Shown here: piece after piece, positions 1 through 64,000 of the stretch
Numbering within the stretch: the stretch's first letter is position 1
How the letters are laid out: each line of letters opens with the position of its first letter
Assembly: GCA_965249315.1 (NCBI GenBank)
Contig: OZ252225.1
Location: 2,214,814-2,278,813, forward strand
Length of the DNA: 64,000 nt
Origin: Dehalococcoidia bacterium
GTDB lineage: Bacteria; Chloroflexota; Dehalococcoidia; Lucifugimonadales; UBA1127
Direction of reading: 5' to 3'
The notes under the pieces: model-generated
Database searches by the model: none
The model's input: the letters and a program-made list of their open reading frames with translations, nothing else
Told to the model about the DNA's origin: nothing
Made by a program: the position numbers and the translations under genes

Positions 1-1
1 G

Positions 2-856
2 GACATCACGGTGTTCGATGAGGACCAGTGTCGAGAGATGGGGATGAACGCCTACCTCGGCGTCGCTCGCGGGAGCAACGAGCCCCCGAAGTTCATCGTC
101 CTTAGCTACAAGGGCGACCCCGACAACCCGGAGAACAACCTGGGCATCGTCGGCAAGGGCATCACCTTCGACTCTGGCGGCATCTCGCTGAAGCCCGCGG
201 CGGGCATGGGGGCCATGAAGGGGGATATGTCGGGAGCGTCGTCGGCCATCGGCTCAATGCTGGCCATTGGCCGGCTGAAGCCCCGGATCAACGTCACTGC
301 CATCGTGGCCGCTACGGAGAACATGCCCAGCGGCACGGCCACTAAGCCCGGTGACATCCTCCGGGCGATGAACGGCAAGACCATCGAGGTGGACAACACG
401 GACGCCGAAGGCCGGGTCACCCTGGCCGATGCGATCACCTACGCCAAGCAGATCGGCCTGGTGCGCCTGGTGGACATCGCCACGCTCACTGGCGCCATCC
501 GGACCGCTTTGGGGGACCTTCGCCTGGGGCTCTTCACCAACAACCAGGACTGGGCGGACCAGGTGCTCCGGGCCTCTGAGGCCGCCGGAGAGCGGATGTG
601 GCAGCTGCCCATGGACGAGGAGTACAAGGAGCTCAACCACAGCGACTGGGCTGACGTGAAGAACACAGGAGGACCTTCGGCCGGTTCCATCACAGCGGCG
701 CACTTCATCGGCGTCTTCGCCGAGGATACGCCGTGGGTGCACCTGGACATCGCCGGAGTCGCGAGGCTGCCCAAGAACCGGGGCCTCTACGTCACGGGGC
801 ATACGGGTATCCCCGTGCGTTCCCTGGTGCGTCTGGCCCTGGACCTGGCCGGCTAG
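2..856 (+). CDS. pepA: Leucyl aminopeptidase (M17), C-terminal catalytic part; 5' end outside window
   Basis: The frame of ORF 11..856 stays open back to base 2. Motifs GKGITFDSGGISLKP and NTDAEGRVTLAD match M17 metal/active-site signatures. Confidence 0.9.
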   Translation, partial: DITVFDEDQCREMGMNAYLGVARGSNEPPKFIVLSYKGDPDNPENNLGIVGKGITFDSGGISLKPAAGMGAMKGDMSGASSAIGSMLAIGRLKPRINVTAIVAATENMPSGTATKPGDILRAMNGKTIEVDNTDAEGRVTLADAITYAKQIGLVRLVDIATLTGAIRTALGDLRLGLFTNNQDWADQVLRASEAAGERMWQLPMDEEYKELNHSDWADVKNTGGPSAGSITAAHFIGVFAEDTPWVHLDIAGVARLPKNRGLYVTGHTGIPVRSLVRLALDLAG

Positions 857-887
857 CTTCCGTGAGGTAGGGAGCCTCCGCGGTCTA

Positions 888-2081
888 TCAGGGGGCTCCC
901 TCTCCGGGCTCGGCGTCCGGGTCGGTCTGGCTGCTGCTTCGCGGGCGGGTCTGCCGTAGCTCGCGGATTTCCGCCAGCGGCGGCCCGTCGTTGTTGGCGG
1001 AGGGGTACACCAGCTTCCGCACCGGGTAGTTGATCTCGATTCCCTCTTCCCCGAAACGCTTGTGCAGCCGCTTGATGAGCTCTGACTTCAGCACGAAGGA
1101 GCCGACCCTGTCCTCCGCCTCCAGCCAGACCCAGAAGTCGATATTGGAGTCCCCGAACTGCTCGTAGCCGAACCAGGGCTGGAAGTCCTTGATGGCTCCT
1201 GGTACCTCAGCGACCACTTCACTGGCCACCTCCAGTGTAACGCTCTCCACGCGGGCCAGGTCGCTGTCATAGCTCACGCCCGAGCTCACTATGACCCCGA
1301 TGCTCATCGTCGGCCCGTAGTAGTTCGTGAGAATGCTGTCGGAGATACGGGTGTTGGGGATGGTCACGAGGTTGTTGAAGGGGGTCCGAATGCGGGTGCT
1401 ACGCCAGCTGATTTCCGTAACGTACCCTCGCAACCCACCTTCGATCTCCACGTAGTCCCCCGGCGCCATGACGTCGCTTGAGGCCAGGTACGTTCCGGCG
1501 AAGAAGTTGCTCAGCGTGGGCTGGAGCGCCAGGGCCACGGCTATGCCGCCGATGCCCAGGCCCGCAATGAGCGGGCTGATCTCTACGCCCAGCTGGTCCA
1601 GGACCAGCACCCCGGCGGTCAGGTAGATCGCCACTTTGATGATTCGCTCCAGGGCCGGGATGATTCTGGCCGCGAAGTTCGCCTCGCGGTGGGAGGACGT
1701 GTAGCTCGCGTACCAGTCGATCATCTCGTTGACGAGGCGGGCGATCACCATCGCCGCGAGGATGGTCATGAGGACGCCCCACGCCGTGACGATCTCGTCG
1801 CGCCATGGGTCCAGTGCACTGACGACCGAGGTTGCCACGAACAGCCCTTGGACGAAGACGATCACGTGAACGGGCATTGTGATGGCGCCAATGAGCTGCT
1901 TACCCAGTTCGTTCTGCCACTGGCGGGTGAGGGCTTTCGTCACCGTGTAGAGCAGCAGGTCTACCACCCCGTTCAGGATGATGAACAGGGATAAAATGCC
2001 AAGGGCGTAGACGCCCTCCTGGAAGTCCTCGCTAAAAGTCAGACCAGCGAAGGTAAACTCGGGTATGAGGTCCTCAAGCAT
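888..2081 (-). CDS. Small-conductance mechanosensitive channel (MscS family)
   Basis: 397 aa with N-terminal TM helices, followed by an MscS-like beta-domain (GDYVEIEGGLRGYVTEISWRSTRIRTPFNNLVTIPN). Confidence 0.85.
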   Translation of the reverse strand: MLEDLIPEFTFAGLTFSEDFQEGVYALGILSLFIILNGVVDLLLYTVTKALTRQWQNELGKQLIGAITMPVHVIVFVQGLFVATSVVSALDPWRDEIVTAWGVLMTILAAMVIARLVNEMIDWYASYTSSHREANFAARIIPALERIIKVAIYLTAGVLVLDQLGVEISPLIAGLGIGGIAVALALQPTLSNFFAGTYLASSDVMAPGDYVEIEGGLRGYVTEISWRSTRIRTPFNNLVTIPNTRISDSILTNYYGPTMSIGVIVSSGVSYDSDLARVESVTLEVASEVVAEVPGAIKDFQPWFGYEQFGDSNIDFWVWLEAEDRVGSFVLKSELIKRLHKRFGEEGIEINYPVRKLVYPSANNDGPPLAEIRELRQTRPRSSSQTDPDAEPGEGAP

Positions 2082-2149
2082 CGCGGATACCTACTCTTCA
2101 CATAACGCGTATTGTTGCCGTTGTAGCGACACCGTTCAGCAGTTTACCA

Positions 2150-2510
2150 CGAACGGTGGAATGGAGCCCCAGTCGCCGGGGGAAATACGGCGGCGGTGCG
2201 TGGACCGGCCCGATCACCGCAAAGCCCATTGCCCGTGCGACGGCCCAACCCCTCGTCGCATCCCCAAGCTAAAGCGGCAAGGCCGCCTCTGCCGCTGGAG
2301 CTCCGATCCAGGGGGAGGCCAGAGGGGTCTCCCCTCTGGCAAGGGGTCTGGGGGATGTGCCCCCAACTAAAAAAACCTCCGAGGGCGGGCGGGTGGGCCC
2401 ACCCAAGGTCTACCGTAGGGAGACCCCCGCATCGCTCTACCTGCCATTCCCCACAAAGGCCCAACCCCTCGCCGCATCCCTAAGCTGAAGCGGCACTGCC
2501 GCCATGTTCC
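2150..2510. repeat. Intergenic mosaic repeat block
   Basis: Palindrome ccagaggggtctcccctctgg (2319-2339), hairpin tgggggatgtgccccca (2349-2365), an A7 tract, palindrome gggtgggcccaccc (2391-2404), and two ccaacccctcg[tc]cgcatccc[ct]aagct[ag]aagcggca modules. Confidence 0.85.
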
Positions 2511-2539
2511 TTGAGGCCTAGAGGCCCCTATGCTAGCAT
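2511..2539 (+). promoter_or_regulatory. Candidate sigma70-type promoter of lepA (TTGAGG-17 nt-TAGCAT)
   Basis: -35 at 2511-2516, 17-nt spacer, -10 at 2534-2539. The ATG at 2548 lies 9 nt after the -10, suggesting a leaderless or near-leaderless mRNA. Confidence 0.35.
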
Positions 2540-4389
2540 TAGACGCAATGGATCATTCCGGCATTCGCAACTTCTGCATCATCGCCCACATTGACCACGG
2601 CAAGTCCACGTTGGCGGATCGGCTCCTGGAGCTCACGGGCACCGTGGAGGCGCGCCAGATGACGGCCCAGTTCTTGGACTCCATGGACCTGGAGCGGGAG
2701 CGGGGCATCACCATCAAGGGCAAGGCCGTGCGCATGCTCTACCGCCACCCCGGCGGAGAGACTTACCAGCTCAATCTCATCGACACCCCGGGGCACGTGG
2801 ACTTCAGCTACGAGGTCTCGCGAGCCCTCGCGGCCTGCGAGGGCGCTCTGCTGATCGTGGACGCCTCCCAGGGCATCCAGGCCCAGACGCTGGCGAATGC
2901 CTACCTGGCTGCGGGCTCGGACCTGGTCCTGCTGCCCGTTATCAACAAGATCGACCTGCCCGCGGCCGAACCCCAACGCATAGCTGGGGAGTTGGAGCAG
3001 GTATTCGGCTTCCGCTCCGACGAGCTCCTGCACATCTCGGCTAAGGACGGCGCGGGAGTGCCCGCGGTGCTGGAAGCCATCGTGGACAGGGTGCCTCCGC
3101 CCCGTAACCTTCCCGAGTCTCCCCTGCGGGCCCTCATCTTCGACTCGGTCTACGATCCCTACAAGGGCGTGGTGGCCTACGTGCGTGTCTTCGACGGGGC
3201 GATGCGAACCGGGGACCGCATGCTCATGGTCGGCACCGGCAGTGCCAGCGAGGCGGTGGAGGTAGGTGTATTTCGTCCCACCCTCCAGCCCACGGGGTCT
3301 CTTGCCGCCGGCGAAGTGGGCTACGTGGCTACGGGCCTCAAGAACCTGGAGGAATGTCAAGTCGGGGATACCCTGACGCACCAGGGACGGACTCCGCCAC
3401 CGCCTCTTCCCGGCTACCAGCCGCTGAAGCCCATGGTCTTCACGGGCCTCTATCCGTCCGACGGGGAGTCCTACGAGCTCCTGCGAAACGCCCTTGAGAA
3501 GCTCCGCCTCAACGACGCCGCGCTGGTCTACGAGCCGGAGAGCAGCCCCGCCCTCGGCTTCGGCTTCCGAGTGGGCCTGTTGGGGCTCCTCCACCTGGAG
3601 ATTGTCCAGGAGCGGCTGGAGCGGGAGTATGACCTCAGCCTCGTTGCCACCGCGCCCAGCGTCGTGTACCAGGTGGTGCTGCAGACAGGCGACGTGGTCG
3701 ACGTGGCCAACCCGGCGGATATGCCCCCGGCGAACGTCGCCACGGAGGTCCGGGAGCCGTGGGTGGAGCTGACCATCATCTCCCCCTCCCGCTACATCGG
3801 CACCATCATGGAGTTGGCCACCTCCCGGAGGGGGGTGTACAAGCGAATGGAGTACCTGTCCTCCACGGTGGGGAATGGGACCGAGTCGGCGCCGGCATCG
3901 GATGCCCGGGTCCTGTTGGAGTACGAGACCCCGCTGTCGGAGATCCTGATGGACTTCTACGACCAACTCAAGACCCGGACCCAGGGCTACGCATCGCTCG
4001 ACTATCGCCCCTTGGGGTTCCGTGCCGGCCCTCTGGTGAAGCTGGACGTGCTGCTCAACGGGAACCCCGTCGATGCGCTGAGCTTCGTCGTGCACCGGGA
4101 CCGGGCCTACGAACGAGGCAAGACACTAGTCGAGCAGCTTCGGAAGGTCATCCCCCGCCAGCTCTTCGAGGTTGCTGTCCAGGCGGCTATCGGAGGGCGC
4201 ATCATCGCCCGGGAGACCATCCGGGCCCTCCGCAAGGACGTGCTGGCGAAGTGCTACGGTGGCGATGTGACGCGCAAGCGAAAGCTCCTGCAACGCCAGG
4301 CCGAGGGGAAGAAGCGGCTCAAGCGAGTGGGCCAGGTGGAGGTCCCCCAGGAGGCCTTTCTAGCGCTGCTCAAGCTGCCGGGAAAATAG
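2530..4389 (+). CDS. lepA: Elongation factor 4 (LepA); start may be the ATG at 2548
   Basis: GTPase motifs [17 protein letters not shown] and NKID, plus a LepA-type C-terminus ([18 protein letters not shown]). Confidence 0.95.
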
Positions 4390-4415
4390 CTGTCGACTAA
4401 GGGAAAGGACGAGAC

Positions 4416-4634
4416 ATGGTAGCGGTAGTCCGTCTCCTCGTCGTCCTGCTGCTCGTGGGAGTGGGGATCTACCTCTTGCGACACCGCCTGGGCCTCGCGT
4501 CCCCCCATCCTCGGCTCCCGCGGGAGCCCCGGCCCATGCCCTACTGCCGTAAGTGCGAAAGCAACCGCCAGGTCGTCGAGCGTCCATACGAAGGCTTTCG
4601 CTGGTACTGCCAGCGGTGCCGGGAGGCGTTCTAG
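4416..4634 (+). CDS. Small membrane-anchored zinc-ribbon protein (hypothetical)
   Basis: 72 aa with an N-terminal hydrophobic helix, then CRKC...CQRC (two CxxC pairs). An SD-like aaggacgag precedes the ATG. Confidence 0.5.
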   Translation: MVAVVRLLVVLLLVGVGIYLLRHRLGLASPHPRLPREPRPMPYCRKCESNRQVVERPYEGFRWYCQRCREAF

Positions 4635-4639
4635 TCCCA

Positions 4640-4950
4640 GCGCGGGGGCCCAATTCCACCGAAAGCCCCCATCGCTCCTACGAAGAACTAGACCTCGCCG
4701 CAACCCAACGCCGCAAGCAGAAGCGGCACTGCCTCCCGCCTCTCCTGAGGGAGAGGCCGACGCTCAGCGGCGGGTGAGGGCGGACAAGCAGGATAGGTGA
4801 TGCCGCCGCTTAGGGGAGTCCAGAGGGGGCTTCCCCTCTGGCAAGGGGCCTGGGGGATGTGCCCCCAGTTTCTAAAAAACGTCCGAGGGCGGGCGGGTGG
4901 GCCCAACCAACGCACATTCCCCCTCTGGGAGAGGGTTGGGGTGAGGGCAA
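4640..4950. repeat. Intergenic mosaic repeat block
   Basis: A same-orientation copy of the 2319-2404 composite (about 4819-4911), plus aagcagaagcggcactgcc, the hairpin ctctcctgagggagagg, and ccctctgggagagggttggggtgagg. Confidence 0.85.
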
Positions 4951-4952
4951 GT

Positions 4953-5831
4953 TCATCCCTGCCCTGGGTACCCTAGCTCCTTGTTCAACACCTCACGCAC
5001 CTGCGACCCCATCTCCTCCCGCCGCAGGGCCAGCGCCACGGCCGCCTGCAGAAGGCCCACCGGGTTACCGGCGTCGTAGCGCGTGCCGTGCAACCGGTGA
5101 GCGTACATCCCCTGGCTCTCCAACAGCCGCGCCAGGCCGTCCGTCAGCTGGATCTCGCCCCCCGCGCCCGGCTGGACTTGCTCCAGAGCGGCGAACACCT
5201 CGGGCGTGAGCACGTAGCGCCCCACGATTCCCAGGTTGGAGGGCGCCTCGTCGGGAGGGGGCTTCTCCACTAGCCCCAGCACCTGGTACAGGCCCTCCGC
5301 CACCGCCCGCGGTTCGATGGCCCCGTATGCGCTGATGCGCTCCATCGGCACCTCCTCCACGGCCACTACGCTGGCCCGCCGCTCCCGGGCGACGGCCAGG
5401 AGCCTGCCGATGGCCGGGGCGTCGTCCAGAATGAGGTCGTCGGGCAGGAGGACGGCGAAGGGCTCGTCACCGACGGCGTGCCGGGCAGTCAATACGGCGT
5501 TGCCGAGACCGAGCTGCTCCTCCTGGGGGACGGTGCTGAACTCGGCCGCATCCATGAGGCGCTGCACGGGAGCCAGGAGGTGGGAGCGCCCCTTGTCCCG
5601 CAGGAAAGCCTCCAGCTCCGGAGCAGGGGAGAAGTAGTCCGCGAGCGCATCCTTCCCCGGCGACGTCACCAGTATGATGCGGGTTAGCCCCGCCTGGACC
5701 GCCTCCTCCACGATGTAGTGGATCATGGGCCGGTCAACCAGGGGGAGTAGGTTCTTGGGGACGGCCTTGGAGGCGGGAAGCATGCGGGTGCCCCACCCTG
5801 CGGCGGGGATGACGGCGGTCCTGACCTCCAT
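4953..5831 (-). CDS. galU: UTP--glucose-1-phosphate uridylyltransferase
   Basis: The N-terminus AVIPAAGWGTRMLPASKAVPK is the GalU nucleotide-binding signature. I chose the ATG at 5831, which has GGAG 8 nt upstream. Confidence 0.9.
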   Translation of the reverse strand: MEVRTAVIPAAGWGTRMLPASKAVPKNLLPLVDRPMIHYIVEEAVQAGLTRIILVTSPGKDALADYFSPAPELEAFLRDKGRSHLLAPVQRLMDAAEFSTVPQEEQLGLGNAVLTARHAVGDEPFAVLLPDDLILDDAPAIGRLLAVARERRASVVAVEEVPMERISAYGAIEPRAVAEGLYQVLGLVEKPPPDEAPSNLGIVGRYVLTPEVFAALEQVQPGAGGEIQLTDGLARLLESQGMYAHRLHGTRYDAGNPVGLLQAAVALALRREEMGSQVREVLNKELGYPGQG

Positions 5832-6101
5832 TGCTCGACTCCACACGCGTCGCAGATGCACGGGAATTCTACCACGCTCTACCCATTCTCCTTCTGTCCG
5901 GCCTCTCCCTAAGGGAGTCGCCTATGCTAGGGTGGCTGGCCGCCAAGAGCGGCCCAAATCTCACACAGGCTAGGTCGGCTCTGCCGCCTTCCATGCGTGT
6001 GAACAAATGCGGGCGGGGTTGACTGCGGGGGCTGCACGCCGCATTCTATCGGGCGCGAAGAACACCATGAACCTTGGCGAGTTCAGCCCGGAGGGCGGTG
6101 A

Positions 6102-6500
6102 ATGACGAATCGTGATGAGGCGTTGGCCCTGTTGGATGCCTCCTACAACGGCGTCCTGACCACGCTGGCAGCGGATGGACGGCCGATCGGTACACCGGTT
6201 TGGTCTGCGCTCATCGATGGCTACCTGTACATCCGTACGATGACCGACAGCGAGAAAGTGCGCCGCCTGCTGGCCGACCCGCGCTGCTCCTTCGTCGCGG
6301 AGACCGGCATGGCGCTGGAGGACATCCACTACACGCACGTGAGTGCGGAGGCTACCCTCGTGGAGGACCCGGGAGAGCGTTGGATCGCCATTGTCGCCCT
6401 CACCGGGAAATACGGCCCCGAGCCCCTGCCCATGGAGGACCCCGGGCCGGACGTCGTCACTGTGCTGCGCCTCAGCACCGAGCGACTCTTCTACTTTTGA
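6102..6500 (+). CDS. Pyridoxamine 5'-phosphate oxidase-family (PPOX / F420-dependent-like) small protein
   Basis: 132 aa with a pattern typical of the split-barrel PPOX family (GVLTTLAADGRPIGTPVW...YIRT). Confidence 0.75.
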   Translation: MTNRDEALALLDASYNGVLTTLAADGRPIGTPVWSALIDGYLYIRTMTDSEKVRRLLADPRCSFVAETGMALEDIHYTHVSAEATLVEDPGERWIAIVALTGKYGPEPLPMEDPGPDVVTVLRLSTERLFYF

Positions 6501-6689
6501 CCACCGCGCCGCGCAGTTGAGCGGTGGTGTGGGGTCAGCCTCCCCCCTCGGCGGCTGGGAAGGCGCTCCCTGCCTGGCCAACGTCTGCAGGTGCAACCCT
6601 CTTGGGCGCCCCTCCCCAGCTTTGGGTCCAGGGCTTGCCCTAGTTGACACCCTGCGGAGCCTGCCCCTACGATGGTTCGTGGCCGTGCT

Positions 6690-6930
6690 AGATGGGGAGC
6701 TGGCGGTGCCCTGAACCCGCAATCCGCCATAGCGGGGTTGAACTCCTCCCCCAGGTGGGGCGCTTCTGCCGCTGCCGTCGGTCAGGGGTGTGGAAGGCTG
6801 GGTCCCGCGCGACGGTGGCCTGTGAACCCCGCCAGGCCCGGAAGGGAGCAACGGTAAGCAGGGACCCCGGGCGCCGCGGGGACTCCTGGCTGGAGCCCTT
6901 CCCGCCGGTTATGCAGCGGTGTTCCCATCA
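6690..6930 (+). ncRNA. ffs: Signal recognition particle RNA, long form with Alu-like 5' domain (boundaries approximate)
   Basis: The domain IV core CCGCCAGGCCCGGAAGGGAGCAACGGTAAGCAGGGAC has a GGAA tetraloop and AGCA loop. The 5' GGCGGTGCCCTGAACCCGC resembles the Alu-domain helix 3/4 motif. 5' gatgggga pairs with 3' ttcccatc, and long helix-5 complementarity is visible (ggaagg/ccttcc, gtcccgcg/cgcggggac). Confidence 0.75.
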
Positions 6931-6963
6931 AAGGGAGGTGCACGGCCTACTCCCGATGCGCCA

Positions 6964-7884
6964 ATGAGTCTCGATTCCCCCCACACAACGCCTGAAGCCT
7001 CCGACTCCGCTCTCCGCGGCCCAGAGCGGGCCTTGGCCGGCGCGGCGCCGTCGTCGATAGGTGCGCTGCTCCGAGACTTGGGCCTTTCTCCCCGCAAGGC
7101 CTTGGGGCAGCACTTCCTCGTCAGTCCGGGTGTGCTGACCCGCATCCTCGACGCGGCGGACATCGCCCCTGGCGACGCGGTGGTGGAGGTGGGCCCCGGC
7201 CTGGGCGTCCTCACTCGAGGCCTAGTCGAAAGGGGCGCTCGCGTGACCGCCGTCGAGCTGGACGACGAAATGGCGGCCGCCCTGGCCCGCTCCTTCGCGG
7301 ACCAGGACCGCGTCCGCATCCTCCACGCCGATGCGCGGACGGTAGGCCTGGGCTCCCTGGCGGCCCCTGGCGAGCCCTACATGGTCGTGGCGAACCTCCC
7401 CTACTACGCCGCCACGCCCATCGTGCGGCGCTTCCTGGAGGCCGAACGCCCGCCTCAACGGCTGGTCGTCACCGTGCAGCGGGAGGTGGCCCGGAGCATG
7501 GTGGCGACGCCCGGCGGCCTGGGACTCCTGGGCTTGGGCGTCCAGTTCTACGGTGCGCCTCGCATCGTCGCCACCATTCGCCCCGGTGCTTTCTACCCGC
7601 CGCCCAAGGTGACCTCCGCGGTGGTGCGGATCGACCTCCACTCTCAGCCGCTGCTGCCACCATCCCAGCGGGAGGGCTTCTTCGCCCTGGCTCGCGCTGC
7701 GTTCAGCGCGCCTCGGAAGCAGCTCCGCGGAGGTCTGAGCCACGCGCTCGGCAGGCCTCCCGACGCGGTGGCAGACCTGCTCCGAAGGGGGGGAGTCGAC
7801 CCCACGCGGCGGCCACAGACCCTTGCTCTGGACGAGTGGGCTGCGCTGTACCGGGTCTTCCGGGAGGCGGGGTGGATGCCGTGA
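6964..7884 (+). CDS. rsmA: 16S rRNA (adenine1518/1519-N6)-dimethyltransferase; start uncertain
   Basis: Motifs LGQHFL, VVEVGPGLGVLT and NLPYY are KsgA/RsmA signatures. The track start at 6919 overlaps the SRP RNA, so I moved it to the ATG at 6964. Confidence 0.85.
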   Translation: MSLDSPHTTPEASDSALRGPERALAGAAPSSIGALLRDLGLSPRKALGQHFLVSPGVLTRILDAADIAPGDAVVEVGPGLGVLTRGLVERGARVTAVELDDEMAAALARSFADQDRVRILHADARTVGLGSLAAPGEPYMVVANLPYYAATPIVRRFLEAERPPQRLVVTVQREVARSMVATPGGLGLLGLGVQFYGAPRIVATIRPGAFYPPPKVTSAVVRIDLHSQPLLPPSQREGFFALARAAFSAPRKQLRGGLSHALGRPPDAVADLLRRGGVDPTRRPQTLALDEWAALYRVFREAGWMP

Positions 7885-8729
7885 ACGTGCGCGCCTACGC
7901 GAAGATCAACCTCGCGCTGGAGGTCCTGGGCCGCCGGAGCGACGGCTACCACGAGGTGCGCACGGTCCTCCAGACCATCGAGCTCTGGGACGACCTGGAG
8001 TTCGCCCCGGCCGAAGACCTCAGCGTGGAGTGTGAAGGCTTGGACGTGCAGCCCCAGGAGGAGCTGTCCTACCGGGCCGCTCTGCTGCTCCAGCGGGCCT
8101 CTTCCACCCGCCAGGGGGCCGCTATCAGGCTCCGCAAGGGCATCCCCGTGGCCGCGGGCCTGGGCGGCGGCAGCGCCGACGCCGCTGCGACGCTGCAGAC
8201 CCTGCGCCGCCTCTGGCGTGTTGATATCTCCCATGAGGCGCTTCACGGCCTGGCCGCCCAGCTTGGCGCCGACGTGCCCTTCTTCCTCGGGGGCGGCACC
8301 GCCTTGGCCTCCGGCCGGGGCGACGTCATCACGGCCCTGCCTCCTCTGCCGCATACGTGGCTGGTGCTCCTGCCCGTGTCCGCCGCCCTCCCGTCGAAGA
8401 CTGCCGCACTCTACGCCAGGCTGCGCCCGGAGCACTACGGCGACGGCAGCAGCGTGGACGCTCTGGCCGACGCTCTGCGTGCGGGCACGCCCGTGCGGGA
8501 GGAATGGATGGTCAACACCTTCGCGCACGTCGCGGACGACGTCTACCCCGGCCACGCGGCGCGTCGCAAAACCCTGGCGGCCGCAGTGAGCGGCACGGCG
8601 CACCTGTCCGGTGCAGGGCCCAGCCTCTACGCCCTCGTCGCCGGCCGAACAGAGGGCGAACAGGCTTGCGCCCGCCTTCGCGCTGAAGGATTGCAGCCGC
8701 AACTGGTCCACACCATGACGCCCCCGTAG
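7881..8729 (+). CDS. ispE: 4-diphosphocytidyl-2-C-methyl-D-erythritol kinase
   Basis: The AYAKINLALEV N-terminus and GHMP kinase loop PVAAGLGGGSADAAA. The GTG at 7881 overlaps the rsmA stop (GTGA). Confidence 0.9.
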   Translation: MNVRAYAKINLALEVLGRRSDGYHEVRTVLQTIELWDDLEFAPAEDLSVECEGLDVQPQEELSYRAALLLQRASSTRQGAAIRLRKGIPVAAGLGGGSADAAATLQTLRRLWRVDISHEALHGLAAQLGADVPFFLGGGTALASGRGDVITALPPLPHTWLVLLPVSAALPSKTAALYARLRPEHYGDGSSVDALADALRAGTPVREEWMVNTFAHVADDVYPGHAARRKTLAAAVSGTAHLSGAGPSLYALVAGRTEGEQACARLRAEGLQPQLVHTMTPP

Positions 8730-8734
8730 GGGCG

Positions 8735-9000
8735 GTTCGAGAACCGTCCCAAGCCTCCCGCCTCTCTTTAAGGGAGAGGCCGACGCGAAGCGGCGTGTGA
8801 GGGCGTCTCCCACCTGGGGGTGTCCAGAAGGGTCTCCCCTCTGGCAAGGGGTTTGGGGATGTGCCCCCAACTACAAGAATCACCCGAGGGCGGGCGGGTG
8901 GGCCAACCCAATGCCGCAAGCAAGAGCGGCTCTGCCTCCCCGCCTCCAGCGTCGCACGAAGCCTGACGCGCTAAGCAAAAGCGGCGATGCCGCCCCTATA
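8735..9000. repeat. Intergenic mosaic repeat block
   Basis: A third same-orientation copy of the composite (about 8823-8910), plus the hairpin ctctctttaagggagagg and two aagca[an]gagcggc modules. Confidence 0.85.
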
Positions 9001-9004
9001 ATGG

Positions 9005-9520
9005 ATGCCAGGAGGCCCTGTAATGCCGCCGGATGAGCAGACGCCGGAGATGCCGGAGTGGGCGCGTGGAGACCCGCTCATGGAGTGGTACGCCACCCAG
9101 ATATGGGGCAGGCGCATCGACGACGATGACGCCCTGTTCGAGATCATGTGCCTGCAGGTCTTCCAGGCCGGACTCACGTGGCGCATGATCCTGGCCCGGC
9201 GGGACGCCTTCCGCGCAGCCTTCCTCGGCTGGCGCATCGACCGGGTGGCGGCGATGGGCCCGGAGGACGTCGACGCGCTCCTCGGCGACGCCTCCATCAT
9301 TCGCAACCGCAGGAAGATTGAGGCGTGCATCGCCAACGCGCAGACCGTCCAAGAGCTCCAGCGGCGGCACGGCGCCTTCTGCGCCTGGTTCTACGAAGTC
9401 CTGCCCGGTGACGACCTGGCCGAGCTCCAGCGTGCCCTGCGGGCCACGTTCCGGTTCATGGGGCCGGAGATCGCTCGAATGTGGCTCATGGCCAGCGGCC
9501 GCATCCCCGCCGAACTGTAG
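9005..9520 (+). CDS. tag: DNA-3-methyladenine glycosylase I
   Basis: 171 aa with a Tag-like core (LFEIMCLQVFQAGLTWRMILARRDAFRAAF, IIRNRRKIEA). Confidence 0.85.
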   Translation: MPGGPVMPPDEQTPEMPEWARGDPLMEWYATQIWGRRIDDDDALFEIMCLQVFQAGLTWRMILARRDAFRAAFLGWRIDRVAAMGPEDVDALLGDASIIRNRRKIEACIANAQTVQELQRRHGAFCAWFYEVLPGDDLAELQRALRATFRFMGPEIARMWLMASGRIPAEL

Positions 9521-9621
9521 GCGTCACCACAAAGCTTCGCCATTTTGCTATAGTTTGGGGTATGGCCCGCTGATGCTAGCGGGCGCTGTGCTGTAGCGGA
9601 TTGGTTGGGAGAGAGGGTCAA

Positions 9622-10548
9622 ATGGGTGAAAGGCCAGCCTTCAGGATACAGATTACTTCAATGAGAGGGAAGCCTGCAGGGCTACGCATCATTGGGAATC
9701 CAAACAAGTCAGGACGTGGCTTGGCTTTTCCCAAAGCTAGCCTCTACAAAGTGAGGCAACAGCAGGAAGAGCTTCAGGGTGTTGGAGTGTACGTCCTATT
9801 AGGGCCTGCGAAATCCGAGGACTTGCGGCAAGTATACGTTGGGCAAACAACGGGGTTGGGGAGCAGGCTGAACAACCACACAAGTGAGAAGGACAAGAAC
9901 TTCTGGAATGATACCGTTGTCTTTGTCAACCCGAATCTGAACGCGGGACACTTCCAGTATCTTGAAGCCGAGTTATGCCGTCTGGCAAAGGAAGCCAACC
10001 GCTGCGAGCTAACCAATATTACAGTCCCCCGGGGTGACAAACTGCCGGACGAGGACAAGGAGAAAGCTGATCCGTATCTCGAGGACATCCTGCTATACCT
10101 CCAAATTCTCGGGGTCCACTACTTCGAGAAGGCGAGTGAGCGCGAATCCCCTCCTCCGAAGCCCAAAGGCAAAGGAACTGCTCAACCCCCCAAGGATGAA
10201 CAGCGTCGCCTGTTCCTGAAGTCAAGTAAAGAAGTGATCGCAACAGGCTACTACCTTGGTGAGGGCAAGCTTCGGGTAGAGGCTGGACCCAAGGCTCCAG
10301 CCTCAGTTTCCAATATCCCCAAATGGAGCGACAGATTGCTTGCACGGCGCGACGGATTGGTTGCAGCGGGCGTTCTGAAGGATAAGGGAGATTACTATGA
10401 GCTAGTCAAAAACCATGATTTCAGTAGACCTTCCATTGCATCCGATTTATTGCTGGGTAGGCCAAGTAACGGATGGGACGTCTGGAAGGACGCCCAGGGT
10501 GTTCGGTTGAAGGATTTAGAATCCAGGCCTAAAGGTAAGTCAGCATGA
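9622..10548 (+). CDS. GIY-YIG nuclease domain protein with C-terminal DUF4357-like domain
   Basis: GVYVLLG...VYVGQT...RLNNH...YLEAEL fits GIY-YIG. The C-terminus (GVLKDKGDYYELVKNHDFSRPSIASDLLLGRPSNGWDVWKD) fits the DUF4357 pattern. The gene is visibly AT-richer than its flanks. Confidence 0.8.
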   Translation: MGERPAFRIQITSMRGKPAGLRIIGNPNKSGRGLAFPKASLYKVRQQQEELQGVGVYVLLGPAKSEDLRQVYVGQTTGLGSRLNNHTSEKDKNFWNDTVVFVNPNLNAGHFQYLEAELCRLAKEANRCELTNITVPRGDKLPDEDKEKADPYLEDILLYLQILGVHYFEKASERESPPPKPKGKGTAQPPKDEQRRLFLKSSKEVIATGYYLGEGKLRVEAGPKAPASVSNIPKWSDRLLARRDGLVAAGVLKDKGDYYELVKNHDFSRPSIASDLLLGRPSNGWDVWKDAQGVRLKDLESRPKGKSA

Positions 10549-10566
10549 TGGGCCACAGAGGTATCC

Positions 10567-12372
10567 GTGGATAAGGACATCAACTGCGGTGCGCTGCGCC
10601 GGGACGATGTGGGACGTCGGGTCACCCTGGCCGGATGGGTCCACCGCCGCCGAGATCACGGTGGGCTGGTCTTCCTGGACCTGCGGGACCGCAGCGGCGT
10701 CGTCCAGGTCGTCGTGAACCCGGAGCAGGCGCCGGAGGCCCACGCAGAGGCGGACCGGGCCCGCAGCGAGTGGGTGCTTCAGGTCGTGGGCGAGGTGGGC
10801 GCCCGGCCGGAGGGAACGGAGAACCCGCGCCTGCCCACCGGTGAGGTGGAGGTCATGGCCCGCGAAGTGCGGGTGCTCAACCCGTCCCACACTCCGCCCT
10901 TCTACATCAACGAGGAGGGCGCCCTGGACGACTATCTAGCCCTGCGTCACCGCTACCTCTACCTGCGCCGCCCCAGCGTCCAGGGCAACCTCATGCTGCG
11001 CCACCGCATCGTCAAGTTCATCCGGGACTTCCTGGACCAGCGCGACTTCATAGAGATCGAGACGCCCATCCTCATCAAGAGTACACCGGAGGGGGCTCGA
11101 GACTACCTGGTGCCCAGCCGCCTCTATCCGGGCAAGTTCTACGCGTTGCCCCAGTCGCCGCAGCAGATGAAGCAGCTGCTCATGGTCGCGGGCTTCGAGC
11201 GCTACTTTCAGATCGCCCGCTGCTTCCGTGACGAAGACCTGCGCGCCGACCGCCAGCCGGAGTTCTCCCAGCTGGACCTGGAGATGAGTTTCGTCAGCCG
11301 CGAGGACGTCCTCCATCTCATGGAGGAGCTCTACGTCGCCATGGCGGCCGCCGTGACCCCGCAGAAGCGGGTCCTTCAGGTCCCCTTTCCCCGCCTGGAG
11401 TACGCAGACGTGATGGAGCGCTACGGGACGGACTCGCCGGACCTGCGCTTCGGCCTGGAGCTGGCCGACCTGTCGGACGTGGCTGCAGGCTCCCAGTTCC
11501 AGGTCTTCCGACAGGCTGTGGCCCAGGGGGGCGTGGTGAAGGGTCTCGCTGCCCCCGGCTGTGGGACCTACTCCCGCAGGCAGGTGGACGAGCTGACGGA
11601 GTTCGCCCGTTCTCGGGGAGCTTCGGGGCTGGTGACCTTCGCCCTTGAGGAACAGGGTCAGTCCCTTGAACAGCTCACGCAGGAGCAGGTGCGCTCGCCG
11701 GTGGCCCGCTTCTTCACCCTGGACGAAGTACGAGAGATTGCCCGGCGGACCGGAGGGAGCGGGGGCGATCTGCTGCTGCTTTGCGCTGGGCCGCGTGAAC
11801 AGGTGCAGCTTGTCCTGGCGGCCCTGCGCCACGAGATGGGCCGGCGTCTGGGACTGGCGGACCCGGACGTGCTGGCCTACGCCTTCGTCACGGACTTCCC
11901 GCTGCTGAAGTGGAGCGGCGACGAGGGGCGATGGGACTCTGTCCACCACCCCTTCACTGCGGCGCACCCCGAGGACGTCCCATTGCTGGAGAGCGAACCG
12001 GGGAAGGTGCGGTCCCTGGCCTACGACCTGGTCTGCAACGGCATGGAGATGGGCGGGGGGAGTATCCGCAACCACCGTCGAGAGGCTCAGGCCCAGATGT
12101 TCCGCATCCTCGGCTACTCGGATGAGGAGATGACGTCGCGATTCGGGCACTTGCTGGAGGCCCTGGAGTACGGTGCGCCGCCCCACGGTGGCATCGCAAT
12201 GGGCATGGACCGGCTCGCCATGCGGCTCGGAGACCTGGACTCCCTGCGGGACGTCATCGCGTTCCCGAAGACGCAGAGCGCCATCGATCTGCTCTTCGAT
12301 GCGCCCTCCGCGGTGCCGCAGAGCCAGTTGGACGAGCTCCATGTGCGCATAGCAGACGAAGAGCGGCCGTGA
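10567..12372 (+). CDS. aspS: Aspartate--tRNA ligase
   Basis: 601 aa with an OB-fold N-terminus (VTLAGWVHRRRDHGGLVFLDLRD) and class II motifs (FYALPQSPQ, FRDEDLRADRQPEF, GGGSIRNH, GIAMGMDRL). Confidence 0.95.
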   Translation: MDKDINCGALRRDDVGRRVTLAGWVHRRRDHGGLVFLDLRDRSGVVQVVVNPEQAPEAHAEADRARSEWVLQVVGEVGARPEGTENPRLPTGEVEVMAREVRVLNPSHTPPFYINEEGALDDYLALRHRYLYLRRPSVQGNLMLRHRIVKFIRDFLDQRDFIEIETPILIKSTPEGARDYLVPSRLYPGKFYALPQSPQQMKQLLMVAGFERYFQIARCFRDEDLRADRQPEFSQLDLEMSFVSREDVLHLMEELYVAMAAAVTPQKRVLQVPFPRLEYADVMERYGTDSPDLRFGLELADLSDVAAGSQFQVFRQAVAQGGVVKGLAAPGCGTYSRRQVDELTEFARSRGASGLVTFALEEQGQSLEQLTQEQVRSPVARFFTLDEVREIARRTGGSGGDLLLLCAGPREQVQLVLAALRHEMGRRLGLADPDVLAYAFVTDFPLLKWSGDEGRWDSVHHPFTAAHPEDVPLLESEPGKVRSLAYDLVCNGMEMGGGSIRNHRREAQAQMFRILGYSDEEMTSRFGHLLEALEYGAPPHGGIAMGMDRLAMRLGDLDSLRDVIAFPKTQSAIDLLFDAPSAVPQSQLDELHVRIADEERP

Positions 12373-12408
12373 GGCTGAGCCCGTAGCCCCGCTTCCCCAT
12401 ACAGCCGA

Positions 12409-12417
12409 TGCTATAAT
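12409..12417 (+). promoter_or_regulatory. Extended -10 promoter element (TGcTATAAT) upstream of tig
   Basis: A perfect TATAAT at 12412-12417 is preceded by TG at 12409-12410, 22 nt before the tig GTG. The -35 is weak. Confidence 0.45.
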
Positions 12418-12438
12418 AGGTCCAGAGAGGACGACGAC

Positions 12439-13794
12439 GTGCAGGTTATCCAGGAAGAGCTTCAGCAACGCCAGGCCGTGCTCCACATCGAGGTGGAGTC
12501 CGCGGACCTGGAGCGATATCTGGACCGCGCCCATCGGCGCGTCGTCCAGAGAGTCACCGTCCCGGGCTTCCGCCGGGGAAAGGCGCCCCGTTCCATCGTT
12601 GAGCGCCTTGTGGGTCGGGACGTCCTTCTCGAGGAGGCCTTGGAGCTACTCCTCCCGGAGGTCACGGCCAAGGCAGTGGAGGAGCAGGGCTTGGAGATGG
12701 CGGCGCCTCCGCGGGTCGAGGTTGTGTCCCGCGAGCCCATGGCGCTCCGCGCTACGGTCCCGCTGCCGCCGGAGGTGACGCTGGGCGACTACCGCCAGGT
12801 CAGGATCGCTCCGGAAGAGGTGGAGGTGGACGAAGAACGGGTGGCGGAAACCCTGGAGGAGATTCGGCGGGAGACCACGCCATGGGAGCCGGTCGACCGG
12901 CCCGTCTCCATGGGAGACCAGCTGGTGATGGACCTTCGAGGGTCCACCGAAGGCCGTGAGCTCATCAGCCAGCGGAACTTCGGGTACATCGTCTCCGAGG
13001 AGCCCAGTCCCGTCCCCGGGTTCGGTGCTGCCCTAGAAGGGATGCAGCAGGGCGAGACCCGGGAGTTCACCCTTCCCTTCCCCGATGACTACAGCGACGC
13101 GGAGTTGGCGGGAAAACCCTGCGAGTTCGTCGTTGAGGCCAAGGAGATCAAGGGCCGGGAGCTTCCCGACATGGACGACGAGTTCGCTCGGAGCGTCGGC
13201 CAGGGGTACGACTCGCTGGAGGCTCTCAGGGAGGACGTTCGCGGCCGGCTGCGAGCCTCCCTGGAGGCCGAGGCCCACGGTCGCTACGAGGAGAAAGTGC
13301 TGGAGGAAGTGCTGGCAACTGCCCAGATCGAGATGGCCCCGCTGCTGGTCGAGCGGGAGACGGAGCGCCTCCAGCAGGAGCTTCGGGACCGCGTGCAGAG
13401 CCTGGTGCGGGGGCCCGTGGGCGTGGACGAGTATATGTCCCTCCTGGGCAAGACGGCGGAGGAGGTCCAGGAAGAGCTTCGCCCCAGGGCGGAGATGCGG
13501 CTGCAGCGCTCGGCGCTTCTGAATAGCGTCGCCGACGCAGAAGGTTGCGAGGCCTCGGACGAGGCTGTGAATGCGGAGATCGAGGGCATGGTCCAAGAGG
13601 CAGGGCCTCGAGGCAGAGAGGTCCGGCGGCACTTCTCCAACGCCCAACATCGGGAGATGGTGGCCAGGAGCCTGCGGACGCGCAAGGCCCTGGAGCTTCT
13701 GGTGACGATCGCCAGGGGCGAAGAGGGCCAAGAGGAAGCCGCGTCTAGCGAGGAGACGGCGTCGGCGCCTTCCGGAGACGAGTCATCGGCCTAG
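12439..13794 (+). CDS. tig: Trigger factor
   Basis: 451 aa. The ribosome-binding motif PGFRRGKAP, a central PPIase-like region and an acidic C-tail match trigger factor architecture. Confidence 0.9.
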   Translation: MQVIQEELQQRQAVLHIEVESADLERYLDRAHRRVVQRVTVPGFRRGKAPRSIVERLVGRDVLLEEALELLLPEVTAKAVEEQGLEMAAPPRVEVVSREPMALRATVPLPPEVTLGDYRQVRIAPEEVEVDEERVAETLEEIRRETTPWEPVDRPVSMGDQLVMDLRGSTEGRELISQRNFGYIVSEEPSPVPGFGAALEGMQQGETREFTLPFPDDYSDAELAGKPCEFVVEAKEIKGRELPDMDDEFARSVGQGYDSLEALREDVRGRLRASLEAEAHGRYEEKVLEEVLATAQIEMAPLLVERETERLQQELRDRVQSLVRGPVGVDEYMSLLGKTAEEVQEELRPRAEMRLQRSALLNSVADAEGCEASDEAVNAEIEGMVQEAGPRGREVRRHFSNAQHREMVARSLRTRKALELLVTIARGEEGQEEAASSEETASAPSGDESSA

Positions 13795-13893
13795 ACACCC
13801 GAAACATCACACGCCGTCAGACCGAAGGTCAACGAGCCCAGGTCGAAGGGACCTGCTGAGAGAAGCCGAACGAACACGAGGAGAGAAGCTGCT

Positions 13894-14580
13894 ATGCGCA
13901 ACTACGACTGGACCGATGACCGCGGACTCTATCTGCCTGGGTCGGGCCGTAACCTGCTGCAGGCTGCCACGCCGCAGAGCATCATCCCCATGGTCATCGA
14001 AAGCGGGTCACGCGGGGAGCGCTTCTACGACATCTACTCGCTTCTCCTCAAGGAGCGCATCGTCTTTCTGGGCACACCCGTGGTCGACCAGATCGCCAAC
14101 CTGATCATCGCCCAGCTCCTCTACCTGGACCGGGAGGACCCGGACAAGGAAATCAGCCTGTACATCAACTCGCCAGGGGGCGTCATCACCGCAGGCCTGG
14201 CCATCTACGACACGATGCGGCTCATTCGCGCCGACGTTTCGACCATCTGCGTGGGCATGGCGGCCAGCATGGCCACGGTTCTGCTGTGCGCAGGGACCAA
14301 GGGAAAGCGCTTTGCGCTGCCCAGCTCCACCATCCACATGCACCAGCCCATGGGCGGCGCCCAGGGGCAGGCGGCGGACATCGAAATCCAGGCGCGGGAG
14401 ATCCTGCGGCTGCAGGACAAGATCCGTGCCATCATCTCGGAGACCACGGATCGGTCCTACGAGCAGGTGGCTCGGGACAGCGACCGCGACTTCTACCTCA
14501 CCCCGGAGCAGGCCGTGGAGTACGGCCTCATCGACGAGGTGCTGGTCCGCCCCACGGACGATGGAGAGGCCTCCGGCTAG
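13894..14580 (+). CDS. clpP: ATP-dependent Clp protease proteolytic subunit
   Basis: [18 protein letters not shown], the GMAASMA active-site Ser context and IHMHQP (His) are ClpP catalytic-triad contexts. Confidence 0.95.
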
Positions 14581-14694
14581 CGGCCCACCCACCCGCTCGG
14601 CCCCACTCTTCCGGCCTGTTCAGGGCGCGCGCACAGACGGGGAGTGACTTCTCCTTCGTAGTGGACCGCCAGCCGGGGTCTCGACGGGTGGAGG

Positions 14695-14973
14695 CTAGTC
14701 CGCCTCCGCCAGGGCCGGGGCCTTCTCCAGCAGCGTCATCTTCATCTGGGTGACGTCAGTGTAGTTGGGGTAGCCGCCCGACTGCTTGCGGTCGTAGATG
14801 AGCTCACCGTTGACATAAACTTCCAGGCGGCCCTCAGCCGCCGGCGTCAGGGTGATTGCGAGGTCGGCGCCGAACTGGCGGTTGAACTCTGCCCCTATCC
14901 AAGAGGCCTGTCCGTAGTACCCTCAGACGGAGCAGTAGATGATCTCCAGGTGTGCCTTGCCTGCCGTAACCAT
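14695..14973 (-). CDS. SelW/SelT/Rdx-family small redox protein with in-frame TGA (predicted selenocysteine, CxxU)
   Basis: My manual translation is MVTAGKAHLEIIYCSV-U-GYYGQASWIGAEFNRQFGADLAITLTPAAEGRLEVYVNGELIYDRKQSGGYPNYTDVTQMKMTLLEKAPALAEAD. The TGA is at 14923-14925. The frame stays open 75 more codons to TAG 14695-14697. The C-S-V-U position and the beta-alpha-beta pattern match Rdx proteins. Confidence 0.7.
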
Positions 14974-15017
14974 GCCTCTCTCCTCCCAGGCGGGTGTCTC
15001 GAAACGTCCGGACGCTT

Positions 15018-16361
15018 CTACACCAGCTCCTCGCGGTGCTGGCGGAAGAAGTCGGCGATGACGTCTGCAGTCTTGTCGATCTCCGCCTCGGTGTGGGCGG
15101 CGGAGATGAAGCCCCGAGGCCGTCCCACCACGAAGATGCCGTTGTTGAGCAGCGTGTTCTTGAGGGCCATGCCCTTGGGGTTGGCCTTGTTGTAGCGCAC
15201 CATGCCGGCCACGTCCCGGTAGTTGTTCAGCGGCCCTCGCGAGAAGGCGATGCCCCAGATGGAGCCGAAGTTGAGGCACTGAGCGTTGATCTCCAGCTCG
15301 TCAGCCACCTCGTTGATCTGGCTGGAGAGGCGGTCGCCGAGGCCCCAGAGCTTCTTGTGGACCTCCCCGTCCCGCAGGATCTCGATGGTCTTGAGGGCGG
15401 CGGCCACGTTGACCACCTGTCCGTTGTAGGTACCGGAGTAGAAGACCGGCCCCTCCGGGCTGAACATGGACATGATCTCCTTCTTCCCCGTCAGCGCGCC
15501 GATGGGGAAGCCGTTGGCCATGCCCTTGGCGAACACGCCCAGGTCCGGCGTGATGCCGAAGAGGGCCTGGCTCCCGCCGACGTGCGTGCGGAAGCCGGTG
15601 ATGACCTCGTCGAAGATGAGGACGAGCCCGTGGCGGTCGCAGATGTCGCGCAGGAACTGGAGGAAGTCCGGCCGCATGATGGGACAGCCGCCGCTGTGAC
15701 CGGGCTCGACAATGATGGCGGCCAGGTTGTCCTTCTCCCGCTCGACCAGGCGCTCGACGGCCGCCTCGTCGTGGAAGGGCGCCACCACCACCTGGTCCGT
15801 CGTCGACTGGAGGGCGCCGGCGGAGGTGGCCACCGAGTAGGGGCTGTCCGCGGGGCCGGCCACCATGGGGTTGGGGGAGACGCTCACCGCCAGGTAGTCG
15901 TGCCAGCCGTGGTAGCCCCCCTCGAACTTCATGATCTTGGTCTTGCCCGTATAGGCTCGGGCGACGCGGACGGCGTGGTAGATCGGGTCCGAGCCGCCGC
16001 CGCCGCAGAGAAGCGCCCTTTCGGCGCAGGGAATGACCTCGGTCAGCGTCTTGGCCAGCTCCACCTCTTTCGGGTGCGGCGTGGCGAAGAGGACGCCCTC
16101 CTCCTCCAGCGTCTCGATGACCGCCTTGCGCACCCGGGGGTCGTTGTAGCCCAGGACCGACGGGCCGTAGCTCGCGTGATAGTCGATGTACTCGTTGTCG
16201 TCCACGTCCCAGATGCGAGAGCCCAGGGCCTTCTTGATGAAGAGCGGGTACGGCTCGTACCAGCGCCCGTCCCCCTGGACGCCGCCGGGCGAGTACTTCT
16301 TCGCCTCTTCCAGAAGCTTCAGGGTGTTTTCCGTCTTGATGGTGCTCTCAACCTCTGGCAT
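15018..16361 (-). CDS. Class-III (PLP) aminotransferase, glutamate-1-semialdehyde aminomutase-like
   Basis: 447 aa with YHASYGPSVLGY, KFEGGYHGWHD and IFDEVITGFR..., which are typical class III aminotransferase blocks. Confidence 0.85.
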   Translation of the reverse strand: MPEVESTIKTENTLKLLEEAKKYSPGGVQGDGRWYEPYPLFIKKALGSRIWDVDDNEYIDYHASYGPSVLGYNDPRVRKAVIETLEEEGVLFATPHPKEVELAKTLTEVIPCAERALLCGGGGSDPIYHAVRVARAYTGKTKIMKFEGGYHGWHDYLAVSVSPNPMVAGPADSPYSVATSAGALQSTTDQVVVAPFHDEAAVERLVEREKDNLAAIIVEPGHSGGCPIMRPDFLQFLRDICDRHGLVLIFDEVITGFRTHVGGSQALFGITPDLGVFAKGMANGFPIGALTGKKEIMSMFSPEGPVFYSGTYNGQVVNVAAALKTIEILRDGEVHKKLWGLGDRLSSQINEVADELEINAQCLNFGSIWGIAFSRGPLNNYRDVAGMVRYNKANPKGMALKNTLLNNGIFVVGRPRGFISAAHTEAEIDKTADVIADFFRQHREELV

Positions 16362-16387
16362 GTCTCCTCCTTCGAGTTATGGGGTGG

Positions 16388-17593
16388 CTACTCGCCCATG
16401 CGGTACAGCTTCACCGCGTTGTCGCAGACGATCTTCTTCAGCACTGCAGGGTCCAGCTGGCCCATGGTGTCCTCCACGATCTGACGGGAGTCGGGCCAAA
16501 CGCCGTCGGGGTGCGGGTAGTCCGAGCCCCAGATGAGGTTGTCCTCGCCGATGAGGTGCGCCATCTGCCCGACGGCAGGCTCCTCCTGGAAGGTGGTGGC
16601 GCCCTGGCGGAACCAGTAGTCGCTGGGCTCCATGGTCAGCGGCGGGTCGAACTTCTTGTTGAGCAGCCGCTCCGTGAAGATGTGGTTCATGCGGCCCAGG
16701 ATGAAGGGCACCCAGGCCCCGCCGAACTCGCCCAGGACGAAGCGGAAGTCCGGGTACTTCTCGCATGCTCCGCTGAAGATGATTGAGGCCAGCCACTGCG
16801 CGCCGCCGATCATGCCGATGGAGAAGGTTGTCCCCTGGTGGCCCAGCTGGTTCTGGGAGAGCTCCTCGCCGTGGGGCAGCGAAGCGAAGGTGCCCTCCGG
16901 CGGCGGGTTCACGGGGATGCGGCCGCTGCCCAGGTGGAAGGCGACGGGCATGCGGGTCTCGGCGATGGCGCGCCACAGCGGGTCCCAGTAGCCGTCGCGG
17001 GCGTAGATGGGATGCGTTCGGTCGTCGACGATGAGCTCGCAGCCGCGCAGCGGGCCGAGTCGGGCGGCCTTGTAGAGCTCTTCCGCCGCCACCGTGGGGT
17101 CGTGCAGCGGGATGCACGCCAGGGCGTAGAAGCGCCCCGGATTAGTGTTGCAGAAGTCGGTGACCCACTCGTTGTAGATGCGGAAGGTAGCGGCTTGGAC
17201 CTCCAGGTCTTCGATCTGAAGCCCCGAGCGGGTGAGGCCGTACAGCACCTCCGCCTGGACGCCGTCCATGTCCTGGTCCCTGATGCGCAGGTCCGGCGTG
17301 GAGGGGTGGGGTCCGCCGTCGTAGTAGCCGGCCTCCTGCATACGGTCGTTGCGGTAGCTCATGCCGGGCTGTGGCGGGCTGAAGCCCATGCCCATGCTGC
17401 CGAAGACGCCCAGCTCCTTGCCTTCGCACACCCAGATCTTGTTGTAGAGGCCGTACTTGGTCTCCTTGGAGGGCGCGTCCTCCACGTGGGGCATGAGGTC
17501 CCTGAGGTGGGCGGGGGCTGCGCTGGTGAACATGTCGCCGGGCAGCCAGCTCATGTCCATGTGGGAGTCGCCAGATACGAAGGTGTATTCCAT
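16388..17593 (-). CDS. Metal-dependent amidohydrolase (amidohydrolase_2 / ACMSD-like family)
   Basis: 401 aa. The N-terminal SGDSHMD and C-terminal WGSDYPHPDG metal-ligand motifs are characteristic of this family. Confidence 0.8.
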   Translation of the reverse strand: MEYTFVSGDSHMDMSWLPGDMFTSAAPAHLRDLMPHVEDAPSKETKYGLYNKIWVCEGKELGVFGSMGMGFSPPQPGMSYRNDRMQEAGYYDGGPHPSTPDLRIRDQDMDGVQAEVLYGLTRSGLQIEDLEVQAATFRIYNEWVTDFCNTNPGRFYALACIPLHDPTVAAEELYKAARLGPLRGCELIVDDRTHPIYARDGYWDPLWRAIAETRMPVAFHLGSGRIPVNPPPEGTFASLPHGEELSQNQLGHQGTTFSIGMIGGAQWLASIIFSGACEKYPDFRFVLGEFGGAWVPFILGRMNHIFTERLLNKKFDPPLTMEPSDYWFRQGATTFQEEPAVGQMAHLIGEDNLIWGSDYPHPDGVWPDSRQIVEDTMGQLDPAVLKKIVCDNAVKLYRMGE

Positions 17594-17729
17594 GGCCAGT
17601 CTCCTGGTACGGGTTTGCCCCAGTGTACCATCGGCGTTGGGGATGGTCTACGGCTTCGCGCAGGCGGGAGGACGCCGGCCTCACGCCAGGAGCCGTGGCA
17701 GGTCTCCGCCGGCGCCGTGCGCGGGCGGT

Positions 17730-17752
17730 CATTCGAGTCGATTCGTATCGAA
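17730..17752. promoter_or_regulatory. AT-rich imperfect palindrome (candidate operator) upstream of the amidohydrolase operon
   Basis: attcgagtcgattcgtatcgaat matches its own reverse complement at 18 of 23 positions (outer ATTCGA/TCGAAT arms). It lies about 140 nt upstream of the 17593 start, in otherwise GC-rich DNA. Confidence 0.4.
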
Positions 17753-17799
17753 TTTAGCAAGTTTCCGGTCCTGCAGGCACGACGGGAGGCGGTCCAGAT

Positions 17800-18245
17800 A
17801 GGGCGGCCGCGCAATACGAATGATCGTGCCTGTCCAGGCACGGAGGGAGAAGAGACGAATGCGCCGGCAGGCACGGAACGGAAAATCGGGGTGCGGACAC
17901 GGCTCGTAGCTGAGGGGCGGGGAGACGCGAGGGAACGAAAGCGTAGCAGTCCCAGGCACGGGCAGGTGGAAACGAATGGCGCGGCAGGCACGGAGAAATG
18001 CGGGGGAGGGGCGGGCAAGCGAAAGCGTAGCAGTCCCAGGCACGAACGGGGTGGAAATGAATGGCGCGGCAGCGGCCAGCCGCGTAAGCTTGGGGGCGTT
18101 GCTCTGGAGCGGGGGTTGGTCCTTCGAAGTGGGATGGCACCTTGCGGTGGACGGGGCGGCGTGCCGCTCTTGGTTGCGGCGTTGGGAGCGGCGGAGGGTG
18201 GTCCTTCGTAGGGGCGGGGGAGACGGCATCAGGGCGTAGCTCATC
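17800..18245. repeat. Intergenic mosaic repeat block including an approximately 84-bp tandem array
   Basis: cgaaagcgtagcagtcccaggcacg occurs at 17936-17960 and 18020-18044. gaaacgaatggcgcggcaggcacgga-like units lie near 17853, 17968 and 18052. Module gttgctctggagcgggggttggtccttcgaagtggg is at 18098-18137. Confidence 0.85.
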
Positions 18246-18246
18246 G

Positions 18247-18540
18247 TCACGAACGGCGAAGGCGGTCTTTGAGCTGCGTGAGCTCGATGGTGACCTGCAG
18301 CATGAAGAAGACGATGCGGAGGTTGGTCTTAGGGTCGTCGAGGAGCTCCTCTATGGAGAGGCCAGGGGGTGCAAAGGGGTCCCTGAGACCGTACGACCTC
18401 AGCAGTTTCACCAGCGGAGCATGGCGGTCTACGGGCTTGAGGCCGGAGTAGCGGCCGTGCTTCCGGGCGTTCTGGTTGCCGCGTTGACCGCCTCGAGGGC
18501 GGTTTTCTGGCTTGCGGGCGGGCGGGTGGGGAGAGTCCAT
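18247..18540 (-). CDS. Hypothetical small basic protein (GNQNARKHG motif)
   Basis: 97-aa ORF with non-repetitive composition but no obvious SD. It is bracketed by 40-nt direct repeats (18098-18137 and 18624-18663). Confidence 0.4.
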   Translation of the reverse strand: MDSPHPPARKPENRPRGGQRGNQNARKHGRYSGLKPVDRHAPLVKLLRSYGLRDPFAPPGLSIEELLDDPKTNLRIVFFMLQVTIELTQLKDRLRRS

Positions 18541-18544
18541 AGCG

Positions 18545-18835
18545 ACAGGGTAGGGCGTGGGAAGGGTTGGGGGAAGGGGCAGGTGGCAGCAGGCCAGGCG
18601 GCACTGCCGCTCTTGCTGGGGATGTTGCTCTGGGGCTGGGATTGGTCCTTCGAAGTGGGGTGGGAGCCTGCGTGGGTCGGTGAGATAAGGTTTCCCCTCC
18701 CCGCCTCTCCACGCCGCCGCATTTTCCCGCCCAGCCCGCCCTGGGGTTTTCTTCTTGGGGGGCTAGCGCCCCCCGGACCCCCGCTGGGTGCTGTCTGGGA
18801 GCTGTTGCCGTTGGGAAGGCGGGATGAAAGGCTGG
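18545..18835. repeat. Intergenic mosaic repeat block
   Basis: Contains the 40-nt repeat 18624-18663 (36/40 identical to 18098-18137). Also contains the module ...cgcattttcccgcccagcccgccctggggttttcttcttggggggctagcgccccccgg, related to copies near 28380, 43470 and 44530. Confidence 0.8.
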
Positions 18836-18839
18836 AGAC

Positions 18840-19106
18840 TCAACCTCTTGCTCTACTCAGAAGTGCCCCACCACCAATCCCGCCGACAAATCCCAGCAGG
18901 ATTTTCACGACGTCGGCAAGCAGCTGTCCCTCTCCGTAATGGAGAAGTATGGTGGGGGCGCCAAGTACAACTGGAAGGCCAACGAAAAGCATGGTGCAGA
19001 ACCAGAAAGTCCTATGGTTATCTCTGTCCTGTCGCTCATGCTCGTTCATATTGGCCGCCTGTGCTGGACGTAATGACTGGCGCGCTGCCTTGTTCATCTT
19101 GCACAC
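18840..19106 (-). CDS. Small predicted membrane protein (two hydrophobic segments), downstream of the DGQHR gene
   Basis: 88-aa ORF containing FWFCTMLFVGLPVVLGAPTILL and VVKILLGFVGGIGGGALL. It shares the strand and AT-richer composition of 19166-20392. The internal ATGs (MNKAAR, MNEHER) are alternative starts. Confidence 0.45.
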   Translation of the reverse strand: MCKMNKAARQSLRPAQAANMNEHERQDRDNHRTFWFCTMLFVGLPVVLGAPTILLHYGEGQLLADVVKILLGFVGGIGGGALLSRARG

Positions 19107-19165
19107 CTCGTTGCAAACTGGCGTAGCTTCTCCGTGCTAACTGGACCCACCCGCCTATCTGTTGT

Positions 19166-20392
19166 TCAGGCGACGATGGGACCCTTGGTTGGGAGCGCGT
19201 GTAGAGCTGATCGCCACTCCTGTTCCAGCTGCTTTGATAGGCGGCCGTAGCCAGATGCGCCGATGTATGTCGTTGCCTCGCCTTTCTCGTCAGGGTAGTC
19301 GTCAGCATCGCGCCGGGACCCCTTCCTGGAATGCCAGAAGACGTAGTCTGCGACTGTGGTCTGGCCGACCATGGAACGAAAGTCAGAGCGCGTCAGAGAA
19401 GGATTGGGACTCTGAAGGATGGTGGTGATGATAGGCGCTAGGGCTATATGGGAAGCTGATACTCCGATGCTTCCCCACAAGACGTTTGTGTATGGCTCTG
19501 CGTGGGCGTTGGGATTGACCTCAGCAATCGCCCCCCAGAAATTCTTGAGAACCTGCAGGAGCCATTCTGTTACTGTGGCCTTTGACCCCGCTACCATTAG
19601 TTGACCATTCCGCTCCATGCCTGCCAAGAGCGACTTGAGGTCCGCGTTTGTGAGCAGGGGCTTCAGGCTAGTCAGGAACGCTTGAAGCTTGACGGGTTGG
19701 GTCACCGAGTCGTTTGGCATCTGGATAAGCCCCTTCCACGGCGAGTCCGCCGCGCCGTTCAGATGACTTGCTATGCGAGAGGCCTCATACATCCAAGCGT
19801 CGGTGGCAGGGACAACGGTCGTCAGTACCGTTAGCTCGTGTTCGCTCAGTACTCCATCGTCCAACTTACTTTGGACAAGTTTGAGACTGAGATCGGTGCG
19901 CACCCTCTTCTGCTTTTCGTTGATCAAAAGAAACTGTGCCACCTCTTCGCCGATATCCAGACCAACGAAGATGCGGGCGTCAATGGTGTGGGACTCTGGG
20001 ATTAGCCCATGGGCAAAGGCATTCCGCAGGCCATCCAGCCGCGTGCCTCCGTCAGTGACGGAAAGCCAGCGGCTTCCGTCGGTGTCAAAGGTCAGAATTC
20101 CAAGGGTTTGATTGTTGTCCAGAGCGTCAAAGTCCCACTCGGCGGGTTTGACGCGGGCGTTAATCGTTAGCTCAAAGAGTTTCGGCGGGATATCCGCATC
20201 GAGGCAGCGCCGGATGTAGTCCTCTATATCCTTCGCTCTCCTTGGGCGGAGCTTCTCGTCCCTCTGGTACCCGGACCCGGTTGCGTCTGTGTAGTAGTCC
20301 ACGAAAGCGTTGGACACGAGCACCCCTACGGGGATGGACGCGCTGTAGCTCTCGTCCTGGTTCCGCTTTGCCAAGAGTACGTAGTGGGGCAT
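19166..20392 (-). CDS. DGQHR-domain / DndB-like (ParB/Srx-fold) protein, orphan
   Basis: 408 aa. GYQRDEKLRPRRAKDI, SVTDGGTRLDGL (a DGQHR-like motif) and FLLINEKQKRVRTDL fit the DndB/DGQHR family pattern. A strong SD (aaggagg) precedes the ATG. Confidence 0.75.
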   Translation of the reverse strand: MPHYVLLAKRNQDESYSASIPVGVLVSNAFVDYYTDATGSGYQRDEKLRPRRAKDIEDYIRRCLDADIPPKLFELTINARVKPAEWDFDALDNNQTLGILTFDTDGSRWLSVTDGGTRLDGLRNAFAHGLIPESHTIDARIFVGLDIGEEVAQFLLINEKQKRVRTDLSLKLVQSKLDDGVLSEHELTVLTTVVPATDAWMYEASRIASHLNGAADSPWKGLIQMPNDSVTQPVKLQAFLTSLKPLLTNADLKSLLAGMERNGQLMVAGSKATVTEWLLQVLKNFWGAIAEVNPNAHAEPYTNVLWGSIGVSASHIALAPIITTILQSPNPSLTRSDFRSMVGQTTVADYVFWHSRKGSRRDADDYPDEKGEATTYIGASGYGRLSKQLEQEWRSALHALPTKGPIVA

Positions 20393-20499
20393 GACGGCCT
20401 CCTTAGTCCGCTTTCATACACCGTACATCAGTGTAGCGCTCGAGTCAATCGTAGTGTAGAAATTGCTCAGTATTCATGCTCGCATACACGGCTGAAGGC

Positions 20500-20660
20500 G
20501 TATCAATGAATGGCCGCACTCCTGGATTCCGGTCTGCATGAGAGGGACGGGGGTTGCCTTCATCCCAACCTTCTTCCAGAGGGAGAAGGGGGGTGGCAGA
20601 GGCGCTCTTGCTTGTGCCGTCAGATCTGGTGCGTTGTTGGAGCGGATAGGCGTCGAGGTG
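20500..20660. repeat. Intergenic mosaic repeat block
   Basis: Modules cctggattccggtc..., tcatcccaaccttcttccagaggg and gcgctcttgcttgtgcc... are shared with blocks at 32415-32720, 4640-4950 and 18150-18190. Confidence 0.7.
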
Positions 20661-20666
20661 GCACGC

Positions 20667-21530
20667 TCAGGGGGTGGGGCGGGCCAGGGCCTGCTCGACC
20701 TCTGGGTTGAGGTTGAGGCCGGGGATGGGGGCGCCGGCGGCGTCCACGACGCGGCGGTCGACGACGCGGAGGCGTCCTTCGGCCAGAGCCTTGAGGGTCT
20801 CGAGAAGCAGGGGGCGCTCGCGGCGGATGCCCTCCTGTCGGATGCGCTGGAAGAGGGGGAGCGCCTCACCGTGCTCGGCCCTGATCGCAGCGGCGTCGCG
20901 CCCTTCGACAGCAGCCCAGAGGGCGTCGAAGTCGCCGCCGCGCAGCGGGAAGCTGACGTAGCTCGCGGTGGGGCCCTTGTCCCAGTCGTCCGTGGCCACC
21001 TGCACCGTGGCGCCGTGCTCCGTCGCCCTGCCCTCGATGACCTGCCAGATGACCTCCTGCCACGTGCCGACGGGGCCGCCGGGCAGGGCGGGGTGGAGGT
21101 TGAGCATGGTGTAGCGCTCCACCATATCGTGGGCGGTGAAGAGCATGTAGCCGCCCAGGACGCAGACGTCGGGCTGGTACTCCGCCAGCAGGGCCATGGC
21201 CTGGCGGTCGAAGAGTTCCCGGACCTCAGCGAAGGTGCGGGCCTTGCGCCGGCGTCGCAGCCTCTGGGAGGAGAGGGTGACGAGGGGGACGCCGTGGCTG
21301 CGCACGAGGGCCATGAACTCGTCGCTACCTGGCTGCTCTCCGGGGTCGCGGTTGCAGAACACGAACTGCACCCGCGCGTCCAACTCGCCGCGGCGGATGG
21401 CGTCGAGGACGGTCTGGAGGAGGCCGCGGGAGCCTTCGCCGCGCCCCGTGGAGAACCAACCGAGGGAGAGGGGGGCGGCATCGCCGCTACGGCCTGCGTC
21501 GAGGGGCACGTCCGGGGGCGGTCCGCTCAT
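20667..21530 (-). CDS. Formyltransferase-domain protein (PurN-like) with C-terminal extension
   Basis: DVCVLGGYMLFTAHDMVERYTMLNLHPALPGG and HGATVQVATDDWDKGP fit the formyl_trans_N fold (HxxLP motif). About 90 extra C-terminal residues follow. Confidence 0.75.
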   Translation of the reverse strand: MSGPPPDVPLDAGRSGDAAPLSLGWFSTGRGEGSRGLLQTVLDAIRRGELDARVQFVFCNRDPGEQPGSDEFMALVRSHGVPLVTLSSQRLRRRRKARTFAEVRELFDRQAMALLAEYQPDVCVLGGYMLFTAHDMVERYTMLNLHPALPGGPVGTWQEVIWQVIEGRATEHGATVQVATDDWDKGPTASYVSFPLRGGDFDALWAAVEGRDAAAIRAEHGEALPLFQRIRQEGIRRERPLLLETLKALAEGRLRVVDRRVVDAAGAPIPGLNLNPEVEQALARPTP

Positions 21531-22207
21531 CAGCGGCGGAGGCGGGCGAGGCGTTTGCGGAGCTTGGCGTAGGCGGTAGCGAAATGGACGAGGTGGCTGG
21601 CGGCCCGAGTTACGAGGCGAGCCTGGGCCAGTGCCTGCTTGAAGCCTTCCGGCGTGCCGTCGAACGGGGGCATCTCGGTGTAGGTGCGGCCAAGCTCCCG
21701 CGGGTAGTGGGCGTCGCTGACGGCGGTGGGCAGCAGGCCGTACCGTTGGGCCGTTGCCATGGCCCTGCGGTTGGCGTCACCGAACGCGTTGCGGGCGTTG
21801 AACGCCTCGATCATGTCGGCCAGGGGGAGGACCTCCTCCAGGGCCTGGTCGGCGATGACGGAGCGGCGGAGGGCATCGTAGGGGTGGGGGATGGAGACGA
21901 GGCCACCCTGCTCCCGAATGCGCTCTACGGTCTCCAGGGGCGAGAGGCCGGCAGGGACCTCCTCCTGCAGGAAGAGGCCGGTGATCTCCCCGGCGGTGGA
22001 CTTGACCTCCGCGGCGATGATGACAGGGAAGGGTGCGATGCGGGCCACGTCCTGGGCGCCCCGGATGGTGTTGTGGTCGGTGACGGCTATGCAGCCCAGC
22101 CCCACTTCGAGGCATCGGGCGACGAGCTGTTCGGGCGTGGTGAGGGAGTCGTAGGAGTGGAGGGTGTGCATGTGGAAGTCGGCGCGGACGAGCGTGGCGT
22201 TCGACAT
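21530..22207 (-). CDS. PHP-domain metal-dependent phosphoesterase
   Basis: ADFHMHTLHSYDS and CIAVTDHNTIRG are PHP motifs. Its boundaries overlap by one base with both neighbours (22207 with xseB upstream, 21530 with the formyltransferase downstream). Confidence 0.85.
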   Translation of the reverse strand: MSNATLVRADFHMHTLHSYDSLTTPEQLVARCLEVGLGCIAVTDHNTIRGAQDVARIAPFPVIIAAEVKSTAGEITGLFLQEEVPAGLSPLETVERIREQGGLVSIPHPYDALRRSVIADQALEEVLPLADMIEAFNARNAFGDANRRAMATAQRYGLLPTAVSDAHYPRELGRTYTEMPPFDGTPEGFKQALAQARLVTRAASHLVHFATAYAKLRKRLARLRR

Positions 22208-22521
22208 CAGGGCGCCTCGGCGTCATAGGGCGCGGACTCGTCGGCTATGCCGTCAACGGGGGGATGGTCGAGGTCGTCCTGTGCGAGGAAGCGCATCTGC
22301 TCGCCGAAGGAGGTCTGAATGCGAGTGATGCGCAGCTCGGCGGCGCTGAGGAGCTCGCTGCAGATGCGGGCGAGGCGGAGGCCCTCCTCGTAGAGGCGCG
22401 TGGTCTGCTCCAGGGTCAACCCCCCGGCTTCCAGGGACTGCGCCGTGGCCTCCAGCTTCTTGAAGGCCTCCTCAAAGGAGAGACCATCGCGCTGGCCCGG
22501 CTTTGGGGCACTCTCCGCCAT
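22207..22521 (-). CDS. xseB: Exodeoxyribonuclease VII small subunit
   Basis: SFEEAFKKLEATAQSLEAGGLTLEQTTRLYEEGLRLARICSELL matches the XseB helical hairpin signature. Confidence 0.9.
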   Translation of the reverse strand: MAESAPKPGQRDGLSFEEAFKKLEATAQSLEAGGLTLEQTTRLYEEGLRLARICSELLSAAELRITRIQTSFGEQMRFLAQDDLDHPPVDGIADESAPYDAEAP

Positions 22522-22557
22522 GGACTCCCCCTAACCTACCTCCGGCAGGTGCCGCTA

Positions 22558-23019
22558 CTACTCCTGGGTGAGGAGGAAGGCCACCAGCGCGTCGATGTCA
22601 CTGGAGGAGAGCTCCACGGCTGCGAGGGTGGATTCCATGAGCTCTGCCGACTCTTCCCAGCCGGGGGAGGTGAAGGCGCTGGGCTCGGTGATGGACCTGC
22701 GGAGGTACTGCTCCACCGATAGGCCGGCCTCTCGACCCTCAGCCTCGGTGGCGATGTGGGTGTGGTCGGGACCGAGCTCGAGAACCGCGCCGGGGATGTT
22801 CTCGTTGGCGTGGCAGGTGGTGCAGAGACCCTTTCCGGTATATATGGCCTTACCCTGGGCCACGAGGTCCGTCCCCCCCGAGGAGTCAGCCGGCGTGGTG
22901 GCCGCGGGTGTCGTCGTTGTGGCGCCGCCGTCGTCGCCGTTGCCTCCACAAGTGGCTGCGAAGAGGCCAACGAGCAGGAGCGCCGCCGAGATACCCACTA
23001 GGAGAGGTCGCCGCATCAC
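22558..23019 (-). CDS. Lipoprotein c-type cytochrome (monoheme)
   Basis: Signal peptide plus lipobox (LVGLFAATCGG) and a single CTTCH heme-binding motif. Confidence 0.8.
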   Translation of the reverse strand: MMRRPLLVGISAALLLVGLFAATCGGNGDDGGATTTTPAATTPADSSGGTDLVAQGKAIYTGKGLCTTCHANENIPGAVLELGPDHTHIATEAEGREAGLSVEQYLRRSITEPSAFTSPGWEESAELMESTLAAVELSSSDIDALVAFLLTQE

Positions 23020-23067
23020 ACTACCGTCCTTTCGTACTGGTGTTTTCCAATCTCTTGCGTCTGTCGG

Positions 23068-23658
23068 TTAGCTGGGCGCCACGCCCAGAGCTTTCTGGAC
23101 CTCTTTCAAGGCCTGCCGCATCGGTAGGACGCCTGGTGGCAGGGTGGTGCCGGGGGACTCTTCCTCGACCTCCGGCACGATCTTCGCACAGACAAGTACG
23201 GGCCCACGCTGGGAAAGGATGTCCGAGGCGCGTGTGGAAAACTCTTCCAGGTCGTCGAACTCGTAGGCGACGGGGTAGCCGGCGGCGAGGGCCAGCTTCG
23301 CCAGGGAGACCAGTCCCTGGCCCGGAATGGGCTGGCCGCCTGTGGTGGCGTAGACGCCGTTCTCCATGACGAAGTGGTAGAGGTTGGCGGGGGCCTTGTT
23401 GGCGATTGCTATGAGCGCGCCAAGGTTCATGAGGAGGCTGCCATCGCCGTCGAAGAGGATGACGTTCACGTTGGGCTGGGCCAGGGCGAGGCCGAGCGCC
23501 ACGGAGGAGGCCTTTCCCATAGCCCCGGATACCGGAAGGTCTCGCTGAGGGTTGCGGCTCACCTGGGCCCAGTCGCCCCGGGAGCCCATGGTGGTGAGAA
23601 CCACCGCGCTGTCCCGTTGCTGGGCCACCGTGGCCATCAGGTCTCGCTGGAGGATCAC
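23068..23658 (-). CDS. TPP-dependent sulfopyruvate/phosphonopyruvate decarboxylase-like, beta subunit
   Basis: ILFDGDGSLLMNLGAL is a TPP GDG-X-N motif. The GTG at 23656-23658 overlaps the alpha-subunit stop (GTGA). An alternative ATG lies at 23637. Confidence 0.75.
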   Translation of the reverse strand: MILQRDLMATVAQQRDSAVVLTTMGSRGDWAQVSRNPQRDLPVSGAMGKASSVALGLALAQPNVNVILFDGDGSLLMNLGALIAIANKAPANLYHFVMENGVYATTGGQPIPGQGLVSLAKLALAAGYPVAYEFDDLEEFSTRASDILSQRGPVLVCAKIVPEVEEESPGTTLPPGVLPMRQALKEVQKALGVAPS

Positions 23659-24167
23659 TTCTTCCCCGTGGAGAAGGCGTGGTACTCGTCGCCCACCAGG
23701 ACTGCGACGGGCCGGCTGGTGCGGGAGGCCTCCTCGAAGGCCAGGGAGATGCGGTCGGCGTCTTCGTCGCGCTCCATGAGGTAGTAGGTGATGCCCCAGG
23801 CGTTGAGGATGGGCTCGGTGTAGCGGGCGGCGGAGTCGGGCGTGGCGCCCTTGCGGGTCCAGCCGCGGTAGCCGATGACCATGACCATGGGCAGGCCGAG
23901 GTCGAGGGCGATGCCCCGGATTGAGTCGCCGGACTCGAACATGCCGGTGTTCTGGATGAGGACGACAGGCTTCTTGCCGCCAATGGAGAGGCCCGCGGCA
24001 ATGGGCATGGTCTCTCCCTCGCGGCACACGGGGACGACGTCCAGACTGGGCTCGTCCTGCAGCTTGAGGTAGAGCCAGTTGGTCTCGCTGTCGGGAAGGC
24101 AGACGATGTGGGTGACCTCGTTCTTCTTGAACTCGTCTACGAGTGTCTGGGGGCTAATACCGGCCAC
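23655..24167 (-). CDS. TPP-dependent sulfopyruvate/phosphonopyruvate decarboxylase-like, alpha subunit
   Basis: 170 aa TPP-enzyme N-terminal (PYR) domain: VPVCREGETMPIAAGLSIGGKKPVVLIQNTG. Confidence 0.75.
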   Translation of the reverse strand: MAGISPQTLVDEFKKNEVTHIVCLPDSETNWLYLKLQDEPSLDVVPVCREGETMPIAAGLSIGGKKPVVLIQNTGMFESGDSIRGIALDLGLPMVMVIGYRGWTRKGATPDSAARYTEPILNAWGITYYLMERDEDADRISLAFEEASRTSRPVAVLVGDEYHAFSTGKK

Positions 24168-24333
24168 AGTCGTACTCCGTTGCGGTCATTGCTCAGGCTG
24201 CAGCAATTGTACCGTGGGCGTGCTGGGAGGGTCAACAAGCGTGGTGGCGGCATTGCCGCTGTTGCTTGGGGCGTCACGTCTGATGGGCCGTTGGGGCGTG
24301 GAGGGGCGAGGTTGCTGCCTTGGCAGGACGCCC

Positions 24334-25536
24334 TCAGCCCGGCGCACTTCCGGGGGGAGGAGGTGAGACCTCGGCGGGGAAACTGCCGTCGTGGACGTGG
24401 ATTCGGAGGGCGTCGTGGGGGGCGACGTCGCGGACGCTGGTCACGGTCTCGCCCGTCGCTTCACGTTGGACGACGGCGTAGCCGCGTTCGAGCACGCCGC
24501 GGGGGTCGAGGACGCCGAGGCGAGAGGTGATGCTGCGCAGCCGCTCCCGCTGGAGGGCGGTGGTGCTGCTGAGGCGAAGGGTCACGACGTGGAGGGCGTC
24601 GTCGACGCGCTGGCGTCGGCCTGCGGTGTCGGGGGCGCGGCTGGTGACGCGCTGGACGAGGCCCTGGGTCTCCGTCTGCCGCGCTCGGGTGTAGTCGAGG
24701 GTGCTGTCGGTCACAACGAGGGCCTGCTGGAGGACGGCCTCCTGAAGCCCGCGAGCGTCGGGGACGGCGAGCTCCGCCGCGGCGGAAGGTGTGGGTGCGC
24801 GGAGGTCGGCGACGAGGTCGGCGACGGTGACGTCGGTCTCATGGCCTACGGCGCTGATGACGGGGTGGGGGCTGGCGTAGATGGCCCGTGCCACGGCCTC
24901 GTCGTTGAAGGGCATCAGCTCCTCCGGAGCGCCGCCGCCGCGGGCGACGATGACAGCGTCGACGTCGTCCTCGTCCCTGAGGACTGCGAAGGACTCCAGG
25001 ATGGTGGGGACCGCGTTCTCTCCCTGGACGCTGCAGGGGACCAGCGCGAGCTCCACGAGGGGGTAGCGGCGACGCACGACGTTCTGGATGTCGTGCCAGA
25101 CGGCGCCCGTGGGGGAGGTGATGACGGCGATGCGCCGCGGGAAGTCGGGGATGGGGCGCTTGCGGGCCTCGTCGAAGAGGCCTTCGGCTTCGAGCTTGGC
25201 CCGGAGGCGCTCCAGCTCCAGGTGCATCTCGCCGAGGCCCTGGGGGCGGACCATATCGACATAAAGCTGGAGCTCGCCGCGGGTCTCGTAGAAGGAGACA
25301 CGGCCGTGGGCCGCGACGGCAACGCCGCCGGCCAGCACATCACCGCCGACGCCGTTGCGGAACATCACGCAGCGAATCTGGCTGTCAGCTTCCCTGAGGG
25401 TGAAGTACATGTGGCCGAGGGCGGAGCGGGTGAAGCTGGAAACCTCGCCGGTGACCCACAGGTCCCGGAGGACGGCGTCCCGGTCGAGAGTGTCTCTCAG
25501 GTAGCGCGTGACCTGGGAGACCGTGTACAGCGGCAT
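24334..25536 (-). CDS. xseA: Exodeoxyribonuclease VII large subunit
   Basis: 400 aa with an OB-fold N-terminus (LWVTGEVSSFTRSALGHMYFTLRE) and an XseA catalytic region (IVARGGG..EELMPFNDE, ISAVGHETD). Confidence 0.9.
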   Translation of the reverse strand: MPLYTVSQVTRYLRDTLDRDAVLRDLWVTGEVSSFTRSALGHMYFTLREADSQIRCVMFRNGVGGDVLAGGVAVAAHGRVSFYETRGELQLYVDMVRPQGLGEMHLELERLRAKLEAEGLFDEARKRPIPDFPRRIAVITSPTGAVWHDIQNVVRRRYPLVELALVPCSVQGENAVPTILESFAVLRDEDDVDAVIVARGGGAPEELMPFNDEAVARAIYASPHPVISAVGHETDVTVADLVADLRAPTPSAAAELAVPDARGLQEAVLQQALVVTDSTLDYTRARQTETQGLVQRVTSRAPDTAGRRQRVDDALHVVTLRLSSTTALQRERLRSITSRLGVLDPRGVLERGYAVVQREATGETVTSVRDVAPHDALRIHVHDGSFPAEVSPPPPGSAPG

Positions 25537-25545
25537 GGGCGGCGG

Positions 25546-26115
25546 CTAGGAGACGGTGGAGACGTAGTCGCCGGTGCGGGTGTCGACGCGGACAGTCTGG
25601 CCGATCGTGATGTGCATGGGGACCTTGACCTGGGCGCCGGTGGAGAGGGTGGCGGGCTTTCGGCCGGAGGAGGCAGTGTCGCCCTTGAAGGCAGGCGGGG
25701 TGTCCACGATCTCCAGATCCACGGTCGTAGGTAGCTCGACGCTGACGGCCTGGCCCTGGTAGTAGACCAGGCTTATGGTGTCGCCCTCGGTGAGGAACTT
25801 GGACTGCTCGGCCAGCTCGTCGGCGGCAAGGGGGAACTGGTCGTAGGTCTCGGTGTCCATGAAGTAGAAGCTCTGGCCGTCGTTGTAGAGGTACTGGGCC
25901 TGACGGTTGTCGATGTCGGCGAGGGTGAGGCGCTGGTTGCCGGGGAGGTTGCGCTCGAAGGTCTTGCCGGAGCGGAGCTGGCGCAGCTTCAGGGTGAGGG
26001 CCGGCGTTCGCTGCTGCATGGCGACGTGCTTGTACTCGATGACGGCGAAGGCGTCGCCCTCAAGCTCGATGATGGTGCCCCTTCGCAGGTCGCTGTAGGT
26101 GATGGTGCCAGCCAC
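25546..26115 (-). CDS. efp: Elongation factor P
   Basis: 189 aa with an EF-P N-terminus (SDLRRGTIIELEGDAFAVIEYKHVAMQQR) and a VDLEIVDTPPAFKGDTAS block. Confidence 0.95.
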   Translation of the reverse strand: MAGTITYSDLRRGTIIELEGDAFAVIEYKHVAMQQRTPALTLKLRQLRSGKTFERNLPGNQRLTLADIDNRQAQYLYNDGQSFYFMDTETYDQFPLAADELAEQSKFLTEGDTISLVYYQGQAVSVELPTTVDLEIVDTPPAFKGDTASSGRKPATLSTGAQVKVPMHITIGQTVRVDTRTGDYVSTVS

Positions 26116-26126
26116 GCGGTCCTCCT

Positions 26127-27200
26127 CTAGCGGGGGTCTTCCCGCTTGTGGGCCTTGGTCAGGGTGCGGGCGCGCCCGTTCTCCAGAACGACGATGTCCT
26201 CGATGCGGACGCCACCCCAGCCGGGGATGTATATGCCGGGCTCGATGGTGAAGACTGCGCCGTCCAGGAGGGTGTTCCCCGCCCGAGGGCCGACGCGTGG
26301 GTCTTCGTGGACGGCGAGGCCGATGCCGTGGCCGAGGCTGTGGCCGAACTTGTCGCCGTGGCCGGCCTTCTCGATGATGCTGCGAGCGAGGCCGTCCGCC
26401 TGCTCGCCGGTCATCTGTGCTTCGACGGTGGCGGAGGCGGCCATCTGTGCGCCGAGGACCGTGTCGTAGACGGTGCGGAAGGTCTCATCGGGCCGGCCGA
26501 TGCAGACGGTGCGGGTGATGTCGCTGCAGTAGCCCTGGTACTTTGCGCCGAAGTCCATGACGACAGGCTGGCCCTCGAGGATGGGGGTGTCGTCGGCGCG
26601 GTGGTGGGCCATAGCGCCGTTGGGCCCTGCGGCGACAATGATGTCGAAGGCGAGGGCCTCTGCGCCGCCCTCGCGCATGGCCATCTCCAAACGCCAGGCG
26701 ACGGACTGCTCCGTGTCGCCGACCTCGATGGTGGGGGCGACCTCCTCGAAGGCGCGGTCGGAGATTTCGACGGCGCGGGTGATGAGGGCGAGCTCGTCAA
26801 GATCCTTGATGGCCCGCTGAGGCTCGACGAGCTCGGTGGTGGCGGTGAGCTCGACGCCGTTACCGGCGTCCTTCAGGGACTTCACGAGGGCGGCGTGCCC
26901 AGCGACGGTCATGTGTGCGCTCTCGAAGCCGAGCTTGCGCATACCCAACTCCTTCGCCAGGGGCGGGAGCCACCCGGCGGCAGCGATTCGCACGACGCGG
27001 AAGTCGGGGGCCTGGTTCGCCGCCTGCTCGGTGTAGCGGAAGTCGGTGGCCAGGACGGCGTCGGCCTGGGTGACGAGGAGGTTGCCGGCGGAGCCGGTGA
27101 AGCCGGAGAGGTAGCGTCGGTTTTCGGGCGCGGTTATCAGCATGCCGTCCAGCGCCTGCTCCTGGAGGACGGCTCGCAGGGCGTCAAGGCGTGCGCTCAT
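26127..27200 (-). CDS. pepP: Xaa-Pro aminopeptidase (M24B)
   Basis: Creatinase-like N-domain plus M24 metal ligands (VMDFGAKYQGYCSDITRT, HSLGHGIGLAVHE, FTIEPGIY, VRIEDIV). Confidence 0.9.
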   Translation of the reverse strand: MSARLDALRAVLQEQALDGMLITAPENRRYLSGFTGSAGNLLVTQADAVLATDFRYTEQAANQAPDFRVVRIAAAGWLPPLAKELGMRKLGFESAHMTVAGHAALVKSLKDAGNGVELTATTELVEPQRAIKDLDELALITRAVEISDRAFEEVAPTIEVGDTEQSVAWRLEMAMREGGAEALAFDIIVAAGPNGAMAHHRADDTPILEGQPVVMDFGAKYQGYCSDITRTVCIGRPDETFRTVYDTVLGAQMAASATVEAQMTGEQADGLARSIIEKAGHGDKFGHSLGHGIGLAVHEDPRVGPRAGNTLLDGAVFTIEPGIYIPGWGGVRIEDIVVLENGRARTLTKAHKREDPR

Positions 27201-27658
27201 GCGCTTCCCCCTTCGTCGTCACGTCGGGCTGCCAGGTACTCGAGGGCGTAGAGGTAGCTGCGCCAGCCCATTCCGGCGACCTGGCCGACGGCGATGGGGG
27301 CGATGACGGAGCGGGACCGCCAGGACTCCCGACCGGCGATGTTGGAGAGGTGGACCTCCACAACGGGAAGGCGGGTGTCCGCGAGGGCGTCCCGGAGGGA
27401 GAGGCCGTAGGAGGTGAGTGCGCCGGGGTTGATGATGACGCCCGCGGCGTCTGCGCTGCGCTCCTGAAGGCAGTCTATGAGTGCGCCCTCACTGTTGGAC
27501 TGGAAGCAGTGGACCTCCAGGCCGAGGTCAGCGGCGCGCCGGCGGAGGCGATCCTCGATCTCGGCGAGGGTGACGGTGCCGTAGTGGGCGGGGTCCCTCT
27601 GGCCGAGCCGGTTGAGGTTGGGACCGTTGATGACGAGGATGCGGGCGCTATCTGCCAT
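27197..27658 (-). CDS. aroQ: 3-dehydroquinate dehydratase, type II
   Basis: ILVINGPNLNRLGQRDPAHYG, FQSNSEGALID, IINPGALT and EVHLSNI are canonical type II DHQase motifs. Confidence 0.95.
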   Translation of the reverse strand: MADSARILVINGPNLNRLGQRDPAHYGTVTLAEIEDRLRRRAADLGLEVHCFQSNSEGALIDCLQERSADAAGVIINPGALTSYGLSLRDALADTRLPVVEVHLSNIAGRESWRSRSVIAPIAVGQVAGMGWRSYLYALEYLAARRDDEGGSA

Positions 27659-27699
27659 TGCTACTCACGCCTGAAGGGTGTCCCCAGTGTAGCGGAGGT

Positions 27700-28560
27700 C
27701 ACTGCGTGACAGCAAGGTCACTGCGTGACGGCAAAGGCAGGGCAGGCCCTGCACCCACACCTTGCGGCAGCAGGGCTACGGCGGGGGTTGGGTTTGAATT
27801 GAGCTGAATGGTGTGCGCGCGATTTTCCGGCGGCCCGTGCCTGAGGAAACGCGGCGCAGCTTGGGTTTGAGGCGCGATGGACAAGTCGACAAAGGGAAAC
27901 AAGGCGTATCTGCCAGGCACGGGCCGGACGGGGGGCCGAGGGCCCCGCTGGGGGGTGTCGGAAAAGTCGACAAAGGGGGACAAGTCGTATCTGCGGGTCG
28001 CGGCGTCGTAGGGGGGCCGACGGCGACGCGGGGGGATCGCCGCAAACCGACAAAGGGAAACAAGGCAGGGCAAGGCGGGGGAGGTGTGGGCCCTTCGACA
28101 AGCTCAGGGTGAGCGGGAGGCGCGTGCGGGTGGGCATGGGGGTAGGGTAGGGGATGGGGGGGCGAGGGGATAGGGGGAGGTGGCACAGCACCAGGCAGGG
28201 CAGGCCCTGCACCCTCAGGCGGCCAGGCAGGGCACGCCCTGCACCCACAGGCGGCCAGCCGCGCAAGCTTGGGGAGGTGGGTTGCGCTGGGGGGTTGGGC
28301 CTGCGGAGGGGCGATGGAGGGTTGCGGTCGTTGGGGGGGCATAAGGTTGCCCCGCTCCGCCCCTCGCCCCACCGTCGCTTTTCCCGGCGGCGGTGCCGCC
28401 CTAGCATGAGCCCGCCCTGGGATTTTCTTGGGGCGCCCCCCGGAGCCCTGCGCTGGGGACCTTCCCCGCCCCTGGGTCCCGGCTCGGAGGCCGGAATGAC
28501 GGGTAGTAGGTGAGAGGGCTTCCCTGAGAGAGGGGGCGGTGACCAACTCCGCGAGTGCCC
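27700..28560. repeat. Large intergenic mosaic repeat block including an approximately 81-bp tandem array
   Basis: Tandem units start at 27885, 27966 and 28048 (gtcgacaaaggg[ag]aacaag[gt]cgtatctgc...). Also present: ggcagggcaggccctgcaccc modules at about 27736 and 28195, cccttcgacaagctcagggtgagcgg at 28091-28116, and a ccgcccctgggtcccggctcggaggccggaatgacg module near 28455. Confidence 0.85.
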
Positions 28561-28595
28561 TGATGACCAGTTACACCGGAGGTTGGGCGAATACC

Positions 28596-28624
28596 TTGAT
28601 ACTGTGAGGGTTAGAAGCTAGCAT
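28596..28624 (+). promoter_or_regulatory. Candidate promoter of the two-gene islet cassette (TTGATA-17 nt-TAGCAT)
   Basis: -35 at 28596-28601, 17-nt spacer, -10 at 28619-28624. It would give a 5' UTR of about 150 nt before the start at 28784/28787. Confidence 0.4.
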
Positions 28625-28783
28625 TGGTATCGCGACATGTCAGCGAGGCAAGGGCATGCTGGCAACAGCCGGACCTAGTTACGATGGCAACCTATGTGGT
28701 CGGCACCTGGCTCCTCGCTCTTATTGAAAATCGCTACAGATTACCCGAGGCTGCAGGCCAATTGATCGAGCGGAGGTGTTACT

Positions 28784-29506
28784 GTGATGAGGGATACGGA
28801 CCAGTTGGTCATCAAAGCAGTTGAGAATCACTATCAGGAAGAAGATTCTCCTTACTACTTGGCCGAACTTGGCAAGCTCTTCCGCGAGAAGGACATTGAC
28901 ATACCAGAGGGAGTCCGGTTTAAGGATTATCTAAGGAGTCGCTTTCACGGGAGTCTTGTTATCGTACAAGACGACCATACTCCGGCAAGAATAGCAGTTG
29001 CGACCCTCGACAAAGAAGCGAGCGTTCGTCAACAGCTCTCTGGTCAGCTCCCGCCCGTGCCCGGTGATTCTGGATTAGACCACATGCGTTTTCCCTTTTC
29101 CCTTATTGCTGCCTTTTGCAAGATTCCACTACCAAACACGCAAGTGTACTTCCGAATTACAAGACCTTTCCGATACGTTACCTTTATGGACGCACCCGAT
29201 GACAACAACTACGTGGCTATCGACGATAAATTTCGCCCCCCAAAATTGGCTGGGAAGTCAGTGCACGGATTATCCGATTCTGACAAAGGGCTGCTTTACA
29301 AGTGCATTGAGGAATGGGCGGAAGCAAACTCGGTCGATCTTCGACAGCTGTACTATGATCGCGCTGCTCTGCCAGCAGTAGCGAGAGCACAGTCAGGAAC
29401 AAGACGCAATGCGCTCCAGCGGTTGATCGACGCTCAAGACCCAGACCTGAAGGGGCGAATCAAGATTCCAGGGGATATCGCAAGCGTGCTCATGGATGTC
29501 GCATAG
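28784..29506 (+). CDS. Hypothetical protein A of islet cassette; N-terminal region resembles an OST-HTH/LOTUS-like winged helix
   Basis: 240-aa ORF with GGAGG upstream and a GTG-ATG start at 28784/28787. The composition is non-repetitive and AT-richer. YYLAELGKLFREKDIDIPEGVRFKDYLRSRF..LVIVQD resembles the OST-HTH pattern (resemblance only). I recognise no catalytic motif. Confidence 0.7.
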   Translation: MMRDTDQLVIKAVENHYQEEDSPYYLAELGKLFREKDIDIPEGVRFKDYLRSRFHGSLVIVQDDHTPARIAVATLDKEASVRQQLSGQLPPVPGDSGLDHMRFPFSLIAAFCKIPLPNTQVYFRITRPFRYVTFMDAPDDNNYVAIDDKFRPPKLAGKSVHGLSDSDKGLLYKCIEEWAEANSVDLRQLYYDRAALPAVARAQSGTRRNALQRLIDAQDPDLKGRIKIPGDIASVLMDVA

Positions 29507-30488
29507 GCGAATGCCTGGCAAGCTAGCCCGTCATTTGAGGAGATCGGAACACCAACAGCGGGATAACTTAGTCGTCCTTACCGGCCTTCCTCGAGATACT
29601 CTGAAGTGGACGATGCGTAGGCTCCATGGAGACACCTCCAGAAGGCCGGCAAGATATGTTGGCGCCCCCTCGACTCGGAGTCGCTCGCGTAACCTCTACA
29701 GCAAGGCCAGCATAGCGGAAACGTTGACGCTAATCGAGCGTGAGTGTCAACGCTATACTCCGCACCGAATTATGGTGCTCTATGTTCCGTCTGCGGACTC
29801 AGCAAATCTAGTTGAGGCCCTTGGATTTGTTTGCTTTCTTGCACCCTTGTGCCCAGGAACAAGCGACGATGGAGCTTTGGCGGCGCATTGGAGACATACA
29901 GTCTCTGAAGTGACGAGCGTAGTGTACGAGACTTTAAGTCGCGCACTGAAGACTACAAATGCCCTAAAGGCAGAGATTACTGACAGGAGAATCAGCCCCT
30001 TCACACTGCCAGCGCGTAATTTCTACTATCCCCACAGTCGTTCCACGATTGGTCTCGCCTATCAGGCATTCATCGCAAACGGATTTGATACGCAGCATCT
30101 AAAGAGTAAGTTGGAGCCGTCCAGGTTTACAAGGGGCCAGCTTCCACAAGGAGCATTCAAAGGCCAGCAGTACGCAGACTCTTTCTTTCAAGATCTTCGT
30201 GAGAGAGTATTCCCTCCTGATCTTCATCATGCGAGGTCAAGGCCTTTGAAGGAGGTTACCGGCCCCACTCTTTCTTTGGAATTACAACAGCGATTTCGCT
30301 TTGGAGTGATGGTCCGGGATGGTAACTTGCACTACGACATGCAGTATGAGCTGCCAAGGAGATTGGCGGATGAACCAATGTACTGTGCGATGGAAGGGGA
30401 GGTATCCGTAACTGCTTCACATGCGAATGTTGGTGTTAATGATGTCGTATGGGTTCCCAGTGGCAGGAAAGACCGCAGAAAAAAGTAG
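29496..30488 (+). CDS. Hypothetical protein B of islet cassette (Arg-rich N-terminus, basic C-tail), no recognisable domain
   Basis: 330-aa ORF. Its ATG at 29496 overlaps the gene A stop by 11 nt (ATGTCGCATAG), and an alternative ATG lies at 29511. It shares the AT-richer composition. I can assign no family motif. Confidence 0.7.
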   Translation: MSHRRMPGKLARHLRRSEHQQRDNLVVLTGLPRDTLKWTMRRLHGDTSRRPARYVGAPSTRSRSRNLYSKASIAETLTLIERECQRYTPHRIMVLYVPSADSANLVEALGFVCFLAPLCPGTSDDGALAAHWRHTVSEVTSVVYETLSRALKTTNALKAEITDRRISPFTLPARNFYYPHSRSTIGLAYQAFIANGFDTQHLKSKLEPSRFTRGQLPQGAFKGQQYADSFFQDLRERVFPPDLHHARSRPLKEVTGPTLSLELQQRFRFGVMVRDGNLHYDMQYELPRRLADEPMYCAMEGEVSVTASHANVGVNDVVWVPSGRKDRRKK

Positions 30489-30510
30489 GCGCAACAAAGA
30501 ATGTTGCGCC
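30479..30510 (-). terminator. Intrinsic terminator (GGCGCAAC-7 nt-GTTGCGCC + T6 on minus strand); abuts gene B stop codon
   Basis: 8-bp perfect stem at 30488-30495/30503-30510. The minus strand continues tacTTTTTTct (T-tract 30479-30484). On the plus strand the hairpin starts at the last base of gene B's TAG (30486-30488) but lacks a U-tract. Confidence 0.7.
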
Positions 30511-30715
30511 AATAAAGATCCATGTAGCCAACACAAATGGTGAGAGGTGTGTCACTCAGGCGGCTTGCCTACGAACCGTAGGCAACATCAACCGTCGGCC
30601 ACTTTTCGTTTGACCTAGGCTGAAGGTCCCACCGGATCGCCGTACACTCTTGGCGCCCCTCCCGGCAAATCAGATCCACCAGGTCGGCGCGAGTGGCCTC
30701 TTCGCTCTATCGGCT
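30480..30715 (-). ncRNA. Candidate small RNA of about 235 nt, convergent with the islet cassette
   Basis: Bounded by the near-consensus promoter at 30722-30750 and the intrinsic terminator at 30479-30510. It contains an 8-bp hairpin TTGCCTAC-ggttc-GTAGGCAA. The only ORFs I found reading it (10 and 36 codons) lack an SD. Confidence 0.45.
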
Positions 30716-30721
30716 AAGGGC

Positions 30722-30750
30722 ATTATACAGTTGATGTATGCGATTTTCAA
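30722..30750 (-). promoter_or_regulatory. Near-consensus sigma70 promoter on minus strand (TTGAAA-17 nt-TATAAT)
   Basis: The reverse complement of 30721-30760 reads agggcaccgtTTGAAAatcgcatacatcaactgTATAATg. The predicted TSS is near A30715. Confidence 0.65.
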
Positions 30751-30805
30751 ACGGTGCCCTACCCACAACTACGGGATGTCAAACACTTCAAGCTACTACC
30801 TCAGG

Positions 30806-30834
30806 TTGACAGGGGGGGTGGGTGTGGCTATGCT
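30806..30834 (+). promoter_or_regulatory. Promoter of the aroG leader (TTGACA-17 nt-TATGCT)
   Basis: A perfect -35 TTGACA at 30806-30811, a 17-nt spacer, and a -10 TATGCT at 30829-30834. Confidence 0.6.
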
Positions 30835-30843
30835 GGCGGGGTT

Positions 30844-30942
30844 GTGACGAAGGTGGAGAGGGTCCGGCAGTACTATTACTCCTACTTTAGCGGCGCGCGG
30901 TGGCGCGTCGGTGAGGTCTTGACGCTCCACGTCCACACGTAG
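30844..30942 (+). CDS. Candidate aromatic-rich leader peptide (..VRQYYYSYFSGARW..) of DAHP synthase attenuator
   Basis: GTG at 30844 (or 30853) to TAG at 30940-30942. Codons TAC TAT TAC TCC TAC TTT span 30871-30888. This is the only frame with a start codon inside the predicted transcript. Confidence 0.5.
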   Translation: MTKVERVRQYYYSYFSGARWRVGEVLTLHVHT

Positions 30943-30968
30943 ACCAGCCAGACAAGAGGAACGCTCGA

Positions 30969-30998
30969 GACCCCGACCGGCAGCGGTTGGGGTCTTTT
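30969..30998 (+). terminator. Attenuator terminator in the aroG leader
   Basis: 11-bp stem (30969-30979 with 30984-30994, one G-U), GCAG tetraloop, then TTTT at 30995-30998, 19 nt before the aroG ATG. The alternative antiterminator pairs 30907-30919 with 30968-30977. Confidence 0.65.
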
Positions 30999-31016
30999 CA
31001 TGAAAGGGAGGTCAGC

Positions 31017-32084
31017 ATGGTCCAGATTGAGAAGTCGGCGATACACAACGTCCGGGTGGAGAGCATCACGCGGCTCGATCCGCCGTCGGAGTACTGGCGG
31101 CGGTACCCGCTGCCGGAGTCGATGCGGGAGCAGGTGGCGGGGCATCGTCGCCAGATCGAGGCGATCCTGAGCGGGGTCGACACGCGGATGCTGATGATCG
31201 TGGGGCCGTGCTCGATCCACGACACGGAGGTGGGGCTGGACTACGCCCGTCGGCTGTCGTCGCTGGCGTCGGAGGTGTCGGACCGGGTGCTAGTGCTGAT
31301 GCGGGTGTACTTCGAGAAGCCGCGGACGACGGTGGGGTGGAAGGGGCTGATCAACGATCCGAACCTGAATGGGACGTACGACGTGCACGAGGGCATGGCG
31401 CGGGCGCGCCAGTTCCTGCTGGAGGTGTGCGGGCAGGGGCTGCCGACGGCGACGGAGTTCCTGGAGCCGTTCACGCCGCAGTACCTGGGGGATGTGATCT
31501 CGTGGGGGGCGATAGGGGCGAGGACGACGGAGAGCCAGCCGCACCGGCTGATGGCGAGCGGGCTGAGCATGCCGATAGGCTTCAAGAACGGCACGGGCGG
31601 GAGCATCGATATTGCGGTGGACGGGATCGTGGCGGCGAGGTCGGAGCACGTTTTTCTGGGCATCGACGACGACGGGTACGCGTCGGTGGTGAAGACGAAG
31701 GGGAACCCTGGGGCGCACCTGGTGCTTCGAGGCGGGAAGCAGGGGCCGAACTACGACGCGGCGTCGGTGGCGTCGGCGCAAGGGCTGCTGGAGGCGCGGG
31801 GGCTGGCGCCGCACGTGGTGGTGGACTGCTCGCATGCGAACTCGAACAAGGACCACAGGCAGCAGGCATCGGTGTTCAAGGCGCTGGTGGAGCAGCGGGC
31901 GGGGAATCCGGGCGTGGTGGGGCTGATGCTGGAGAGCAACATCCGCGAGGGGAGCCAGTCGCTGGGGGACCCGTCGGCGCTGGAGTACGGGGTGTCGATC
32001 ACGGATGCGTGCGTGGGGTGGGAGGAGACGGAGGAGCTGGTGCGATGGGCGCACGCGCGGTTGGGGGCGGCCAGCCGCGCATAA
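31017..32084 (+). CDS. aroG: 3-deoxy-7-phosphoheptulonate (DAHP) synthase, class I
   Basis: LMIVGPCSIHD, YFEKPRTTVGWKGL, GARTTESQ.HR and VDCSHANS are class I-alpha DAHPS motifs. An SD (aaagggagg) lies 5 nt before the ATG at 31017. Confidence 0.95.
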   Translation: MVQIEKSAIHNVRVESITRLDPPSEYWRRYPLPESMREQVAGHRRQIEAILSGVDTRMLMIVGPCSIHDTEVGLDYARRLSSLASEVSDRVLVLMRVYFEKPRTTVGWKGLINDPNLNGTYDVHEGMARARQFLLEVCGQGLPTATEFLEPFTPQYLGDVISWGAIGARTTESQPHRLMASGLSMPIGFKNGTGGSIDIAVDGIVAARSEHVFLGIDDDGYASVVKTKGNPGAHLVLRGGKQGPNYDAASVASAQGLLEARGLAPHVVVDCSHANSNKDHRQQASVFKALVEQRAGNPGVVGLMLESNIREGSQSLGDPSALEYGVSITDACVGWEETEELVRWAHARLGAASRA

Positions 32085-32102
32085 GGGCACAGAGTCGGTG
32101 GT

Positions 32103-32414
32103 ATGACCTACTCCGCCACCAAGTCGGACAAGGACCCCTGCGTGTACATCCTCGCCAGCAAGAGAAACGGAACGCTGTACACCGGCGTTACCTCGAACCT
32201 TGTACAGCGTGTGTGGCAGCACCGGAACGCATTCGTAGCAGGGTTTACCCGTCAGTATGGAGTCCAGCGCCTCGTTTGGTATGAGATGCATCCGACTATG
32301 GAGAGCGCGATTACGCGAGAAAAACAGCTCAAGGGATGGCGTCGGAGATGGAAGGTCCGGCTGGTGGAGGAGATGAACCGCGACTGGGCGGACTTGTACC
32401 CGCAGCTGGGCTGA
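32103..32414 (+). CDS. Small stand-alone GIY-YIG nuclease-family protein (UPF0213-like)
   Basis: 103 aa: CVYILASKRNGTLYTGVTSNLVQRVWQH...REKQLKGW. Confidence 0.85.
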   Translation: MTYSATKSDKDPCVYILASKRNGTLYTGVTSNLVQRVWQHRNAFVAGFTRQYGVQRLVWYEMHPTMESAITREKQLKGWRRRWKVRLVEEMNRDWADLYPQLG

Positions 32415-32720
32415 GTGCCTTGGTCGCCTCCCCGCCCCTGGGTTCCGGCCTCCGCCGGAACGACGAGGTAAAGGGGCCCTCATCCCAACCCTCTCCCAGA
32501 GGGATGTGGGGTGCTTGGTTGGGCCCACCCCTCGATTGTTGTTTTGTGACTGGGGGCGCAGCCCCCAGACCCTGGCGCCCTCACCCGCCGCTGCGCGTCG
32601 GCCTCTCCCCCAGGAGAGGCGGGCGGCATCGCCGCGTAAGCTCTCCCCGCCGCGCCACGCCGCCGACGCTGATGCGTCATCCTCACCCCTGCCCTCTCCG
32701 AGAAGGGGGAGCGGGCGCTG
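32415..32720. repeat. Intergenic mosaic repeat block
   Basis: Contains modules ccgcccctgggttccggcctccgccggaacgacg, tcatcccaaccctctcccagaggg, gggcccaccc...tgactgggggcgcagccccca, cggcctctcccccaggagaggcgg and cacccctgccctctcc..gggggag. Confidence 0.8.
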
Positions 32721-32721
32721 T

Positions 32722-33837
32722 CTAGGGGAGGAAGCGGGCGGGGCTGAGGGCGTCGACGGGAATGGAGCTGGCGCCGTGGACCATGAGCTCGGCGACGGAG
32801 CGGCCCATACCGGTGCTGAGCTCGATGCCCTTGCGGCCGGCGCCGGTGGCGAGGAAGACGCCGTCCCGTCCGGGGACGGGGCCGATGACCGGCAGGCTGT
32901 CGGCGGCGAGGGGGCGCAGGCAGGCGGTGTGGCGGACGACCTCGGCGGCGGCGAGGTCGGGTCGGAGGCGGCAGGCGCTGCGGAGGATGTGCTCGCGGGC
33001 CTCGGCGGTGGGCTGTGTGTCGAAGCCGACGCGCTCCTCCGTCGTGCCTGCCCAGACGAGGCCGTCGCGCTTGGCGGCGACGTACATCCCAAGCCGCGAC
33101 ACGTAGTTGGACGGGTCCGCGCCTGGGAGTCGGAGGCGGAGGATCTGCCCCTTCAGCGGCTCGACCGGCACGGGGACGCCCAGGAGCTCCGTGAGCATGC
33201 CGGACCAGGGCCCCAGGGCAAGTACCAAGCGGTCGCAGGAGAGGCTTCCCGTGGAGAGCCGGACGCCCGCGACGCGATCTCCCGCCCACTCGATCCGCTG
33301 CAGCGCCGCGTGCTCCACCCGGACGCCGCGGCCGCGCAGGACCGCGGCAAGCGTCGCCATGTGGTGGGCGCAGTCCATCATGCCGACGTTGTCGGTCTGC
33401 AGCGCGCCGACGACGTCGGGCGACAGGGCAGGCTCGAGGGCCAGGACTTCGCCGGCATCGAGCCATCGGGCGGGGAAGCCCTGCTGTCGCTGCCACTCCA
33501 TTCGGTGGTAGAGGGGCGGGACCTCCTCTTCGGCCAGCGCCACTGTGAGGTGGGAGAGGAGGTGGAAGCTGCTGTCCAGCCCCGTCTCCTCCTTCACCGA
33601 CGCGTGGAGGTCGCTGTGGAGGCGCAGGCTCTCGAGGGCGAGAGGCGCCACGGGGCCGGGGATGCCGGCGCCGCCGGTGGGGTCGAGGCCGCCGAGGGCC
33701 AGGCCGGAGGCCGCGCTGCCGATGCCTGTGGCCTCGACGATGGTGGGCGTGACGCCGAGCTCCGTGAGGTAGTAGGCGACGGTGCAGCCGAGAATGCCGC
33801 CGCCGATGATGACGACCTCTGTGCCTCGGGCGCTCAC
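32722..33837 (-). CDS. FAD-dependent oxidoreductase (DAO / glycine oxidase-like family)
   Basis: An N-terminal dinucleotide fold (VVIIGGGILGCTVAYYL) in a 371-aa DAO-type architecture. Its start overlaps the hemH stop by 4 nt (33834-33837). Confidence 0.8.
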   Translation of the reverse strand: MSARGTEVVIIGGGILGCTVAYYLTELGVTPTIVEATGIGSAASGLALGGLDPTGGAGIPGPVAPLALESLRLHSDLHASVKEETGLDSSFHLLSHLTVALAEEEVPPLYHRMEWQRQQGFPARWLDAGEVLALEPALSPDVVGALQTDNVGMMDCAHHMATLAAVLRGRGVRVEHAALQRIEWAGDRVAGVRLSTGSLSCDRLVLALGPWSGMLTELLGVPVPVEPLKGQILRLRLPGADPSNYVSRLGMYVAAKRDGLVWAGTTEERVGFDTQPTAEAREHILRSACRLRPDLAAAEVVRHTACLRPLAADSLPVIGPVPGRDGVFLATGAGRKGIELSTGMGRSVAELMVHGASSIPVDALSPARFLP

Positions 33838-34796
33838 GACGCCACCGCCGTAGGGCTCATGCGCTTCTCCTCTCGTTGGACGACGTCGGCCAGTGCTCGA
33901 ATGAACTGGGGCATGGTGTTGAGCGCGCCGGCGCGGTAGAGGCGGAGGCCCGCACCGTCCGCCTGCTCACGCGCTGCGATGTCGATGTCGTAGAGCAGCT
34001 CCAGGTGGTCCGCCAGGAACTGGACCGGTGCCACGAGGACGGAGCGGTGTCCGGCCTGCCGCAGCTCCGGGAAGAGCTCGGTGAGGTCCGGTCGCAGCCA
34101 CTCCTCGGGAGCGTGGCCTGCGCTCTGGTAGGCGAAGCGCCAACGCTCGTCGGGGATGCCGACCGCTTCCGCGACGAGGCGGGCCGTATCCCGGAGCTGG
34201 TCCATGTAGCTTGGCTCCCGGTCGGCGACGGTCTTCGGCAGGCTGTGGGCGGTCAGCAGCAGAGGGATGCGCTCGCGGTCTGAGGCGGGGAGGCCATCGA
34301 GCGCCTCGCGGACACGCTGGGCCAGGGCATCGACGAAGACCGGGAGGGTGTGCCAGGGTCCGGCGACGCGCGTGGGGACGGGGCGAGGAAGCGTCTCTCG
34401 CGCCTCCTCCAATGCCCGCAGATAGCCGCCCATGATCACGTCCGAGTACTGGGGAGACATGACGAGGGCCACCACCTGCTCGGCGCCGTCCGCTGCCAGG
34501 CTCGCGAGGGCGTCGGCGATCCAGGGCTGGGCGTGGCGCATGCCGACTTCGACGCGGTACGCGCCGTCGCCGTGGGCGTTGAGGCGCGCTTCGAGGGCGG
34601 CGGCCTGCTCGCGGGTGAGGCGGGTGAGGGGGGAGCCGCCGATGAGGCGATAGCGACGCTGCATTTCGGCAACGACTTCGGGCGACATGGGGCGACCACC
34701 GCGGACGCGTGCGAGGTATTCGGGCACCTCGTCGGGCGAGGAGGGGGTACCGAAGCTCATGAGCAGGACGCCAGTGAGGCCGCGGGAGGCAGTCAT
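33834..34796 (-). CDS. hemH: Ferrochelatase (or coproporphyrin ferrochelatase)
   Basis: LLMSFGTP, a YRLIGGSPL-like block and LLLTAHSLP are ferrochelatase signatures. Confidence 0.9.
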   Translation of the reverse strand: MTASRGLTGVLLMSFGTPSSPDEVPEYLARVRGGRPMSPEVVAEMQRRYRLIGGSPLTRLTREQAAALEARLNAHGDGAYRVEVGMRHAQPWIADALASLAADGAEQVVALVMSPQYSDVIMGGYLRALEEARETLPRPVPTRVAGPWHTLPVFVDALAQRVREALDGLPASDRERIPLLLTAHSLPKTVADREPSYMDQLRDTARLVAEAVGIPDERWRFAYQSAGHAPEEWLRPDLTELFPELRQAGHRSVLVAPVQFLADHLELLYDIDIAAREQADGAGLRLYRAGALNTMPQFIRALADVVQREEKRMSPTAVAS

Positions 34797-35860
34797 CGTC
34801 CGTCCGTCCCGTTGGCCGTCTCGGCGTGGACGAACTCCACAAGGCGGGCGAGGACATCAGGATCGGTCTGGGGCAGGACGCCGTGGCCGAGGTTGAAGAC
34901 GTGGCCGGGGCGACCTCCGGCGCGTCGGAGGACGTCCTGCGCGCCGTCCTGCACAGCTTTCCAGGACGCAAGGACCATGGCGGGGTCCAGGTTGCCCTGG
35001 ATGCCGCGGTCGTGGCCGATGCGCGCCCAGGCGTCGTCGAGGCCCATTCGCCAGTCGACGCTCATGATGTCGCTGCCGGCGCTGGCCATGAGCTCGAGGA
35101 GGGAGGCTGCGCCCGTGCCGAAGTGGACGGTGGGGACGCCCATGGGCTGGAGCTCGCTGAAGATTCGGCGGGAGTAGGGCAGCACAAAGGCCTCGTAGTG
35201 GGCGGGGGAGAGCGCGCCCACCCAGCTATCGAACAGCTGAATGACCTGCGCGCCCGCTTCGACCTGGCCCCGGAGGTACCGCACCATGACCTCCGTGATG
35301 GACTCCATGAGGCGGTGCCACAGGGGTGGGTTGCCGAACATCATGGCCTTGGCCTGGGCGTAGTCCCGGGAGGGCCGCCCCTCGACGAGATAGCAGGCGA
35401 TGGTGAAGGGCGCGCCGCTGAAGCCCAGGACCGCCGCCCTCTCTCCAAGCTCCCTGCGGAGGATGCGGACGGTCTCGAAGACGTAGGGGGTGGCCTCCTC
35501 GGCCTCGACGATGCGGATGGCGTCGACGTCCGCCTCGGTGCGGACGGGGTGCTCGATGATGGGGCCGACGTCGGGCTGGATGCCGTAGGGGATGCCCATG
35601 CCCTCGAGGGGCAGCATGATGTCGGCGAAGAGGACAGCGGCGTCGACGCCCAGGCGCTCCACGGGCATGATGGCGACCTGGGCGGCCAACTCCGGGGTGG
35701 TGGCGAGGGTGAGGATGTCGTAGCGCTCCCGCAGCTTACGGTAGTCGGCAAGAGAGCGCCCGGCCTGTCGCATGAACCAGACGGGCGTGGCATCGACGGG
35801 CTGGCGGCGGCAGGCCGCCAGCATTCGCTGGGTCCCGGTCATGGCGGGTACGGTGGTCAT
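34793..35860 (-). CDS. hemE: Uroporphyrinogen decarboxylase
   Basis: PVWFMRQAGR, the HemE signature, lies near the N-terminus. I chose the ATG at 35860 (MTTVPAM...) because the longer track ORF extends into repeat DNA. Confidence 0.9.
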   Translation of the reverse strand: MTTVPAMTGTQRMLAACRRQPVDATPVWFMRQAGRSLADYRKLRERYDILTLATTPELAAQVAIMPVERLGVDAAVLFADIMLPLEGMGIPYGIQPDVGPIIEHPVRTEADVDAIRIVEAEEATPYVFETVRILRRELGERAAVLGFSGAPFTIACYLVEGRPSRDYAQAKAMMFGNPPLWHRLMESITEVMVRYLRGQVEAGAQVIQLFDSWVGALSPAHYEAFVLPYSRRIFSELQPMGVPTVHFGTGAASLLELMASAGSDIMSVDWRMGLDDAWARIGHDRGIQGNLDPAMVLASWKAVQDGAQDVLRRAGGRPGHVFNLGHGVLPQTDPDVLARLVEFVHAETANGTDGR

Positions 35861-36054
35861 GCATTCCCTCCGGCGGCAACAGGGTAGCAGAGGGGCGGCT
35901 GGCAGCGTCAAGTGGTGCTCTTGCTTGGGGAGGCGCGGGTTGGGATGCCAGTCCGATGTTCTTCTTGGAGGGAGCGGCCACACGCGTCTCGCGGCGGACC
36001 CTCCCCACCCATGGATTCCGGCTCGGGGGGAATGACGAAAGGGGTGAAGCTCGG

Positions 36055-36426
36055 CTACCCTCCGGCCTGGACGACGACCTGCCCGCCGTCCCGGACCTGG
36101 ATACTCAGGTCATGGTCTTCCATGAGAGCCATTCCCACCAACGGGTCCCCGCCAACCGCGCCGGTCTCGACGGCTCTGGGTTGACCGTCCCAGAGCACCG
36201 TGACGCTATGGACGTCAAAGACCGCCTCGCTGCCGTCGGCCAAGACCGCCTCGCCATCGCCTACGACAGGCAGTCCCAAGTCAGCTACCAGCATCGGCGG
36301 CAGGGTCAGAAAGCCGTTGAAGCCGGTGTCAACCACGGCGTCGACTTTTTTCGTCTGCCCTGCGGAGCCCAGCAGGGAAACGGTTATGATGGCTTCGAGA
36401 TGGGCATTGACGACACCCTCTATCAC
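36055..36426 (-). CDS. Retropepsin-like (clan AA) aspartic protease, small stand-alone form
   Basis: VVDTGFNGFLTLP (D-T-G active site) and PLVGMALM. The GTG at 36424-36426 overlaps the upstream gene's stop (GTGA). Confidence 0.7.
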   Translation of the reverse strand: MIEGVVNAHLEAIITVSLLGSAGQTKKVDAVVDTGFNGFLTLPPMLVADLGLPVVGDGEAVLADGSEAVFDVHSVTVLWDGQPRAVETGAVGGDPLVGMALMEDHDLSIQVRDGGQVVVQAGG

Positions 36427-36686
36427 CCGGCTCTCCGAAGGGAGCTGCCTCCGAAGCGATACAGCGTCCGGTGTCCGACCCGCATCAGCCAGACCTGGGC
36501 GTCCGGGTGCTGGCTCCGCAGTCCGTCGGACGCGACAATGGCATTCTTGCCGAGGGCGTAGCTTCCGCTGCCAACGTCGATGGCGACGACCTCCCCATGA
36601 TGGTCGGCCTCGACAAGAGGGCGAATGTCCCTCTCGTATATCTCTTTCCCGATGCGAGCCGTCTCTTCGCGGGAGCGGATTGTCAT
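36423..36686 (-). CDS. Small hypothetical protein, translationally coupled partner of the aspartic protease
   Basis: 87 aa from the ATG at 36686 (MTIRSREETARIGKEIYERDIRPLVE...). I recognise no known motif. Confidence 0.55.
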   Translation of the reverse strand: MTIRSREETARIGKEIYERDIRPLVEADHHGEVVAIDVGSGSYALGKNAIVASDGLRSQHPDAQVWLMRVGHRTLYRFGGSSLRRAG

Positions 36687-36779
36687 GCTGACCTCGTTGC
36701 GTACTATGGGGCGCACTCCTACGCTTGAGATTGTACGATGGCCGGCGGCTTCGAGACAAGAAAAAGGCCCGCACATACA

Positions 36780-36935
36780 ACGCCTGGGTTCCAGCCTTCG
36801 ATGGAACGACGGAACTCGCCCACCCCTCTACGGAACGGGGGTACGCTCTCACCCCTGCCCTCTCCCCGGGGAGAGGGCAGGGGGACCCTTTGACGGGCTC
36901 AGGGTGATGGTTCGACAGGCTCACCATGAGCGGCG
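36780..36935. repeat. Intergenic mosaic repeat block
   Basis: Contains the hairpin cacccctgccctctccccggggagagggcagggg and a doubled, degenerate copy of the cccttcgacaagctcagggtgagcgg module (36886-36933). Confidence 0.75.
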
Positions 36936-36987
36936 TTCGACGGGCGTAGCCTTCCTTTTGCCTGGCGGGTCTGGCACACTTGAGGGT

Positions 36988-37449
36988 GTGAAGAGCGCGG
37001 TGATTGGTTCGTCGTTGGTGCGAGTGGTGCTGCGGGGGCGCTGGGGGAGCGCCCTGGCGGTGCTAGTGACGGGCGCTCTGCTGCTCCCGGCGGTGGGGCC
37101 GCTGCTTGACCACCACTACGCAGAGAGGGTGCCGGGCCACCTCCATCTCGCGGGCGTCTCCGCCGCCCATGCGCATCCGTATGAAGTCGACCACCGGCAC
37201 GCGTACGGAGGGGCGTACACGGACGCTTCCGGAGCGCCGCTCTCGGAGGGAAGCGCGGGCTACCTCCTTCCGCAGGAGGAGGCGGCGGGAAGCTCGTCTG
37301 GAAGCGGCCTCACGCACCTGCTCCTCCTTGCGATGTTCGCTCTTCTTGTGCCGCCCATGCTTGCGCTGATTGCGGCCCAGAGCCCTCCGTGGCTCAGGGC
37401 CTTCACCCCGCGAACGGAGCTGCCACCTCCCCGCCCCGCCGCTGCCTGA
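36988..37449 (+). CDS. Hypothetical His-rich membrane protein (start very uncertain)
   Basis: A TM-like ALAVLVTGALLLPAVGPLL is followed by HHYAERVPGHLHLAGVSAAHAHPYEVDHRHAYGG and a second TM. The upstream part of track ORF 36625.. runs through repeats and the minus-strand genes. Confidence 0.35.
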   Translation: MKSAVIGSSLVRVVLRGRWGSALAVLVTGALLLPAVGPLLDHHYAERVPGHLHLAGVSAAHAHPYEVDHRHAYGGAYTDASGAPLSEGSAGYLLPQEEAAGSSSGSGLTHLLLLAMFALLVPPMLALIAAQSPPWLRAFTPRTELPPPRPAAA

Positions 37450-37507
37450 GCCTCGACCTTCGCCTGCCGGCGCGAGCGTCCGGCGGGCCGTACATCAACC
37501 TACGCTT

Positions 37508-38095
37508 ATGGGTGCAACGGATATGCTGCGACGCGCGTGTACGACGTTGGTATCGGGCCTGGCCCTAGCCGCGGCCCTGGGCAGCCTGCTCCTTGGCATC
37601 GGGGCGAACACGGTAGCGGCGAACGGGCCGCACGTGGAGAGCCAGGAGATCTACAAGGGCCCCGCCGGGCCGTACGAGCTGAGGGTGCTGACTGCGCCGG
37701 TGGTGGGCACGCTCCACCTGAGCATCGCCGTGTTCGACGACGAGGGGCTTCCCGTGCCGGAGGTGCCGAGCATCGACGTGACCGGCCTAGGGCCGCGGGG
37801 CGACTCGCAAACGTCGGGGCCGGTGTCGGGCGTCGAGGTGTTCGCGAGCCCTGGGTGGTACGCGGCGGACCTGCCCGTCGAGTCGACCGGCGAGTGGACC
37901 CTTTCGGTCACGCTGACGGGGCCGCTGGGGCCGGGGGAGGTGGATTTCCCCGTCGAGGTGCAGTCGGGCAGCGGGACCAACTGGTTCGTCATCGGCGCGT
38001 TTGCGATCGTTCTCGTCCTTTTCGCACGAACGGCACTGTCGTGGCGGCGGAGGCGCGGTCGACCGGCGCCTCCCGGACGCGGAGGAGGAGCGTAG
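37508..38095 (+). CDS. Secreted, C-terminally anchored protein (YtkA/FixH-like Ig fold suspected)
   Basis: A signal-like N-terminus (LVSGLALAAALGSLLLG), a beta-rich middle and a C-terminal TM (WFVIGAFAIVLVLFA) plus an Arg-rich tail. An alternative ATG lies at 37523. Confidence 0.55.
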   Translation: MGATDMLRRACTTLVSGLALAAALGSLLLGIGANTVAANGPHVESQEIYKGPAGPYELRVLTAPVVGTLHLSIAVFDDEGLPVPEVPSIDVTGLGPRGDSQTSGPVSGVEVFASPGWYAADLPVESTGEWTLSVTLTGPLGPGEVDFPVEVQSGSGTNWFVIGAFAIVLVLFARTALSWRRRRGRPAPPGRGGGA

Positions 38096-38135
38096 CAGCC
38101 GACGTGAGCCCCATAGCAACGGAGAAGAGCGTCTG

Positions 38136-38831
38136 ATGAAGCTTCACAGAACACTTTGGGCAACCACTATTTCGACCGCCCTCGCCCTTGCGCTGCTCGC
38201 GTCCTGCGGCAACGGCGGCGGACCCGAGGAGCATACCTTCGAGATACAGATCGAGGATGGACAGCCGGCAGGGGGAGCGGCGGCCTATCGCGTCAAGCAG
38301 GACGATGCGGTGACGCTGGTGGTGACCTCCGACCAGCACGCCTCGCTCCACCTGCACGGGTACGACCTCACGGGGGTTGCGGCGCCTAGCCAGCCTGCAA
38401 CGCTGGAGGTCACGGCCAACGCGACGGGGAGCTTCCCGCTCACCGTCCACGTGGGAGGGGAGCGCGGACACGGAGAGGTGTTCGGCTCGCCGGTGATGCA
38501 GCCGGGGGACACATTCGCCTTCACTGTGCCCGAGGGGCTGGCGGGCGAGGACATCCTGTTCCACAGCCACTTCCACGCAGAGGTGACCGGCACGATCACC
38601 GTGGTGGATGATGCGGCGTTGCCGGACGCTGTGGAGATCGACGTGCGGGACTTGGCGGCGCATCCGCACCATGTCATGGTCAAGCCGGGCACGGAGATAA
38701 CCTGGCGAAACAGCGACTCGGTGAGTCACGGAATCGTGAGCGGGCGGCACCCCGATGATCAGGGGGAGGGAGGGCACTCCCATGAGACGGAGGAGATCGA
38801 GCTGGGGCGGCTGGAGGTCCACCCGCGCTAG
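38136..38831 (+). CDS. Lipoprotein with cupredoxin-like domain(s), His-rich
   Basis: Lipobox LALALLASCG. VMVKPGTEITWRNSDSVSHGIV is a cupredoxin-type strand pattern. His clusters HLHGYD, HSHFHAE and GGHSHE are present. Confidence 0.65.
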   Translation: MKLHRTLWATTISTALALALLASCGNGGGPEEHTFEIQIEDGQPAGGAAAYRVKQDDAVTLVVTSDQHASLHLHGYDLTGVAAPSQPATLEVTANATGSFPLTVHVGGERGHGEVFGSPVMQPGDTFAFTVPEGLAGEDILFHSHFHAEVTGTITVVDDAALPDAVEIDVRDLAAHPHHVMVKPGTEITWRNSDSVSHGIVSGRHPDDQGEGGHSHETEEIELGRLEVHPR

Positions 38832-38842
38832 CGGCGGGAGAC

Positions 38843-40405
38843 ATGGGTAGGGTGACCACCCGTATCCTGCCGGTCGTTGGGCTGGCGCTGCTGCTTCTCG
38901 CGTGGCCGGCGTCGTCGCTGTACGCGCACGGCTTCGGGGAGCGGTACGACCTGCCGGTGCCGCTGGGCCTGTACGTGGCGGGCTCCGGCGCGGCCGTTGC
39001 GCTGTCGTTCGTGGTCATCGGCCTGTTCGTGCGGGGGGCGCCGGGCCTGCGGGACTACCCCCGCCTCAACCTGCTGCGCTGGGTGGGGAAGGGGCCGGTG
39101 GGGCTCGCGTGGGGGGCGTCGGCGCTGCTGGCAAGGGTCGTGGCGGTGGCCATGTTCGTGCTGGTGCTGGCGGCGGGGCTCTTCGGGGATGCGGCGCCGA
39201 CGAAGAACCTCGCGCCGACCATGGTCTGGGTGATCTGGTGGGTGGGGTTGGCCTACGCCTCGGCGCTGGTGGGCGACGTCTGGGCGCTGGTGAACCCGTG
39301 GAAGACGCTCTTCGAGTGGGCGGAGGCGGCGCTGCGGCGGATTCGGCCGGGGGCGGAGCTGTCGCTGCGGAGGCCGTACCCCTCCGACTGGGGCGCATGG
39401 CCGGGCGTTGCGCTGTTCGCCTGCTTCGCCTGGGTGGAGCTGGTGTATGCGGACGCTGCGGTGCCGGTGCGCATTGCGCAGATGGGGCTGGTCTACTCCG
39501 CCATCACGTGGGCGGGGATGTTCGTCTTCGGCAAAGAGGTGTGGCTGCGGAACGGCGAGGCTTTCTCGCTGGCCTTCGGCTTCTTCGCCCGCTTTGCGCC
39601 GACGGAGATACGAGTGACCGACACGGCGGTGTGCGCTTCGTGCGCCGTCGACTGCGCGGACCGGGACGGTCGATGCATCGGCTGCGGGGACTGCTTCGGC
39701 CGAGCGCCGCGGGGGCAGCGTGAGGTGAGCCTGCGGCCATTCGCCGCGGGGCTGCTGCGGCATGAGACCGTCTCCACCTCCATGATGGTCTTCGTGGTGC
39801 TGCTGCTGGCGACGGTGACCTTCGACGGGCTGACCGCGACGCCGGCCTGGGTGGAGGTGTCGGGGTTCATCGCCAACTTCGTGTCGGGCTCGGCGGCGGT
39901 GGGCACCGTGGGCCTGGTTGCGGTCCCGCTGCTGTTCCTGGGCGTCTACCTGGGAGTCTGCGGCCTCATGGCCGCGGCGAGTGGGCGTCGCCCGTCCGTG
40001 GAGGAGCTGGCACCGGCTTTCGTCTACTCGCTGATACCCATCGCGCTGGCCTACCACCTGGCCCACTTCCTCTCCTTCCTGCTGGTCCAAGGGCAGGCGA
40101 TCATCCCGCTCGCGTCGGACCCCTTCGGGTCAGGGTCGGACCTGTTGGGCACCGCAGGCTACACGATCGACATCGGGATCGTGGGGGCGCGGTTCGCGTG
40201 GTTCACGGCAGTCATTGGGATTGTGACCGGGCACATCATCGCCGTGTACCTGGCGCACGCGGTGGCGCTGCGTACGCTGGGGGACCCGCTGGGGGACCGT
40301 GGGGCGGCGCTGCGGAGCCAGTACCCGATGCTGGCGCTGATGGTGGGGTACACGATGCTGAGCCTGTGGATCCTGGCGCAGCCGATCGTGGAGTCGGGGG
40401 GTTGA
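38843..40405 (+). CDS. Polytopic integral membrane protein with extracytoplasmic Cys cluster (hypothetical)
   Basis: 520 aa with at least 10 hydrophobic segments and the cluster [22 protein letters not shown]. It follows the cupredoxin lipoprotein gene by 12 nt. Confidence 0.7.
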
Positions 40406-40409
40406 GATT

Positions 40410-40740
40410 CGCGGGCGCTTTTGCTTGGAGAGGTGGGGAATCGGGGGTTGGTTGGGCCCACCCGCCCACCCTCGGAAGTTTTTTGGTAACTGGGGGCACA
40501 TCCCCCAGAGCGGCTCGCCGCCCCAGAAGGAGGGGAGGCCCCTCTGGACTCCCCTGTGCCGAGCGCTACGCGCCGTTGGGTTCCGGCCAGCGCCGAATAC
40601 GGCAATGGTGCGGTGTTGGGGCGGGGCGTTGTTTGGAGACGGGACGCGTCGAGGTTCCCCTGTCTTCGCAGGAACGATTGCCCTTCGACAAGCTCAGGGT
40701 GAGCGGCCCCTTTCACTAGCAAAGGCGGAGGGGATAAGAT
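40410..40740. repeat. Intergenic mosaic repeat block
   Basis: Contains gggcccacccgcccaccctcggaagttttttggtaactgggggcacatccccca (a reverse-orientation copy of the 2319-2404 module) and cccttcgacaagctcagggtgagcgg at 40681-40706. Confidence 0.85.
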
Positions 40741-40746
40741 AAGGCC

Positions 40747-42830
<2,084 letters not shown>

Positions 42831-42834
<4 letters not shown>

Positions 42835-43061
42835 GAGTCGGAGGCGGGGCGCTGGCGGCGCAGCCACTCCTGAAGGCGTTCGTCGTTGCGGGGCTGGAAG
42901 ATGGAGCCCTCCCCGGGGAGGTCCATGAAGCGGGGGTCCGGCCTGGCAGGGCGTCGCAGCAGGTGGGACAGAAGGGGCAGGGTGGCCAGGCCGCCCACGG
43001 CCATGGCGAGCGTGCCCATGACGCGGCGCCGGGTGAATCGCATGTCGTCGCGTTTGTCCAT
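42831..43061 (-). CDS. Small hypothetical protein with twin-arginine-like signal
   Basis: 76 aa with [23 protein letters not shown] and an SD-like gggggaag upstream. Confidence 0.4.
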
Positions 43062-43129
43062 TCGGCGCTTCCCCCGTTGGTCCTGCTGTTTGCTCGTGTG
43101 ATTCTAGAAGAAATGGTGGGGAGCTGCAA

Positions 43130-43860
43130 GGCGGCAGGGCTTGCCCTGCACCCTCAGCTTGCGGCGTCGGGCTGTGGCGGAGTTTGTTCCTGTCGTATGG
43201 ACGATGGAGGCGGAGTGGTTGGGAGAGTTTCCCTACGGTAGACGTTGGCTGGGCCCACCCGCCCACCCTCGGAGGTTTTTTTGTAACTGGGGGCACATCC
43301 CCCAGGCCCCTTGCCAGAGGGGTCTCCCCTCTGGCTCCCCTTTGACGAGGGATTCGCGCCGGAAAGGCGGCAGGGCAAGCCCTGCATTTTCAGTTTGCGG
43401 CGTTGGGCTGTGGAGCGGTCTGGAGGATTTCCCTACGGTAGACGTTGGGTGGGCCCACCCGCCCGGCGGCAGAGCCGCTCTAGCTCCCCCCGCGCGGCCC
43501 CGCACCGGAGTTTTTTCTTCGGGGAGCTGCGCCCCCATACCCCCGCGGGGGAGACCTCACCGCGCCACCCCTGGGTTCTGGCCTTCGCCGGAACGACGAA
43601 GGGGGTCGCAGGGGCGACGGCCCTTCGACAAGCTCAGGGTGAGCGGTCCACGCACCCGGCGCGATGCGGCGGCATTGCCGCTCCAACCTGCCCCGCCTCC
43701 CCACCCGCCGCTCAGGCCCTTCGACAAGCTCAGGGTGAGCGGTCGTCTCACGCGGCGCTATAACTGTCGACCTCTCCCCCAGAAGAGGCGGCAGGGCAAG
43801 CCCTGCACCCTTAGCTTTCGGGCGTTGGGCTGTGGCGGAGGCTGGGGGCAGGGGGACGTT
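43130..43860. repeat. Large intergenic mosaic repeat block
   Basis: Three ggcagggca[ag]gccctgca... modules (about 43133, 43368 and 43788). Two tccctacggtagacgttgg+gggcccacccgccc modules (about 43220 and 43430). Two cccttcgacaagctcagggtgagcgg copies (43621-43646 and 43717-43742). One ccacccctgggttctggccttcgccggaacgacg. Confidence 0.9.
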
Positions 43861-43865
43861 TGTGG

Positions 43866-44372
43866 CTATTCGTCCAAGAGGGGGTTGATGCCTCGGACGT
43901 TGATGCCGTAGTCGAAGACCAGGTCTCCGCCTGTCAGACCGGACATGAACAAGAGGCCCGCGCCAGCGAAGACGACGACCAGAAACGGGACGGACGCTCC
44001 GCAATCCGATCCTCTTTGACGGGAGATGAAACGCCAGACGGTAACTGCAATGAAGAGTGCGGTCACCCCGAAGCTCCAGAACTGATGTGTCTCAATGATG
44101 TCATGCAGGTCCGTCTCCTCGTACGGGAAGTGAGAGACCAGCCCGGAGACTGTAGCGGCGATGGCGCCTAGAGTCCCGAGTACGAGCAGCAGCCATGTGG
44201 TCTGAAGCATCCCGGATTTGGGCCGGAGAACCACGTAGAGTGTCAGGGCTGCGAGCAGTACCAAGAGAGCAATCGGAAAGTGGACGATGATGGAATGGAG
44301 GTCTTCGATGGTGTCGGAGATGAGCTTTTCCAAGCCGTCCCCCAGTTCGTTGTGATGAGGCAGCGATGGCAC
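43866..44372 (-). CDS. DUF2231-like membrane protein
   Basis: 168 aa with four TM segments. The IVHFPIALLV motif near the first TM and the C-terminal GGDLVFDYG are typical of DUF2231. Confidence 0.7.
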   Translation of the reverse strand: MPSLPHHNELGDGLEKLISDTIEDLHSIIVHFPIALLVLLAALTLYVVLRPKSGMLQTTWLLLVLGTLGAIAATVSGLVSHFPYEETDLHDIIETHQFWSFGVTALFIAVTVWRFISRQRGSDCGASVPFLVVVFAGAGLLFMSGLTGGDLVFDYGINVRGINPLLDE

Positions 44373-44399
44373 TGCTCGCTATGGTACAACGCAGAGGAG

Positions 44400-44815
44400 C
44401 GGAAGGGGATAGGAGGGGGTCTATGAAAGCGGGACTGTGGCGGATGGAGGAGAGAGGGGGTGTCCCTACGATGCCACCTTAGTTGGGCCCACCCACCCGC
44501 CCGGCGGCAGTGCCGCCCTAGCTCTCGCCGCCTCCCCGCACCGCCGTCGCATTGCCCGCCCACCCCCCTGATATTTTTCTGTTGGGGGGCTGCGCTCCCC
44601 CAGACCCCCGCGTGGGGTGCGCCCATCCCCGCTACCCCTGGATTCCGGCCTGCGCCGGAACGACCCTGCGCCGGAACGACGACCCTTCGACAGGCTAAGG
44701 GTGAGCGGAATCAAGATGGAGGGTGTCCGCTCACTCGCCGCTGCGCGGCGGCCTCTCCCCAAGGAGAGGCGAGATGGGCTGGAAGAGGGCGGTTATAGCC
44801 GCGCAAACTCTTGAC
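44400..44815. repeat. Intergenic mosaic repeat block
   Basis: Contains gggcccacccacccgcccggcggcagtgccgccctagc..., a duplicated ctggattccggcctgcgccggaacgac, cccttcgacaggctaagggtgagcgg at 44683-44708, and the hairpin gcggcctctccccaaggagaggcg. Confidence 0.85.
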
Positions 44816-44872
44816 ACTGGGGCGAAGCTTGCGATAATCTTCACAAACCCTGGCCCTGGCTGAGGGGAGGCT

Positions 44873-45175
44873 ATGGGGTCCCACCTGGATCCGGACTACA
44901 TAACCGGCGCCAACTGGGACCAGCTTGGGGACACGCTGTTCTTCCTGTGGGGTGTCCCTCTGGTCGTGATTGTATTTGCTTTCTCCCTGCTGTTCGCCAG
45001 GGCCATCATTCCCTCACTGGTAACGTCGGGGCACCTTCCGACAAAGGTCTTCCAGCTGCGCCTGGTGCTCTACGGGGTCGCGGCTGTGGCGGTTGGGGTC
45101 CTAGTGTGGGTTGTCCTGAATTTCGTTCGGGAGATCCGCGTGATCGAAGACTTCTATTTCAAGTGGTGGATTTGA
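44873..45175 (+). CDS. Small two-TM membrane protein upstream of the ACIII operon
   Basis: 100 aa with a good SD (ggggagg) and two hydrophobic helices. Confidence 0.55.
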   Translation: MGSHLDPDYITGANWDQLGDTLFFLWGVPLVVIVFAFSLLFARAIIPSLVTSGHLPTKVFQLRLVLYGVAAVAVGVLVWVVLNFVREIRVIEDFYFKWWI

Positions 45176-45253
45176 GCAGCGGGCACCGATCCGGCGTCGC
45201 GGGGAGCACCGCGGTGACGGGCGGAGACGCCGGCTAGGGAGAAAGACGCTTCG

Positions 45254-45889
45254 GTGTTGCAACGGCTGCTGCCCCGGACCATCTCGGTTCGGCTCCTCAT
45301 TGGGCTGGGAGGCGGCCTAGTTATTTCGGCTGTGCTGGGGCTGGGACTGCTGCTTGTGCTCGGCCACTACTTCTGGTCCGTCGAGAAGCTCTTTCGCGGG
45401 GCACCGGAGCAGCCGGTCCCCTTTCCCCATCCCGTCCACGTCCAACAGGCGGGGATAGACTGCGTGTTCTGCCACAGGACCGTGGCCACGGAGCGCATGG
45501 CCAGCATTCCCGCCGTTGAGCAGTGCTACTACTGCCACAAGATCGTCGGCCAGGCGGCCGGGGAGCGGGTGGCGCTTTCGGGCATCCAGACGATGAACGA
45601 GCTAGCCGGCTTCGACGGTGAGACGCGCCAGTTCGTCGACGCCCGGCCGATCAACTGGGTGCGCGTGCACCGACTGCCCGATCACGTGCGGTTCGTGCAC
45701 GAACAACACGTGTCCTATTTCTCTGATCAGCCGGAGTACGGCATCTCTTCGGCCACCTGCACCATCTGCCACGGCAAGGTGGAGACCATGACCGAGGTGC
45801 GCCAGGACCGGGACCTGCGGATGGGAGACTGCGTGGACTGCCATCGGGAGTACGGAGCTCCCACCGACTGCACGACGTGTCACTACTAG
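45254..45889 (+). CDS. actA: Alternative complex III subunit ActA (pentaheme cytochrome c)
   Basis: An N-terminal TM plus five CxxCH motifs (CVFCH, CYYCH, CTICH, CVDCH, CTTCH). Confidence 0.85.
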   Translation: MLQRLLPRTISVRLLIGLGGGLVISAVLGLGLLLVLGHYFWSVEKLFRGAPEQPVPFPHPVHVQQAGIDCVFCHRTVATERMASIPAVEQCYYCHKIVGQAAGERVALSGIQTMNELAGFDGETRQFVDARPINWVRVHRLPDHVRFVHEQHVSYFSDQPEYGISSATCTICHGKVETMTEVRQDRDLRMGDCVDCHREYGAPTDCTTCHY

Positions 45890-45909
45890 ATGGAGGCCTA
45901 GACTAAAGG

Positions 45910-48207
45910 ATGGCCCTAACTCGTCGACAACTACTGAAGGGCTCCGGCCTGGGGCTGGGAGCGGTCCTCTTTGCGGGCTGCACCATTCCCGAGCGGGAGA
46001 TGGTGGTGCAGAGTCCGGCGCGCCTTCCCGAGGACCTGGTGGAGGGCTTCGACGCGCACTACGCGACGCTGTGCCGGGTCTGCTCCAACCCGGAGGGCAT
46101 CCTGGTCAGGGTGATGGAGGGCAGGGCCAAGAAGGTGGAGGGGAACCCGGAGTACCCGCTGAACCTGGGCAAGCATGGCGCTCGGTGCGAGGCGGGCCTG
46201 CAGGCCCTGTACCACCCGGACCGCATCCGAATGCCGATGTTGAGAGCCTCGAGAGGCGAGCCCTTCCGCGAGGTCTCTTGGGAGACAGCCCTGGACACGC
46301 TCCTGGAACAGATGCGAGCGCAGCAGAGTCGCCCCGAGTCGGTGGCGGTGATGACGGCGCCGCTTCGAGGCCACATGGGGATGCTGGTGGAGCGCTTCGT
46401 CAGCGCCTACGGCGCTAGGCACTTCTCCTTCGAGACGCTGGAAGAGACCGTGCTGCGGGAGGCCGTGAAGCGGGTCTTCGGCCAGGACCGCCTGCCCCAC
46501 TTCGACATCGAGCGGGCGAGCTACGTGCTCTCCTTCGGGGCCGACTTCCTGGGCACCTGGCTCTCCCCCATCAACTACTCCCGTCAGTACGGCGAGTTCC
46601 GGCAGGGCGAGGCCCGTGGAGGACTCGGACGGGGCACGCTGGTGCAGGTGGAGCCACGCTTCTCCCTGACGGCGGCCAACGCGGACGAATGGGTGCCGGT
46701 GCGGCCCGGATACGAAGGGGCACTGGCGCTGAGCATCGCTTCGGTCATCGTCGACGACGGGCTGGTGGACGCGGCGGCTAGCCGGAGGGCCACCGACCTG
46801 GTGGGCGCCTCGACCCTGGCCCGCTTCAGGCCCGGAGGCACGGAAGCGGAGAAGACGGGGATCGGCGCCGAGCGCATCAGGGCGCTGGCCCACGCCTTCG
46901 TCGATCACCAGCCAAGCCTGGCGCTGGCGGGGGGCTCGGCCGGCGCGCATACCAACGGCCTCTTCAACCTCACAGCGGCCTATATGCTGAACCTCCTCGT
47001 GAACAACGTCGGCGTGAACGGGGGGATTGCGTTCAACCCGCCCTCGCCGCTGCCGGGTGTCCCGGACGCGGCCAAGGCCACCCCCCTGGCCGAGTGGAAG
47101 CAGCTGGCGGACCGGATGCGCAGCAACGAGGTCCAGGTGGCGCTGGTGCGGGGCGCGAACCCCGCATACGGCCTGCCGGGCGCGGTGAAGTTCAGCGAGG
47201 CGCTGGACCAGGTGCCGTTCGTGGCGAGCGTTGCGAGCTTCCTGGACGAGACGACGGCCCAGGCCGACCTGGTGCTGCCGGAGCGCGTCTACATGGAGGA
47301 CTGGGGAGACGACATTCCAGACCCGGCCCCAGGCTTCCAGCTGCTGGGCGTGCAACAGCCGGTGGTGGCGCCGTTCGGGGGCCAGGGAGACTCGGCGATT
47401 GCCCCCCACGCGGAGGCCCGCAGCTTCGGCGACGTGCTTCTGACGTTGGCCCAGGAGCTGGGCGGGAACGTGGGGCAGGAGCTGCAGGAGTGGGACACCT
47501 TCCAGGACGTGGTGCGCTCCGGGATGCAGCGCCTCTTCGAAGAGAAGGGCGGCGCACTGCCGCTTCGAACAGGATCGACCAGGGCCAGCACCTTCGACGG
47601 GTTCTGGGTTGGGGTGCTGCAGCGCGGCGGCTGGTGGGACCGGGACGCTTCGGGGAACGCTACCCAGGCCCAGGCCCAGGTGGCGTCCGCCAAGGAGCCC
47701 AGCTTCCAGGGCAGCGAGACCCAGTACCCCTTCCACCTGGTGCCCTTCCCCTCGCAGGGGGTGGGCGACGGAAGCGGGGCGCATCTCCCGTGGCTTCAGG
47801 CTACGCCCGACCCGCAGTCGACGGCTGCGTGGAAGACGTGGGTGGAGATCAACCCGAGGACGGCCCGAGAGATGAACGTGCGCGAGGGCGACGTGGTGCG
47901 GGTGGTATCGCACTACGGGTCCATAGAGGCCCTGGCCTACCCCCATCCGGCAACACCCCCGAACGTGCTGAGCGTGCCGATGGGGCAGGGCCATCGGGGC
48001 TACGGACGATACGCGGACGACCGCGGCGCGAACGTCCTGGAGATGCTGGCGCCGGAAGAGGACGAGGAGACCCAGGCCTTCGCATGGGCGGCGACGCGAG
48101 TGCGCCTGGAGAAGACGGGACGCAGGACTCGTGTTCCGAAGACGGAGGGGATGGTGCCGGCGGTGCAGGTGGCACACTTCCCAATCGTCCAGGTGACCCG
48201 GGAGTAA
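45910..48207 (+). CDS. actB: ACIII subunit ActB, molybdopterin-oxidoreductase-like part (B1), Tat signal
   Basis: A twin-arginine signal (LTRRQLLKGSGLGLGAVLFAGC) on a 765-aa MopB-superfamily-like protein. Confidence 0.85.
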   Translation: MALTRRQLLKGSGLGLGAVLFAGCTIPEREMVVQSPARLPEDLVEGFDAHYATLCRVCSNPEGILVRVMEGRAKKVEGNPEYPLNLGKHGARCEAGLQALYHPDRIRMPMLRASRGEPFREVSWETALDTLLEQMRAQQSRPESVAVMTAPLRGHMGMLVERFVSAYGARHFSFETLEETVLREAVKRVFGQDRLPHFDIERASYVLSFGADFLGTWLSPINYSRQYGEFRQGEARGGLGRGTLVQVEPRFSLTAANADEWVPVRPGYEGALALSIASVIVDDGLVDAAASRRATDLVGASTLARFRPGGTEAEKTGIGAERIRALAHAFVDHQPSLALAGGSAGAHTNGLFNLTAAYMLNLLVNNVGVNGGIAFNPPSPLPGVPDAAKATPLAEWKQLADRMRSNEVQVALVRGANPAYGLPGAVKFSEALDQVPFVASVASFLDETTAQADLVLPERVYMEDWGDDIPDPAPGFQLLGVQQPVVAPFGGQGDSAIAPHAEARSFGDVLLTLAQELGGNVGQELQEWDTFQDVVRSGMQRLFEEKGGALPLRTGSTRASTFDGFWVGVLQRGGWWDRDASGNATQAQAQVASAKEPSFQGSETQYPFHLVPFPSQGVGDGSGAHLPWLQATPDPQSTAAWKTWVEINPRTAREMNVREGDVVRVVSHYGSIEALAYPHPATPPNVLSVPMGQGHRGYGRYADDRGANVLEMLAPEEDEETQAFAWAATRVRLEKTGRRTRVPKTEGMVPAVQVAHFPIVQVTRE

Positions 48208-48222
48208 AGACACGGAGGACGC

Positions 48223-48969
48223 GTGATGGTGCAGGAGCAAGTGGAACGCAAGTATGGAATGGTCATCGACGTGGACCGGTGCACAGGCTGTCAGGCGTGC
48301 GTTGTCGCTTGCCAGGCTGAGAACAACGTGCCGATCAGCGAGGAGAAGGCGTTTCTGGAGCGCCGCTTCTTCGAGTGGATCCGCATCGAGCGGTACTGGG
48401 AGGGGATGGAGGAGGCCGAGGAGACCGGCGACTACAGCAAGGTCAAGGCCCGGTTCATCCCGATGCTGTGCCAGCACTGCTCGAATGCGCCCTGCGAGCC
48501 GGTCTGCCCCGTCTACGCCACGTACCACAACAACGAGGGGCTGAACGTGCAGGTGTACAACCGGTGCATAGGCACCCGGTACTGCGCGAACAACGACCCG
48601 TACAACGTGCGCTTCTTCAACTACTTCGATCCGAAGTGGCCGGAGACGCTCCGCAACCAGCTCAACCCCGACGTAACAGTCCGGACCCGGGGCGTGATGG
48701 AGAAGTGCACGTTCTGCGTGCAGCGCATCCGGCGCGCCGGACGGGACGCGGAGCAGGAGGGGCGGGAGCTGCAGGACGGGGACATCGTACCGGCCTGCGT
48801 TCAGGCCTGTCCGACGAGCGCGCTGAACTTCGGCGACCAGAACGACCCGGACAGCAGAGTCAGCGTGATGCGGCACGACGAGAGGGCCTACCGAGTGCTG
48901 GAGGAGCTGGGCACGGAGCCCAACATCACCTACCTGAAGAAGGTGGACCCGAGTGCAGGCGGCCACTAA
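48223..48969 (+). CDS. actB: ACIII subunit ActB, 4Fe-4S ferredoxin part (B2)
   Basis: CTGCQACVVAC, CQHCSNAPCEPVCP, CIGTRYC and CVQACP are the cluster motifs of the PsrB/NrfC-like family. Confidence 0.9.
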   Translation: MMVQEQVERKYGMVIDVDRCTGCQACVVACQAENNVPISEEKAFLERRFFEWIRIERYWEGMEEAEETGDYSKVKARFIPMLCQHCSNAPCEPVCPVYATYHNNEGLNVQVYNRCIGTRYCANNDPYNVRFFNYFDPKWPETLRNQLNPDVTVRTRGVMEKCTFCVQRIRRAGRDAEQEGRELQDGDIVPACVQACPTSALNFGDQNDPDSRVSVMRHDERAYRVLEELGTEPNITYLKKVDPSAGGH

Positions 48970-50374
48970 ACATAACGGCCACCACCGGCCGGAGATCCTG
49001 GAGAAGAGTCCCCAGGAGATCAACGAGGAGCTTCTGGGGCGGAGCTCCCGCTCCGGGACGCTCTTCTTCGGCGCCGTGGTGGTCCTTGCCGTGCTCACGG
49101 TGCTGGGCATCGTGGGCTTCTTCCTTCGCCTGGGGGACGGCTTCGGCGTGCACACGCACTGGGCCTACCTGGCGGCGGTCTTCGCCTTCATCCTGACGAC
49201 GTCCCTGTCAGCGCCGCTGGTTGCCATAGCCCCGCGGCTGGCCCGAGCGCACTTCAACCGGCCCATCACGCGGGCGGCGGAGCTCTGGTCCGTGGCGGGG
49301 CTGGTGAGCCTCGTCATCCTCATTCCGCTGCTGATCGCGCTGCCCTCGGCCACGGGGCGCCGGACCTTCTGGTTCGTGGACCTGTACCGGGAGGGGTGGC
49401 CGGCAGGCGCACCGCACGTGTACCTGGCGCTGGCGGTGATCTTCCTGGTGGTGACCGGCCTGGCGCTGCTGTGGGTGGGGGCGATTCCCGACTTCGCCGT
49501 GGCGCGGGACCGGACGCAGCGCCGCCTCTACCACCGGCTGGCGATGGGATGGCAGGGGACGGCGGGAGAATGGCGCAAACTGCGGACGTTCATCAGCCTG
49601 CTGGGGGCGTTCTACTTCATATCGCTCGTCTACACCCACACTGTGGTCAGCTTCGACTTTGCCCAGAGCCTGGTGCCGGGCTACAAGGACTCCATCTTTC
49701 CGGCGCACCACGCCCTGAGCGGCATCCAGTCTGCGCTTGCCACCACCCTGGTGACGATGTTCATACTGCGCACCTTCGGCGGGATGAAGGAGTACATCGG
49801 GGTGGAGCAGTTCTGGGGCCTGTCCAAGCTCCTGCTGGCCAGCAGCCTGCTGTGGGCCTACTTCTGGTGGTCGGGGTTCATCATCTTCTGGTACGGCCGG
49901 GCCCCGGTTGAGCAGAACGTGCTTCATCTCTACATGACAGGGCCCTACAGGCCCCTCTTCATCATGACCTTTGCGATGAACTTCCTGACGCCGCTCTTCC
50001 TGTTCATCTGGAGCCCCGTTCGCAGGAGCATCATCGGGCCCACCGCGTTGGCGTGCGTGGTCCTGACGGGGACGTTCCTGGACCGGATCCGGATATACAC
50101 GGCCTCCTTCTCCGTTGGAGTGCCTGGGCAGGAGGGGAAGCTGAGTCTGTACGGCCCTCCGGAGGAGTTTCGGGCGAGCCTATCGGCCATGACGCCGGAC
50201 CTGGCTGACGTGTTGATGGTGGTGGGGGCGCTGGCAGCGGCGGTGCTGACGTACCTCCTGGCCTCCCGGATCGTGCCGATGGTGAGCATGTGGGGGAGCA
50301 AGGAGGGGGTGCTTCTCCAGCGCGTACGGCCGCTGGCGAAGACGGAGCTCAAGGTGCTGGCAAAGCCGGACTAG
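48953..50374 (+). CDS. actC: ACIII membrane subunit ActC (NrfD/PsrC-like)
   Basis: 473 aa polytopic NrfD-like membrane protein. It overlaps the end of actB2 by 17 nt. Confidence 0.8.
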   Translation: MQAATKHNGHHRPEILEKSPQEINEELLGRSSRSGTLFFGAVVVLAVLTVLGIVGFFLRLGDGFGVHTHWAYLAAVFAFILTTSLSAPLVAIAPRLARAHFNRPITRAAELWSVAGLVSLVILIPLLIALPSATGRRTFWFVDLYREGWPAGAPHVYLALAVIFLVVTGLALLWVGAIPDFAVARDRTQRRLYHRLAMGWQGTAGEWRKLRTFISLLGAFYFISLVYTHTVVSFDFAQSLVPGYKDSIFPAHHALSGIQSALATTLVTMFILRTFGGMKEYIGVEQFWGLSKLLLASSLLWAYFWWSGFIIFWYGRAPVEQNVLHLYMTGPYRPLFIMTFAMNFLTPLFLFIWSPVRRSIIGPTALACVVLTGTFLDRIRIYTASFSVGVPGQEGKLSLYGPPEEFRASLSAMTPDLADVLMVVGALAAAVLTYLLASRIVPMVSMWGSKEGVLLQRVRPLAKTELKVLAKPD

Positions 50375-50401
50375 CGAGAAGCAGAGGCAGCGAGAGCAAG
50401 G

Positions 50402-51775
50402 ATGCAGGAAAGACGTCTTCAGACGGAGCGGGAGATCAACCGGGACCTGCTGCGGCCGGTCCTGACGACCCCGCTGTGGTTCTGGGCGCTGGCAGGATTC
50501 CTAGGTACCGTGGTGGCCGCAGGTGGGGCCGCCTACGGCTGGTCCTGGTACCACGGGCTTGGGACGTTCGGGATAAACCGGCCGGTGATGTGGGGGTTCC
50601 TGATCACGAACTTCGTGTTCTGGGTCGGGATCAGCCACGCGGGGATCATGCTCTCGGCGATCCTGCGCCTCAGCCAGGCGGAGTGGCGGCGTCCGCTGAC
50701 CCGTGCGGCCGAGGTGCTGACCATCTTCTCGCTCCAGGCGGCAGTGCTGATGCCCATCATCCACTTGGGGCGGACGTGGCGGGTCTACTGGAGCTTGCCC
50801 TACGACCTTGCCCGGGGCATCTATCCCAACATCCGCTCGCCTCTGGTCTGGGACCCCGCTGCCATCACCACCTATCTGACCTCAACCATACTCTTCGTGT
50901 TCGTGCTGCTGCTGCCGGACCTGGCCATCGTCCGCGACCGGACCCGGGGCGTCCGGCACAAGTTCTACTCGGTGCTGTGCCTGGGCTGGCGGGGCACGCC
51001 GCGGCAGTGGAAGCTGCAGGTCATCGCCGGGGTGCTGCTGTCGGCGCTGATCCTGCCGGTGTTCGTCTCGGTGCACAGCATCGTGTCCTGGGACTTCGCG
51101 GTGGCCGTAGCCGTCGAGGGCTGGCACACAACGATCTTCGCACCCTACTTTGTCATCGGCGCCGTGCACTCGGGAGTGTCTGCCGTGGTGACCGTGGCGG
51201 CGCTCATGCGGTGGCTCTACCGGCTGGACGCGTACATCCGGCCCGAGCACTTCGACGCGCTGGGACGGCTGCTCATCGTTATCGCCGTGACATGGTTCTA
51301 CTTCTTCATCGTCGAGTTCTTCATGGGCCTGTACAGCGGCGAAGGCGCCGAGGTGGAGCTGCGACAGCTGCAGGTCTTCCAGTGGCCCTTCAACATGCTG
51401 TTCATCGTGTTCCTGCTTACGGGGTTCTTCATCCCGGTGCCGCTGTGGCTCTTCCGCAACGTTCGCCGCAGCGTGGCGCTGATGTTCTGGACGTCGATCC
51501 TGGTCAACGTGGGGATGTGGCTCGAGCGCTTCATCCTCATCGTCCCGAGCCTGATGAGGAAGCAGTCCCTAACGTTCAACTGGGGCTCGTACAGTCCCAG
51601 CGCGATTGAGATTCTGATTGTGTGCGGTACCTTTGCCCTGGTGTTCCTGGGAATGTTGATCTTCGCGAAGGTCTTCCCCATCATTCCGGTGGCGGATGCC
51701 AAGGAAGGGAAGGCCCTGGCGCAGACGGTCAAGGTGGGTAAGGTGCAGGTACCAGCCATCTTCCGCGAGGAGTAG
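50402..51775 (+). CDS. actF: Second NrfD-like ACIII membrane subunit (ActF-like paralog)
   Basis: 457 aa polytopic protein, collinear with and similar in pattern to ActC (WGxxIxxFVFWVGISHAG). Confidence 0.75.
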   Translation: MQERRLQTEREINRDLLRPVLTTPLWFWALAGFLGTVVAAGGAAYGWSWYHGLGTFGINRPVMWGFLITNFVFWVGISHAGIMLSAILRLSQAEWRRPLTRAAEVLTIFSLQAAVLMPIIHLGRTWRVYWSLPYDLARGIYPNIRSPLVWDPAAITTYLTSTILFVFVLLLPDLAIVRDRTRGVRHKFYSVLCLGWRGTPRQWKLQVIAGVLLSALILPVFVSVHSIVSWDFAVAVAVEGWHTTIFAPYFVIGAVHSGVSAVVTVAALMRWLYRLDAYIRPEHFDALGRLLIVIAVTWFYFFIVEFFMGLYSGEGAEVELRQLQVFQWPFNMLFIVFLLTGFFIPVPLWLFRNVRRSVALMFWTSILVNVGMWLERFILIVPSLMRKQSLTFNWGSYSPSAIEILIVCGTFALVFLGMLIFAKVFPIIPVADAKEGKALAQTVKVGKVQVPAIFREE

Positions 51776-51795
51776 GCGCAAGAGAGGGCAGTGCT

Positions 51796-52311
51796 ATGGC
51801 GAAGAGAGGCATACTAGGACTGTTCCAGTCCGTAGAAGCCGCCGTGGTGGGCGCAGACAAGCTGGTGGGAGTGGGCGTGGACGACTTCGAAGTCCTGTCC
51901 GACACGCCGTACCCGGAAGGGGCCTTCGGCGAGCGGCCCTCGAAGCATGCGCTGTACATCTTCCCGCTGGTGGGCGCTGCGCTGGGGCTCTCCATAGCGC
52001 TTCTGTTGACGGCGGGGACGCAGCTGGCCTATCCCGTGGTGACGGGCGGCAAGCCCATTCTGGCCATCCCGCCCATGGTCATCATCTGCTACGAAGGGAC
52101 GATGCTGGGCGCGATTATCTCCACGATCCTGGGCGTCGTCTTCGAATCCAGGTTGCCCCGGTCCAAGATCGGCCTGTACGACCCGCGCATCACCGAGGGC
52201 TACATCGGCTTGCTGGCGACAGTGCCCGAGGAGCGCTTGGACGAGGTCCAGCAAGCCTTCCAGGAAGCCGAGGCGACCGACGTGAAGGTCGAGGAGCCGT
52301 CCGGGAAATGA
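51796..52311 (+). CDS. actD: ACIII subunit ActD (DUF3341-like)
   Basis: 171 aa. ILGLFQSVEAAVVGADKL...SDTPYP plus two TM segments fits the ActD pattern. Confidence 0.7.
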   Translation: MAKRGILGLFQSVEAAVVGADKLVGVGVDDFEVLSDTPYPEGAFGERPSKHALYIFPLVGAALGLSIALLLTAGTQLAYPVVTGGKPILAIPPMVIICYEGTMLGAIISTILGVVFESRLPRSKIGLYDPRITEGYIGLLATVPEERLDEVQQAFQEAEATDVKVEEPSGK

Positions 52312-52952
52312 GAGCGGTAGGCGCAAAGGTCCCTTCCCTTCGCATCCGAGGGGTGCTGGCGCTAGGGCTGCTGGCCCTGCTCCTCCTCGCGTGCCGCGCG
52401 GAGACCGGGACCTATGCGCCCGTGGACATCACCACGGAGCTGCACTACAGCCAGTCGGCCCGCTCCCAGGAGCCTCCGCGCTTCGAGGGGGCGCCAGGGG
52501 CGGTCCCGTTCGTGTCGCTATCCGAGGATGCGTCGGAGGCGACGCTCGCTCCGGCGGCCTACCGGGAGTGGGAGTATGACCTGACGCTGGAGACGGCTGT
52601 GGACCTGGCGAACCCGACCGCCGACTCGGACGCCAACGTGCAACTGGGAGAGGAGCTGTTTCGCACGAACTGCGCCTTCTGCCATGGCACAGCAGCCCGC
52701 GGCGACGGACCGGTCAACGAGTACCTGCAGAGCTACTTCAGCATCCCCGCGCCGGACCTGATGGGCCTTGGAGGCCCCAACACCATGTCCGCAAGCTCGA
52801 CGCTGGGCAAGACGGACGGCGAGATCTTCCTGCTCATCTCCCAGGGCGGGTTCACGAGCACGGACCTGGGGATGCCGGAGTTCCGCCTGCTCCTCACCCC
52901 CATGGAGCGCTGGCTGCTGGTGTCCTACCTCCGCTCTCTGGGGGACCAGTAG
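52308..52952 (+). CDS. actE: ACIII subunit ActE (monoheme cytochrome c lipoprotein)
   Basis: The ATG at 52308 overlaps the actD stop (ATGA). Lipobox LLLLACR and a single CAFCHG heme motif. Confidence 0.7.
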   Translation: MRAVGAKVPSLRIRGVLALGLLALLLLACRAETGTYAPVDITTELHYSQSARSQEPPRFEGAPGAVPFVSLSEDASEATLAPAAYREWEYDLTLETAVDLANPTADSDANVQLGEELFRTNCAFCHGTAARGDGPVNEYLQSYFSIPAPDLMGLGGPNTMSASSTLGKTDGEIFLLISQGGFTSTDLGMPEFRLLLTPMERWLLVSYLRSLGDQ

Positions 52953-53016
52953 CCAATCCCCGGACCACGCAGTCCAGTGACCTTCCCCGGCGCCGCCCGC
53001 GCATCCCGGTGGTATC

Positions 53017-53628
53017 ATGGGTATGGCTATGAGTGACGGACGGGACAGGGGCCGCGCACGGGGACGCCTTCTCCTGATTGCCATGCTCATGCTCGTGTCG
53101 GCTGCGCTGGGGGCGTGCACGGAGACCTCCTCGGAGGACGACCTGGAACGGCGCGCTCAGCGGCTGGACCGGACGCTCATCTGCCCGCTCTGCCCCAGCG
53201 AGACCATCGACCAGTCGCAGGTGCTGCTGGCCGCGCAGATGCGGGTGACGGTGCGGGAGAGACTGGCAGAGGGGTGGAGCGAGGAGGAGATCCGCCAGTA
53301 CTTCGTGGACCGCTACGGGGAGCGCGTCCTGGCGGCGCCGCCCAAGGAGGGGTTCAACCTCCTCGCCTGGGCGGTCCCGCCCGCCATTGTCATCGCGAGC
53401 CTCCTGGTCCTGGCCTGGGTGGTGCGGGAAATGCAGGTGCGCAGACGCACGCCGCAGGCCGCACGAGAGCGCCCGGCGGAAGCCCGCGACGAGACGGCCC
53501 TGGCACCCTACCTGGCGCTGGTGGACCGGGAGTCGGGAGGCGCAGGAACGACAAGGGCTGAAACGTCCGGCGCATCGGGGCCTCCGACCCTGGCGCCGGA
53601 ATCCTCGGGACGGGAAGGGGAGCTGTGA
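53017..53628 (+). CDS. ccmH: Cytochrome c-type biogenesis protein CcmH
   Basis: LICPLCPSETIDQSQ is the CcmH LRCxxC-type motif, followed by a TM segment. Confidence 0.85.
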   Translation: MGMAMSDGRDRGRARGRLLLIAMLMLVSAALGACTETSSEDDLERRAQRLDRTLICPLCPSETIDQSQVLLAAQMRVTVRERLAEGWSEEEIRQYFVDRYGERVLAAPPKEGFNLLAWAVPPAIVIASLLVLAWVVREMQVRRRTPQAARERPAEARDETALAPYLALVDRESGGAGTTRAETSGASGPPTLAPESSGREGEL

Positions 53629-55640
53629 CGGACCTCGGCAAGATTGCCGTGCTTCTGACGGTGGCCCTTTCGGCCTACGCCGTGGTGGGCTCCGTCGTGG
53701 GCGCGAGATGGCGGATGCCCGAGCTGGTGCAGAGCGCCCGATCCGCGGCCTACGTCGCACCGCTCATGCTGGTTGCGGCAACCATAGTCCTGGTGGCGGC
53801 TTTCGTCACGCACGACTTCAGCGTGCAGTACGTCGCCGAGAACAGCAGCCGGGCGATGAGCCAGTGGTTGACGTGGGTGGCCTTCTACGCGGGTAACGAG
53901 GGGTCGCTGCTGTTCCTGGCCACGATCTTCGCGGTGCTCGCGGCAGTGGCGATTGCCCGAGCGCCCAGGCGGGTAGCGCCGTCGCTGCCGTATACAGTGG
54001 CGGTGCTCTCGATCGTGACGCTGTTCTTCAGTGCCGTGCTGGCAACGCTGGCCAGCCCCTTCGTGGAGGTGGCCTCTCCTCCCCTCGACGGCCGGGGCAT
54101 CAATCCCCTGCTGACCCACCCGGGAATGCTGGTGCATCCGCCGATGCTGATGACGGGACTGATCGGCGTCGCCATCCCCTTTGCCTTTGCCTTCGGGCAC
54201 CTTGCGTCGGGGAGGACGGGGGACGAGTGGGTGGACCCGGCGCGGGTGTGGGGGCTGGTGGTCTGGGCCATACTGACCATCGGGCTGCTGCTTGGGGCGT
54301 GGTGGGCCTATACGATCCTAGGCTGGGGCGGCTACTGGGCGTGGGACCCGGTGGAGAACGCGGGCCTGCTGCCATGGCTCCCACTCACGGCCTTCATCCA
54401 CTCGATCATGGTCCAGCGGCGGCGGGGGATGTTCCGGAGCTGGAACATTGTGCTCATCACCGTGGCGTGGGGCATGGCGATGTACGGCATGTTCATGAAC
54501 CGCGGCGGATCCGTTCCATCGGTCCACTCCTTCGCCCAGTCGACGCTGGGGTGGGTCTTCCTGCTCTTCCTCGCCTTCAACGTGGTTGTGGCCTTCGGCG
54601 TCTTCTTCTGGCGCTACGGCCAGCTTCGAAGCAGCGCTCCGGTAGGCTCGCCGCTCTCCCGGGAGGTCGCGTTCCTGGTAAACAACGTCCTCTTCCTGCT
54701 CATTGCGCTGGTGACGCTGTGGGGCGTGGTGTTCCCGCTGGTGTCGCAGGTCTTCCGCGGCGTGACGGTAACCGTGGGGCGTCCGTTCTACGACATCACA
54801 ACAGGCCCGCTCTTCCTGGCGCTGCTGCTCCTCATGGGCGTGGGGCCGCTCATCCCCTGGCGTCGCGGCTCAGCGCAGAGCCTGAAGCGCACTCTTCTGC
54901 TGCCGGCCGCAGCCGCCGCGGCCGTGGCCCTGGTGGCATTGGTGCTGGGCGTTCGTTCTCTCTTCCCGCTCCTAGGCCTCTTTGCCTGCACAGTGGCAGG
55001 CGCAGCCATCCTGCGGGAGTGGGCCCGGGGAACGCGCGTGCGACGAAGGCGCGGGGAGAGCTATCCGCTGGCCTTCGGGCGACTGATTGCGGCCAACCGG
55101 CCGCGCTACGGCGGCTACATCGTCCACCTGGGCATCGTGCTGCTGGGCTTCTCCGTAATCGGCTCGGCGTTCTACAGCGTCCAGGAGGACGTCTCCCTGG
55201 CGCCCGGCCAAGAGGCGACGGTGGAAGGCTTCACCGTCCAGTACATCTCCAACTCGACGGAGGTGTTCCCTGACCGGGTGGAGCAGCGGGCAGAGGTGCG
55301 CGCACTGCGCGGAGACAACGTGCTGAGTACGATGTCGCCGGGATACGTGTTCTACCCGGACTTCTCCCTGGCGGCGACGCGGGCCGCCATACGTTCCACG
55401 CCGCGGGAGGACCTGTACATCATCGCGAGCGAGTTCTCAGAGGGGGGCCAGGCACTGTTCCGCATCTACGTGAACCCGCTGGTGATCTGGATGTGGATCG
55501 CAGGCCCTCTCTTCGTCCTGGGCACGCTGGTGGCCCTCTGGCCCGAGAGGGACCGGACCGTGGCCTCCGTGGCGAGCATGAGGGAGACGCCCGTGGAGCA
55601 GGCGGCGGTCGCCCAGGGTACGCCAACGCCGGGGAACTAG
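53625..55640 (+). CDS. ccmF: Cytochrome c heme lyase subunit CcmF
   Basis: 671 aa polytopic protein with the WWD motif WGGYWAWDPVEN. The GTG start overlaps the ccmH stop (GTGA). Confidence 0.9.
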   Translation: MTDLGKIAVLLTVALSAYAVVGSVVGARWRMPELVQSARSAAYVAPLMLVAATIVLVAAFVTHDFSVQYVAENSSRAMSQWLTWVAFYAGNEGSLLFLATIFAVLAAVAIARAPRRVAPSLPYTVAVLSIVTLFFSAVLATLASPFVEVASPPLDGRGINPLLTHPGMLVHPPMLMTGLIGVAIPFAFAFGHLASGRTGDEWVDPARVWGLVVWAILTIGLLLGAWWAYTILGWGGYWAWDPVENAGLLPWLPLTAFIHSIMVQRRRGMFRSWNIVLITVAWGMAMYGMFMNRGGSVPSVHSFAQSTLGWVFLLFLAFNVVVAFGVFFWRYGQLRSSAPVGSPLSREVAFLVNNVLFLLIALVTLWGVVFPLVSQVFRGVTVTVGRPFYDITTGPLFLALLLLMGVGPLIPWRRGSAQSLKRTLLLPAAAAAAVALVALVLGVRSLFPLLGLFACTVAGAAILREWARGTRVRRRRGESYPLAFGRLIAANRPRYGGYIVHLGIVLLGFSVIGSAFYSVQEDVSLAPGQEATVEGFTVQYISNSTEVFPDRVEQRAEVRALRGDNVLSTMSPGYVFYPDFSLAATRAAIRSTPREDLYIIASEFSEGGQALFRIYVNPLVIWMWIAGPLFVLGTLVALWPERDRTVASVASMRETPVEQAAVAQGTPTPGN

Positions 55641-55652
55641 GAGGAGAGGCCC

Positions 55653-56000
55653 GTGGACCTAGCGCTCGGCGCCGTACTAGCCCTGCTGGCCCTGGCGGTC
55701 GTTGTGCGACCCTTCCTGCGACCCTCCGCTGTCGATTCCGACGAGGCTCCAGCCGGTCATACCCAGGACGTCCGGTCCGAGCGGGAGGCGCTGTACCGGG
55801 AGATGGCGGCGCTGGAACTGGAACACGAGATGGGGCAGATAGACTCGCAGGAGTACGAGGAGCGGCTGCAGGAGCACCGGCTCAGCGCCGCGGTGTTGCT
55901 CCAGGAGCAGGAGGCCCACGAGGCAGAGGCGGCGTCCCTGGACAGGGCGCTGGAAGAGCGGATACGCGCGGCCCGTGAGTCGCGCGACAAGGCGCCATGA
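55653..56000 (+). CDS. Small TM protein with CcmI-N-terminal-like helical motif
   Basis: 115 aa with an N-terminal TM, then REALYREMAALELEHEMGQIDSQEYEERLQEHRL, resembling the CcmI N-terminal segment. Confidence 0.5.
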   Translation: MDLALGAVLALLALAVVVRPFLRPSAVDSDEAPAGHTQDVRSEREALYREMAALELEHEMGQIDSQEYEERLQEHRLSAAVLLQEQEAHEAEAASLDRALEERIRAARESRDKAP

Positions 56001-57226
56001 GCCGTCTGCTCCTCGTGGCGCTGCTTCTGGCGACGGCAGCGTTCGCCGCCCAGGGACAGGCGGAGGTATCTGCGCAGGCGCCGGGCACCCTCAGCGGCTG
56101 GATCCGCAACGGGACCGCGGATGCGCCGACACCCGGAGGGTTGGAAGTGGTGCTGCGGTACGTGGGCCCGGACGCGCAGGCGCACGACCTGGAAACGGTG
56201 ACTGCGGACGACGGGAGCTTTACCTTCGAGGGCCTGCCGGAGACCGATAGCGCCGCCTTCTTCCTGGGGGTCACCTACCAGGGGGTCTCCTACACCCTGG
56301 AGGGCGCAACTCCGGTGTCGCCGGAGGAGGTCCAGGTGCAGGTCTACGAGACCGTCGATACGCTGGAGGGGCTGCGACTCCTGGACACAAACCTGGTGGT
56401 CACGCAGGTGGACTCGCGGGAAGGCCGCCTGGCAGTCCTGGAGGCGGTGCGCTTGGAGAATTCAAGCGACCGTACCTTCGTCGTGCGTCCGCAGGAGGCG
56501 GTGTCGGCGGACCTCCTTTTCTTCCCCCTTCCTCCAGGGGCGTCGTCGCTGGACCTGGAGCCTCGCAACCTCCACTTCATCCAGATCGACGGGGGGTTCA
56601 TCCTGGCTAGCCCCGTGCCCCCCGGAGTCCACGAGCTGCTGTTCTCCTACACGGCGCCCTACGAGGGCGAGATCTGGACGCTCCCACGCGTCTTTCCGAT
56701 AGGCGCCACGGCGTTCCGACTCCTTCTGCCCGACGGTGTGGGAGACATCGAGGGCGAAGAGCTCGTCGCGCAAGGGCAGGACAGCGTCGGGCCGCTGCTC
56801 TACAACCGCTTCGAGGCGCCTGCGCAGGAGCGGGGGAGCAACATGGCGGTCACGGTGACCGGCCTACCGGGGCCGAGCCTGTGGCATCGGCTGCAGAACT
56901 GGGTCTCCGGGGAGGGGTTTCGCGTGGGGGTAATCCCCGCGGTCGCCGGGGCTGGGATGGCCGCGGCGCTGGGATATGCGCTGCTGCGGAGGCGACGCGA
57001 CCGGGCGGGGACCTCCGAGGCGGACGGCCCCACGTCTCAGGGGGAGTGGGACACGCTGATGGGAGACCTCGCGCGGCTGGAGGCGGACCACGAGGAGGGG
57101 AAGGTCGACGAGAGGGCGTACCGCGAGAGGCGGGGTGCGCTGAAGGGCCGGATGGCGGTCCTTGTGCAGGAGCAGGGCCCAGCAACCGCGCTCGAAGGGG
57201 GCGCTGAGGGCGGCCGGACGCCATGA
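55997..57226 (+). CDS. Secreted/anchored hypothetical protein (CarboxypepD_reg-like N-domain, C-terminal TM plus CcmI-like motif)
   Basis: A signal peptide, GWIRNGTAD...VTADDGSFTFEGLP, a late TM (VGVIPAVAGAGMAAALGYALL) and LARLEADHEEGKVDERAYRERRGAL. Confidence 0.6.
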   Translation: MSRLLLVALLLATAAFAAQGQAEVSAQAPGTLSGWIRNGTADAPTPGGLEVVLRYVGPDAQAHDLETVTADDGSFTFEGLPETDSAAFFLGVTYQGVSYTLEGATPVSPEEVQVQVYETVDTLEGLRLLDTNLVVTQVDSREGRLAVLEAVRLENSSDRTFVVRPQEAVSADLLFFPLPPGASSLDLEPRNLHFIQIDGGFILASPVPPGVHELLFSYTAPYEGEIWTLPRVFPIGATAFRLLLPDGVGDIEGEELVAQGQDSVGPLLYNRFEAPAQERGSNMAVTVTGLPGPSLWHRLQNWVSGEGFRVGVIPAVAGAGMAAALGYALLRRRRDRAGTSEADGPTSQGEWDTLMGDLARLEADHEEGKVDERAYRERRGALKGRMAVLVQEQGPATALEGGAEGGRTP

Positions 57227-57825
57227 ACGACCAGATCGAGCTTCGAGACCAAGAGGGGACGACGCCTTCGCGCAGGCGACTGCTGGTGGCGCTGGCGGTG
57301 TTCCTACCGCTTATGGCCCTGTTCGCCCTGCTAGCCTGGGCGCTGGTGGAATCAGGAGGCCAGCCCGCCGGGGTTGCCATCAACACGCAATTCGGGGAAG
57401 TGGCGATCGAGGAGGGGCCAGCGCGGGACTTCACCCTCACGCTCTTCGACGGAGAGAGCCTGAGCCTGTCTGAGCTTCGGGGCAAGGTGGTGCTCATCGA
57501 CTTCTGGACGTCGTGGTGCCCTCCCTGCCGGCGTGAGGCGCCAACGCTGGCAGAGGCCTACCGTCGCTTCCAGGGCAGGGGCGTGGAGTTCGTGGGCGTG
57601 GCCGTGTGGGACTCGGAGGAGCAGGCCTCGGGCTTCGTGCAGGAGCTGGGCGTGGAGTACCCCAATGGGCTGGACAGCAAGGGGACCATCGCCATCGACT
57701 ACGGACTAACGGGCATCCCGGAGAAGTACATCGTCGACCGGGAGGGCCGGCTGGTGCGCAAGTTCGCGGGGCCAATGGAGCTTGATCGTCTGGAGGCCCT
57801 GCTGATCGAGCTCACCCTTCCGTAG
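57223..57825 (+). CDS. Thiol:disulfide oxidoreductase, TlpA/ResA/CcmG family
   Basis: A membrane anchor plus the thioredoxin motif FWTSWCPPCRRE and GIPEKYIVD. Confidence 0.85.
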   Translation: MNDQIELRDQEGTTPSRRRLLVALAVFLPLMALFALLAWALVESGGQPAGVAINTQFGEVAIEEGPARDFTLTLFDGESLSLSELRGKVVLIDFWTSWCPPCRREAPTLAEAYRRFQGRGVEFVGVAVWDSEEQASGFVQELGVEYPNGLDSKGTIAIDYGLTGIPEKYIVDREGRLVRKFAGPMELDRLEALLIELTLP

Positions 57826-59299
57826 GGGACCCGTCCCTGCGCCGTCTGAGGCCCAGGGCCGGAAGGATGGCCACCAGGAGCAAGACCGCCGCACCGCGGA
57901 AGAAGTTCTGGAAGACGTCCAGCCCTGCCTGGCTGATCTGGCTTCGATATTCCTCCACTCGCTCCCTGTACCCCGCCGTGGACTCGCCCGCGGCCTGGAG
58001 CGGTAGGAGGACCCCTTCGGTCAGGCCCTGGAAGTGGCCGACGCCCCAGGACGAGAGGACCGCCACGCCCACGGCCATGCCCAGCATCCGGGCGACCACC
58101 ACGAGGGAGGCCGAGGTGGCGTGGTACTCGTCGCCTCCCTCCTCCATGGCGCTGAGGAAGAGGGGCGCGATGACAAGGCCAAAACCGAACCCTGTCAGCG
58201 CCAAGTGGAGGGACATGGACGGGTCTGCGATGTCCAAGTCCCACTGCCCCATGAAGTAGAGACCAAGGGCGGCTAGGGCCAGTCCGGGAACGGTGACGTT
58301 TCTGCTCCCCAGCCGGTGGGCCAGAAGACCGCCGATGATGGCGCCAAGGGGCAGCGCGGCCGTAAGGCGCATGAGGCGCAGCCCGCCCGCCAGGGGCTCC
58401 TGTCCGAGAACGGTGTTCGCCATGAGGGGCACGGTCACCATGGCGACGATGAGGCCCCCGCCGACGAGGAGCTTGGTCCCGAGGGCTGACAGTGCGGCCG
58501 GCGAACGGAAGAAGAGCCCCGGCAAGAGTGGCTGGACGGTTCGCCCCTCCACCCAGGCCATCGCCGCCAGCAGCAGGATGCCGAAGCAACCCAAAGCGTA
58601 GGGGGTTGGGGAGGAGCCTTCGAATACGTCGCTGCGTGAGAGGGCGATGAGGATGAAGGAGAGGCCTGCCACGAGAAGCGCACCGCCCATGTAATCGATC
58701 CGCCCCGGCTGGGGAGGCTGGCGAGGGATGAGCAGCACGGTCGGGAGGATGATGACGACCTGAGGGAGATTCAGCCAGAAGAGCCATCGCCAGCCCAGGG
58801 CCGCCTCGATTGCGCCGCCGTAGAGGGGGCCCAACACGACCCCCGCCTCCGCCGCCGCGCCGACGATGCCGATGGCCATGGCCCGCTGCGACGGCCTCAC
58901 CGCCCGGGTGGCGATGGCCATGCCGATGGGGACGGTGGCGCCACCGCCAAGCGCCTGAACGATGCGTGCGCCGACAAGCCACTCCAGACCGGACGCGGCC
59001 GCGACGAGCGCAGAGCCGACAGCGAAGAGGGCAAGGGCGACCATGAAGAGGCGTGCGTAGCCGTAGACGTCGGCCAGGCGGGCGATGAGGGGGATGGCCA
59101 CGGTGTATCCGAGGAGGTAGCCGGTGATGATCCAGGAGGCCCGGTCCAGCTCCCCAATCCCCACCTTGAGGTCGGTCATTATGGGGGGAAGTACTGTGAC
59201 GACGACGGTCTGGTCCAGGGCAGTGAAGAATACGCCGAGGCTGACGAGCAGCAGTGTCGCCGTGGGGCTGCGTCGCATGGCGGCTTGGAGGGCTGGCAT
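57812..59299 (-). CDS. MFS transporter, 14-TM DHA2-like
   Basis: 495 aa. LDQTVVVTVLPPI and the GYLLGYTVAIPLIARLADVYGY motif are typical of DHA2/EmrB-like MFS. Confidence 0.85.
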   Translation of the reverse strand: MPALQAAMRRSPTATLLLVSLGVFFTALDQTVVVTVLPPIMTDLKVGIGELDRASWIITGYLLGYTVAIPLIARLADVYGYARLFMVALALFAVGSALVAAASGLEWLVGARIVQALGGGATVPIGMAIATRAVRPSQRAMAIGIVGAAAEAGVVLGPLYGGAIEAALGWRWLFWLNLPQVVIILPTVLLIPRQPPQPGRIDYMGGALLVAGLSFILIALSRSDVFEGSSPTPYALGCFGILLLAAMAWVEGRTVQPLLPGLFFRSPAALSALGTKLLVGGGLIVAMVTVPLMANTVLGQEPLAGGLRLMRLTAALPLGAIIGGLLAHRLGSRNVTVPGLALAALGLYFMGQWDLDIADPSMSLHLALTGFGFGLVIAPLFLSAMEEGGDEYHATSASLVVVARMLGMAVGVAVLSSWGVGHFQGLTEGVLLPLQAAGESTAGYRERVEEYRSQISQAGLDVFQNFFRGAAVLLLVAILPALGLRRRRDGSPTEG

Positions 59300-59306
59300 C
59301 CGCAGC

Positions 59307-60014
59307 CTACTCGGGGACCGTCACGCTCACTGGCGAGTCGAAGGCCGAGAAATCCAGCACGCGGACCACGTTGGACACGTCGCCCTCTACGATGGCGTCG
59401 CTAAGCCGGACGCGCCGCACGAGACCATCGCCGTCCATCCAGAGCTCGATGTCGAGCATAGCGTCGACGGCGGCGCCGGGGATGAGAGTGGTGAGGTCGC
59501 TGCCGGACACCGTGCCGGTGATGCCCTGGGTGCTCACGCCGTCGATTTCCAGACCGGCGCCAAAGGCCGGTGAATCGACGGAGCGGACGATGCCGGCCAG
59601 GGTGGCCCCCAAGTCGCGGAAGTCGAAGGGCAGGTCCGAGGCCGGCAAGGTCTGCCAGGAGCGGCTGATAGGATCGGTCATGTACGCTTGGTCCCCGCTC
59701 ACCACGATGTTGATGCTCACGAAGAAGCCAAGGGCCTCAGCCTCCACCTCCACGTTGGCGCCGCCAGGTATGGCGACCTCCCCGGACACGGCGGTCGCTT
59801 CGACGCTCTCGAAGACTTGCGTCGTGCCCTCCTCGTGCGAGAGGCGGAAGGCGAGGGACGTAAGCGTTGCCATTCGGGCGGCTGCTGCTTCGAGGCGCTG
59901 CTCGGGGGTGGGCGTGGGCGTGGGAGTGGGGCCTTCAAGCGGAAGGTTGTCCCCACAGGAGGCCAGGGACAGGAGGGCCAGGACGAGGGTTGCCACTGTC
60001 GTGCGATGCACCAT
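59307..60014 (-). CDS. LppX/LprAFG-family-like lipoprotein
   Basis: Lipobox LLSLASCG in a 235-aa beta-rich protein. It sits immediately upstream of, and on the same strand as, the MFS gene, as in the LprG-P55 arrangement. Confidence 0.65.
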   Translation of the reverse strand: MVHRTTVATLVLALLSLASCGDNLPLEGPTPTPTPTPEQRLEAAAARMATLTSLAFRLSHEEGTTQVFESVEATAVSGEVAIPGGANVEVEAEALGFFVSINIVVSGDQAYMTDPISRSWQTLPASDLPFDFRDLGATLAGIVRSVDSPAFGAGLEIDGVSTQGITGTVSGSDLTTLIPGAAVDAMLDIELWMDGDGLVRRVRLSDAIVEGDVSNVVRVLDFSAFDSPVSVTVPE

Positions 60015-60079
60015 GGCTCCACCGCTCCAGAAGGTCGGGCGAGTCTATCGTACGCGACAGACGGGCTTCAAGCCAGGGG

Positions 60080-61039
60080 CTAGCGCTCCGAGGAGGCCGG
60101 CGCGGGCGAGGGACGACGGCGCAGGAAGGCCAGCCATTCGCCGCGCTCCCAGGTGATGAGAAGCTGGCTGGCGATGCCGATGGAGCTGTAGGTCCCCGTG
60201 ATGATGCCCACGAGCAGCGCCACCAGAAGGCTAAGAATGGTGCCTCCTCCCAACAGCAGCAGCGCCAGGATGACGAAGATGGTGGTGATGCTGGTGGTCA
60301 TGGACCGCCCCAGCGTCTCCATGATGCTGGTGTTGATGGTGGTGGCCAGATCGCGGGAGACCCGCCGGGCCGTGTTCTCTCGAATACGGTCGAAGACCAC
60401 GATGGTGTCGTGGACGCTGTAGCCGACAACGGTGAGGACGCCGGTGATGAACATGGCGTTGATCTCAAGGTTGAAGACCTTGCCAAGGATGGAGAAGATG
60501 CCGACGACGACCAGGACGTCGTGGACGGCCGCGAGGATGGCGGTGCTGCCCATGCGGAAGGAGTTCGGCACAAGCCGGAAGGACCAGCTGATGTAGATGA
60601 GGATGGCTGCGGCAGCGGCGAGGATGGCGAAGAAGGCGTTGCGCACGGTCTCCTGGGCCACGACCGCCGAGACTTCAGAGACCTCCATGGTCTCAATCGG
60701 GGACAGCTCTGCGAGGGCGGCCTCGATGATCTCGCGCTCGGACTCGCCCAGGGGCTGCCCGGAGGCGTCCCGGAGGACCTCCTCCAGGGTCGTAGTCCTG
60801 ATGAGGTAAGAGGTCCCTCCCAGCCCCTGGATGACTGCTTCCTCGTGTCCCAGATCGCCCAGGAGCGAGCGGATCTCCTCCTGCTCCACGGCCTCGGCGA
60901 AGGTGATTGAGATGGCCGAGCCGCCGGTGAACTCGATGCCTATTCGGAAGCTTGGGGGAACGACCATGGAGACGATACCGGCGCCAATGATGACCAGCGA
61001 TACGAGGAAGAACCAGCGACGCTTGCCGACAAAGTCCAT
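60080..61039 (-). CDS. secF: Protein translocase subunit SecF
   Basis: MDFVGKRRWFFLVSLVIIGAGIV, GIEFTGG and a VGYSVHDTIVVFDRIREN motif. I chose the ATG at 61039. Confidence 0.9.
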   Translation of the reverse strand: MDFVGKRRWFFLVSLVIIGAGIVSMVVPPSFRIGIEFTGGSAISITFAEAVEQEEIRSLLGDLGHEEAVIQGLGGTSYLIRTTTLEEVLRDASGQPLGESEREIIEAALAELSPIETMEVSEVSAVVAQETVRNAFFAILAAAAAILIYISWSFRLVPNSFRMGSTAILAAVHDVLVVVGIFSILGKVFNLEINAMFITGVLTVVGYSVHDTIVVFDRIRENTARRVSRDLATTINTSIMETLGRSMTTSITTIFVILALLLLGGGTILSLLVALLVGIITGTYSSIGIASQLLITWERGEWLAFLRRRPSPAPASSER

Positions 61040-61040
61040 G

Positions 61041-62405
61041 CTAGCTCCTCCCCCGGACAGGCGCCGTACCGGCCTGCTCCCGAATCCCTGCGACGGGGGT
61101 GTAGAGGGACACCAGGCGTCCCAGAGGCGTGACGGCGCTGATGCGCAGCAAGGTGCGGCTGATGAAGATGGCGCTGAACATGCTGGCTGCGACGCCGATG
61201 AACAGGGTGAGGGCAAAGCCGGTCACGAGGCTTGCGCCCAACCGCGAGCCGAACCAGAACAGGATGGCGCAGGTAATGAAAGTGGAGACGTTGCTGTCTC
61301 GGATGGACGGCCAGGCCCGGCTGAAGCCGGTCTCGGCTGCGCTCAGCAGGCTTCTGCCGCTGCGGAGCTCCTCCTTCATCCGCTCGAAGATGAGGATGTT
61401 GGCGTCTACGGCCATTCCGATGGAGAGGATGACTCCGGCGATGCCCGCCAGGGTGAGGGTCACGGGTATGAGCTTGAGGATGGCAATCACCAGCACGACG
61501 TAGCAGAAGAGGGCCAGGCTGGCTACAAGTCCGGAGACGCGATAGTAGGCGACCATGAAGAGAACAACCAGGGCCAAGCCTACGTAGCCGGCTACGAGGC
61601 TCTTGTCCAGAGCGTCCGCTCCAAGGGTAGCGTCCACGTCCTGCTCCTGGAGCACCTCAATGGGTATGGGAAGACGACCGGACTCGAGCTGAATCGAGAT
61701 GGTACGTACTCGGTCAAAGGTGAAGTCCCGCCCCTCGATGAAGGCCTGGCCTCCCAGGATGGCCTGCTGGGCCACGGGGGCAACAATCTCCTCATCGTCG
61801 AGGAAGATGGCGATGCGATTGTTGGTGCCTGCCAGGCGAGTCGTGACGTCGGCGAAGATCTGGGCGCCCCGCGAGTCGAACTCCAGGCGAACGATGGGCG
61901 CGCTGGTGGTCGGGTCGCGGTCGGCGAAGGCGCGGCGCAGGCGCTCGCCTGTGAGGCCCGTTTCGGCGTCGCTGAATTCCTCGCAGAGCAGGTCGTTGCA
62001 GGTCCGCTCCTTAAAATTGAGGACGGCCGTCTGGCCGATGAGCTTCTTCGCCTCCTCAATGTCGGCGACGCCGGGGAGCTGAATGAGAAGGCGGTTGCTG
62101 CCCATTATCTGGATGGAGGGCTCCGTGACGCCAAAGGCGTTGACTCGCGTTTCGATGATGCGGCGCACGCCCTCCATGTCGTCCGCGGAGGGGTCGGGCT
62201 TCTCCGGCGTGGCGACTGCCTGGTAGATCAGCTGCACGCCGCCCTGAAGGTCGAGCCCCAGACGCAGGCCCAGAGGGCCGGTGCCGGTCCTGTTGAAGTT
62301 GACCCCTGGCAGGTCGATGTCGATCGTGCGGAAGGCCAGGGCGGTGATGGAGACGCCCACCAAGACGAGGACCAAGAGGAGGCGTCGGAGGTCTGTCCTA
62401 GCCAT
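61041..62405 (-). CDS. secD: Protein translocase subunit SecD
   Basis: LGLDLQGG, GIAGVILSIGMAVDANILIFERMKEE and a 6-TM architecture. Confidence 0.9.
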   Translation of the reverse strand: MARTDLRRLLLVLVLVGVSITALAFRTIDIDLPGVNFNRTGTGPLGLRLGLDLQGGVQLIYQAVATPEKPDPSADDMEGVRRIIETRVNAFGVTEPSIQIMGSNRLLIQLPGVADIEEAKKLIGQTAVLNFKERTCNDLLCEEFSDAETGLTGERLRRAFADRDPTTSAPIVRLEFDSRGAQIFADVTTRLAGTNNRIAIFLDDEEIVAPVAQQAILGGQAFIEGRDFTFDRVRTISIQLESGRLPIPIEVLQEQDVDATLGADALDKSLVAGYVGLALVVLFMVAYYRVSGLVASLALFCYVVLVIAILKLIPVTLTLAGIAGVILSIGMAVDANILIFERMKEELRSGRSLLSAAETGFSRAWPSIRDSNVSTFITCAILFWFGSRLGASLVTGFALTLFIGVAASMFSAIFISRTLLRISAVTPLGRLVSLYTPVAGIREQAGTAPVRGRS

Positions 62406-63897
62406 GGTATCTTCCCACTGGCTCGCCGCCTACGTTCTGCAGCGTCCGCTCCACCAGCGCGAGGGCCTCCGCTCTGGTGGAGACTGCGCCGGTGGCCTGG
62501 GCCTCGCGCACCATCTCCAACAGGGGCCGGAAGCGGGGGCCCGGCTGCAGGCTGAAGACGCGCATGAGGTCGTTGCCGTCCAGGAGCCTTGGGGCCTGCC
62601 GGCGTTCGGCCTGGGGAGCGCTGTGCTGGAGCGCGTAGGCGACGCGTTCGCAATGCGCACCCCACTCGTCCAGCGGAAGGTCGGGGCCGCGGGCCGCGAG
62701 GAAGTCGGCAAGGCTCAGGTACAAGGTGTCCACCGCGTCGTCTTCCAACTCTCGGAAGAAGCGGTAGAGCGCCCGCGATGTGGGGACTTCGCCCTTCTGG
62801 GCGAGCTGGCTGGGGCGCAGATGGCTCTCCACAACTGTGTGGAGCGTGCGGACGCCACGGTTGCTGACGCGCAGGCGCTGCAGCAGGCCTTCCGTCATCT
62901 CGGCGCCCAAGGTGGTGTGACCAAGGAAGCGGACGCGACCGGAGGGCTCCGTTCGCTTGGTCTGGGGCTTGGCCACGTCGTGGAGGAGGCCGGCGAGCTT
63001 GAGCCACGTAGAACGAGGGTGGCCGTCGCTCAGGTCTTCGGCGAAGTGGTCGTCCAGCCACGGCTGCCAGGGGATGCTGCGGCCAGCTTCGTCCTGGGCG
63101 CGGAAATCGGGGTCGAGGACGCGCTCCACCATGGCAGCGGTCTGGAGGCTGTGGTTGAAGACGTCCCAGTGGTGCTCCACCGGCTGGGAGACGCCGCGGG
63201 CGGGAGAAAGCTCCGGGAAAGCGGCGTCCAGAAGCCCCAACCGGTCGAGCAGACCGAGATGGTCCAGCACTCCCGGCTGAGCGATGATGGCAAGGAGCTC
63301 GTCCCGTACCCTCTCGGGGGCCGCCGCAGAGAGGCTGGGAGCGGCCTCGGCGATGAGGATCTGCGTTTCGGGCTCTATGGCGAGGCCGAGCTGGGCCGCA
63401 AGGCGCACGGCGCGGAGACCGCGGACGGGGTCCGATGCGATGGCCTCGGGCCCCACAGCCCGAAGGACGCCGTCAGTGAGGTCCGTCTGTCCATGGAAGG
63501 GGTCGATGAGGCGCCACTCGGATGGTGACACGCCTGTCTGGGCCGCTGGCACCGCCAGGGCGTTGACCGTGAAGTCCCGGCGGGCCAGGTCGGCCTCGAT
63601 TTCGCCGTCCAGCGCCGATAGGTCAACGTGCCAGGTCTCGGGGGCGCCGTCCGGGGCCTCACCTCGGACGACGATGCGAAAGACCCGTTGCTGAGCGTCC
63701 AAGGGGACGAGGCGCCCATCCAGGTGCAGTGCGAGATCGCGGGCCAAGGACTGGTTGGCGTCCGGGACGGCAAGGTCGAGGTCCCTGCTGGGGCGACCCA
63801 ACAGGGTGTCGCGCACGAAGCCGCCCACCACGTAGGCGTCCAGGCCGCGGTCGGCGGCGTAGTTACGGAGCGCGTCTATCAACTGCTTCGAGCTCAT
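62398..63897 (-). CDS. cca: CCA-adding enzyme / poly(A) polymerase-family tRNA nucleotidyltransferase with HD domain
   Basis: YVVGGFVRDTLLGRPSRDLDL (head domain) and LLHDVAKP (HD). The start is either the ATG at 63897 or the GTG at 63930. Confidence 0.85.
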   Translation of the reverse strand: MSSKQLIDALRNYAADRGLDAYVVGGFVRDTLLGRPSRDLDLAVPDANQSLARDLALHLDGRLVPLDAQQRVFRIVVRGEAPDGAPETWHVDLSALDGEIEADLARRDFTVNALAVPAAQTGVSPSEWRLIDPFHGQTDLTDGVLRAVGPEAIASDPVRGLRAVRLAAQLGLAIEPETQILIAEAAPSLSAAAPERVRDELLAIIAQPGVLDHLGLLDRLGLLDAAFPELSPARGVSQPVEHHWDVFNHSLQTAAMVERVLDPDFRAQDEAGRSIPWQPWLDDHFAEDLSDGHPRSTWLKLAGLLHDVAKPQTKRTEPSGRVRFLGHTTLGAEMTEGLLQRLRVSNRGVRTLHTVVESHLRPSQLAQKGEVPTSRALYRFFRELEDDAVDTLYLSLADFLAARGPDLPLDEWGAHCERVAYALQHSAPQAERRQAPRLLDGNDLMRVFSLQPGPRFRPLLEMVREAQATGAVSTRAEALALVERTLQNVGGEPVGRYHG

Positions 63898-64000
63898 AAT
63901 AAGGGTAGAGGTGCGGACCAGAGTGGACACGCTATGGAGGGCTGGTCTCGGAGCTTGTTGACGGCTCCTCGGTGGGTTCCTCGTCGGAGAGCTTCCAGAT

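Follow-up and report, generated by a model that had tools for sequence, protein, structure and literature searches.

The interval between aroQ and aroG in this Dehalococcoidia genome raises the question of what a short stretch of foreign-looking DNA encodes, and whether its parts belong together. In the window, the 64,000-nt stretch of DNA that was analysed, positions 28600-30800 have a G+C content of 0.49-0.56 against 0.64-0.74 on both flanks, a drop from ~0.70 to ~0.50 that agrees with the AT-richer islet of the initial annotation. To the left lies aroQ (27197-27658, minus strand; DHquinase_II, E=6e-53) and to the right a DAHP synthase gene (start 30987/31017, end 32084; E=9e-83). The foreign composition is also borne out by third codon positions, with a GC3 of 0.52-0.53 in the two islet genes as opposed to 0.86-0.93 in the flanking genes. 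Dispersed REP-like repeats are clustered at the left border (27731-28311); this cluster had been described as the largest repeat block in the window, but a second one at ~43100-44800 is at least equal in size. The islet contains the following features:

28560 to 28786, no strand: left part of the islet, non-conserved, containing a promoter candidate at 28596-28624
28787 to 29506, plus strand: gene A, ORF of 239 aa (alternative GTG start at 28784)
29496 to 30488, plus strand: gene B, ORF of 330 aa (ATG 29511 is an alternative start)
30479 to 30510, minus strand: predicted intrinsic terminator of the RNA, with hairpin 30510-30488 and U-tract 30484-30479
30511 to 30716, minus strand: predicted RNA body, with closing helices P0 and P1 and a multi-helix core at 30706-30547
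30722 to 30750, minus strand: predicted RNA promoter, with -35 TTGAAA at 30750-30745, a 17-nt spacer and -10 TATAAT at 30727-30722
30751 to 30805, no strand: right border, the spacer from the RNA promoter to the aroG promoter

Within the left part, the stretch alignable with the related locus L005 is limited to 28749-28799, and nothing aligns with the other loci. Judged from these alignments, 28560-28786 lies outside the conserved cassette, except for ~40 nt that carry the ribosome-binding site of A. The TTGATA-17-TAGCAT promoter proposed upstream of A does exist (9/12 matches), but it is unconserved even in the closest relative. The right-border spacer is 44% identical to L005, compared with 90-100% in both adjoining elements.

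Genes A and B are the two same-strand ORFs expected in the islet, and their homologues are adjacent at every locus seen (13 close-family and 4 distant), so that the proposed co-occurrence holds. The stop-start overlap from which translational coupling had been suggested is present, in that the B frame opening at ATG 29496 overlaps the TAG stop of A at 29504-29506. However, the true start of B may instead be ATG 29511 (MPGK...), 4 nt past the A stop, because this position aligns with homolog N-termini and with the L005 start. At other loci the spacing runs from a 1-nt overlap up to 6 nt, or is 39-51 nt, and the two genes are tightly linked whichever B start is used. Both are, as judged from substitution ratios of ~0.2, under purifying selection (dN/dS against L005 of 0.21 for A and 0.20 for B). 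Homologues of A form ~100 clusters, none containing a Pfam domain, while B has 80 close homologues, and an exhaustive search extended its family to 211 representatives at 50% clustering.

In its AF2 model (pLDDT 82), protein A begins with a winged-helix domain (~1-84), has an alpha/beta domain in its middle (~104-190) and ends in a conserved helical C-tail (~197-239), and the first and last of these are kept in the partners of distant B-like genes. The initial annotation had described a LOTUS-like N-terminus. The N-terminal domain is modelled as a winged helix and the TDRD7 LOTUS domain (3rco) is among the best folds for the first ~75 residues (TM 0.52, rmsd 3.8 A, 20% identity), but the similarity is not significant (Foldseek E 0.69), and comparable scores are obtained with the winged helices of MarR/PadR and histone H1. 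Protein A resembles OST-HTH/LOTUS proteins (PF12872; TDRD7, MARF1) in its modelled winged helix and in the candidate RNA partner encoded alongside, and differs from them in that no PF12872 profile match was found for A at E<=1 or for 34 family members at E<=10. RNA binding has been reported for LOTUS-domain proteins (PMC7498356).

In protein B (AF2 pLDDT 83, pTM 0.84), a Rossmann-like domain at the N-terminus (~24-117) is followed by a long helix (136-163) and then by a C-terminal half rich in beta structure. This half contains four polar residues that are invariant across the superfamily (D233, R268, D281 and D316) and four that are nearly so (H245, Q283, C297 and N311). B is probably a two-domain enzyme-like protein, with these conserved residues pointing to catalysis. 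No significant match to B was found among PDB and BFVD folds, PDB sequences, Pfam, NCBIfam, PHROGs or PADLOC. No reverse transcriptase domain was found in the cassette, the sole signal being an RT_UG37 match at chance level (E=0.04, 9.9 bits). More generally, A, B and the RNA have no match in these resources or in Rfam 15, in keeping with the earlier statement that neither protein can be assigned to a family. PADLOC 2.0, whose library covers systems described to 2023, returned no defence-model match for A, B or their distant relatives.

The central result concerns the convergent small transcript downstream of B, which is predicted to be a ~235-nt non-coding RNA running from ~30716 to 30479 on the minus strand. 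The promoter- and terminator-bounded unit noted at first reading was recovered. Its promoter has 11/12 matches to the sigma-70 consensus, and a counterpart (TTGACA-16/19-TAnAAT) is found in 13/13 copies at a fixed distance of 28-31 nt from the RNA core. The 5' arm (30716-~30694) pairs with the 3' linker (~30552-30525) to form P0 and P1, and these closing helices are present in 13/13 copies. The terminator, detected in 12/13 copies, is 100% identical in L005, and its hairpin covaries at other loci, where GGCGCAAC/GTTGCGCC becomes AGGGCGC/GCGCCCT. The final base of the hairpin is the G of the TAG stop codon of B, no T-run follows the hairpin on the plus strand, and the U-tract is antisense to B Lys codons, the coding sequence of the basic C-tail being its complement. 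For annotation, this means that the basic tail of B is a by-product of the RNA terminator and that the 'intergenic' 270 nt are a gene.

The RNA lies directly 3' of B in 13/13 distinct family loci examined and is matched in all family loci by nhmmer (E 1e-13 to 1e-59); a covariance model scores 156 bits at 30706-30547 on the minus strand. RNAalifold recovers 9 helices with 47 pairs, of which 16 are compensatory, compared with 4-7 in controls with partners slid. Likewise, 95.4% of cells are paired as opposed to 32-46% in the slid controls, and none of 500 shuffles equalled the observed values. The RNA is assigned to the minus strand because G·U cells number 73 on that strand and 5 on the opposite one, and because promoter and terminator are oriented accordingly. 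No conserved ORF, small ORFs included, was found in the RNA region against coding controls, which indicates that the RNA is non-coding. Its single-stranded blocks are invariant, and variation falls in hairpin loops and short linkers, with no long hypervariable guide-like segment in the alignments. The RNA and the A and B genes co-diverge at similar rates. At the gathering threshold, Rfam 15 returned nothing for the RNA and a single match in the window, an SRP RNA elsewhere; a permissive scan of 30400-30850 gave sub-threshold terminator-like matches only. No tRNA-like gene was found within the RNA, nor a tandem repeat array in 28400-30900. Neither a significant nor a conserved duplex joins the RNA to the regions where A and B start (z about 0, 9 loci), thus leaving a simple antisense-antitoxin model without support. 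The idea of the RNA as a regulator or antitoxin therefore survives in that it is an integral, conserved and structured part of the module, but not as an antisense RNA complementary to the A and B starts. The anatomy of the RNA, the adjacency of A and B and the selection acting on them make it almost certain that the islet houses a three-part cassette.

The analysis shows this cassette to be self-contained and horizontally acquired, with its three parts inherited together. Its distribution is patchy and single-copy, and indirect evidence indicates that it is missing from most close relatives. According to the initial annotation, the presence of the same genes with native composition at this locus in all close relatives would speak against its reading; the closest relative does carry them at the same site, but they are likewise foreign in composition, and their dS is 4-6 times higher than in the flanks. 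No terminal inverted repeats were found at the cassette ends. Gene neighbourhoods differ wholly between loci and are mostly mobile-element or defence contexts, as had been anticipated: defence, toxin-antitoxin or mobile-element genes are found at 7/9 annotated close-family and 4/4 distant sites, and integrases or transposases are nearby at 5/9 of the former. Neighbours linked to defence or toxin-antitoxin systems include PDC-M33 plus a DndB-like gene, HerA/mad8, MTase-HNH, HEPN/MNT, Gabija, AbiEii, PIN/MazE, Mrr, Vsr and HSDR_N. Distant pairs of A-like and B-like genes are carried on plasmids of proteobacteria, among them IncF plasmids of Klebsiella/E. coli where they adjoin Gabija. The protein-pair superfamily is found next to Gabija on ~850-1000 enterobacterial contigs, most of which are Klebsiella plasmids.

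A tentative reading of these observations is that A, B and the RNA form a ribonucleoprotein module for addiction or defence, akin to toxin-antitoxin systems, whose RNA controls B by binding to it. The RNA would be made constitutively and bind the proteins directly. Within A, the winged-helix (LOTUS-like) domain would probably bind RNA or another nucleic acid, and the conserved C-tail would probably touch B. The effector enzyme is presumed to be B, which the RNA would hold inactive or poised; once the RNA is lost or displaced, be it because a phage infects, transcription is shut off or the element is lost, B would act through its conserved Asp, His, Arg and Cys residues. Direct binding of RNA to protein is proposed instead of an antisense mechanism because of the elaborate conserved fold, the invariant single-stranded blocks and the lack of start-region complementarity. 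The anti-phage or toxin-antitoxin function initially suggested is in line with the foreign composition, the adjacency of the genes and the defence contexts, but neither protein resembles a known toxin, antitoxin or defence protein. Also weighing against it are the plain housekeeping context at 2/9 independent close-family sites (the window among them), the non-significant LOTUS similarity of A, the reliance on conserved residues for catalysis by B, and the fact that the covariance model finds no homologue of the RNA in the distant modules on plasmids. Moreover, the layout is unlike that of every known RNA-antitoxin system, in which the RNA is upstream on the same strand or forms tandem repeats.

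The proposed logic would be that of type III toxin-antitoxin systems and AbiF/RCd22, although the proteins are unrelated to theirs and both the RNA and the arrangement of the genes differ. In AbiF/RCd22, a structured RNA neutralises the Abi toxin through direct binding (PMC12373285), whereas for the cassette RNA such binding, like constitutive expression, is a proposal. Like these systems (ToxIN, AbiQ/antiQ and CptIN among type III), the cassette is mobile and defence-associated and pairs protein with a dedicated structured RNA. It differs in that no Abi_2/HEPN or ToxN-type toxin was found in Pfam or PADLOC, in its additional winged-helix protein, A, and in its RNA, which is downstream of B and convergent rather than upstream on the same strand, and is a single multi-helix molecule that is neither a tandem array nor the abiF motif. 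Type III membership was rejected on the single-copy, convergent RNA and on the absence of a ToxN/AbiQ endoribonuclease match for B in Pfam, PADLOC or PDB. The cassette also resembles AbiE, a two-gene mobile operon with an upstream ~240-aa winged-helix protein, whose C-terminal region faces its partner, and a larger enzyme-like protein downstream; one relative adjoins a true AbiEii gene. AbiE is not known to have an RNA component. AbiE membership was rejected, since no AbiEi or AbiEii/DUF1814 nucleotidyltransferase match was obtained in Pfam or PADLOC for A, B or 53 + 34 family members.

An alternative, which seems rather unlikely, is that the cassette is an accessory module outside defence, serving RNA processing or repair, plasmid maintenance or replication control, or acting as a regulatory RNP akin to Ro/Y RNA or OLE. 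Dedicated RNAs with dedicated proteins are also a pattern of non-defence RNPs. Housekeeping contexts in the window and at L005, L009 and L022 are consistent with this, as is the proximity of some superfamily members to RepC/resolvase or MobF on plasmids. However, the patchy single-copy distribution, the foreign composition and the prevalence of defence, toxin-antitoxin or mobile genes at other sites argue against it, and no TROVE, Rtc, Rep or Par domain is present.

It is also possible, although improbable, that B, together with A, is an RNA-dependent enzyme that needs the RNA as guide, template or cofactor. Orphan RNAs beside mobile genes have proved to be guides in HEARO/IscB, the IS605-orfB/TnpB omega RNAs and the IS110 bridge RNA. 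As in these and in the retron msr-msd, a structured RNA accompanies one mobile gene strictly, here one-to-one with the gene pair; the shared divergence rates, the compact, closed, scaffold-like fold and the conserved acidic and His residues of B fit as well. Against this, searches with B gave no match to RuvC, HNH, DEDD, RT or any other Pfam domain, the RNA has no Rfam match (HEARO, IS605-orfB), its variability is confined to loops and linkers rather than a guide, element ends with inverted repeats are lacking, and the RNA is convergent to B rather than co-directional. OMEGA/IS110 membership (RuvC/HNH/DEDD+Tnp) was rejected on these grounds, and retron/DRT membership on the absence of an RT gene beside the RNA.

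Quite unlikely, too, is a type I-like antisense arrangement in which the A-B mRNA reads through the hairpin into the RNA gene and the RNA pairs with this 3' extension, controlling mRNA stability or causing transcriptional interference. Convergent 3'-overlapping antisense RNAs are known from type I loci such as par/Fst (RNAI-RNAII) and txpA/RatA, and Gram-positive type I loci have antisense antitoxins that overlap at the 3' end. The cassette shares with them a small convergent RNA and a terminator hairpin, located at the B stop, that is common to the protein-coding transcript. Overlap with the A-B mRNA is possible only via read-through past this hairpin, for which its missing plus-strand T-run would be favourable. 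Nevertheless, a perfect cis-antisense RNA requires no covarying multi-helix fold and no invariant unpaired blocks, and the translation-initiation regions lack complementarity to the RNA. B is a soluble 330-aa protein with a confident globular two-domain model, and the RNA contains no conserved small ORF; a type I toxin peptide (<60 aa, hydrophobic, membrane) was thus rejected. Finally, that the islet is decaying foreign DNA with chance ORFs and signals has practically no probability: although low G+C alone can yield promoter-like hexamers (mean of 1.6 in shuffles), this reading is refuted by the dN/dS of both genes, ~100 (A) and ~80 (B) homolog clusters, the RNA pair controls and promoter and terminator conservation in 12-13/13 copies.

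With confidence that falls short of even, the cassette may represent a hitherto undescribed kind of mobile ribonucleoprotein module for immunity or addiction. It would unite a new RNA family with two new protein families that are always found together, and a new effector enzyme would depend on the RNA as its antitoxin, sensor or cofactor subunit. If true, the RNA-containing defence and toxin-antitoxin systems would gain a further family of structured RNA, two novel protein folds or families and a gene architecture that is new among them. Omega RNAs, bridge RNA and retron ncRNA, too, were once RNAs without a known function beside mobile genes, and the mechanisms later found for them proved rich. 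The superfamily of protein pairs extends to conjugative plasmids carried by clinical Klebsiella, Enterobacter and E. coli; its presence on enterobacterial plasmid contigs beside Gabija therefore makes it directly testable in E. coli and relevant to the plasmid biology of clinical isolates.

Between two shikimate-pathway genes, G+C falls from the surrounding 0.64-0.74 to 0.49-0.56 over an islet at ~28600-30800, much as the initial annotation had described, and this islet holds gene A (239 aa), gene B (330 aa) and a convergent RNA of about 235 nt.

27197-27658, minus strand: aroQ (DHquinase_II, E=6e-53)
27731-28311: REP-like repeat cluster, left border of the islet
28596-28624: promoter candidate TTGATA-17-TAGCAT (9/12 matches)
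28784/28787-29506, same strand as B: ORF A
29496-30488: ORF B, its ATG at 29496 overlapping A's TAG at 29504-29506
30510-30488, minus strand: terminator hairpin of the convergent unit
30750-30722, minus strand: promoter of the convergent unit, TTGAAA-17-TATAAT (11/12 matches)
to 32084: DAHP synthase gene (E=9e-83), right flank of the islet

Consensus scans recovered both promoters and the terminator that had been proposed, and the overlap between the stop of A and the start of B likewise stands. The next ATG of B, at 29511 (MPGK...) and 4 nt past A's stop, fits the N-termini of homologs better and has an equivalent in the closest relative, L005; with either start, A and B are tightly linked. 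The repeat cluster is present at the left border as claimed, but its standing as the largest in the window is in doubt, because the one at ~43100-44800 is comparable. Dispersed, intergenic, G+C-rich clusters of such REP-like repeats (families D2, D3, D4, D6, D10 and others) occur at 27731-28311, 18072-18680, 36884-36930 and 40447-44771.

The foreign composition attributed to the cassette is borne out by a GC3 of 0.52-0.53 in A and B versus 0.86-0.93 in the flanking genes. In L005, where the pair occupies the same aroQ/aroG site, the flanking genes share 96-99% DNA identity with those of the window (dS 0.04-0.12), whereas A and B have reached a dS of 0.37-0.50, 4-6x that of the flanking housekeeping genes, at an insertion site common to both genomes. 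This excess fits either allelic replacement by recombination or a relaxed constraint on composition. Upstream of A, the DNA can be aligned as far as the ribosome-binding site and no farther, and no terminal inverted repeats, tandem repeats or recombinase of its own were found in the cassette. The cluster of the window's DAHP synthase at >=90% is represented on 17 contigs (including ones of 2.35, 2.09, 1.01, and 0.33 Mb), on none of which homolog searches found A or B; on this indirect evidence, most close relatives therefore seem to lack the cassette.

The flanks have features of their own. To the left, efp, a pepP-like gene (M24 peptidase) and aroQ form a tight minus-strand cluster (25546-27658) with 4-nt gene overlaps, and the L005 counterparts of their proteins are 97.5-100% identical. 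Ahead of the DAHP synthase gene lies a candidate aromatic-amino-acid attenuator (30806-31016), comprising a promoter (TTGACA-17-TATGCT, 30806-30834), a leader ORF that ends at 30942 and encodes ...RQYYYSYFSGARWR..., and a hairpin (30977-30990) that, with its T-run, resembles a terminator and sits just ahead of the start codon; L005 matches the promoter at 100% and the leader at 94% identity. Directly after the DAHP synthase gene, a small stand-alone GIY-YIG gene (32103-32414, 103 aa, Pfam E=1.4e-17) with a G+C of 0.58, below that of its neighbours, is kept in L005. Downstream of this ORF, a single-copy unit of 45 nt (32422-32466) corresponds to a tandem array of ~12 copies with a 51-bp period in L005 (12833-13437).

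The convergent small transcript that had been proposed downstream of B proved to be a structured non-coding RNA that makes up the third, integral part of the cassette. L005 shares 87% identity over the 270 nt that follow B's stop, and beyond the minus-strand -35 hexamer similarity drops to 44%, returning to 100% at the aroG promoter. An nhmmer search recovers the RNA stretch at every other family locus (E 1e-13 to 1e-39), each time immediately behind B; the B proteins of these loci are only 41-63% identical. Read on the strand opposite B, the 13 distinct copies can be aligned well and share three parts.

Promoter: TTGACA-16/19-TAnAAT, at a fixed 28-31 nt from the core, in 13/13 copies
Core: about 165 nt
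Terminator: intrinsic, abutting B's stop codon, in 12/13 copies

Identity of the core to the window copy (60-86%) covers a range similar to that of the B-gene DNA (63-74%), which argues from sequence that the RNA evolves in step with the genes and is not exceptionally conserved. RNAalifold places 47 pairs in nine helices, and 16 of these pairs show compensatory double changes, as opposed to 4-7 in controls whose pairing partners are shifted by 1-3 columns; the proportion of pairing cells is likewise 95.4% versus 32-46%, and the observed values were reached in none of 500 shuffles. The fold is closed by two helices, P0 and P1, which all 13 copies form between the 5' arm and the 3' linker; P0 (AGCCGA/UUGGCU) covaries to AGUCAA/UUGACU and AGCUGA/UCAGCU, and P1 is GAUGnAGAGG/CCUCUCAUC. 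The convergent strand is further distinguished from the opposite one by its G·U cells (73 versus 5) and by its pairing (95.4% versus 84.2%). Since each frame is interrupted by stops in most copies, and indel lengths are not multiples of three, a small protein in this region was rejected and the RNA is non-coding. A tRNA-like element was also rejected, with ARAGORN returning nothing, and no Rfam 15 family matches the RNA. The sole Rfam family at gathering threshold in the window is the bacterial large SRP RNA RF01854 (6683-6945, 162 bits).

A covariance model of the RNA (R1) recovers it once at each close-family locus. The motif is absent from viral contigs, and four metagenome pattern matches were dismissed as chance because they had neither an A or B homolog nor a match to the covariance model.

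Homologs of A and B co-occur, A lying directly upstream of B on the same strand at every locus fetched, and all GTDB matches are Dehalococcoidia MAGs. The surroundings of the pair differ completely from locus to locus.

L006: transposases, Fic_N
L007/L008: HEPN(PaREP1)/MNT pair, type II methyltransferase-HNH
L010: complete PADLOC candidate PDC-M33 (A, B, C; E 3e-77, 7e-37, 2e-21) and a DndB-like gene
L021: integrase, Mrr/NOV_C, methylases, HerA/mad8, Vsr
L023: transposases, HSDR_N
L024: integrases, DDE_5, PDDEXK_4, DUF433
L009, L022: largely housekeeping genes

Defence or toxin-antitoxin-type genes are found at seven of nine independent annotated close-family sites, and integrases or transposases at five of the nine, so that the variable, defence-associated setting anticipated for such a cassette was indeed encountered. 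At L010, on a 5-Mb contig, PDC-M33 and the DndB-like gene (447-6682) lie ~550 nt upstream of the cassette.

The pairing of A with B is ancient and reaches plasmids. A Rhodospirillaceae MAG (L011) has a B-like gene with ~24-27% identity and, ahead of it, a gene for a 144-aa protein that combines A's winged-helix domain (hhalign E=3.7e-15) with A's C-terminal tail, and a PIN/MazE pair is nearby. On the Sphingobium plasmid pTK1 (L016), an A homolog of full length (E=1.8e-14) overlaps a B homolog, with AbiEii, an integrase and MobF as neighbours; on a metagenomic contig (L014), the pair adjoins RepC and a resolvase. IncF plasmids of Klebsiella, Enterobacter and E. coli (L015) encode a 135-aa and a 295-aa protein (WP_023304028, WP_023304027), the latter a full-length member of the B superfamily (E=1.4e-13) and the former only weakly similar to A (E 0.022). 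This enterobacterial pair, present on about 850-1000 contigs and always named "hypothetical," has IS3 and IS110 elements on either side and adjoins Gabija GajA/GajB. On E. coli plasmid NZ_CP019904.1 (6063-13022), the pair lies between ISKpn38 and IS110 (GajA E=0, GajB E=1e-251). R1 found no RNA in the distant modules (L011-L016). In these, the B-like gene is followed by 300-500 nt without annotation, with a strong hairpin on its stop codon in two of three (L011, L015) and, in L015, a weak convergent promoter within the IS-bounded unit; together with the convergent-strand folds of the three regions (z = -3.1, -4.0, -5.1), this is suggestive of an RNA equivalent.

Because of these defence and mobile-element neighbourhoods, we tentatively read the cassette as a possible toxin-antitoxin or abortive-infection ribonucleoprotein. 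An accessory ribonucleoprotein or plasmid function outside defence would accord with the RepC and MobF neighbours and with the largely housekeeping surroundings of L009 and L022; set beside the seven defence-associated sites, it appears unlikely.

Neither protein had been assigned to a family, and this holds: Pfam, NCBIfam, PHROGs and PADLOC were empty for A, B, 53 B-superfamily and 34 A-family members, with no Pfam or PADLOC signal in the 53 diverse B-superfamily members even at E<=10. Homolog clusters without a Pfam domain or source name number 80 for B and about 100 for A. An exhaustive profile search expanded the B superfamily to 211 representatives at 50% clustering, mostly full-length at 300-350 aa; B had no match in the phage collection. 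A first, single-sequence scan of genome contigs was empty. A DUF6877 signal was discarded as a sub-threshold match of 20 residues, and P0215 as an artefact, a translated tandem repeat. The AlphaFold2 model of A predicts an N-terminal winged helix (pLDDT 82), in keeping with part of the earlier suggestion of a LOTUS-like N-terminus. The match to the TDRD7 LOTUS domain (3rco) reaches a TM of 0.52 but an E of only 0.69, MarR/PadR and histone H1 winged helices score similarly, and the OST-HTH profile is unmatched; a PDB profile search gave a weak Ku80 C-terminal match (E 0.013), and the last A-profile search no informative domain fusions. In the model of B (pLDDT 83, pTM 0.84), a Rossmann-like domain at the N-terminus is followed by a long helix and then by a C-terminal half rich in beta structure. 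PDB profile searches with B were empty, and full-length Foldseek searches against PDB and BFVD gave generic Rossmann-like matches, none significant (best E 0.019, TM 0.23). The superfamily-invariant residues of B (D233, R268-F-G270, D281, D316) lie mostly in the C-terminal half and are joined by near-invariant H245, Q283, C297 and N311; the invariant polar residues suggest an enzyme. That B is an enzyme dependent on the RNA would suit these residues, and, set against its lack of fold or family matches, is improbable.

The reading as a toxin-antitoxin or abortive-infection ribonucleoprotein draws further on the elaborate RNA fold, on the absence of antisense complementarity to the start regions of A or B (z about 0, which leaves a simple antisense model without support) and on the precedent of AbiF/RCd22, in which an Abi toxin is neutralised by a structured RNA through direct binding (PMC12373285). 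In this reading, the RNA would bind A and/or B and set B's activity, A's winged helix may act as a nucleic-acid binder, and its conserved C-tail may contact B. Control in cis by antisense pairing through the 3' overlap would draw on the terminator hairpin shared at B's stop codon, but with the RNA so extensively folded we give it little chance. B's closing Lys codons are complementary to the terminator's U-tract; this accounts for the basic C-tail of B, which is present as had been noted. A non-functional remnant is scarcely credible; A and B have dN/dS values of 0.21 and 0.20 against L005, which marks both as protein-coding genes under purifying selection.

The module lacks the small toxin peptide that defines type I toxin-antitoxin systems, as well as the hallmarks tested for type III systems, AbiE, retrons/DRT and OMEGA/IS110 systems, and corresponds to no OST-HTH profile, Rfam family or PADLOC 2.0 model; its likeness to type III systems and AbiF is one of logic alone. 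In the openly searchable literature and defence models up to 2023, no description of such a module was found, and neither the searchable papers nor the supplement of one large defence-prediction preprint mention the enterobacterial accessions. The module is therefore rated as new in its composition and architecture, as compared with that literature and PADLOC 2.0. Overall, the analysis shows a cassette of three parts that is co-inherited and mobile, with a structured RNA predicted to be strongly expressed, and the persistence of so minimal a cassette without mobility genes of its own fits addiction.

Follow-up and report, generated by a model that had tools for sequence, protein, structure and literature searches.

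A candidate structured RNA as the third part of a mobile A-B-RNA cassette in Dehalococcoidia

In a 64,000-nucleotide stretch of DNA from a Dehalococcoidia bacterium (hereafter the window), a reading made from the sequence alone drew attention to a minus-strand unit of about 235 nt, delimited by a promoter and a terminator, that converges on the second of two unannotated genes, A and B (Table 1). The locus raises the question of whether this unit is a cis-antisense regulator of the type I toxin-antitoxin (TA) kind, as its geometry had suggested, a small-protein gene, a member of a known RNA family, or an RNA that works together with the products of A and B.

Table 1. Coordinates of the cassette, its genes and the predicted features of the RNA gene in the window
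Feature	Position	Strand	Basis or remark
Mobile cassette A-B-RNA	28740..30757	.	GC ~52% within ~69% GC host region
Gene A, 239 aa	28787..29506	+	11-nt overlap with gene B start; unannotated
Gene B, 330 aa	29496..30488	+	Unannotated; two domains
Putative sigma-70-type promoter of RNA gene	30722..30750	-	-35 TTGAAA 30750-30745, 17-nt spacer, -10 TATAAT 30727-30722
Predicted structured non-coding RNA, ~237 nt	30479..30715	-	RNAalifold, covariance model R1, pair counts
Helix P1	30715-30710/30531-30526	-	Conserved fold
Helix P2	30695-30691/30557-30553	-	Conserved fold
Helix P3	30690-30686/30657-30653	-	Conserved fold
Helix P4	30683-30678/30666-30661	-	Conserved fold
Helix P5	30641-30639/30564-30562	-	Conserved fold
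Helix P6	30636-30634/30629-30627	-	Conserved fold
Helix P7	30622-30618/30593-30589	-	Conserved fold
Helix P8	30615-30610/30602-30597	-	Conserved fold
Helix P9	30585-30578/30572-30565	-	Conserved fold
Predicted intrinsic terminator of RNA	30479..30510	-	Stem-loop 30510-30488, U-tract 30487-30479

The predicted promoter of the RNA gene, TTGAAA-17-TATAAT, is an 11/12 match and the top site in 26-35 kb. The sequence-only reading had ranked it best in the whole window; the promoter itself stands, and the rank is tied with a second 11/12 match on the + strand at 44811. Its -35 box, TTGAC(A) or TTGAAA, aligns across 15/15 loci (the window and 14 others), with a TATAAT-like -10 located 16-19 nt past it and 6-8 nt ahead of the modelled RNA 5' end. 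We infer a start near 30715, and the ends of the RNA, from sequence signals of this kind. Upstream of gene A no conserved promoter was seen across the loci, and the combination of a near-consensus promoter kept for the RNA in all loci with none conserved before A would fit an excess of the RNA over the proteins.

About 237 nt downstream of the promoter, the GC-rich hairpin and U-tract that had been described are indeed present. The stem, GGCGCAAC(A)/(U)GUUGCGCC, has 8-9 pairs, 6 of them GC, and is followed by TACTTTTTTC. As had also been claimed, it starts at the last base of the gene B stop codon, and the U-tract is complementary to the final Lys and stop codons of gene B. Across loci this terminator helix (helix 10) shows compensatory changes in 6/8 pairs. 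A predicted minus-strand promoter and terminator bounding a unit that has no conserved coding sequence are what is expected of a stand-alone sRNA gene, and the evidence supports a discrete, separately promoted and terminated non-coding transcription unit that would be functionally tied to A and B. A chance promoter/terminator pair is ruled out by the MFE z-score of the unit (-3.0) and by the conservation of the whole unit in 14 other distinct loci.

Two ORFs can be drawn in the unit: one of 36 aa with a GTG start (30569-30679) and one of 63 aa (30332-30523) that passes through the terminator. No position- or frame-conserved ORF was found among the 15 homologous RNAs, one of which has no ORF of at least 15 aa on the RNA strand at all. 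The earlier judgement that no convincing ORF reads the unit is thus upheld, and a small-protein gene is rejected on the grounds that the ORFs vary in frame, position and presence.

The unit was compared with Rfam 15, as the sequence-only reading had proposed, and lies outside all of its families: no family reaches the gathering threshold, which rules out a known RNA family. The highest sub-threshold matches, ncS025 (24.8 bits, threshold 46) and ncS54 (21.9 bits, threshold 43), span the terminator hairpin and the preceding ~40-55 nt (30479-30558). Within the window Rfam 15 recognizes a single RNA, the SRP RNA (6683-6945), and ARAGORN finds no tRNA or tmRNA gene in the whole window. A full-text literature search returned no account of an A-B-RNA cassette. 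The VIPR preprint (10.64898/2026.04.26.720920) deals with tandem-repeat RNAs and RAMP proteins and has no bearing on the cassette; in the text of the Minerva ncRNA-mining preprint (10.64898/2026.09.22.753630), the strings 'Chloroflex' and 'Dehalococc' are absent.

To examine conservation of the RNA, we used 15 distinct loci comprising the window and 14 others, mostly from Dehalococcoidia MAGs, which represent all A-B homologues that could be retrieved. RNAalifold run on a plain MAFFT alignment predicts 49 pairs with compensatory changes in 21. Counting pairs in the final fold, 96.6% of cells are paired and 26/55 pairs carry double changes (15 related sequences), while 0/500 shuffles reach as high and slid controls are 28-40% paired. 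The pair counts bear out the alignment-independent prediction. Covariation among homologous loci, a kind of evidence that had been put forward as a check, supports the fold, and the RNA is, by its covariation, a structured ncRNA family.

The fold consists of ten helices, the terminator stem being the tenth. A closing helix between the 5' and 3' ends (P1), together with P2, surrounds two arms, one made of P3-P4 and the other of P5 carrying P6, P7-P8 and P9. The internal 8-bp hairpin spotted in the window, TTGCCTAC-GGTTC-GTAGGCAA, was recovered and corresponds to P9. The junction sequences between helices are nearly invariant, and substitutions track base-pairing, not codon periodicity. Variation is concentrated in the P4 loop, the P9 loop and the 3' linker; the variable segments are short, chiefly hairpin loops, and none amounts to a hypervariable stretch reaching 16 nt. 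A search for extra helices or pseudoknots among the unpaired columns gave only ambiguous purine/pyrimidine 3-4-mers. At the nucleotide level the RNA gene is 73% identical, compared to 64% for gene A and 63% for gene B, and it is the more conserved in 66/66 locus pairs. By this measure purifying selection acts more strongly on the RNA gene than on the two protein genes.

In 15/15 loci a single copy of the RNA element lies immediately behind gene B and converges on it, so that no homologous cassette was found to lack an equivalent downstream element. The covariance model R1 identifies one site per locus, at 177-228 bits, and no further copy in the window. It is very likely that a conserved structured ncRNA is a component of the cassette, and the RNA would be the third, obligate part of it.

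More distant A-B pairs are found in a Rhodospirillaceae MAG, on the conjugative plasmid pTK1 of Sphingobium sp. TKS, and within an element that encodes a P4-type integrase. Their gene B proteins are 24-29% identical, and an A homologue is retained beside B (hhalign probability 98-99.7%). Each distant pair has a convergent promoter-like site, followed after ~230-270 nt by a hairpin at the B stop. On pTK1 the predicted RNA falls at about 166,080-166,330 of the record, opposite in strand to A and B. The RNAs predicted in this way have fold z-scores of -4.0, -5.8 and -6.1, and their three-sequence consensus contains 42 pairs, 20 with double changes. Model R1 detects no homology in these distant RNAs; we consider them analogous to the window RNA, an equivalence drawn from position and architecture alone. 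Scans of JGI metagenomes with protein and DNA patterns found no more loci, and the A-B family is absent from the phage (tblastn) and viral-contig collections searched. Against plasmids, tblastn with the B protein of the window found none, and with the query P0167 it found two distant relatives, of which only the one on Sphingobium pTK1 is full-length.

The borders of the cassette were drawn by aligning it with the closest relative (L005), where the cassette occupies the same chromosomal site. In 12 loci the GC content of the cassette is 46-53% compared to 53-69% in the flanks, staying at ~50% regardless of host. Other loci share no conserved DNA upstream of the gene A ribosome-binding site, and no direct or inverted repeats flank the cassette. 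Neighbours across loci include integrases, transposases, GmrSD, type IIG RM, HerA/mad8, AbiEii and PDC-M33A; the window copy sits between housekeeping aro genes, outside any defence island. The RNA element has been carried with A-B into at least 13 genomic contexts and has the GC of the cassette, not of the host. Atypical GC, varied contexts and recurrent adjacency to defence or mobility genes are the marks of defence-island or mobile cargo, and by these marks the cassette is horizontally mobile, in variable and often defence-island or mobile-element contexts.

The two proteins give few clues from homology. Gene B has 80 close homologues and 210 representatives at 50% identity, and gene A has 72 homologues, many of which are listed on contigs equal in length to those carrying gene B homologues. 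The names of the sequence clusters carried hardly any taxonomic information. Single-sequence and per-member scans of A and B against Pfam, NCBIfam, PHROG and PADLOC gave nothing significant, and neither did PDB sequence and profile searches, where one weak match to the Ku80 C-terminus (E=0.014) was seen. Gene B combines an N-terminal alpha/beta domain with a beta-rich C-terminal half bearing the invariant motifs LPxxNF, D..R, RFG, G(L/F)H(Y/H)DxQ, C..G and (S/T)HANVxxND, with D233, R268, D281, Q283, N311 and D316 among the invariant residues; its product is presumed to be an effector or enzyme. Its AF2 model (pLDDT 74.7) has no significant Foldseek match in PDB or BFVD. For gene A (AF2 pLDDT 83.8) the top Foldseek matches are winged-helix and LOTUS domains, none statistically significant (E>0.2). 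The model is suggestive of a winged-helix-like N-terminal domain with weak resemblance to LOTUS/OST-HTH and MarR/PadR.

Taken together, the RNA, A and B probably form a new RNA-protein system rather than a simple antisense regulator. The best explanation overall, to which we assign a rough probability of 55%, is a new structured RNA that is the third part of a mobile A-B-RNA module and acts by the mechanism outlined next. We hypothesize that the RNA is transcribed from its own strong constitutive promoter, convergent to B and ending at the B stop, and that the folded RNA would be bound by the cassette proteins into an RNP, the winged-helix domain of gene A being our guess for the likeliest RNA binder. 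The RNA would act without base-pairing to the A-B mRNA. Most likely, abundant RNA would keep the effector B inactive, or serve as its sensor or scaffold, and B would be released when the RNA is lost or perturbed by phage transcription shut-off, RNA degradation or loss of the element. Such logic would be that of an RNA antitoxin (type III-like) or a retron-like guard, built from unrelated parts. We consider it reasonably probable that the RNA works within an RNP, bound by protein, and not through antisense pairing; a specific role as antitoxin or guard is a tentative proposal.

Type III antitoxins consist of tandem repeats that are cut by the toxin, and they lie upstream of the toxin on the same strand. 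If the proposal holds, the cassette would share with these systems a labile RNA that restrains a protein. In contrast to them, the window RNA folds as one 230-nt multi-helix unit, runs convergent to B from its own promoter, and contains no tandem repeats, in agreement with the initial observation that repeats of the type III antitoxin kind are lacking. The window cassette also has two proteins, none of which matches the ToxN, AbiQ or AbiF models. The absence of repeats, the downstream and convergent position of the RNA and the lack of a ToxN/AbiQ-type match speak against type III membership. The broader likeness to ToxIN, CptIN, TenpIN and the AbiF ncRNA lies in a presumably abundant non-coding RNA that neighbours the gene of a protein effector at mobile or defence loci; the AbiF-associated ncRNA of C. 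difficile (PMC12373285) was taken as a comparison system.

One alternative is cis-antisense control: base-pairing of the RNA with the B mRNA, at its 3' end or in a read-through 3'UTR, would trigger degradation of the message, or the convergent units would interfere with each other. The convergent geometry, with the terminator abutting the B stop, is in keeping with this, as is the resemblance to type I systems in orientation, a ~200-nt RNA and a separate promoter and terminator. On the + strand, moreover, the hairpin has no U-tract and is followed in most loci by an A-rich tract, and with that tract A-rich and not U-rich the B mRNA might read through and be fully complementary to the RNA. In Bacillus subtilis, however, the type I pairs txpA/RatA and bsrG/SR4 encode toxins that are membrane peptides of <60 aa, with a 3' overlap of tens of nt that drives RNase III cleavage. 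In the cassette, by contrast, A and B measure 239 and 330 aa, and nothing opposite the RNA reads as an ORF for a small (under ~60 aa) hydrophobic toxin. Across 12 loci the modelled RNA 3' end overlaps the gene B ORF by -15 to +21 nt, with two of the loci showing no overlap; the sequence-only reading that the transcripts overlap only at their 3' ends is thus borne out as to the small size of the overlap and fails at the 2/12 loci that have none. RNAduplex comparison of the RNA with the translation start regions of A and B gives z from -1.2 to +1.4 at inconsistent positions, with no conserved complementarity. Furthermore, the conserved feature is the ten-helix fold with its invariant junctions, kept above the coding DNA, and cis-complementarity would need no such fold. 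The variable overlap, the lack of start-region pairing and the missing toxin ORF count against the txpA/RatA-like antisense mechanism first suggested, and we regard antisense control in general as unlikely.

An equally unlikely explanation is that the RNA is a substrate that B processes or modifies, a template or primer for nucleic-acid synthesis (retron/DRT-like) or a catalytic partner of B, or a ribozyme. Much as in the a1/a2 arrangement of retron ncRNAs, a helix joining the 5' and 3' ends encloses a multi-branched core; the many invariant polar residues of B are what is usual in an enzyme; and a faint PADLOC match to RT_UG37 (E=0.04) is the only one obtained for gene B. That match is not significant, at 9.9 bits over positions 597-671 of a 778-position profile, and searches with Pfam, NCBIfam, PADLOC, PDB profiles and Foldseek detected no domain of a reverse transcriptase, polymerase or nuclease. 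Rfam gave no ribozyme or retron match. Retrons and DRTs likewise place a structured ncRNA with paired 5'/3' ends in a multi-gene defence cassette, and their functional unit is an RNA-protein complex, as is proposed for A-B-RNA. The window cassette differs from them in having no reverse transcriptase and in placing its RNA gene convergently behind the protein genes, where theirs lies upstream and co-directional. Membership in this group is rejected for want of an RVT domain, a significant RT match or an Rfam retron match.

A guide or bridge RNA, belonging to a programmable system or to the cassette's own mobility machinery (omega-RNA/TnpB, IS110 bridge RNA or a tracrRNA analogue), is very unlikely. 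A separately transcribed structured RNA beside putatively nucleic-acid-related proteins in a compact mobile cassette would fit such a system, and the P4 loop, P9 loop and 3' linker do vary. Those segments, however, are too short to include a hypervariable stretch as defined above, matches between the RNA and the flanks do not exceed the lengths reached by shuffled controls, terminal repeats are absent, and TnpB, IscB, IS110 or Cas domains were not detected. With no known nuclease or recombinase domain, RNA-flank matches at chance and no terminal repeats, membership among RNA-guided mobile elements is rejected. OLE RNA with its Oap proteins (PMC9723947), HEARO/omega-RNA and tracrRNA share with the window RNA an ornate fold, invariant junctions and linked dedicated proteins, tracrRNA being in addition an independent transcription unit; they differ from it in size, sequence and partners, and the window RNA has no guide-like segment and no Rfam homology.

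Finally, it is highly improbable that the unit is an unrelated neighbour, such as a host sRNA beside A-B, or a small-protein gene: self-contained sRNA genes, bounded by a promoter and a terminator, are common and the window copy has a 36-codon GTG ORF, but the element moves with A-B and shares its GC, its ORFs are not conserved and its substitutions follow pairing, not codons.

Returning to the A-B-RNA module as an RNA-protein system, all three of its parts are 'dark matter': the RNA lies outside Rfam, and the proteins outside Pfam, NCBIfam, PADLOC, PHROG, PDB and Foldseek. The linkage of A, B and RNA appears to be kept across two phyla, with the RNA as the most conserved part. It is conceivable, at slightly less than even odds, that A-B-RNA is a defence or addiction system of a new, RNA-dependent class, spread horizontally across at least Chloroflexota and Alphaproteobacteria, in which the ~230-nt RNA would be the central regulator or sensor of an RNP and all parts would be unrelated to described families.

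RNA-containing systems such as CRISPR, retrons, DRTs, ToxIN and omega or bridge RNAs have repeatedly given new biochemistry and tools. The A-B-RNA module is a testable candidate RNA-protein system with a presumed enzyme: at just 2 kb the cassette can be directly synthesized and tested, and Sphingobium sp. TKS, with plasmid pTK1, is a cultured carrier of the distant version. For the largely uncultured Dehalococcoidia, the predicted RNA adds a well-supported new structured RNA family.

Unannotated homologues were found for both gene B (n = 80) and gene A (n = 72), many of them reported on contigs of matching lengths. Of the 18 loci retrieved, 14 are distinct (4 from Dehalococcoidia MAGs in GTDB, the others from ENA or Logan metagenome contigs). 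Homologous cassettes without an equivalent downstream element, which the sequence-only reading had named as grounds for refuting the RNA, were not encountered: in every locus fetched the same opposite-strand element of ~230 nt lies behind A-B, each copy with its own TTGAC(A)/TTGAAA −35 box, TATAAT-like −10 box and terminator hairpin adjoining the B stop. The mean nucleotide identity of the RNA gene (72.8 %) is higher than that of gene A (63.9 %) and gene B (63.1 %), an ordering that holds in 66 of 66 locus pairs. Upstream of A, no conserved DNA was found past the Shine-Dalgarno sequence. The comparison of loci shows that the unit is conserved, independently promoted and structured, a predicted non-coding RNA that is an integral component of the mobile cassette formed with A and B.

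To describe the fold, we aligned the 15 sequences with plain MAFFT and passed the alignment to RNAalifold, which predicted 49 pairs; 21 of these show double changes that are compensatory. These pairs, plus a 5′/3′ closing helix (AGCCGA/UUGGCU) spotted by eye, were used to build the covariance model R1, which yields exactly one full-length match per locus (177–228 bits) and no second match elsewhere in the window. Covariation at homologous loci, proposed earlier as a check, is evident in the R1 alignment, with 96.6 % of cells paired and changes on both sides in 26 of 55 pairs. None of 500 shuffles attains any of five measures, and sliding the 3′ partners by 1–3 columns lowers pairing to 28–40 %. 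In the resulting fold, the closing helix P1 and P2 enclose the arms P3-P4 and P5 (bearing P6, P7-P8 and P9); 3′ of these come a pyrimidine-rich tail that is single-stranded, a linker and then the terminator. The junction sequences GGGAGGGGUGCC, AGAGGAnnAGGCGAUCC, GGACCUUCAGUCUAGGUCA and GUGGCCGACGGCUGAUG are near-invariant. No further helices were found in the alignment, and a search of Rfam 15 returned no family for the RNA.

In the window, the RNA gene lies at the right-hand edge of an island of low GC content (~50–52 %) within a region of ~69–70 % GC. The sequence-only reading described this unit accurately: promoter, hairpin with U-tract, internal hairpin (TTGCCTAC/GTAGGCAA) and the listed ORFs were all seen again. 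Its promoter, claimed to be the best of the whole window, does have the top score and is the top site within 26–35 kb, but that score is equalled by one other site in the 64 kb. The 237-nt stretch folds better than its shuffles (z = −3.0). The terminator stem reaches exactly to the final base of the B stop codon. Read on the opposite strand, the U-tract corresponds to the closing codons of B, AGA AAA AAG TAG (RKK, stop), and this DNA is thus used doubly, for the Lys-rich C-terminus of B and for the terminator tail; roughly half of the other loci show such sharing too, with an overlap of 6–21 nt.

Features of the cassette and of its surroundings in the window
Feature	Position	Strand	Remarks
SRP RNA, bacterial large	6683-6945	+	RF01854, 162 bits, full length
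GC-rich stretch	27700-28600		64-74% GC; strong G-over-C skew on + strand
Long ORFs	27718-28407; 27776-28546	minus	no Pfam match
Gene A	28787-29506	+	239 aa; overlaps gene B
Gene B	29496-30488	+	330 aa
RNA terminator U-tract	30479-30488	minus	
RNA terminator hairpin	30510-30488	minus	GGCGCAAC...GTTGCGCC, then TACTTTTTT; ~205 nt downstream of promoter
RNA promoter	30750-30722	minus	TTGAAA-17 nt-TATAAT; 11/12 match to consensus
DAHP synthase leader	30801-30990	+	~190 nt; no Rfam match
Promoter-like start of leader	30806-30834		TTGACA-17-TATGCT
Repeat in leader	30892-30913		GGCGCGTCGGT x2
Terminator-like hairpin in leader	30977-30990		
ORF behind DAHP synthase gene	32103-32414	+	103 aa
Second sigma-70-like promoter match	44811	+	TTGACA-16-GATAAT; 11/12

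Comparison with L005, the closest relative, at the same chromosomal site, places the cassette borders at ~28740 and ~30757, between the housekeeping aro genes for type II dehydroquinase (named via synteny with L005) and DAHP synthase. The leader that separates the cassette from the DAHP synthase ORF matches L005 at almost 100 % identity, while the adjacent cassette DNA diverges more (RNA gene ~85–90 % identity, B 84 % at the amino acid level) and the 45 nt preceding the leader do not align. This stretch may have a regulatory role for the aro gene, as a leader or an attenuator. Right behind the DAHP synthase gene, the 103-aa ORF has as its positional counterpart in L005 a GIY-YIG-domain protein of 103 aa. 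On the other side, the GC-rich stretch is unalignable with L005 from 28300 on, where an 87-aa ORF precedes gene A in L005. The SRP RNA is the sole Rfam gathering-level match in the window.

Neither A nor B matched Pfam, NCBIfam, PHROG or PDB sequences, and PADLOC gave only an insignificant hit to RT_UG37 (E = 0.04, 9.9 bits). The AF2 model of B (pLDDT 74.7) shows a four-stranded alpha/beta domain at the N-terminus, a long helix and a C-terminal half rich in beta structure; searches of PDB and BFVD with Foldseek returned nothing significant, the top matches (E about 0.02–0.04) being generic alpha/beta folds. An exhaustive profile search collected 210 representative B relatives of about 300–350 aa, none matching Pfam or PADLOC. 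Residues invariant across the superfamily concentrate in the C-terminal half (LPxxNF, D..R, RFG, G(L/F)H(Y/H)DxQ, C..G, (S/T)HANVxxND), a pattern suggesting an enzyme. The AF2 model of A (pLDDT 83.8) has a winged-helix-like N-terminal domain, with MarR/PadR and LOTUS/OST-HTH domains as nearest, non-significant Foldseek neighbours. LOTUS domains bind RNA.

Three distant B relatives (24–29 % identity) come from a Rhodospirillaceae MAG (L019), plasmid pTK1 of Sphingobium sp. TKS (L021) and an element carrying a P4-type integrase (L022). In all three an A homologue adjoins B (hhalign probability 98–99.7 %), and a convergent promoter-like site, a strongly folding stretch of ~230–270 nt (z = −4.0, −5.8 and −6.1) and a hairpin at the B stop are present. 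These RNAs are mutually alignable around a common long-range closing helix enclosing several hairpins, with double changes in 20 of 42 consensus pairs from only three sequences. The architecture is that of the window RNA; homology to it is putative, since R1 does not detect them. On pTK1, a conjugative plasmid of a cultured, sequenced strain (NZ_CP005085.1, 164406-166552), the A-B pair, annotated as hypothetical proteins only, and its RNA candidate adjoin AbiEii, an integrase and a MobF relaxase.

None of the defining features tested for type I TA, type III TA, retron/DRT and omega/bridge-RNA systems was found. Against the type I or antisense likeness drawn from the sequence alone, the RNA overlaps the B ORF by −15 to +21 nt, no duplex with the start region of A or of B is conserved, and the small toxin ORF of type I systems is missing. 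Since the hairpin is without a U-tract on the + strand, transcripts of B could extend into the RNA gene; we consider antisense control by such read-through improbable. We give similarly low odds to the RNA partnering B as a substrate, a template or a ribozyme; a retron or DRT is not supported, no reverse transcriptase being present. A guide or bridge RNA is less probable still: no long segment is variable, matches of the RNA to the flanks do not exceed chance, and terminal repeats are absent. Type III TA does not fit: it has repeats and a ToxN-like protein, neither of which occurs here, and the RNA orientation differs; the search of the RNA gene for tandem repeats was empty, as the sequence-only reading had it. 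That the unit is an unrelated sRNA or a small ORF is very hard to credit, no ORF being conserved among the homologous RNA genes, in agreement with the first impression of a unit without a convincing ORF.

The cassette has a GC content of 46–53 % compared to 53–69 % in its flanks, and its neighbours vary: GmrSD, integrases and transposases, an nSTAND ATPase, type IIG RM, HerA/mad8, AbiEii and PDC-M33A. Judged from genomic context, this is the signature of probable mobile, defence-island cargo, the window copy itself lying between aro genes. In L014 and L015 (1-2764 in each), otherwise different in context, a protein of >1,460 aa with nSTAND/AAA_16/HEAT matches and no PADLOC match is encoded immediately upstream of the cassette and could be a defence NTPase of the Avs/STAND kind.

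No description of the cassette was found in Rfam, Pfam, NCBIfam, PADLOC or PHROGs, nor in the literature covered by full-text search. Because of this and the missing hallmarks of known systems, we rate the cassette, on purely comparative evidence, as apparently new in its parts, with a putative function. We hypothesize that the RNA would act folded and protein-bound, with A as probable RNA binder and B as probable effector. The most likely role, put tentatively at a probability of about 0.35, is that of a guard or an antitoxin-like partner, abundant and labile, and its loss would release B. The pTK1 locus offers a practical entry point for experiments.

Follow-up and report, generated by a model that had tools for sequence, protein, structure and literature searches.

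A probable leader-peptide attenuator of transcription upstream of the only DAHP synthase gene detected in a Dehalococcoidia genome

In Corynebacterium glutamicum, the DAHP synthase gene aroF is preceded by aroR, which encodes a leader peptide containing Phe-Tyr-Phe (Neshat et al. 2014, as reported in PMC11802643; first predicted in PMC4046766). According to PMC11802643, read-through into aroF increases when ribosomes stall, and limitation for Phe is effective, whereas limitation for Tyr is not. The leader peptide of ilvB in the same species is described as being made without a ribosome-binding site (Morbach 2000, given as reference 42 in PMC4046766). In Escherichia coli, the entry enzyme of the common pathway is under the control of the TyrR and TrpR repressors (PMC11802643). 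A literature search for attenuators of this kind in Chloroflexota found no published account.

We analyzed a stretch of 64,000 nucleotides (the window) from a Dehalococcoidia bacterium (assembly GCA_965249315.1, contig OZ252225.1, positions 2,214,814 to 2,278,813); all positions are those of the window unless stated otherwise. The genome comprises 2.28 Mb and has a G+C content of 66%. An earlier reading of the letters of this stretch, made by a model without database searches (the sequence-only reading), had proposed that an aromatic leader peptide attenuates a class-I DAHP synthase gene. The coordinates it gave for the promoter, the ORF, the helices, the terminator, and the Shine-Dalgarno sequence were all correct. 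We consider it very probable that a ribosome-mediated, leader-peptide-dependent transcription attenuator controls the only DAHP synthase of this genome. The conservation of the layout in relatives, the codon pattern, the covariation of the terminator, and the co-variation of antiterminator and terminator all support this interpretation. The features of the locus are listed in Table 1.

Table 1. Features of the leader, the DAHP synthase gene, and two neighboring genes, in window coordinates.
Feature	Coordinates	Strand	Basis
aroQ (type II dehydroquinase), beyond the low-G+C islet	27197-27658	-	
-35 hexamer TTGACA	30806..30811	+	promoter scan
-10 hexamer TATGCT, spacer 17 nt	30829..30834	+	promoter scan
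Leader peptide ORF, GTG start, 32 codons + TAG, encodes VTKVERVRQYYYSYFSGARWRVGEVLTLHVHT	30844..30942	+	translation
Codon run TAC TAT TAC TCC TAC TTT (Y Y Y S Y F), codons 10-15	30871..30888	+	sequence
Segment 1, CGGCGCGC, 5' arm of the anti-antiterminator 1:2	30891..30898	+	folding
Single Trp codon TGG, in the loop of hairpin 1:2	30901..30903	+	sequence; conserved in L002
Segment 2, partner of segment 1 (30903-10) or of segment 3 (30907-11 + 30915-22)	30903..30922	+	folding
Segment 3, terminator 5' arm (30967-79), antiterminator partner (30965-77)	30965..30979	+	folding
Segment 4, terminator 3' arm (30984-96) + U-tract TTTT (30995-98)	30984..30998	+	folding
Shine-Dalgarno GGGAGG, 5 nt before the ATG, outside the terminator hairpin	31006..31011	+	sequence
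Class-I (I-alpha) DAHP synthase, aroG/aroF/aroH type, 355 aa	31017..32084	+	TIGR00034
GIY-YIG gene, downstream of aroG	32103-32414		

The protein encoded downstream of the leader matched the NCBIfam model TIGR00034 (aroFGH) with 462 bits, the cut-off being 173. In the genome, which is estimated to be 92% complete, PF00793 had this single match and PF01474 had none; the gene is the only DAHP synthase detected there. Upstream lies an islet of low G+C content (about 28560-30760, 49-57% G+C vs 66% in the genome), which holds two unassigned ORFs as well as a minus-strand RNA that runs convergently from a promoter to a terminator. Beyond the islet, an M24 peptidase gene and efp are found near aroQ, likewise on the minus strand. 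Downstream, the GIY-YIG gene is followed by a repeat block and a convergent FAD oxidoreductase gene. Because of this gene neighborhood, the attenuator would serve aroG alone, or aroG together with the small GIY-YIG gene.

The promoter recognized in the sequence-only reading, TTGACA-17-TATGCT at 30806-30834, is present and matches the consensus at 10 of 12 positions. A scan of 1 kb returned three promoter-like sites, compared to 0.4 expected from shuffled sequences. Transcription is predicted to start at about 30841-30844. At the equivalent -35 place, the loci of relatives carry TTGACA in 25 of the 26 tabulated cases and TTGACT in one, the sites having been located through a search for TTGAC. 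The same -10 hexamer with the same spacing occurs in L002, a relative from the same genus. The distance from the -10 hexamer to the start codon is 9 nt in the window and 5-11 nt in 22 of 24 Chloroflexota loci; a start codon right behind the -10 box is the rule in this leader family. The leader ORF is without a Shine-Dalgarno sequence, and the 9-nt gap after the -10 hexamer leaves no room for one. As judged from the spacing of these elements, translation probably takes place on an mRNA that is leaderless or nearly so. On leaderless mRNA, a GTG start is less favorable than ATG in some bacteria. The earlier reading had put the start about 10 nt past the -10 hexamer, which is nearly exact, but had called this unusual for attenuators; that remark does not stand, given the similar arrangement in 22 of the 24 Chloroflexota loci and the precedent in Corynebacterium.

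Within the ORF, a second in-frame GTG occurs at 30853, and the TAG occupies 30940-42. The ORF reads as claimed, with four Tyr, one Phe, and one Trp codon, and Tyr or Phe make up five of the six codons (four Tyr, one Phe) of the run at 30871-30888. The gene behind the leader encodes a DAHP synthase, and a cluster of codons for products of the controlled pathway, in a short ORF of the 5' leader, is a hallmark of leader-peptide attenuators. The other two frames of the same run do encode Thr- and Leu-rich strings, as had been noted; neither has a start codon after the promoter, and the GTG that opens the Leu frame (30822) falls within the promoter spacer. Aromatic residues account for 5.4% of the codons in long ORFs of this genome. 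At least five aromatic codons per six were found, besides the leader, in only one short ORF among the 21,371 counted (10-60 codons, on either strand of the 2.28-Mb genome); the leader itself lies outside this count, its open frame reaching upstream to GTG 30754 and thus exceeding 60 codons. The other aromatic-dense ORF (genome positions 1364747-1364803) overlaps with the beginning of an Obg-like GTPase gene and lacks a terminator, and we attribute it to chance. Genome-wide, 29 short ORFs start 4-12 nt past a promoter of the form TTGACN-16/18-TANNNT. This leader is the only aromatic-rich one, and no further attenuator-like candidates were found among the 29 with this strict promoter pattern.

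The three mutually exclusive helices proposed earlier are present in the leader RNA. Hairpin 1:2 pairs 30891-98 with 30903-10 over 8 bp (-14.8 kcal/mol); in its extended form (30884-30917) it reaches -23.4 kcal/mol. The antiterminator 2:3 pairs 30907-11 and 30915-22 with 30965-77 (13 bp with a 3-nt bulge, duplex energy -22.2 kcal/mol), and the terminator 3:4 pairs 30967-79 with 30984-96 (13 bp, -24.6 kcal/mol). The minimum-energy fold of 30835-31020 holds hairpin 1:2 and the 13-bp terminator, and its stability corresponds to z = -2.85 relative to shuffled sequences, 1 of 200 shuffles being as good. As in other attenuators, the intrinsic terminator lies between the leader ORF and the structural gene. 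Its U-tract is short (4 U, followed by C, vs 5-8 U in relatives), and termination may therefore be leaky. From the U-tract to the ATG of the DAHP synthase gene the distance is 18 nt. The end of the hairpin and the Shine-Dalgarno sequence are 9 nt apart, which argues for an attenuator of transcription in which translation is the sensor. The element had been called a translational attenuator, and this label fits the ribosome as sensor but not the output.

The antiterminator shares the 5' arm of the terminator, so that the two exclude each other, as is characteristic of attenuators. In a fold that stops short of segment 4 and masks the stretch under the ribosome, the complete 5' arm of the terminator (13 nucleotides) is paired with 30904-30920. 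This extent of pairing was reached by 1% of the shuffled controls, in which a mean of 7.3 of the 13 arm nucleotides were paired. Segment 1 begins only 3 nt past the Phe codon, and a ribosome stalled in the Tyr/Phe run would therefore cover it. The geometry, deduced from the sequence and a commonly assumed footprint size, thus has the 5' strand of the anti-antiterminator inside the footprint of a ribosome at the regulatory codons, which is a further property of known attenuators.

By analogy with trpL, pheL, and aroR, we infer that the ORF is translated, that ribosomes stall in it, and that the choice between 2:3 and 3:4 is a kinetic one. In the proposed mechanism, transcription would begin a few bases before the GTG at 30844, or at the GTG itself. 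When Tyr-tRNA or Phe-tRNA is scarce, the ribosome would stall in Y-Y-Y-S-Y-F (30871-30888) and cover segment 1 (30891-98). Segment 2 (30903-22) would then be free to pair with segment 3 (30965-79) once the latter has been made; formation of 2:3 would block the terminator 3:4, and RNA polymerase would continue into aroG. With an ample supply of aromatic aminoacyl-tRNAs, the ribosome would reach the UAG at 30940, and hairpin 1:2 would re-form behind it. Segment 3 would then pair with segment 4, and transcription would end at the U-tract (30995-98). By the same analogy, the amino acids sensed are most likely Tyr and Phe. A regulatory role of Trp is uncertain because stalling at the Trp codon (30901-30903) would place the 5' half of segment 2 under the ribosome as well.

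The sequence-only reading had assumed that segment 2 becomes masked once a ribosome reaches the stop codon. This part of the model has to be abandoned: with UAG 30940 in the A site, the ribosome covers about 30925-30954, whereas segment 2 occupies 30903-30922, and the stop codon lies 18 nt past segment 2. Termination under replete conditions must therefore depend on hairpin 1:2 forming again once the ribosome has passed. In the genus from which 13 species were sampled, the stop codon directly follows segment 2.

For an equilibrium analysis, the leader was folded with a ribosome footprint over each of the aromatic codons, over the Trp codon, or over the stop codon. With segment 4 present, the terminator wins in every masked state. 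Without segment 4, segment 3 finds an upstream partner in every masked state, one of the alternative partners being a G-rich stretch toward the 5' end of the ORF (30852-68). These calculations gave no separation of the two regulatory states; the switch would therefore have to be kinetic, as in classical systems. Folding of the leader, suggested earlier as a check, confirmed the helices and the unusual stability (z = -2.85), but did not set the alternative states apart at equilibrium.

The sequence elements and their complementarities can be followed in relatives, where both their conservation and their co-variation are observed. Of 40 relatives whose whole genomes were searched, 26 were found to have the enzyme; the named loci with 54-64% protein identity come from Dehalococcoidia or Chloroflexota assemblies. 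We compared the 400-450 nt upstream of each orthologue, and 23 loci had enough upstream sequence to be assessed. The same layout was found in 19 of these 23 relatives of the same order (Dehalococcoidia-like Chloroflexota): a TTGACA hexamer, a -10 hexamer, a start codon 5-11 nt further on, a short ORF in which aromatic codons cluster, and a GC-rich hairpin followed by 5-8 U. Regulatory codons and layout are thus kept in orthologous leaders, as expected for an attenuator. The four exceptions are L004, L011, L012, and L020. In L004, L012, and L020, the upstream flank looks coding, and by resemblance it may encode a putative AroH-type chorismate mutase. Three Desulfobacterota-type loci (L080, L081, and L091) likewise have leaders rich in aromatic codons in front of this enzyme.

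The orthologous leader peptide in L002 reads VTYVERGWRYYYGYFSGARWRAGEVLSLHVPA, and an example from the genus with 13 sampled species reads MSITLSYLYGYFFTGTYSGRGGAV; further relatives encode MGDLRLDNWFLPYTYFSSITAAGEVLVQRAK, MNRSIAYLSYYFEFTYKARTGRVAV, MRAVGAVGYRSFYFTGLAAAGYVQVRASR, and MRKDGSQEYFWLYLYTSSRRAGRRQGVCS. Eight species of one genus retain Tyr or Phe at positions 7, 9, 11, 12, 13, and 17, with synonymous TAT/TAC exchanges and one swap of Phe to Tyr. Positions 3, 8, 18, and 22 carry four to six different residues each in the same species. A fixed aromatic identity amid drifting codons indicates selection on the identity of the regulatory codons and argues against an element that acts purely at the RNA level. 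The conservation of aromatic codons in orthologous upstream regions, a comparison that had been suggested for this locus, is therefore borne out both by the 19 of 23 layouts and by the codon table of the eight species. A hairpin equivalent to 1:2 follows the aromatic run in nearly all relatives. The bases after the run, TTTA[CG]CGGC, are nearly invariant across lineages, which is explained by their being segment 1 of the 1:2 hairpin.

For the analysis of covariation, 19 leaders were aligned with MAFFT and folded with RNAalifold. The consensus recovered the terminator alone. In the terminator helix, 6 of 13 pairs are changed on both sides and 79% of the cells are paired; none of 500 shuffles reached its covariation score, and controls in which the helix was slid along the alignment scored lower. 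In the registers of the window, 1:2 and 2:3 had only 55-64% of the cells paired on this alignment, and no significant covariation score was found for either helix in these registers. The 2:3 register had 64% of the cells paired, compared to 28-53% when slid. The column-wise counts for the antiterminator are weak because the registers differ between lineages, and in the GC-rich RNA of the relatives most single-sequence shuffle tests of the antiterminator were individually non-significant.

Because these single-sequence and column tests are weak, the pairing of segment 2 with cognate and non-cognate terminators was tested instead. Segment 2 of the window pairs with its own terminator arm at -23.3 kcal/mol, vs a mean of -15.6 for foreign arms, and its own arm is the best of 24. 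Among 13 lineage representatives, the mean of the cognate antiterminators beats that of permuted pairings (p = 0.0002). The same-genus relative L002 provides an example of such co-variation. Its segment 3 differs at the equivalents of 30974 (C to U) and 30975 (G to C), and its segment 4 compensates at the equivalent of 30988 (U to G). The altered segment 3 is perfectly complementary to CCGGUGAGG of segment 2; the substitutions thus keep the pairing of segment 3 with both segment 2 and segment 4. Compensatory changes, which the sequence-only reading had named as something to look for, are present in the terminator; for 2:3 they emerge from the cognate test but not in the alignment register.

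The short U-tract, 4 U and then C, together with the failure of equilibrium folds to separate the two states, could be taken to mean that the leader senses aromatic aminoacyl-tRNA and that its output is Rho access, mRNA stability, or a weak pause instead of intrinsic termination. We regard this as quite unlikely, since the terminators found at this position in relatives are canonical, with 5-8 U, the terminator stem covaries, a GC-rich stem of 13 bp with -24.6 kcal/mol is typical of intrinsic terminators, and the antiterminator overlaps exactly the terminator 5' arm. The near-invariance of TTTA[CG]CGGC at the nucleotide level would also suit an RNA that binds a ligand, a tRNA, or a protein (a riboswitch, a T-box, or a TRAP-like element), with the ORF as a by-product of conserved RNA such as UUUACCGGC. 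These invariant bases, however, are accounted for by segment 1 of 1:2. In an Rfam cmscan of 30300-31300 with E up to 10, only weak terminator-like matches were obtained, and no leader, T-box, or riboswitch family was found; in particular, Trp_leader (RF00513), Phe_leader (RF01859), P15 (RF00627), and T-box (RF00230) did not match. The TAT/TAC changes and Tyr/Phe swaps, with the frame, the start position, and the stop codon always kept, likewise speak for a translated leader, and we hold a binding RNA to be highly improbable.

Many chance helices arise in GC-rich sequence, as the mean of 7.3 of 13 in the shuffled controls illustrates, and one might ask whether a chance ORF happens to lie beside the ordinary terminator of an upstream transcript, with aroG having its own promoter. 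Nothing specific favors this arrangement, and we give it next to no credence: upstream lie the low-G+C islet and the convergent RNA gene, and no same-strand upstream gene ends here; the 18 nt between U-tract and ATG are too short for a promoter; the layout recurs in 19 of 23 relatives; and the aromatic run is nearly unique in the genome.

The leader-peptide attenuator might also be more elaborate than the mechanism set out above. Under an extended version, the entry enzyme would be governed solely by one leaderless, GUG-initiated leader that integrates the charging of Tyr-tRNA, Phe-tRNA, and possibly Trp-tRNA. The nearly invariant [Y/F]-F-[T/S]-G would act partly via the nascent peptide, through programmed slowing, in addition to the role of segment 1 in the RNA. 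The Trp codon in the loop of 1:2 would give rise to a distinct response, weaker or opposite. Taken jointly, these propositions strike us as unlikely; if they were true, the locus would represent a form of attenuation with several inputs, and one dependent on ribosomes that initiate directly at a start codon at the 5' end of the mRNA.

For the Dehalococcoidia-like Chloroflexota, most of which are uncultured, the leader-peptide attenuator adds a regulatory gene that had not been annotated and an RNA switch at the committed step of the aromatic amino-acid pathway. It also indicates that attenuation of DAHP synthase genes by leader peptides, which has been proven in Corynebacterium, is widespread. 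In this lineage, judging by the position of the start codons, attenuation seems to be linked with leaderless translation. As a mechanism, this is the classical leader-peptide attenuation of the textbooks, and the locus provides another well-documented instance of it without introducing a new principle.

The closest precedent is aroR-aroF of C. glutamicum. In both systems, a leader with aromatic codons precedes a DAHP synthase gene, and C. glutamicum belongs to a Gram-positive-type lineage in which leaders without ribosome-binding sites occur (ilvB). The likeness is functional only: aroR-aroF is found in Actinomycetota, the locus in the window in Chloroflexota, and the two leaders are probably independent inventions. 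The aroR peptide contains Phe-Tyr-Phe, whereas the leader in the window is dominated by Tyr (four Tyr and one Phe, with one Trp downstream). Moreover, aroF encodes one of two DAHP synthases in C. glutamicum, whereas the enzyme in the window is the only one found.

The trpL-trpEDCBA and pheL-pheA systems of E. coli share with the window the four-segment logic of 1:2, 2:3, and 3:4 and the location of the regulatory codons just upstream of segment 1. In contrast to these systems, the leader in the window has no Shine-Dalgarno sequence and starts 9 nt past the -10 hexamer, its stop codon lies 18 nt past segment 2 instead of at its edge, and the attenuator controls the entry enzyme of the common pathway. 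The ilvB leader of C. glutamicum differs in that branched-chain amino acids are sensed, in another operon and another phylum; its attenuator leader peptide is made without a ribosome-binding site, and the presumed leaderless start in the window therefore has a precedent.

The DAHP synthase gene aroG is transcribed divergently from aroQ, and a repeat block and a low-G+C islet now lie between the two genes; downstream of aroQ lie an M24 peptidase gene and efp. The islet directly precedes the aroG promoter and has a G+C content of 49-57%, compared with 66% for the genome. A Pfam search with its two ORFs returned no match for either. The islet also contains a minus-strand unit, for which a near-consensus promoter and a terminator are predicted from the sequence. 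On the other side of aroG, 19 nt past its stop codon, begins a GIY-YIG domain gene that may share the aroG transcript.

Features flanking aroG and within its leader region (window positions)
Feature	Position	Strand	Remarks
aroQ, type II 3-dehydroquinate dehydratase	27197-27658	-	PF01220, 179 bits
Low-G+C islet	28560-30760		
Islet ORF	28784-29506		
Islet ORF	29496-30488		
Islet minus-strand unit	30479-30750	-	
Promoter of this unit	30750-30722	-	TTGAAA-17-TATAAT
Terminator of this unit	30510-30488	-	
Frame +3 ORF	30822-30890	+	GTG 30822 to TAG 30888-90
G-rich stretch	30852-30868		GGUGGAGAGGGUCCGGC
GIY-YIG domain gene, 103 aa	32103-32414	+	PF01541, 64 bits
Repeat block 3' of GIY-YIG gene	32415-32720		

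The aromatic run of the leader can also be read in frame +3, where it encodes a Leu-rich ending (...AVLLLLL*). This ORF is not expected on the transcript, because its sole start codon sits within the promoter spacer. Early in the leader ORF, a G-rich stretch is an alternative partner for segment 3, the 5' arm of the terminator, in truncated folds; in the full fold, it pairs with CUCCAC (30925-30930). The stretch could be an additional competing element or a mere GC-rich coincidence. Covariation is uninformative here, since the same-genus relative has an identical sequence.

The genome contains only one other short ORF with at least five aromatic codons in six (G000:C1:1364747-1364803, genome coordinates; MDFTCFPHPYSYYWYKHR). 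Its aromatic density is probably due to chance, because the ORF shares sequence with the beginning of an Obg-like GTPase gene, which it overlaps, and is not accompanied by a terminator.

At four DAHP synthase loci from relatives (L004, L009, L012, and L020), the 5' flank appears to hold the end of another gene, a putative AroH-type chorismate mutase gene. L009 retains a promoter, leader peptide, and terminator between this gene and the DAHP synthase gene, whereas a leader is absent from L004, L012, and L020.

Leader ORFs very rich in aromatic residues are also present outside the Chloroflexota, at the Desulfobacterota-type loci L080, L081, and L091 (peptides MRMAHIADKAYRYYYCYYYTCGLSAAP, MNTRKTGKFYFYYRYYFYTRLPVLR, and VGHFFAGGYFWFWYYFYTGLLPGVR), where they lie about 60-150 nt 5' of the DAHP synthase start. 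These leaders may not be leaderless, because 30-32 nt separate each ORF from the best promoter-like site upstream.
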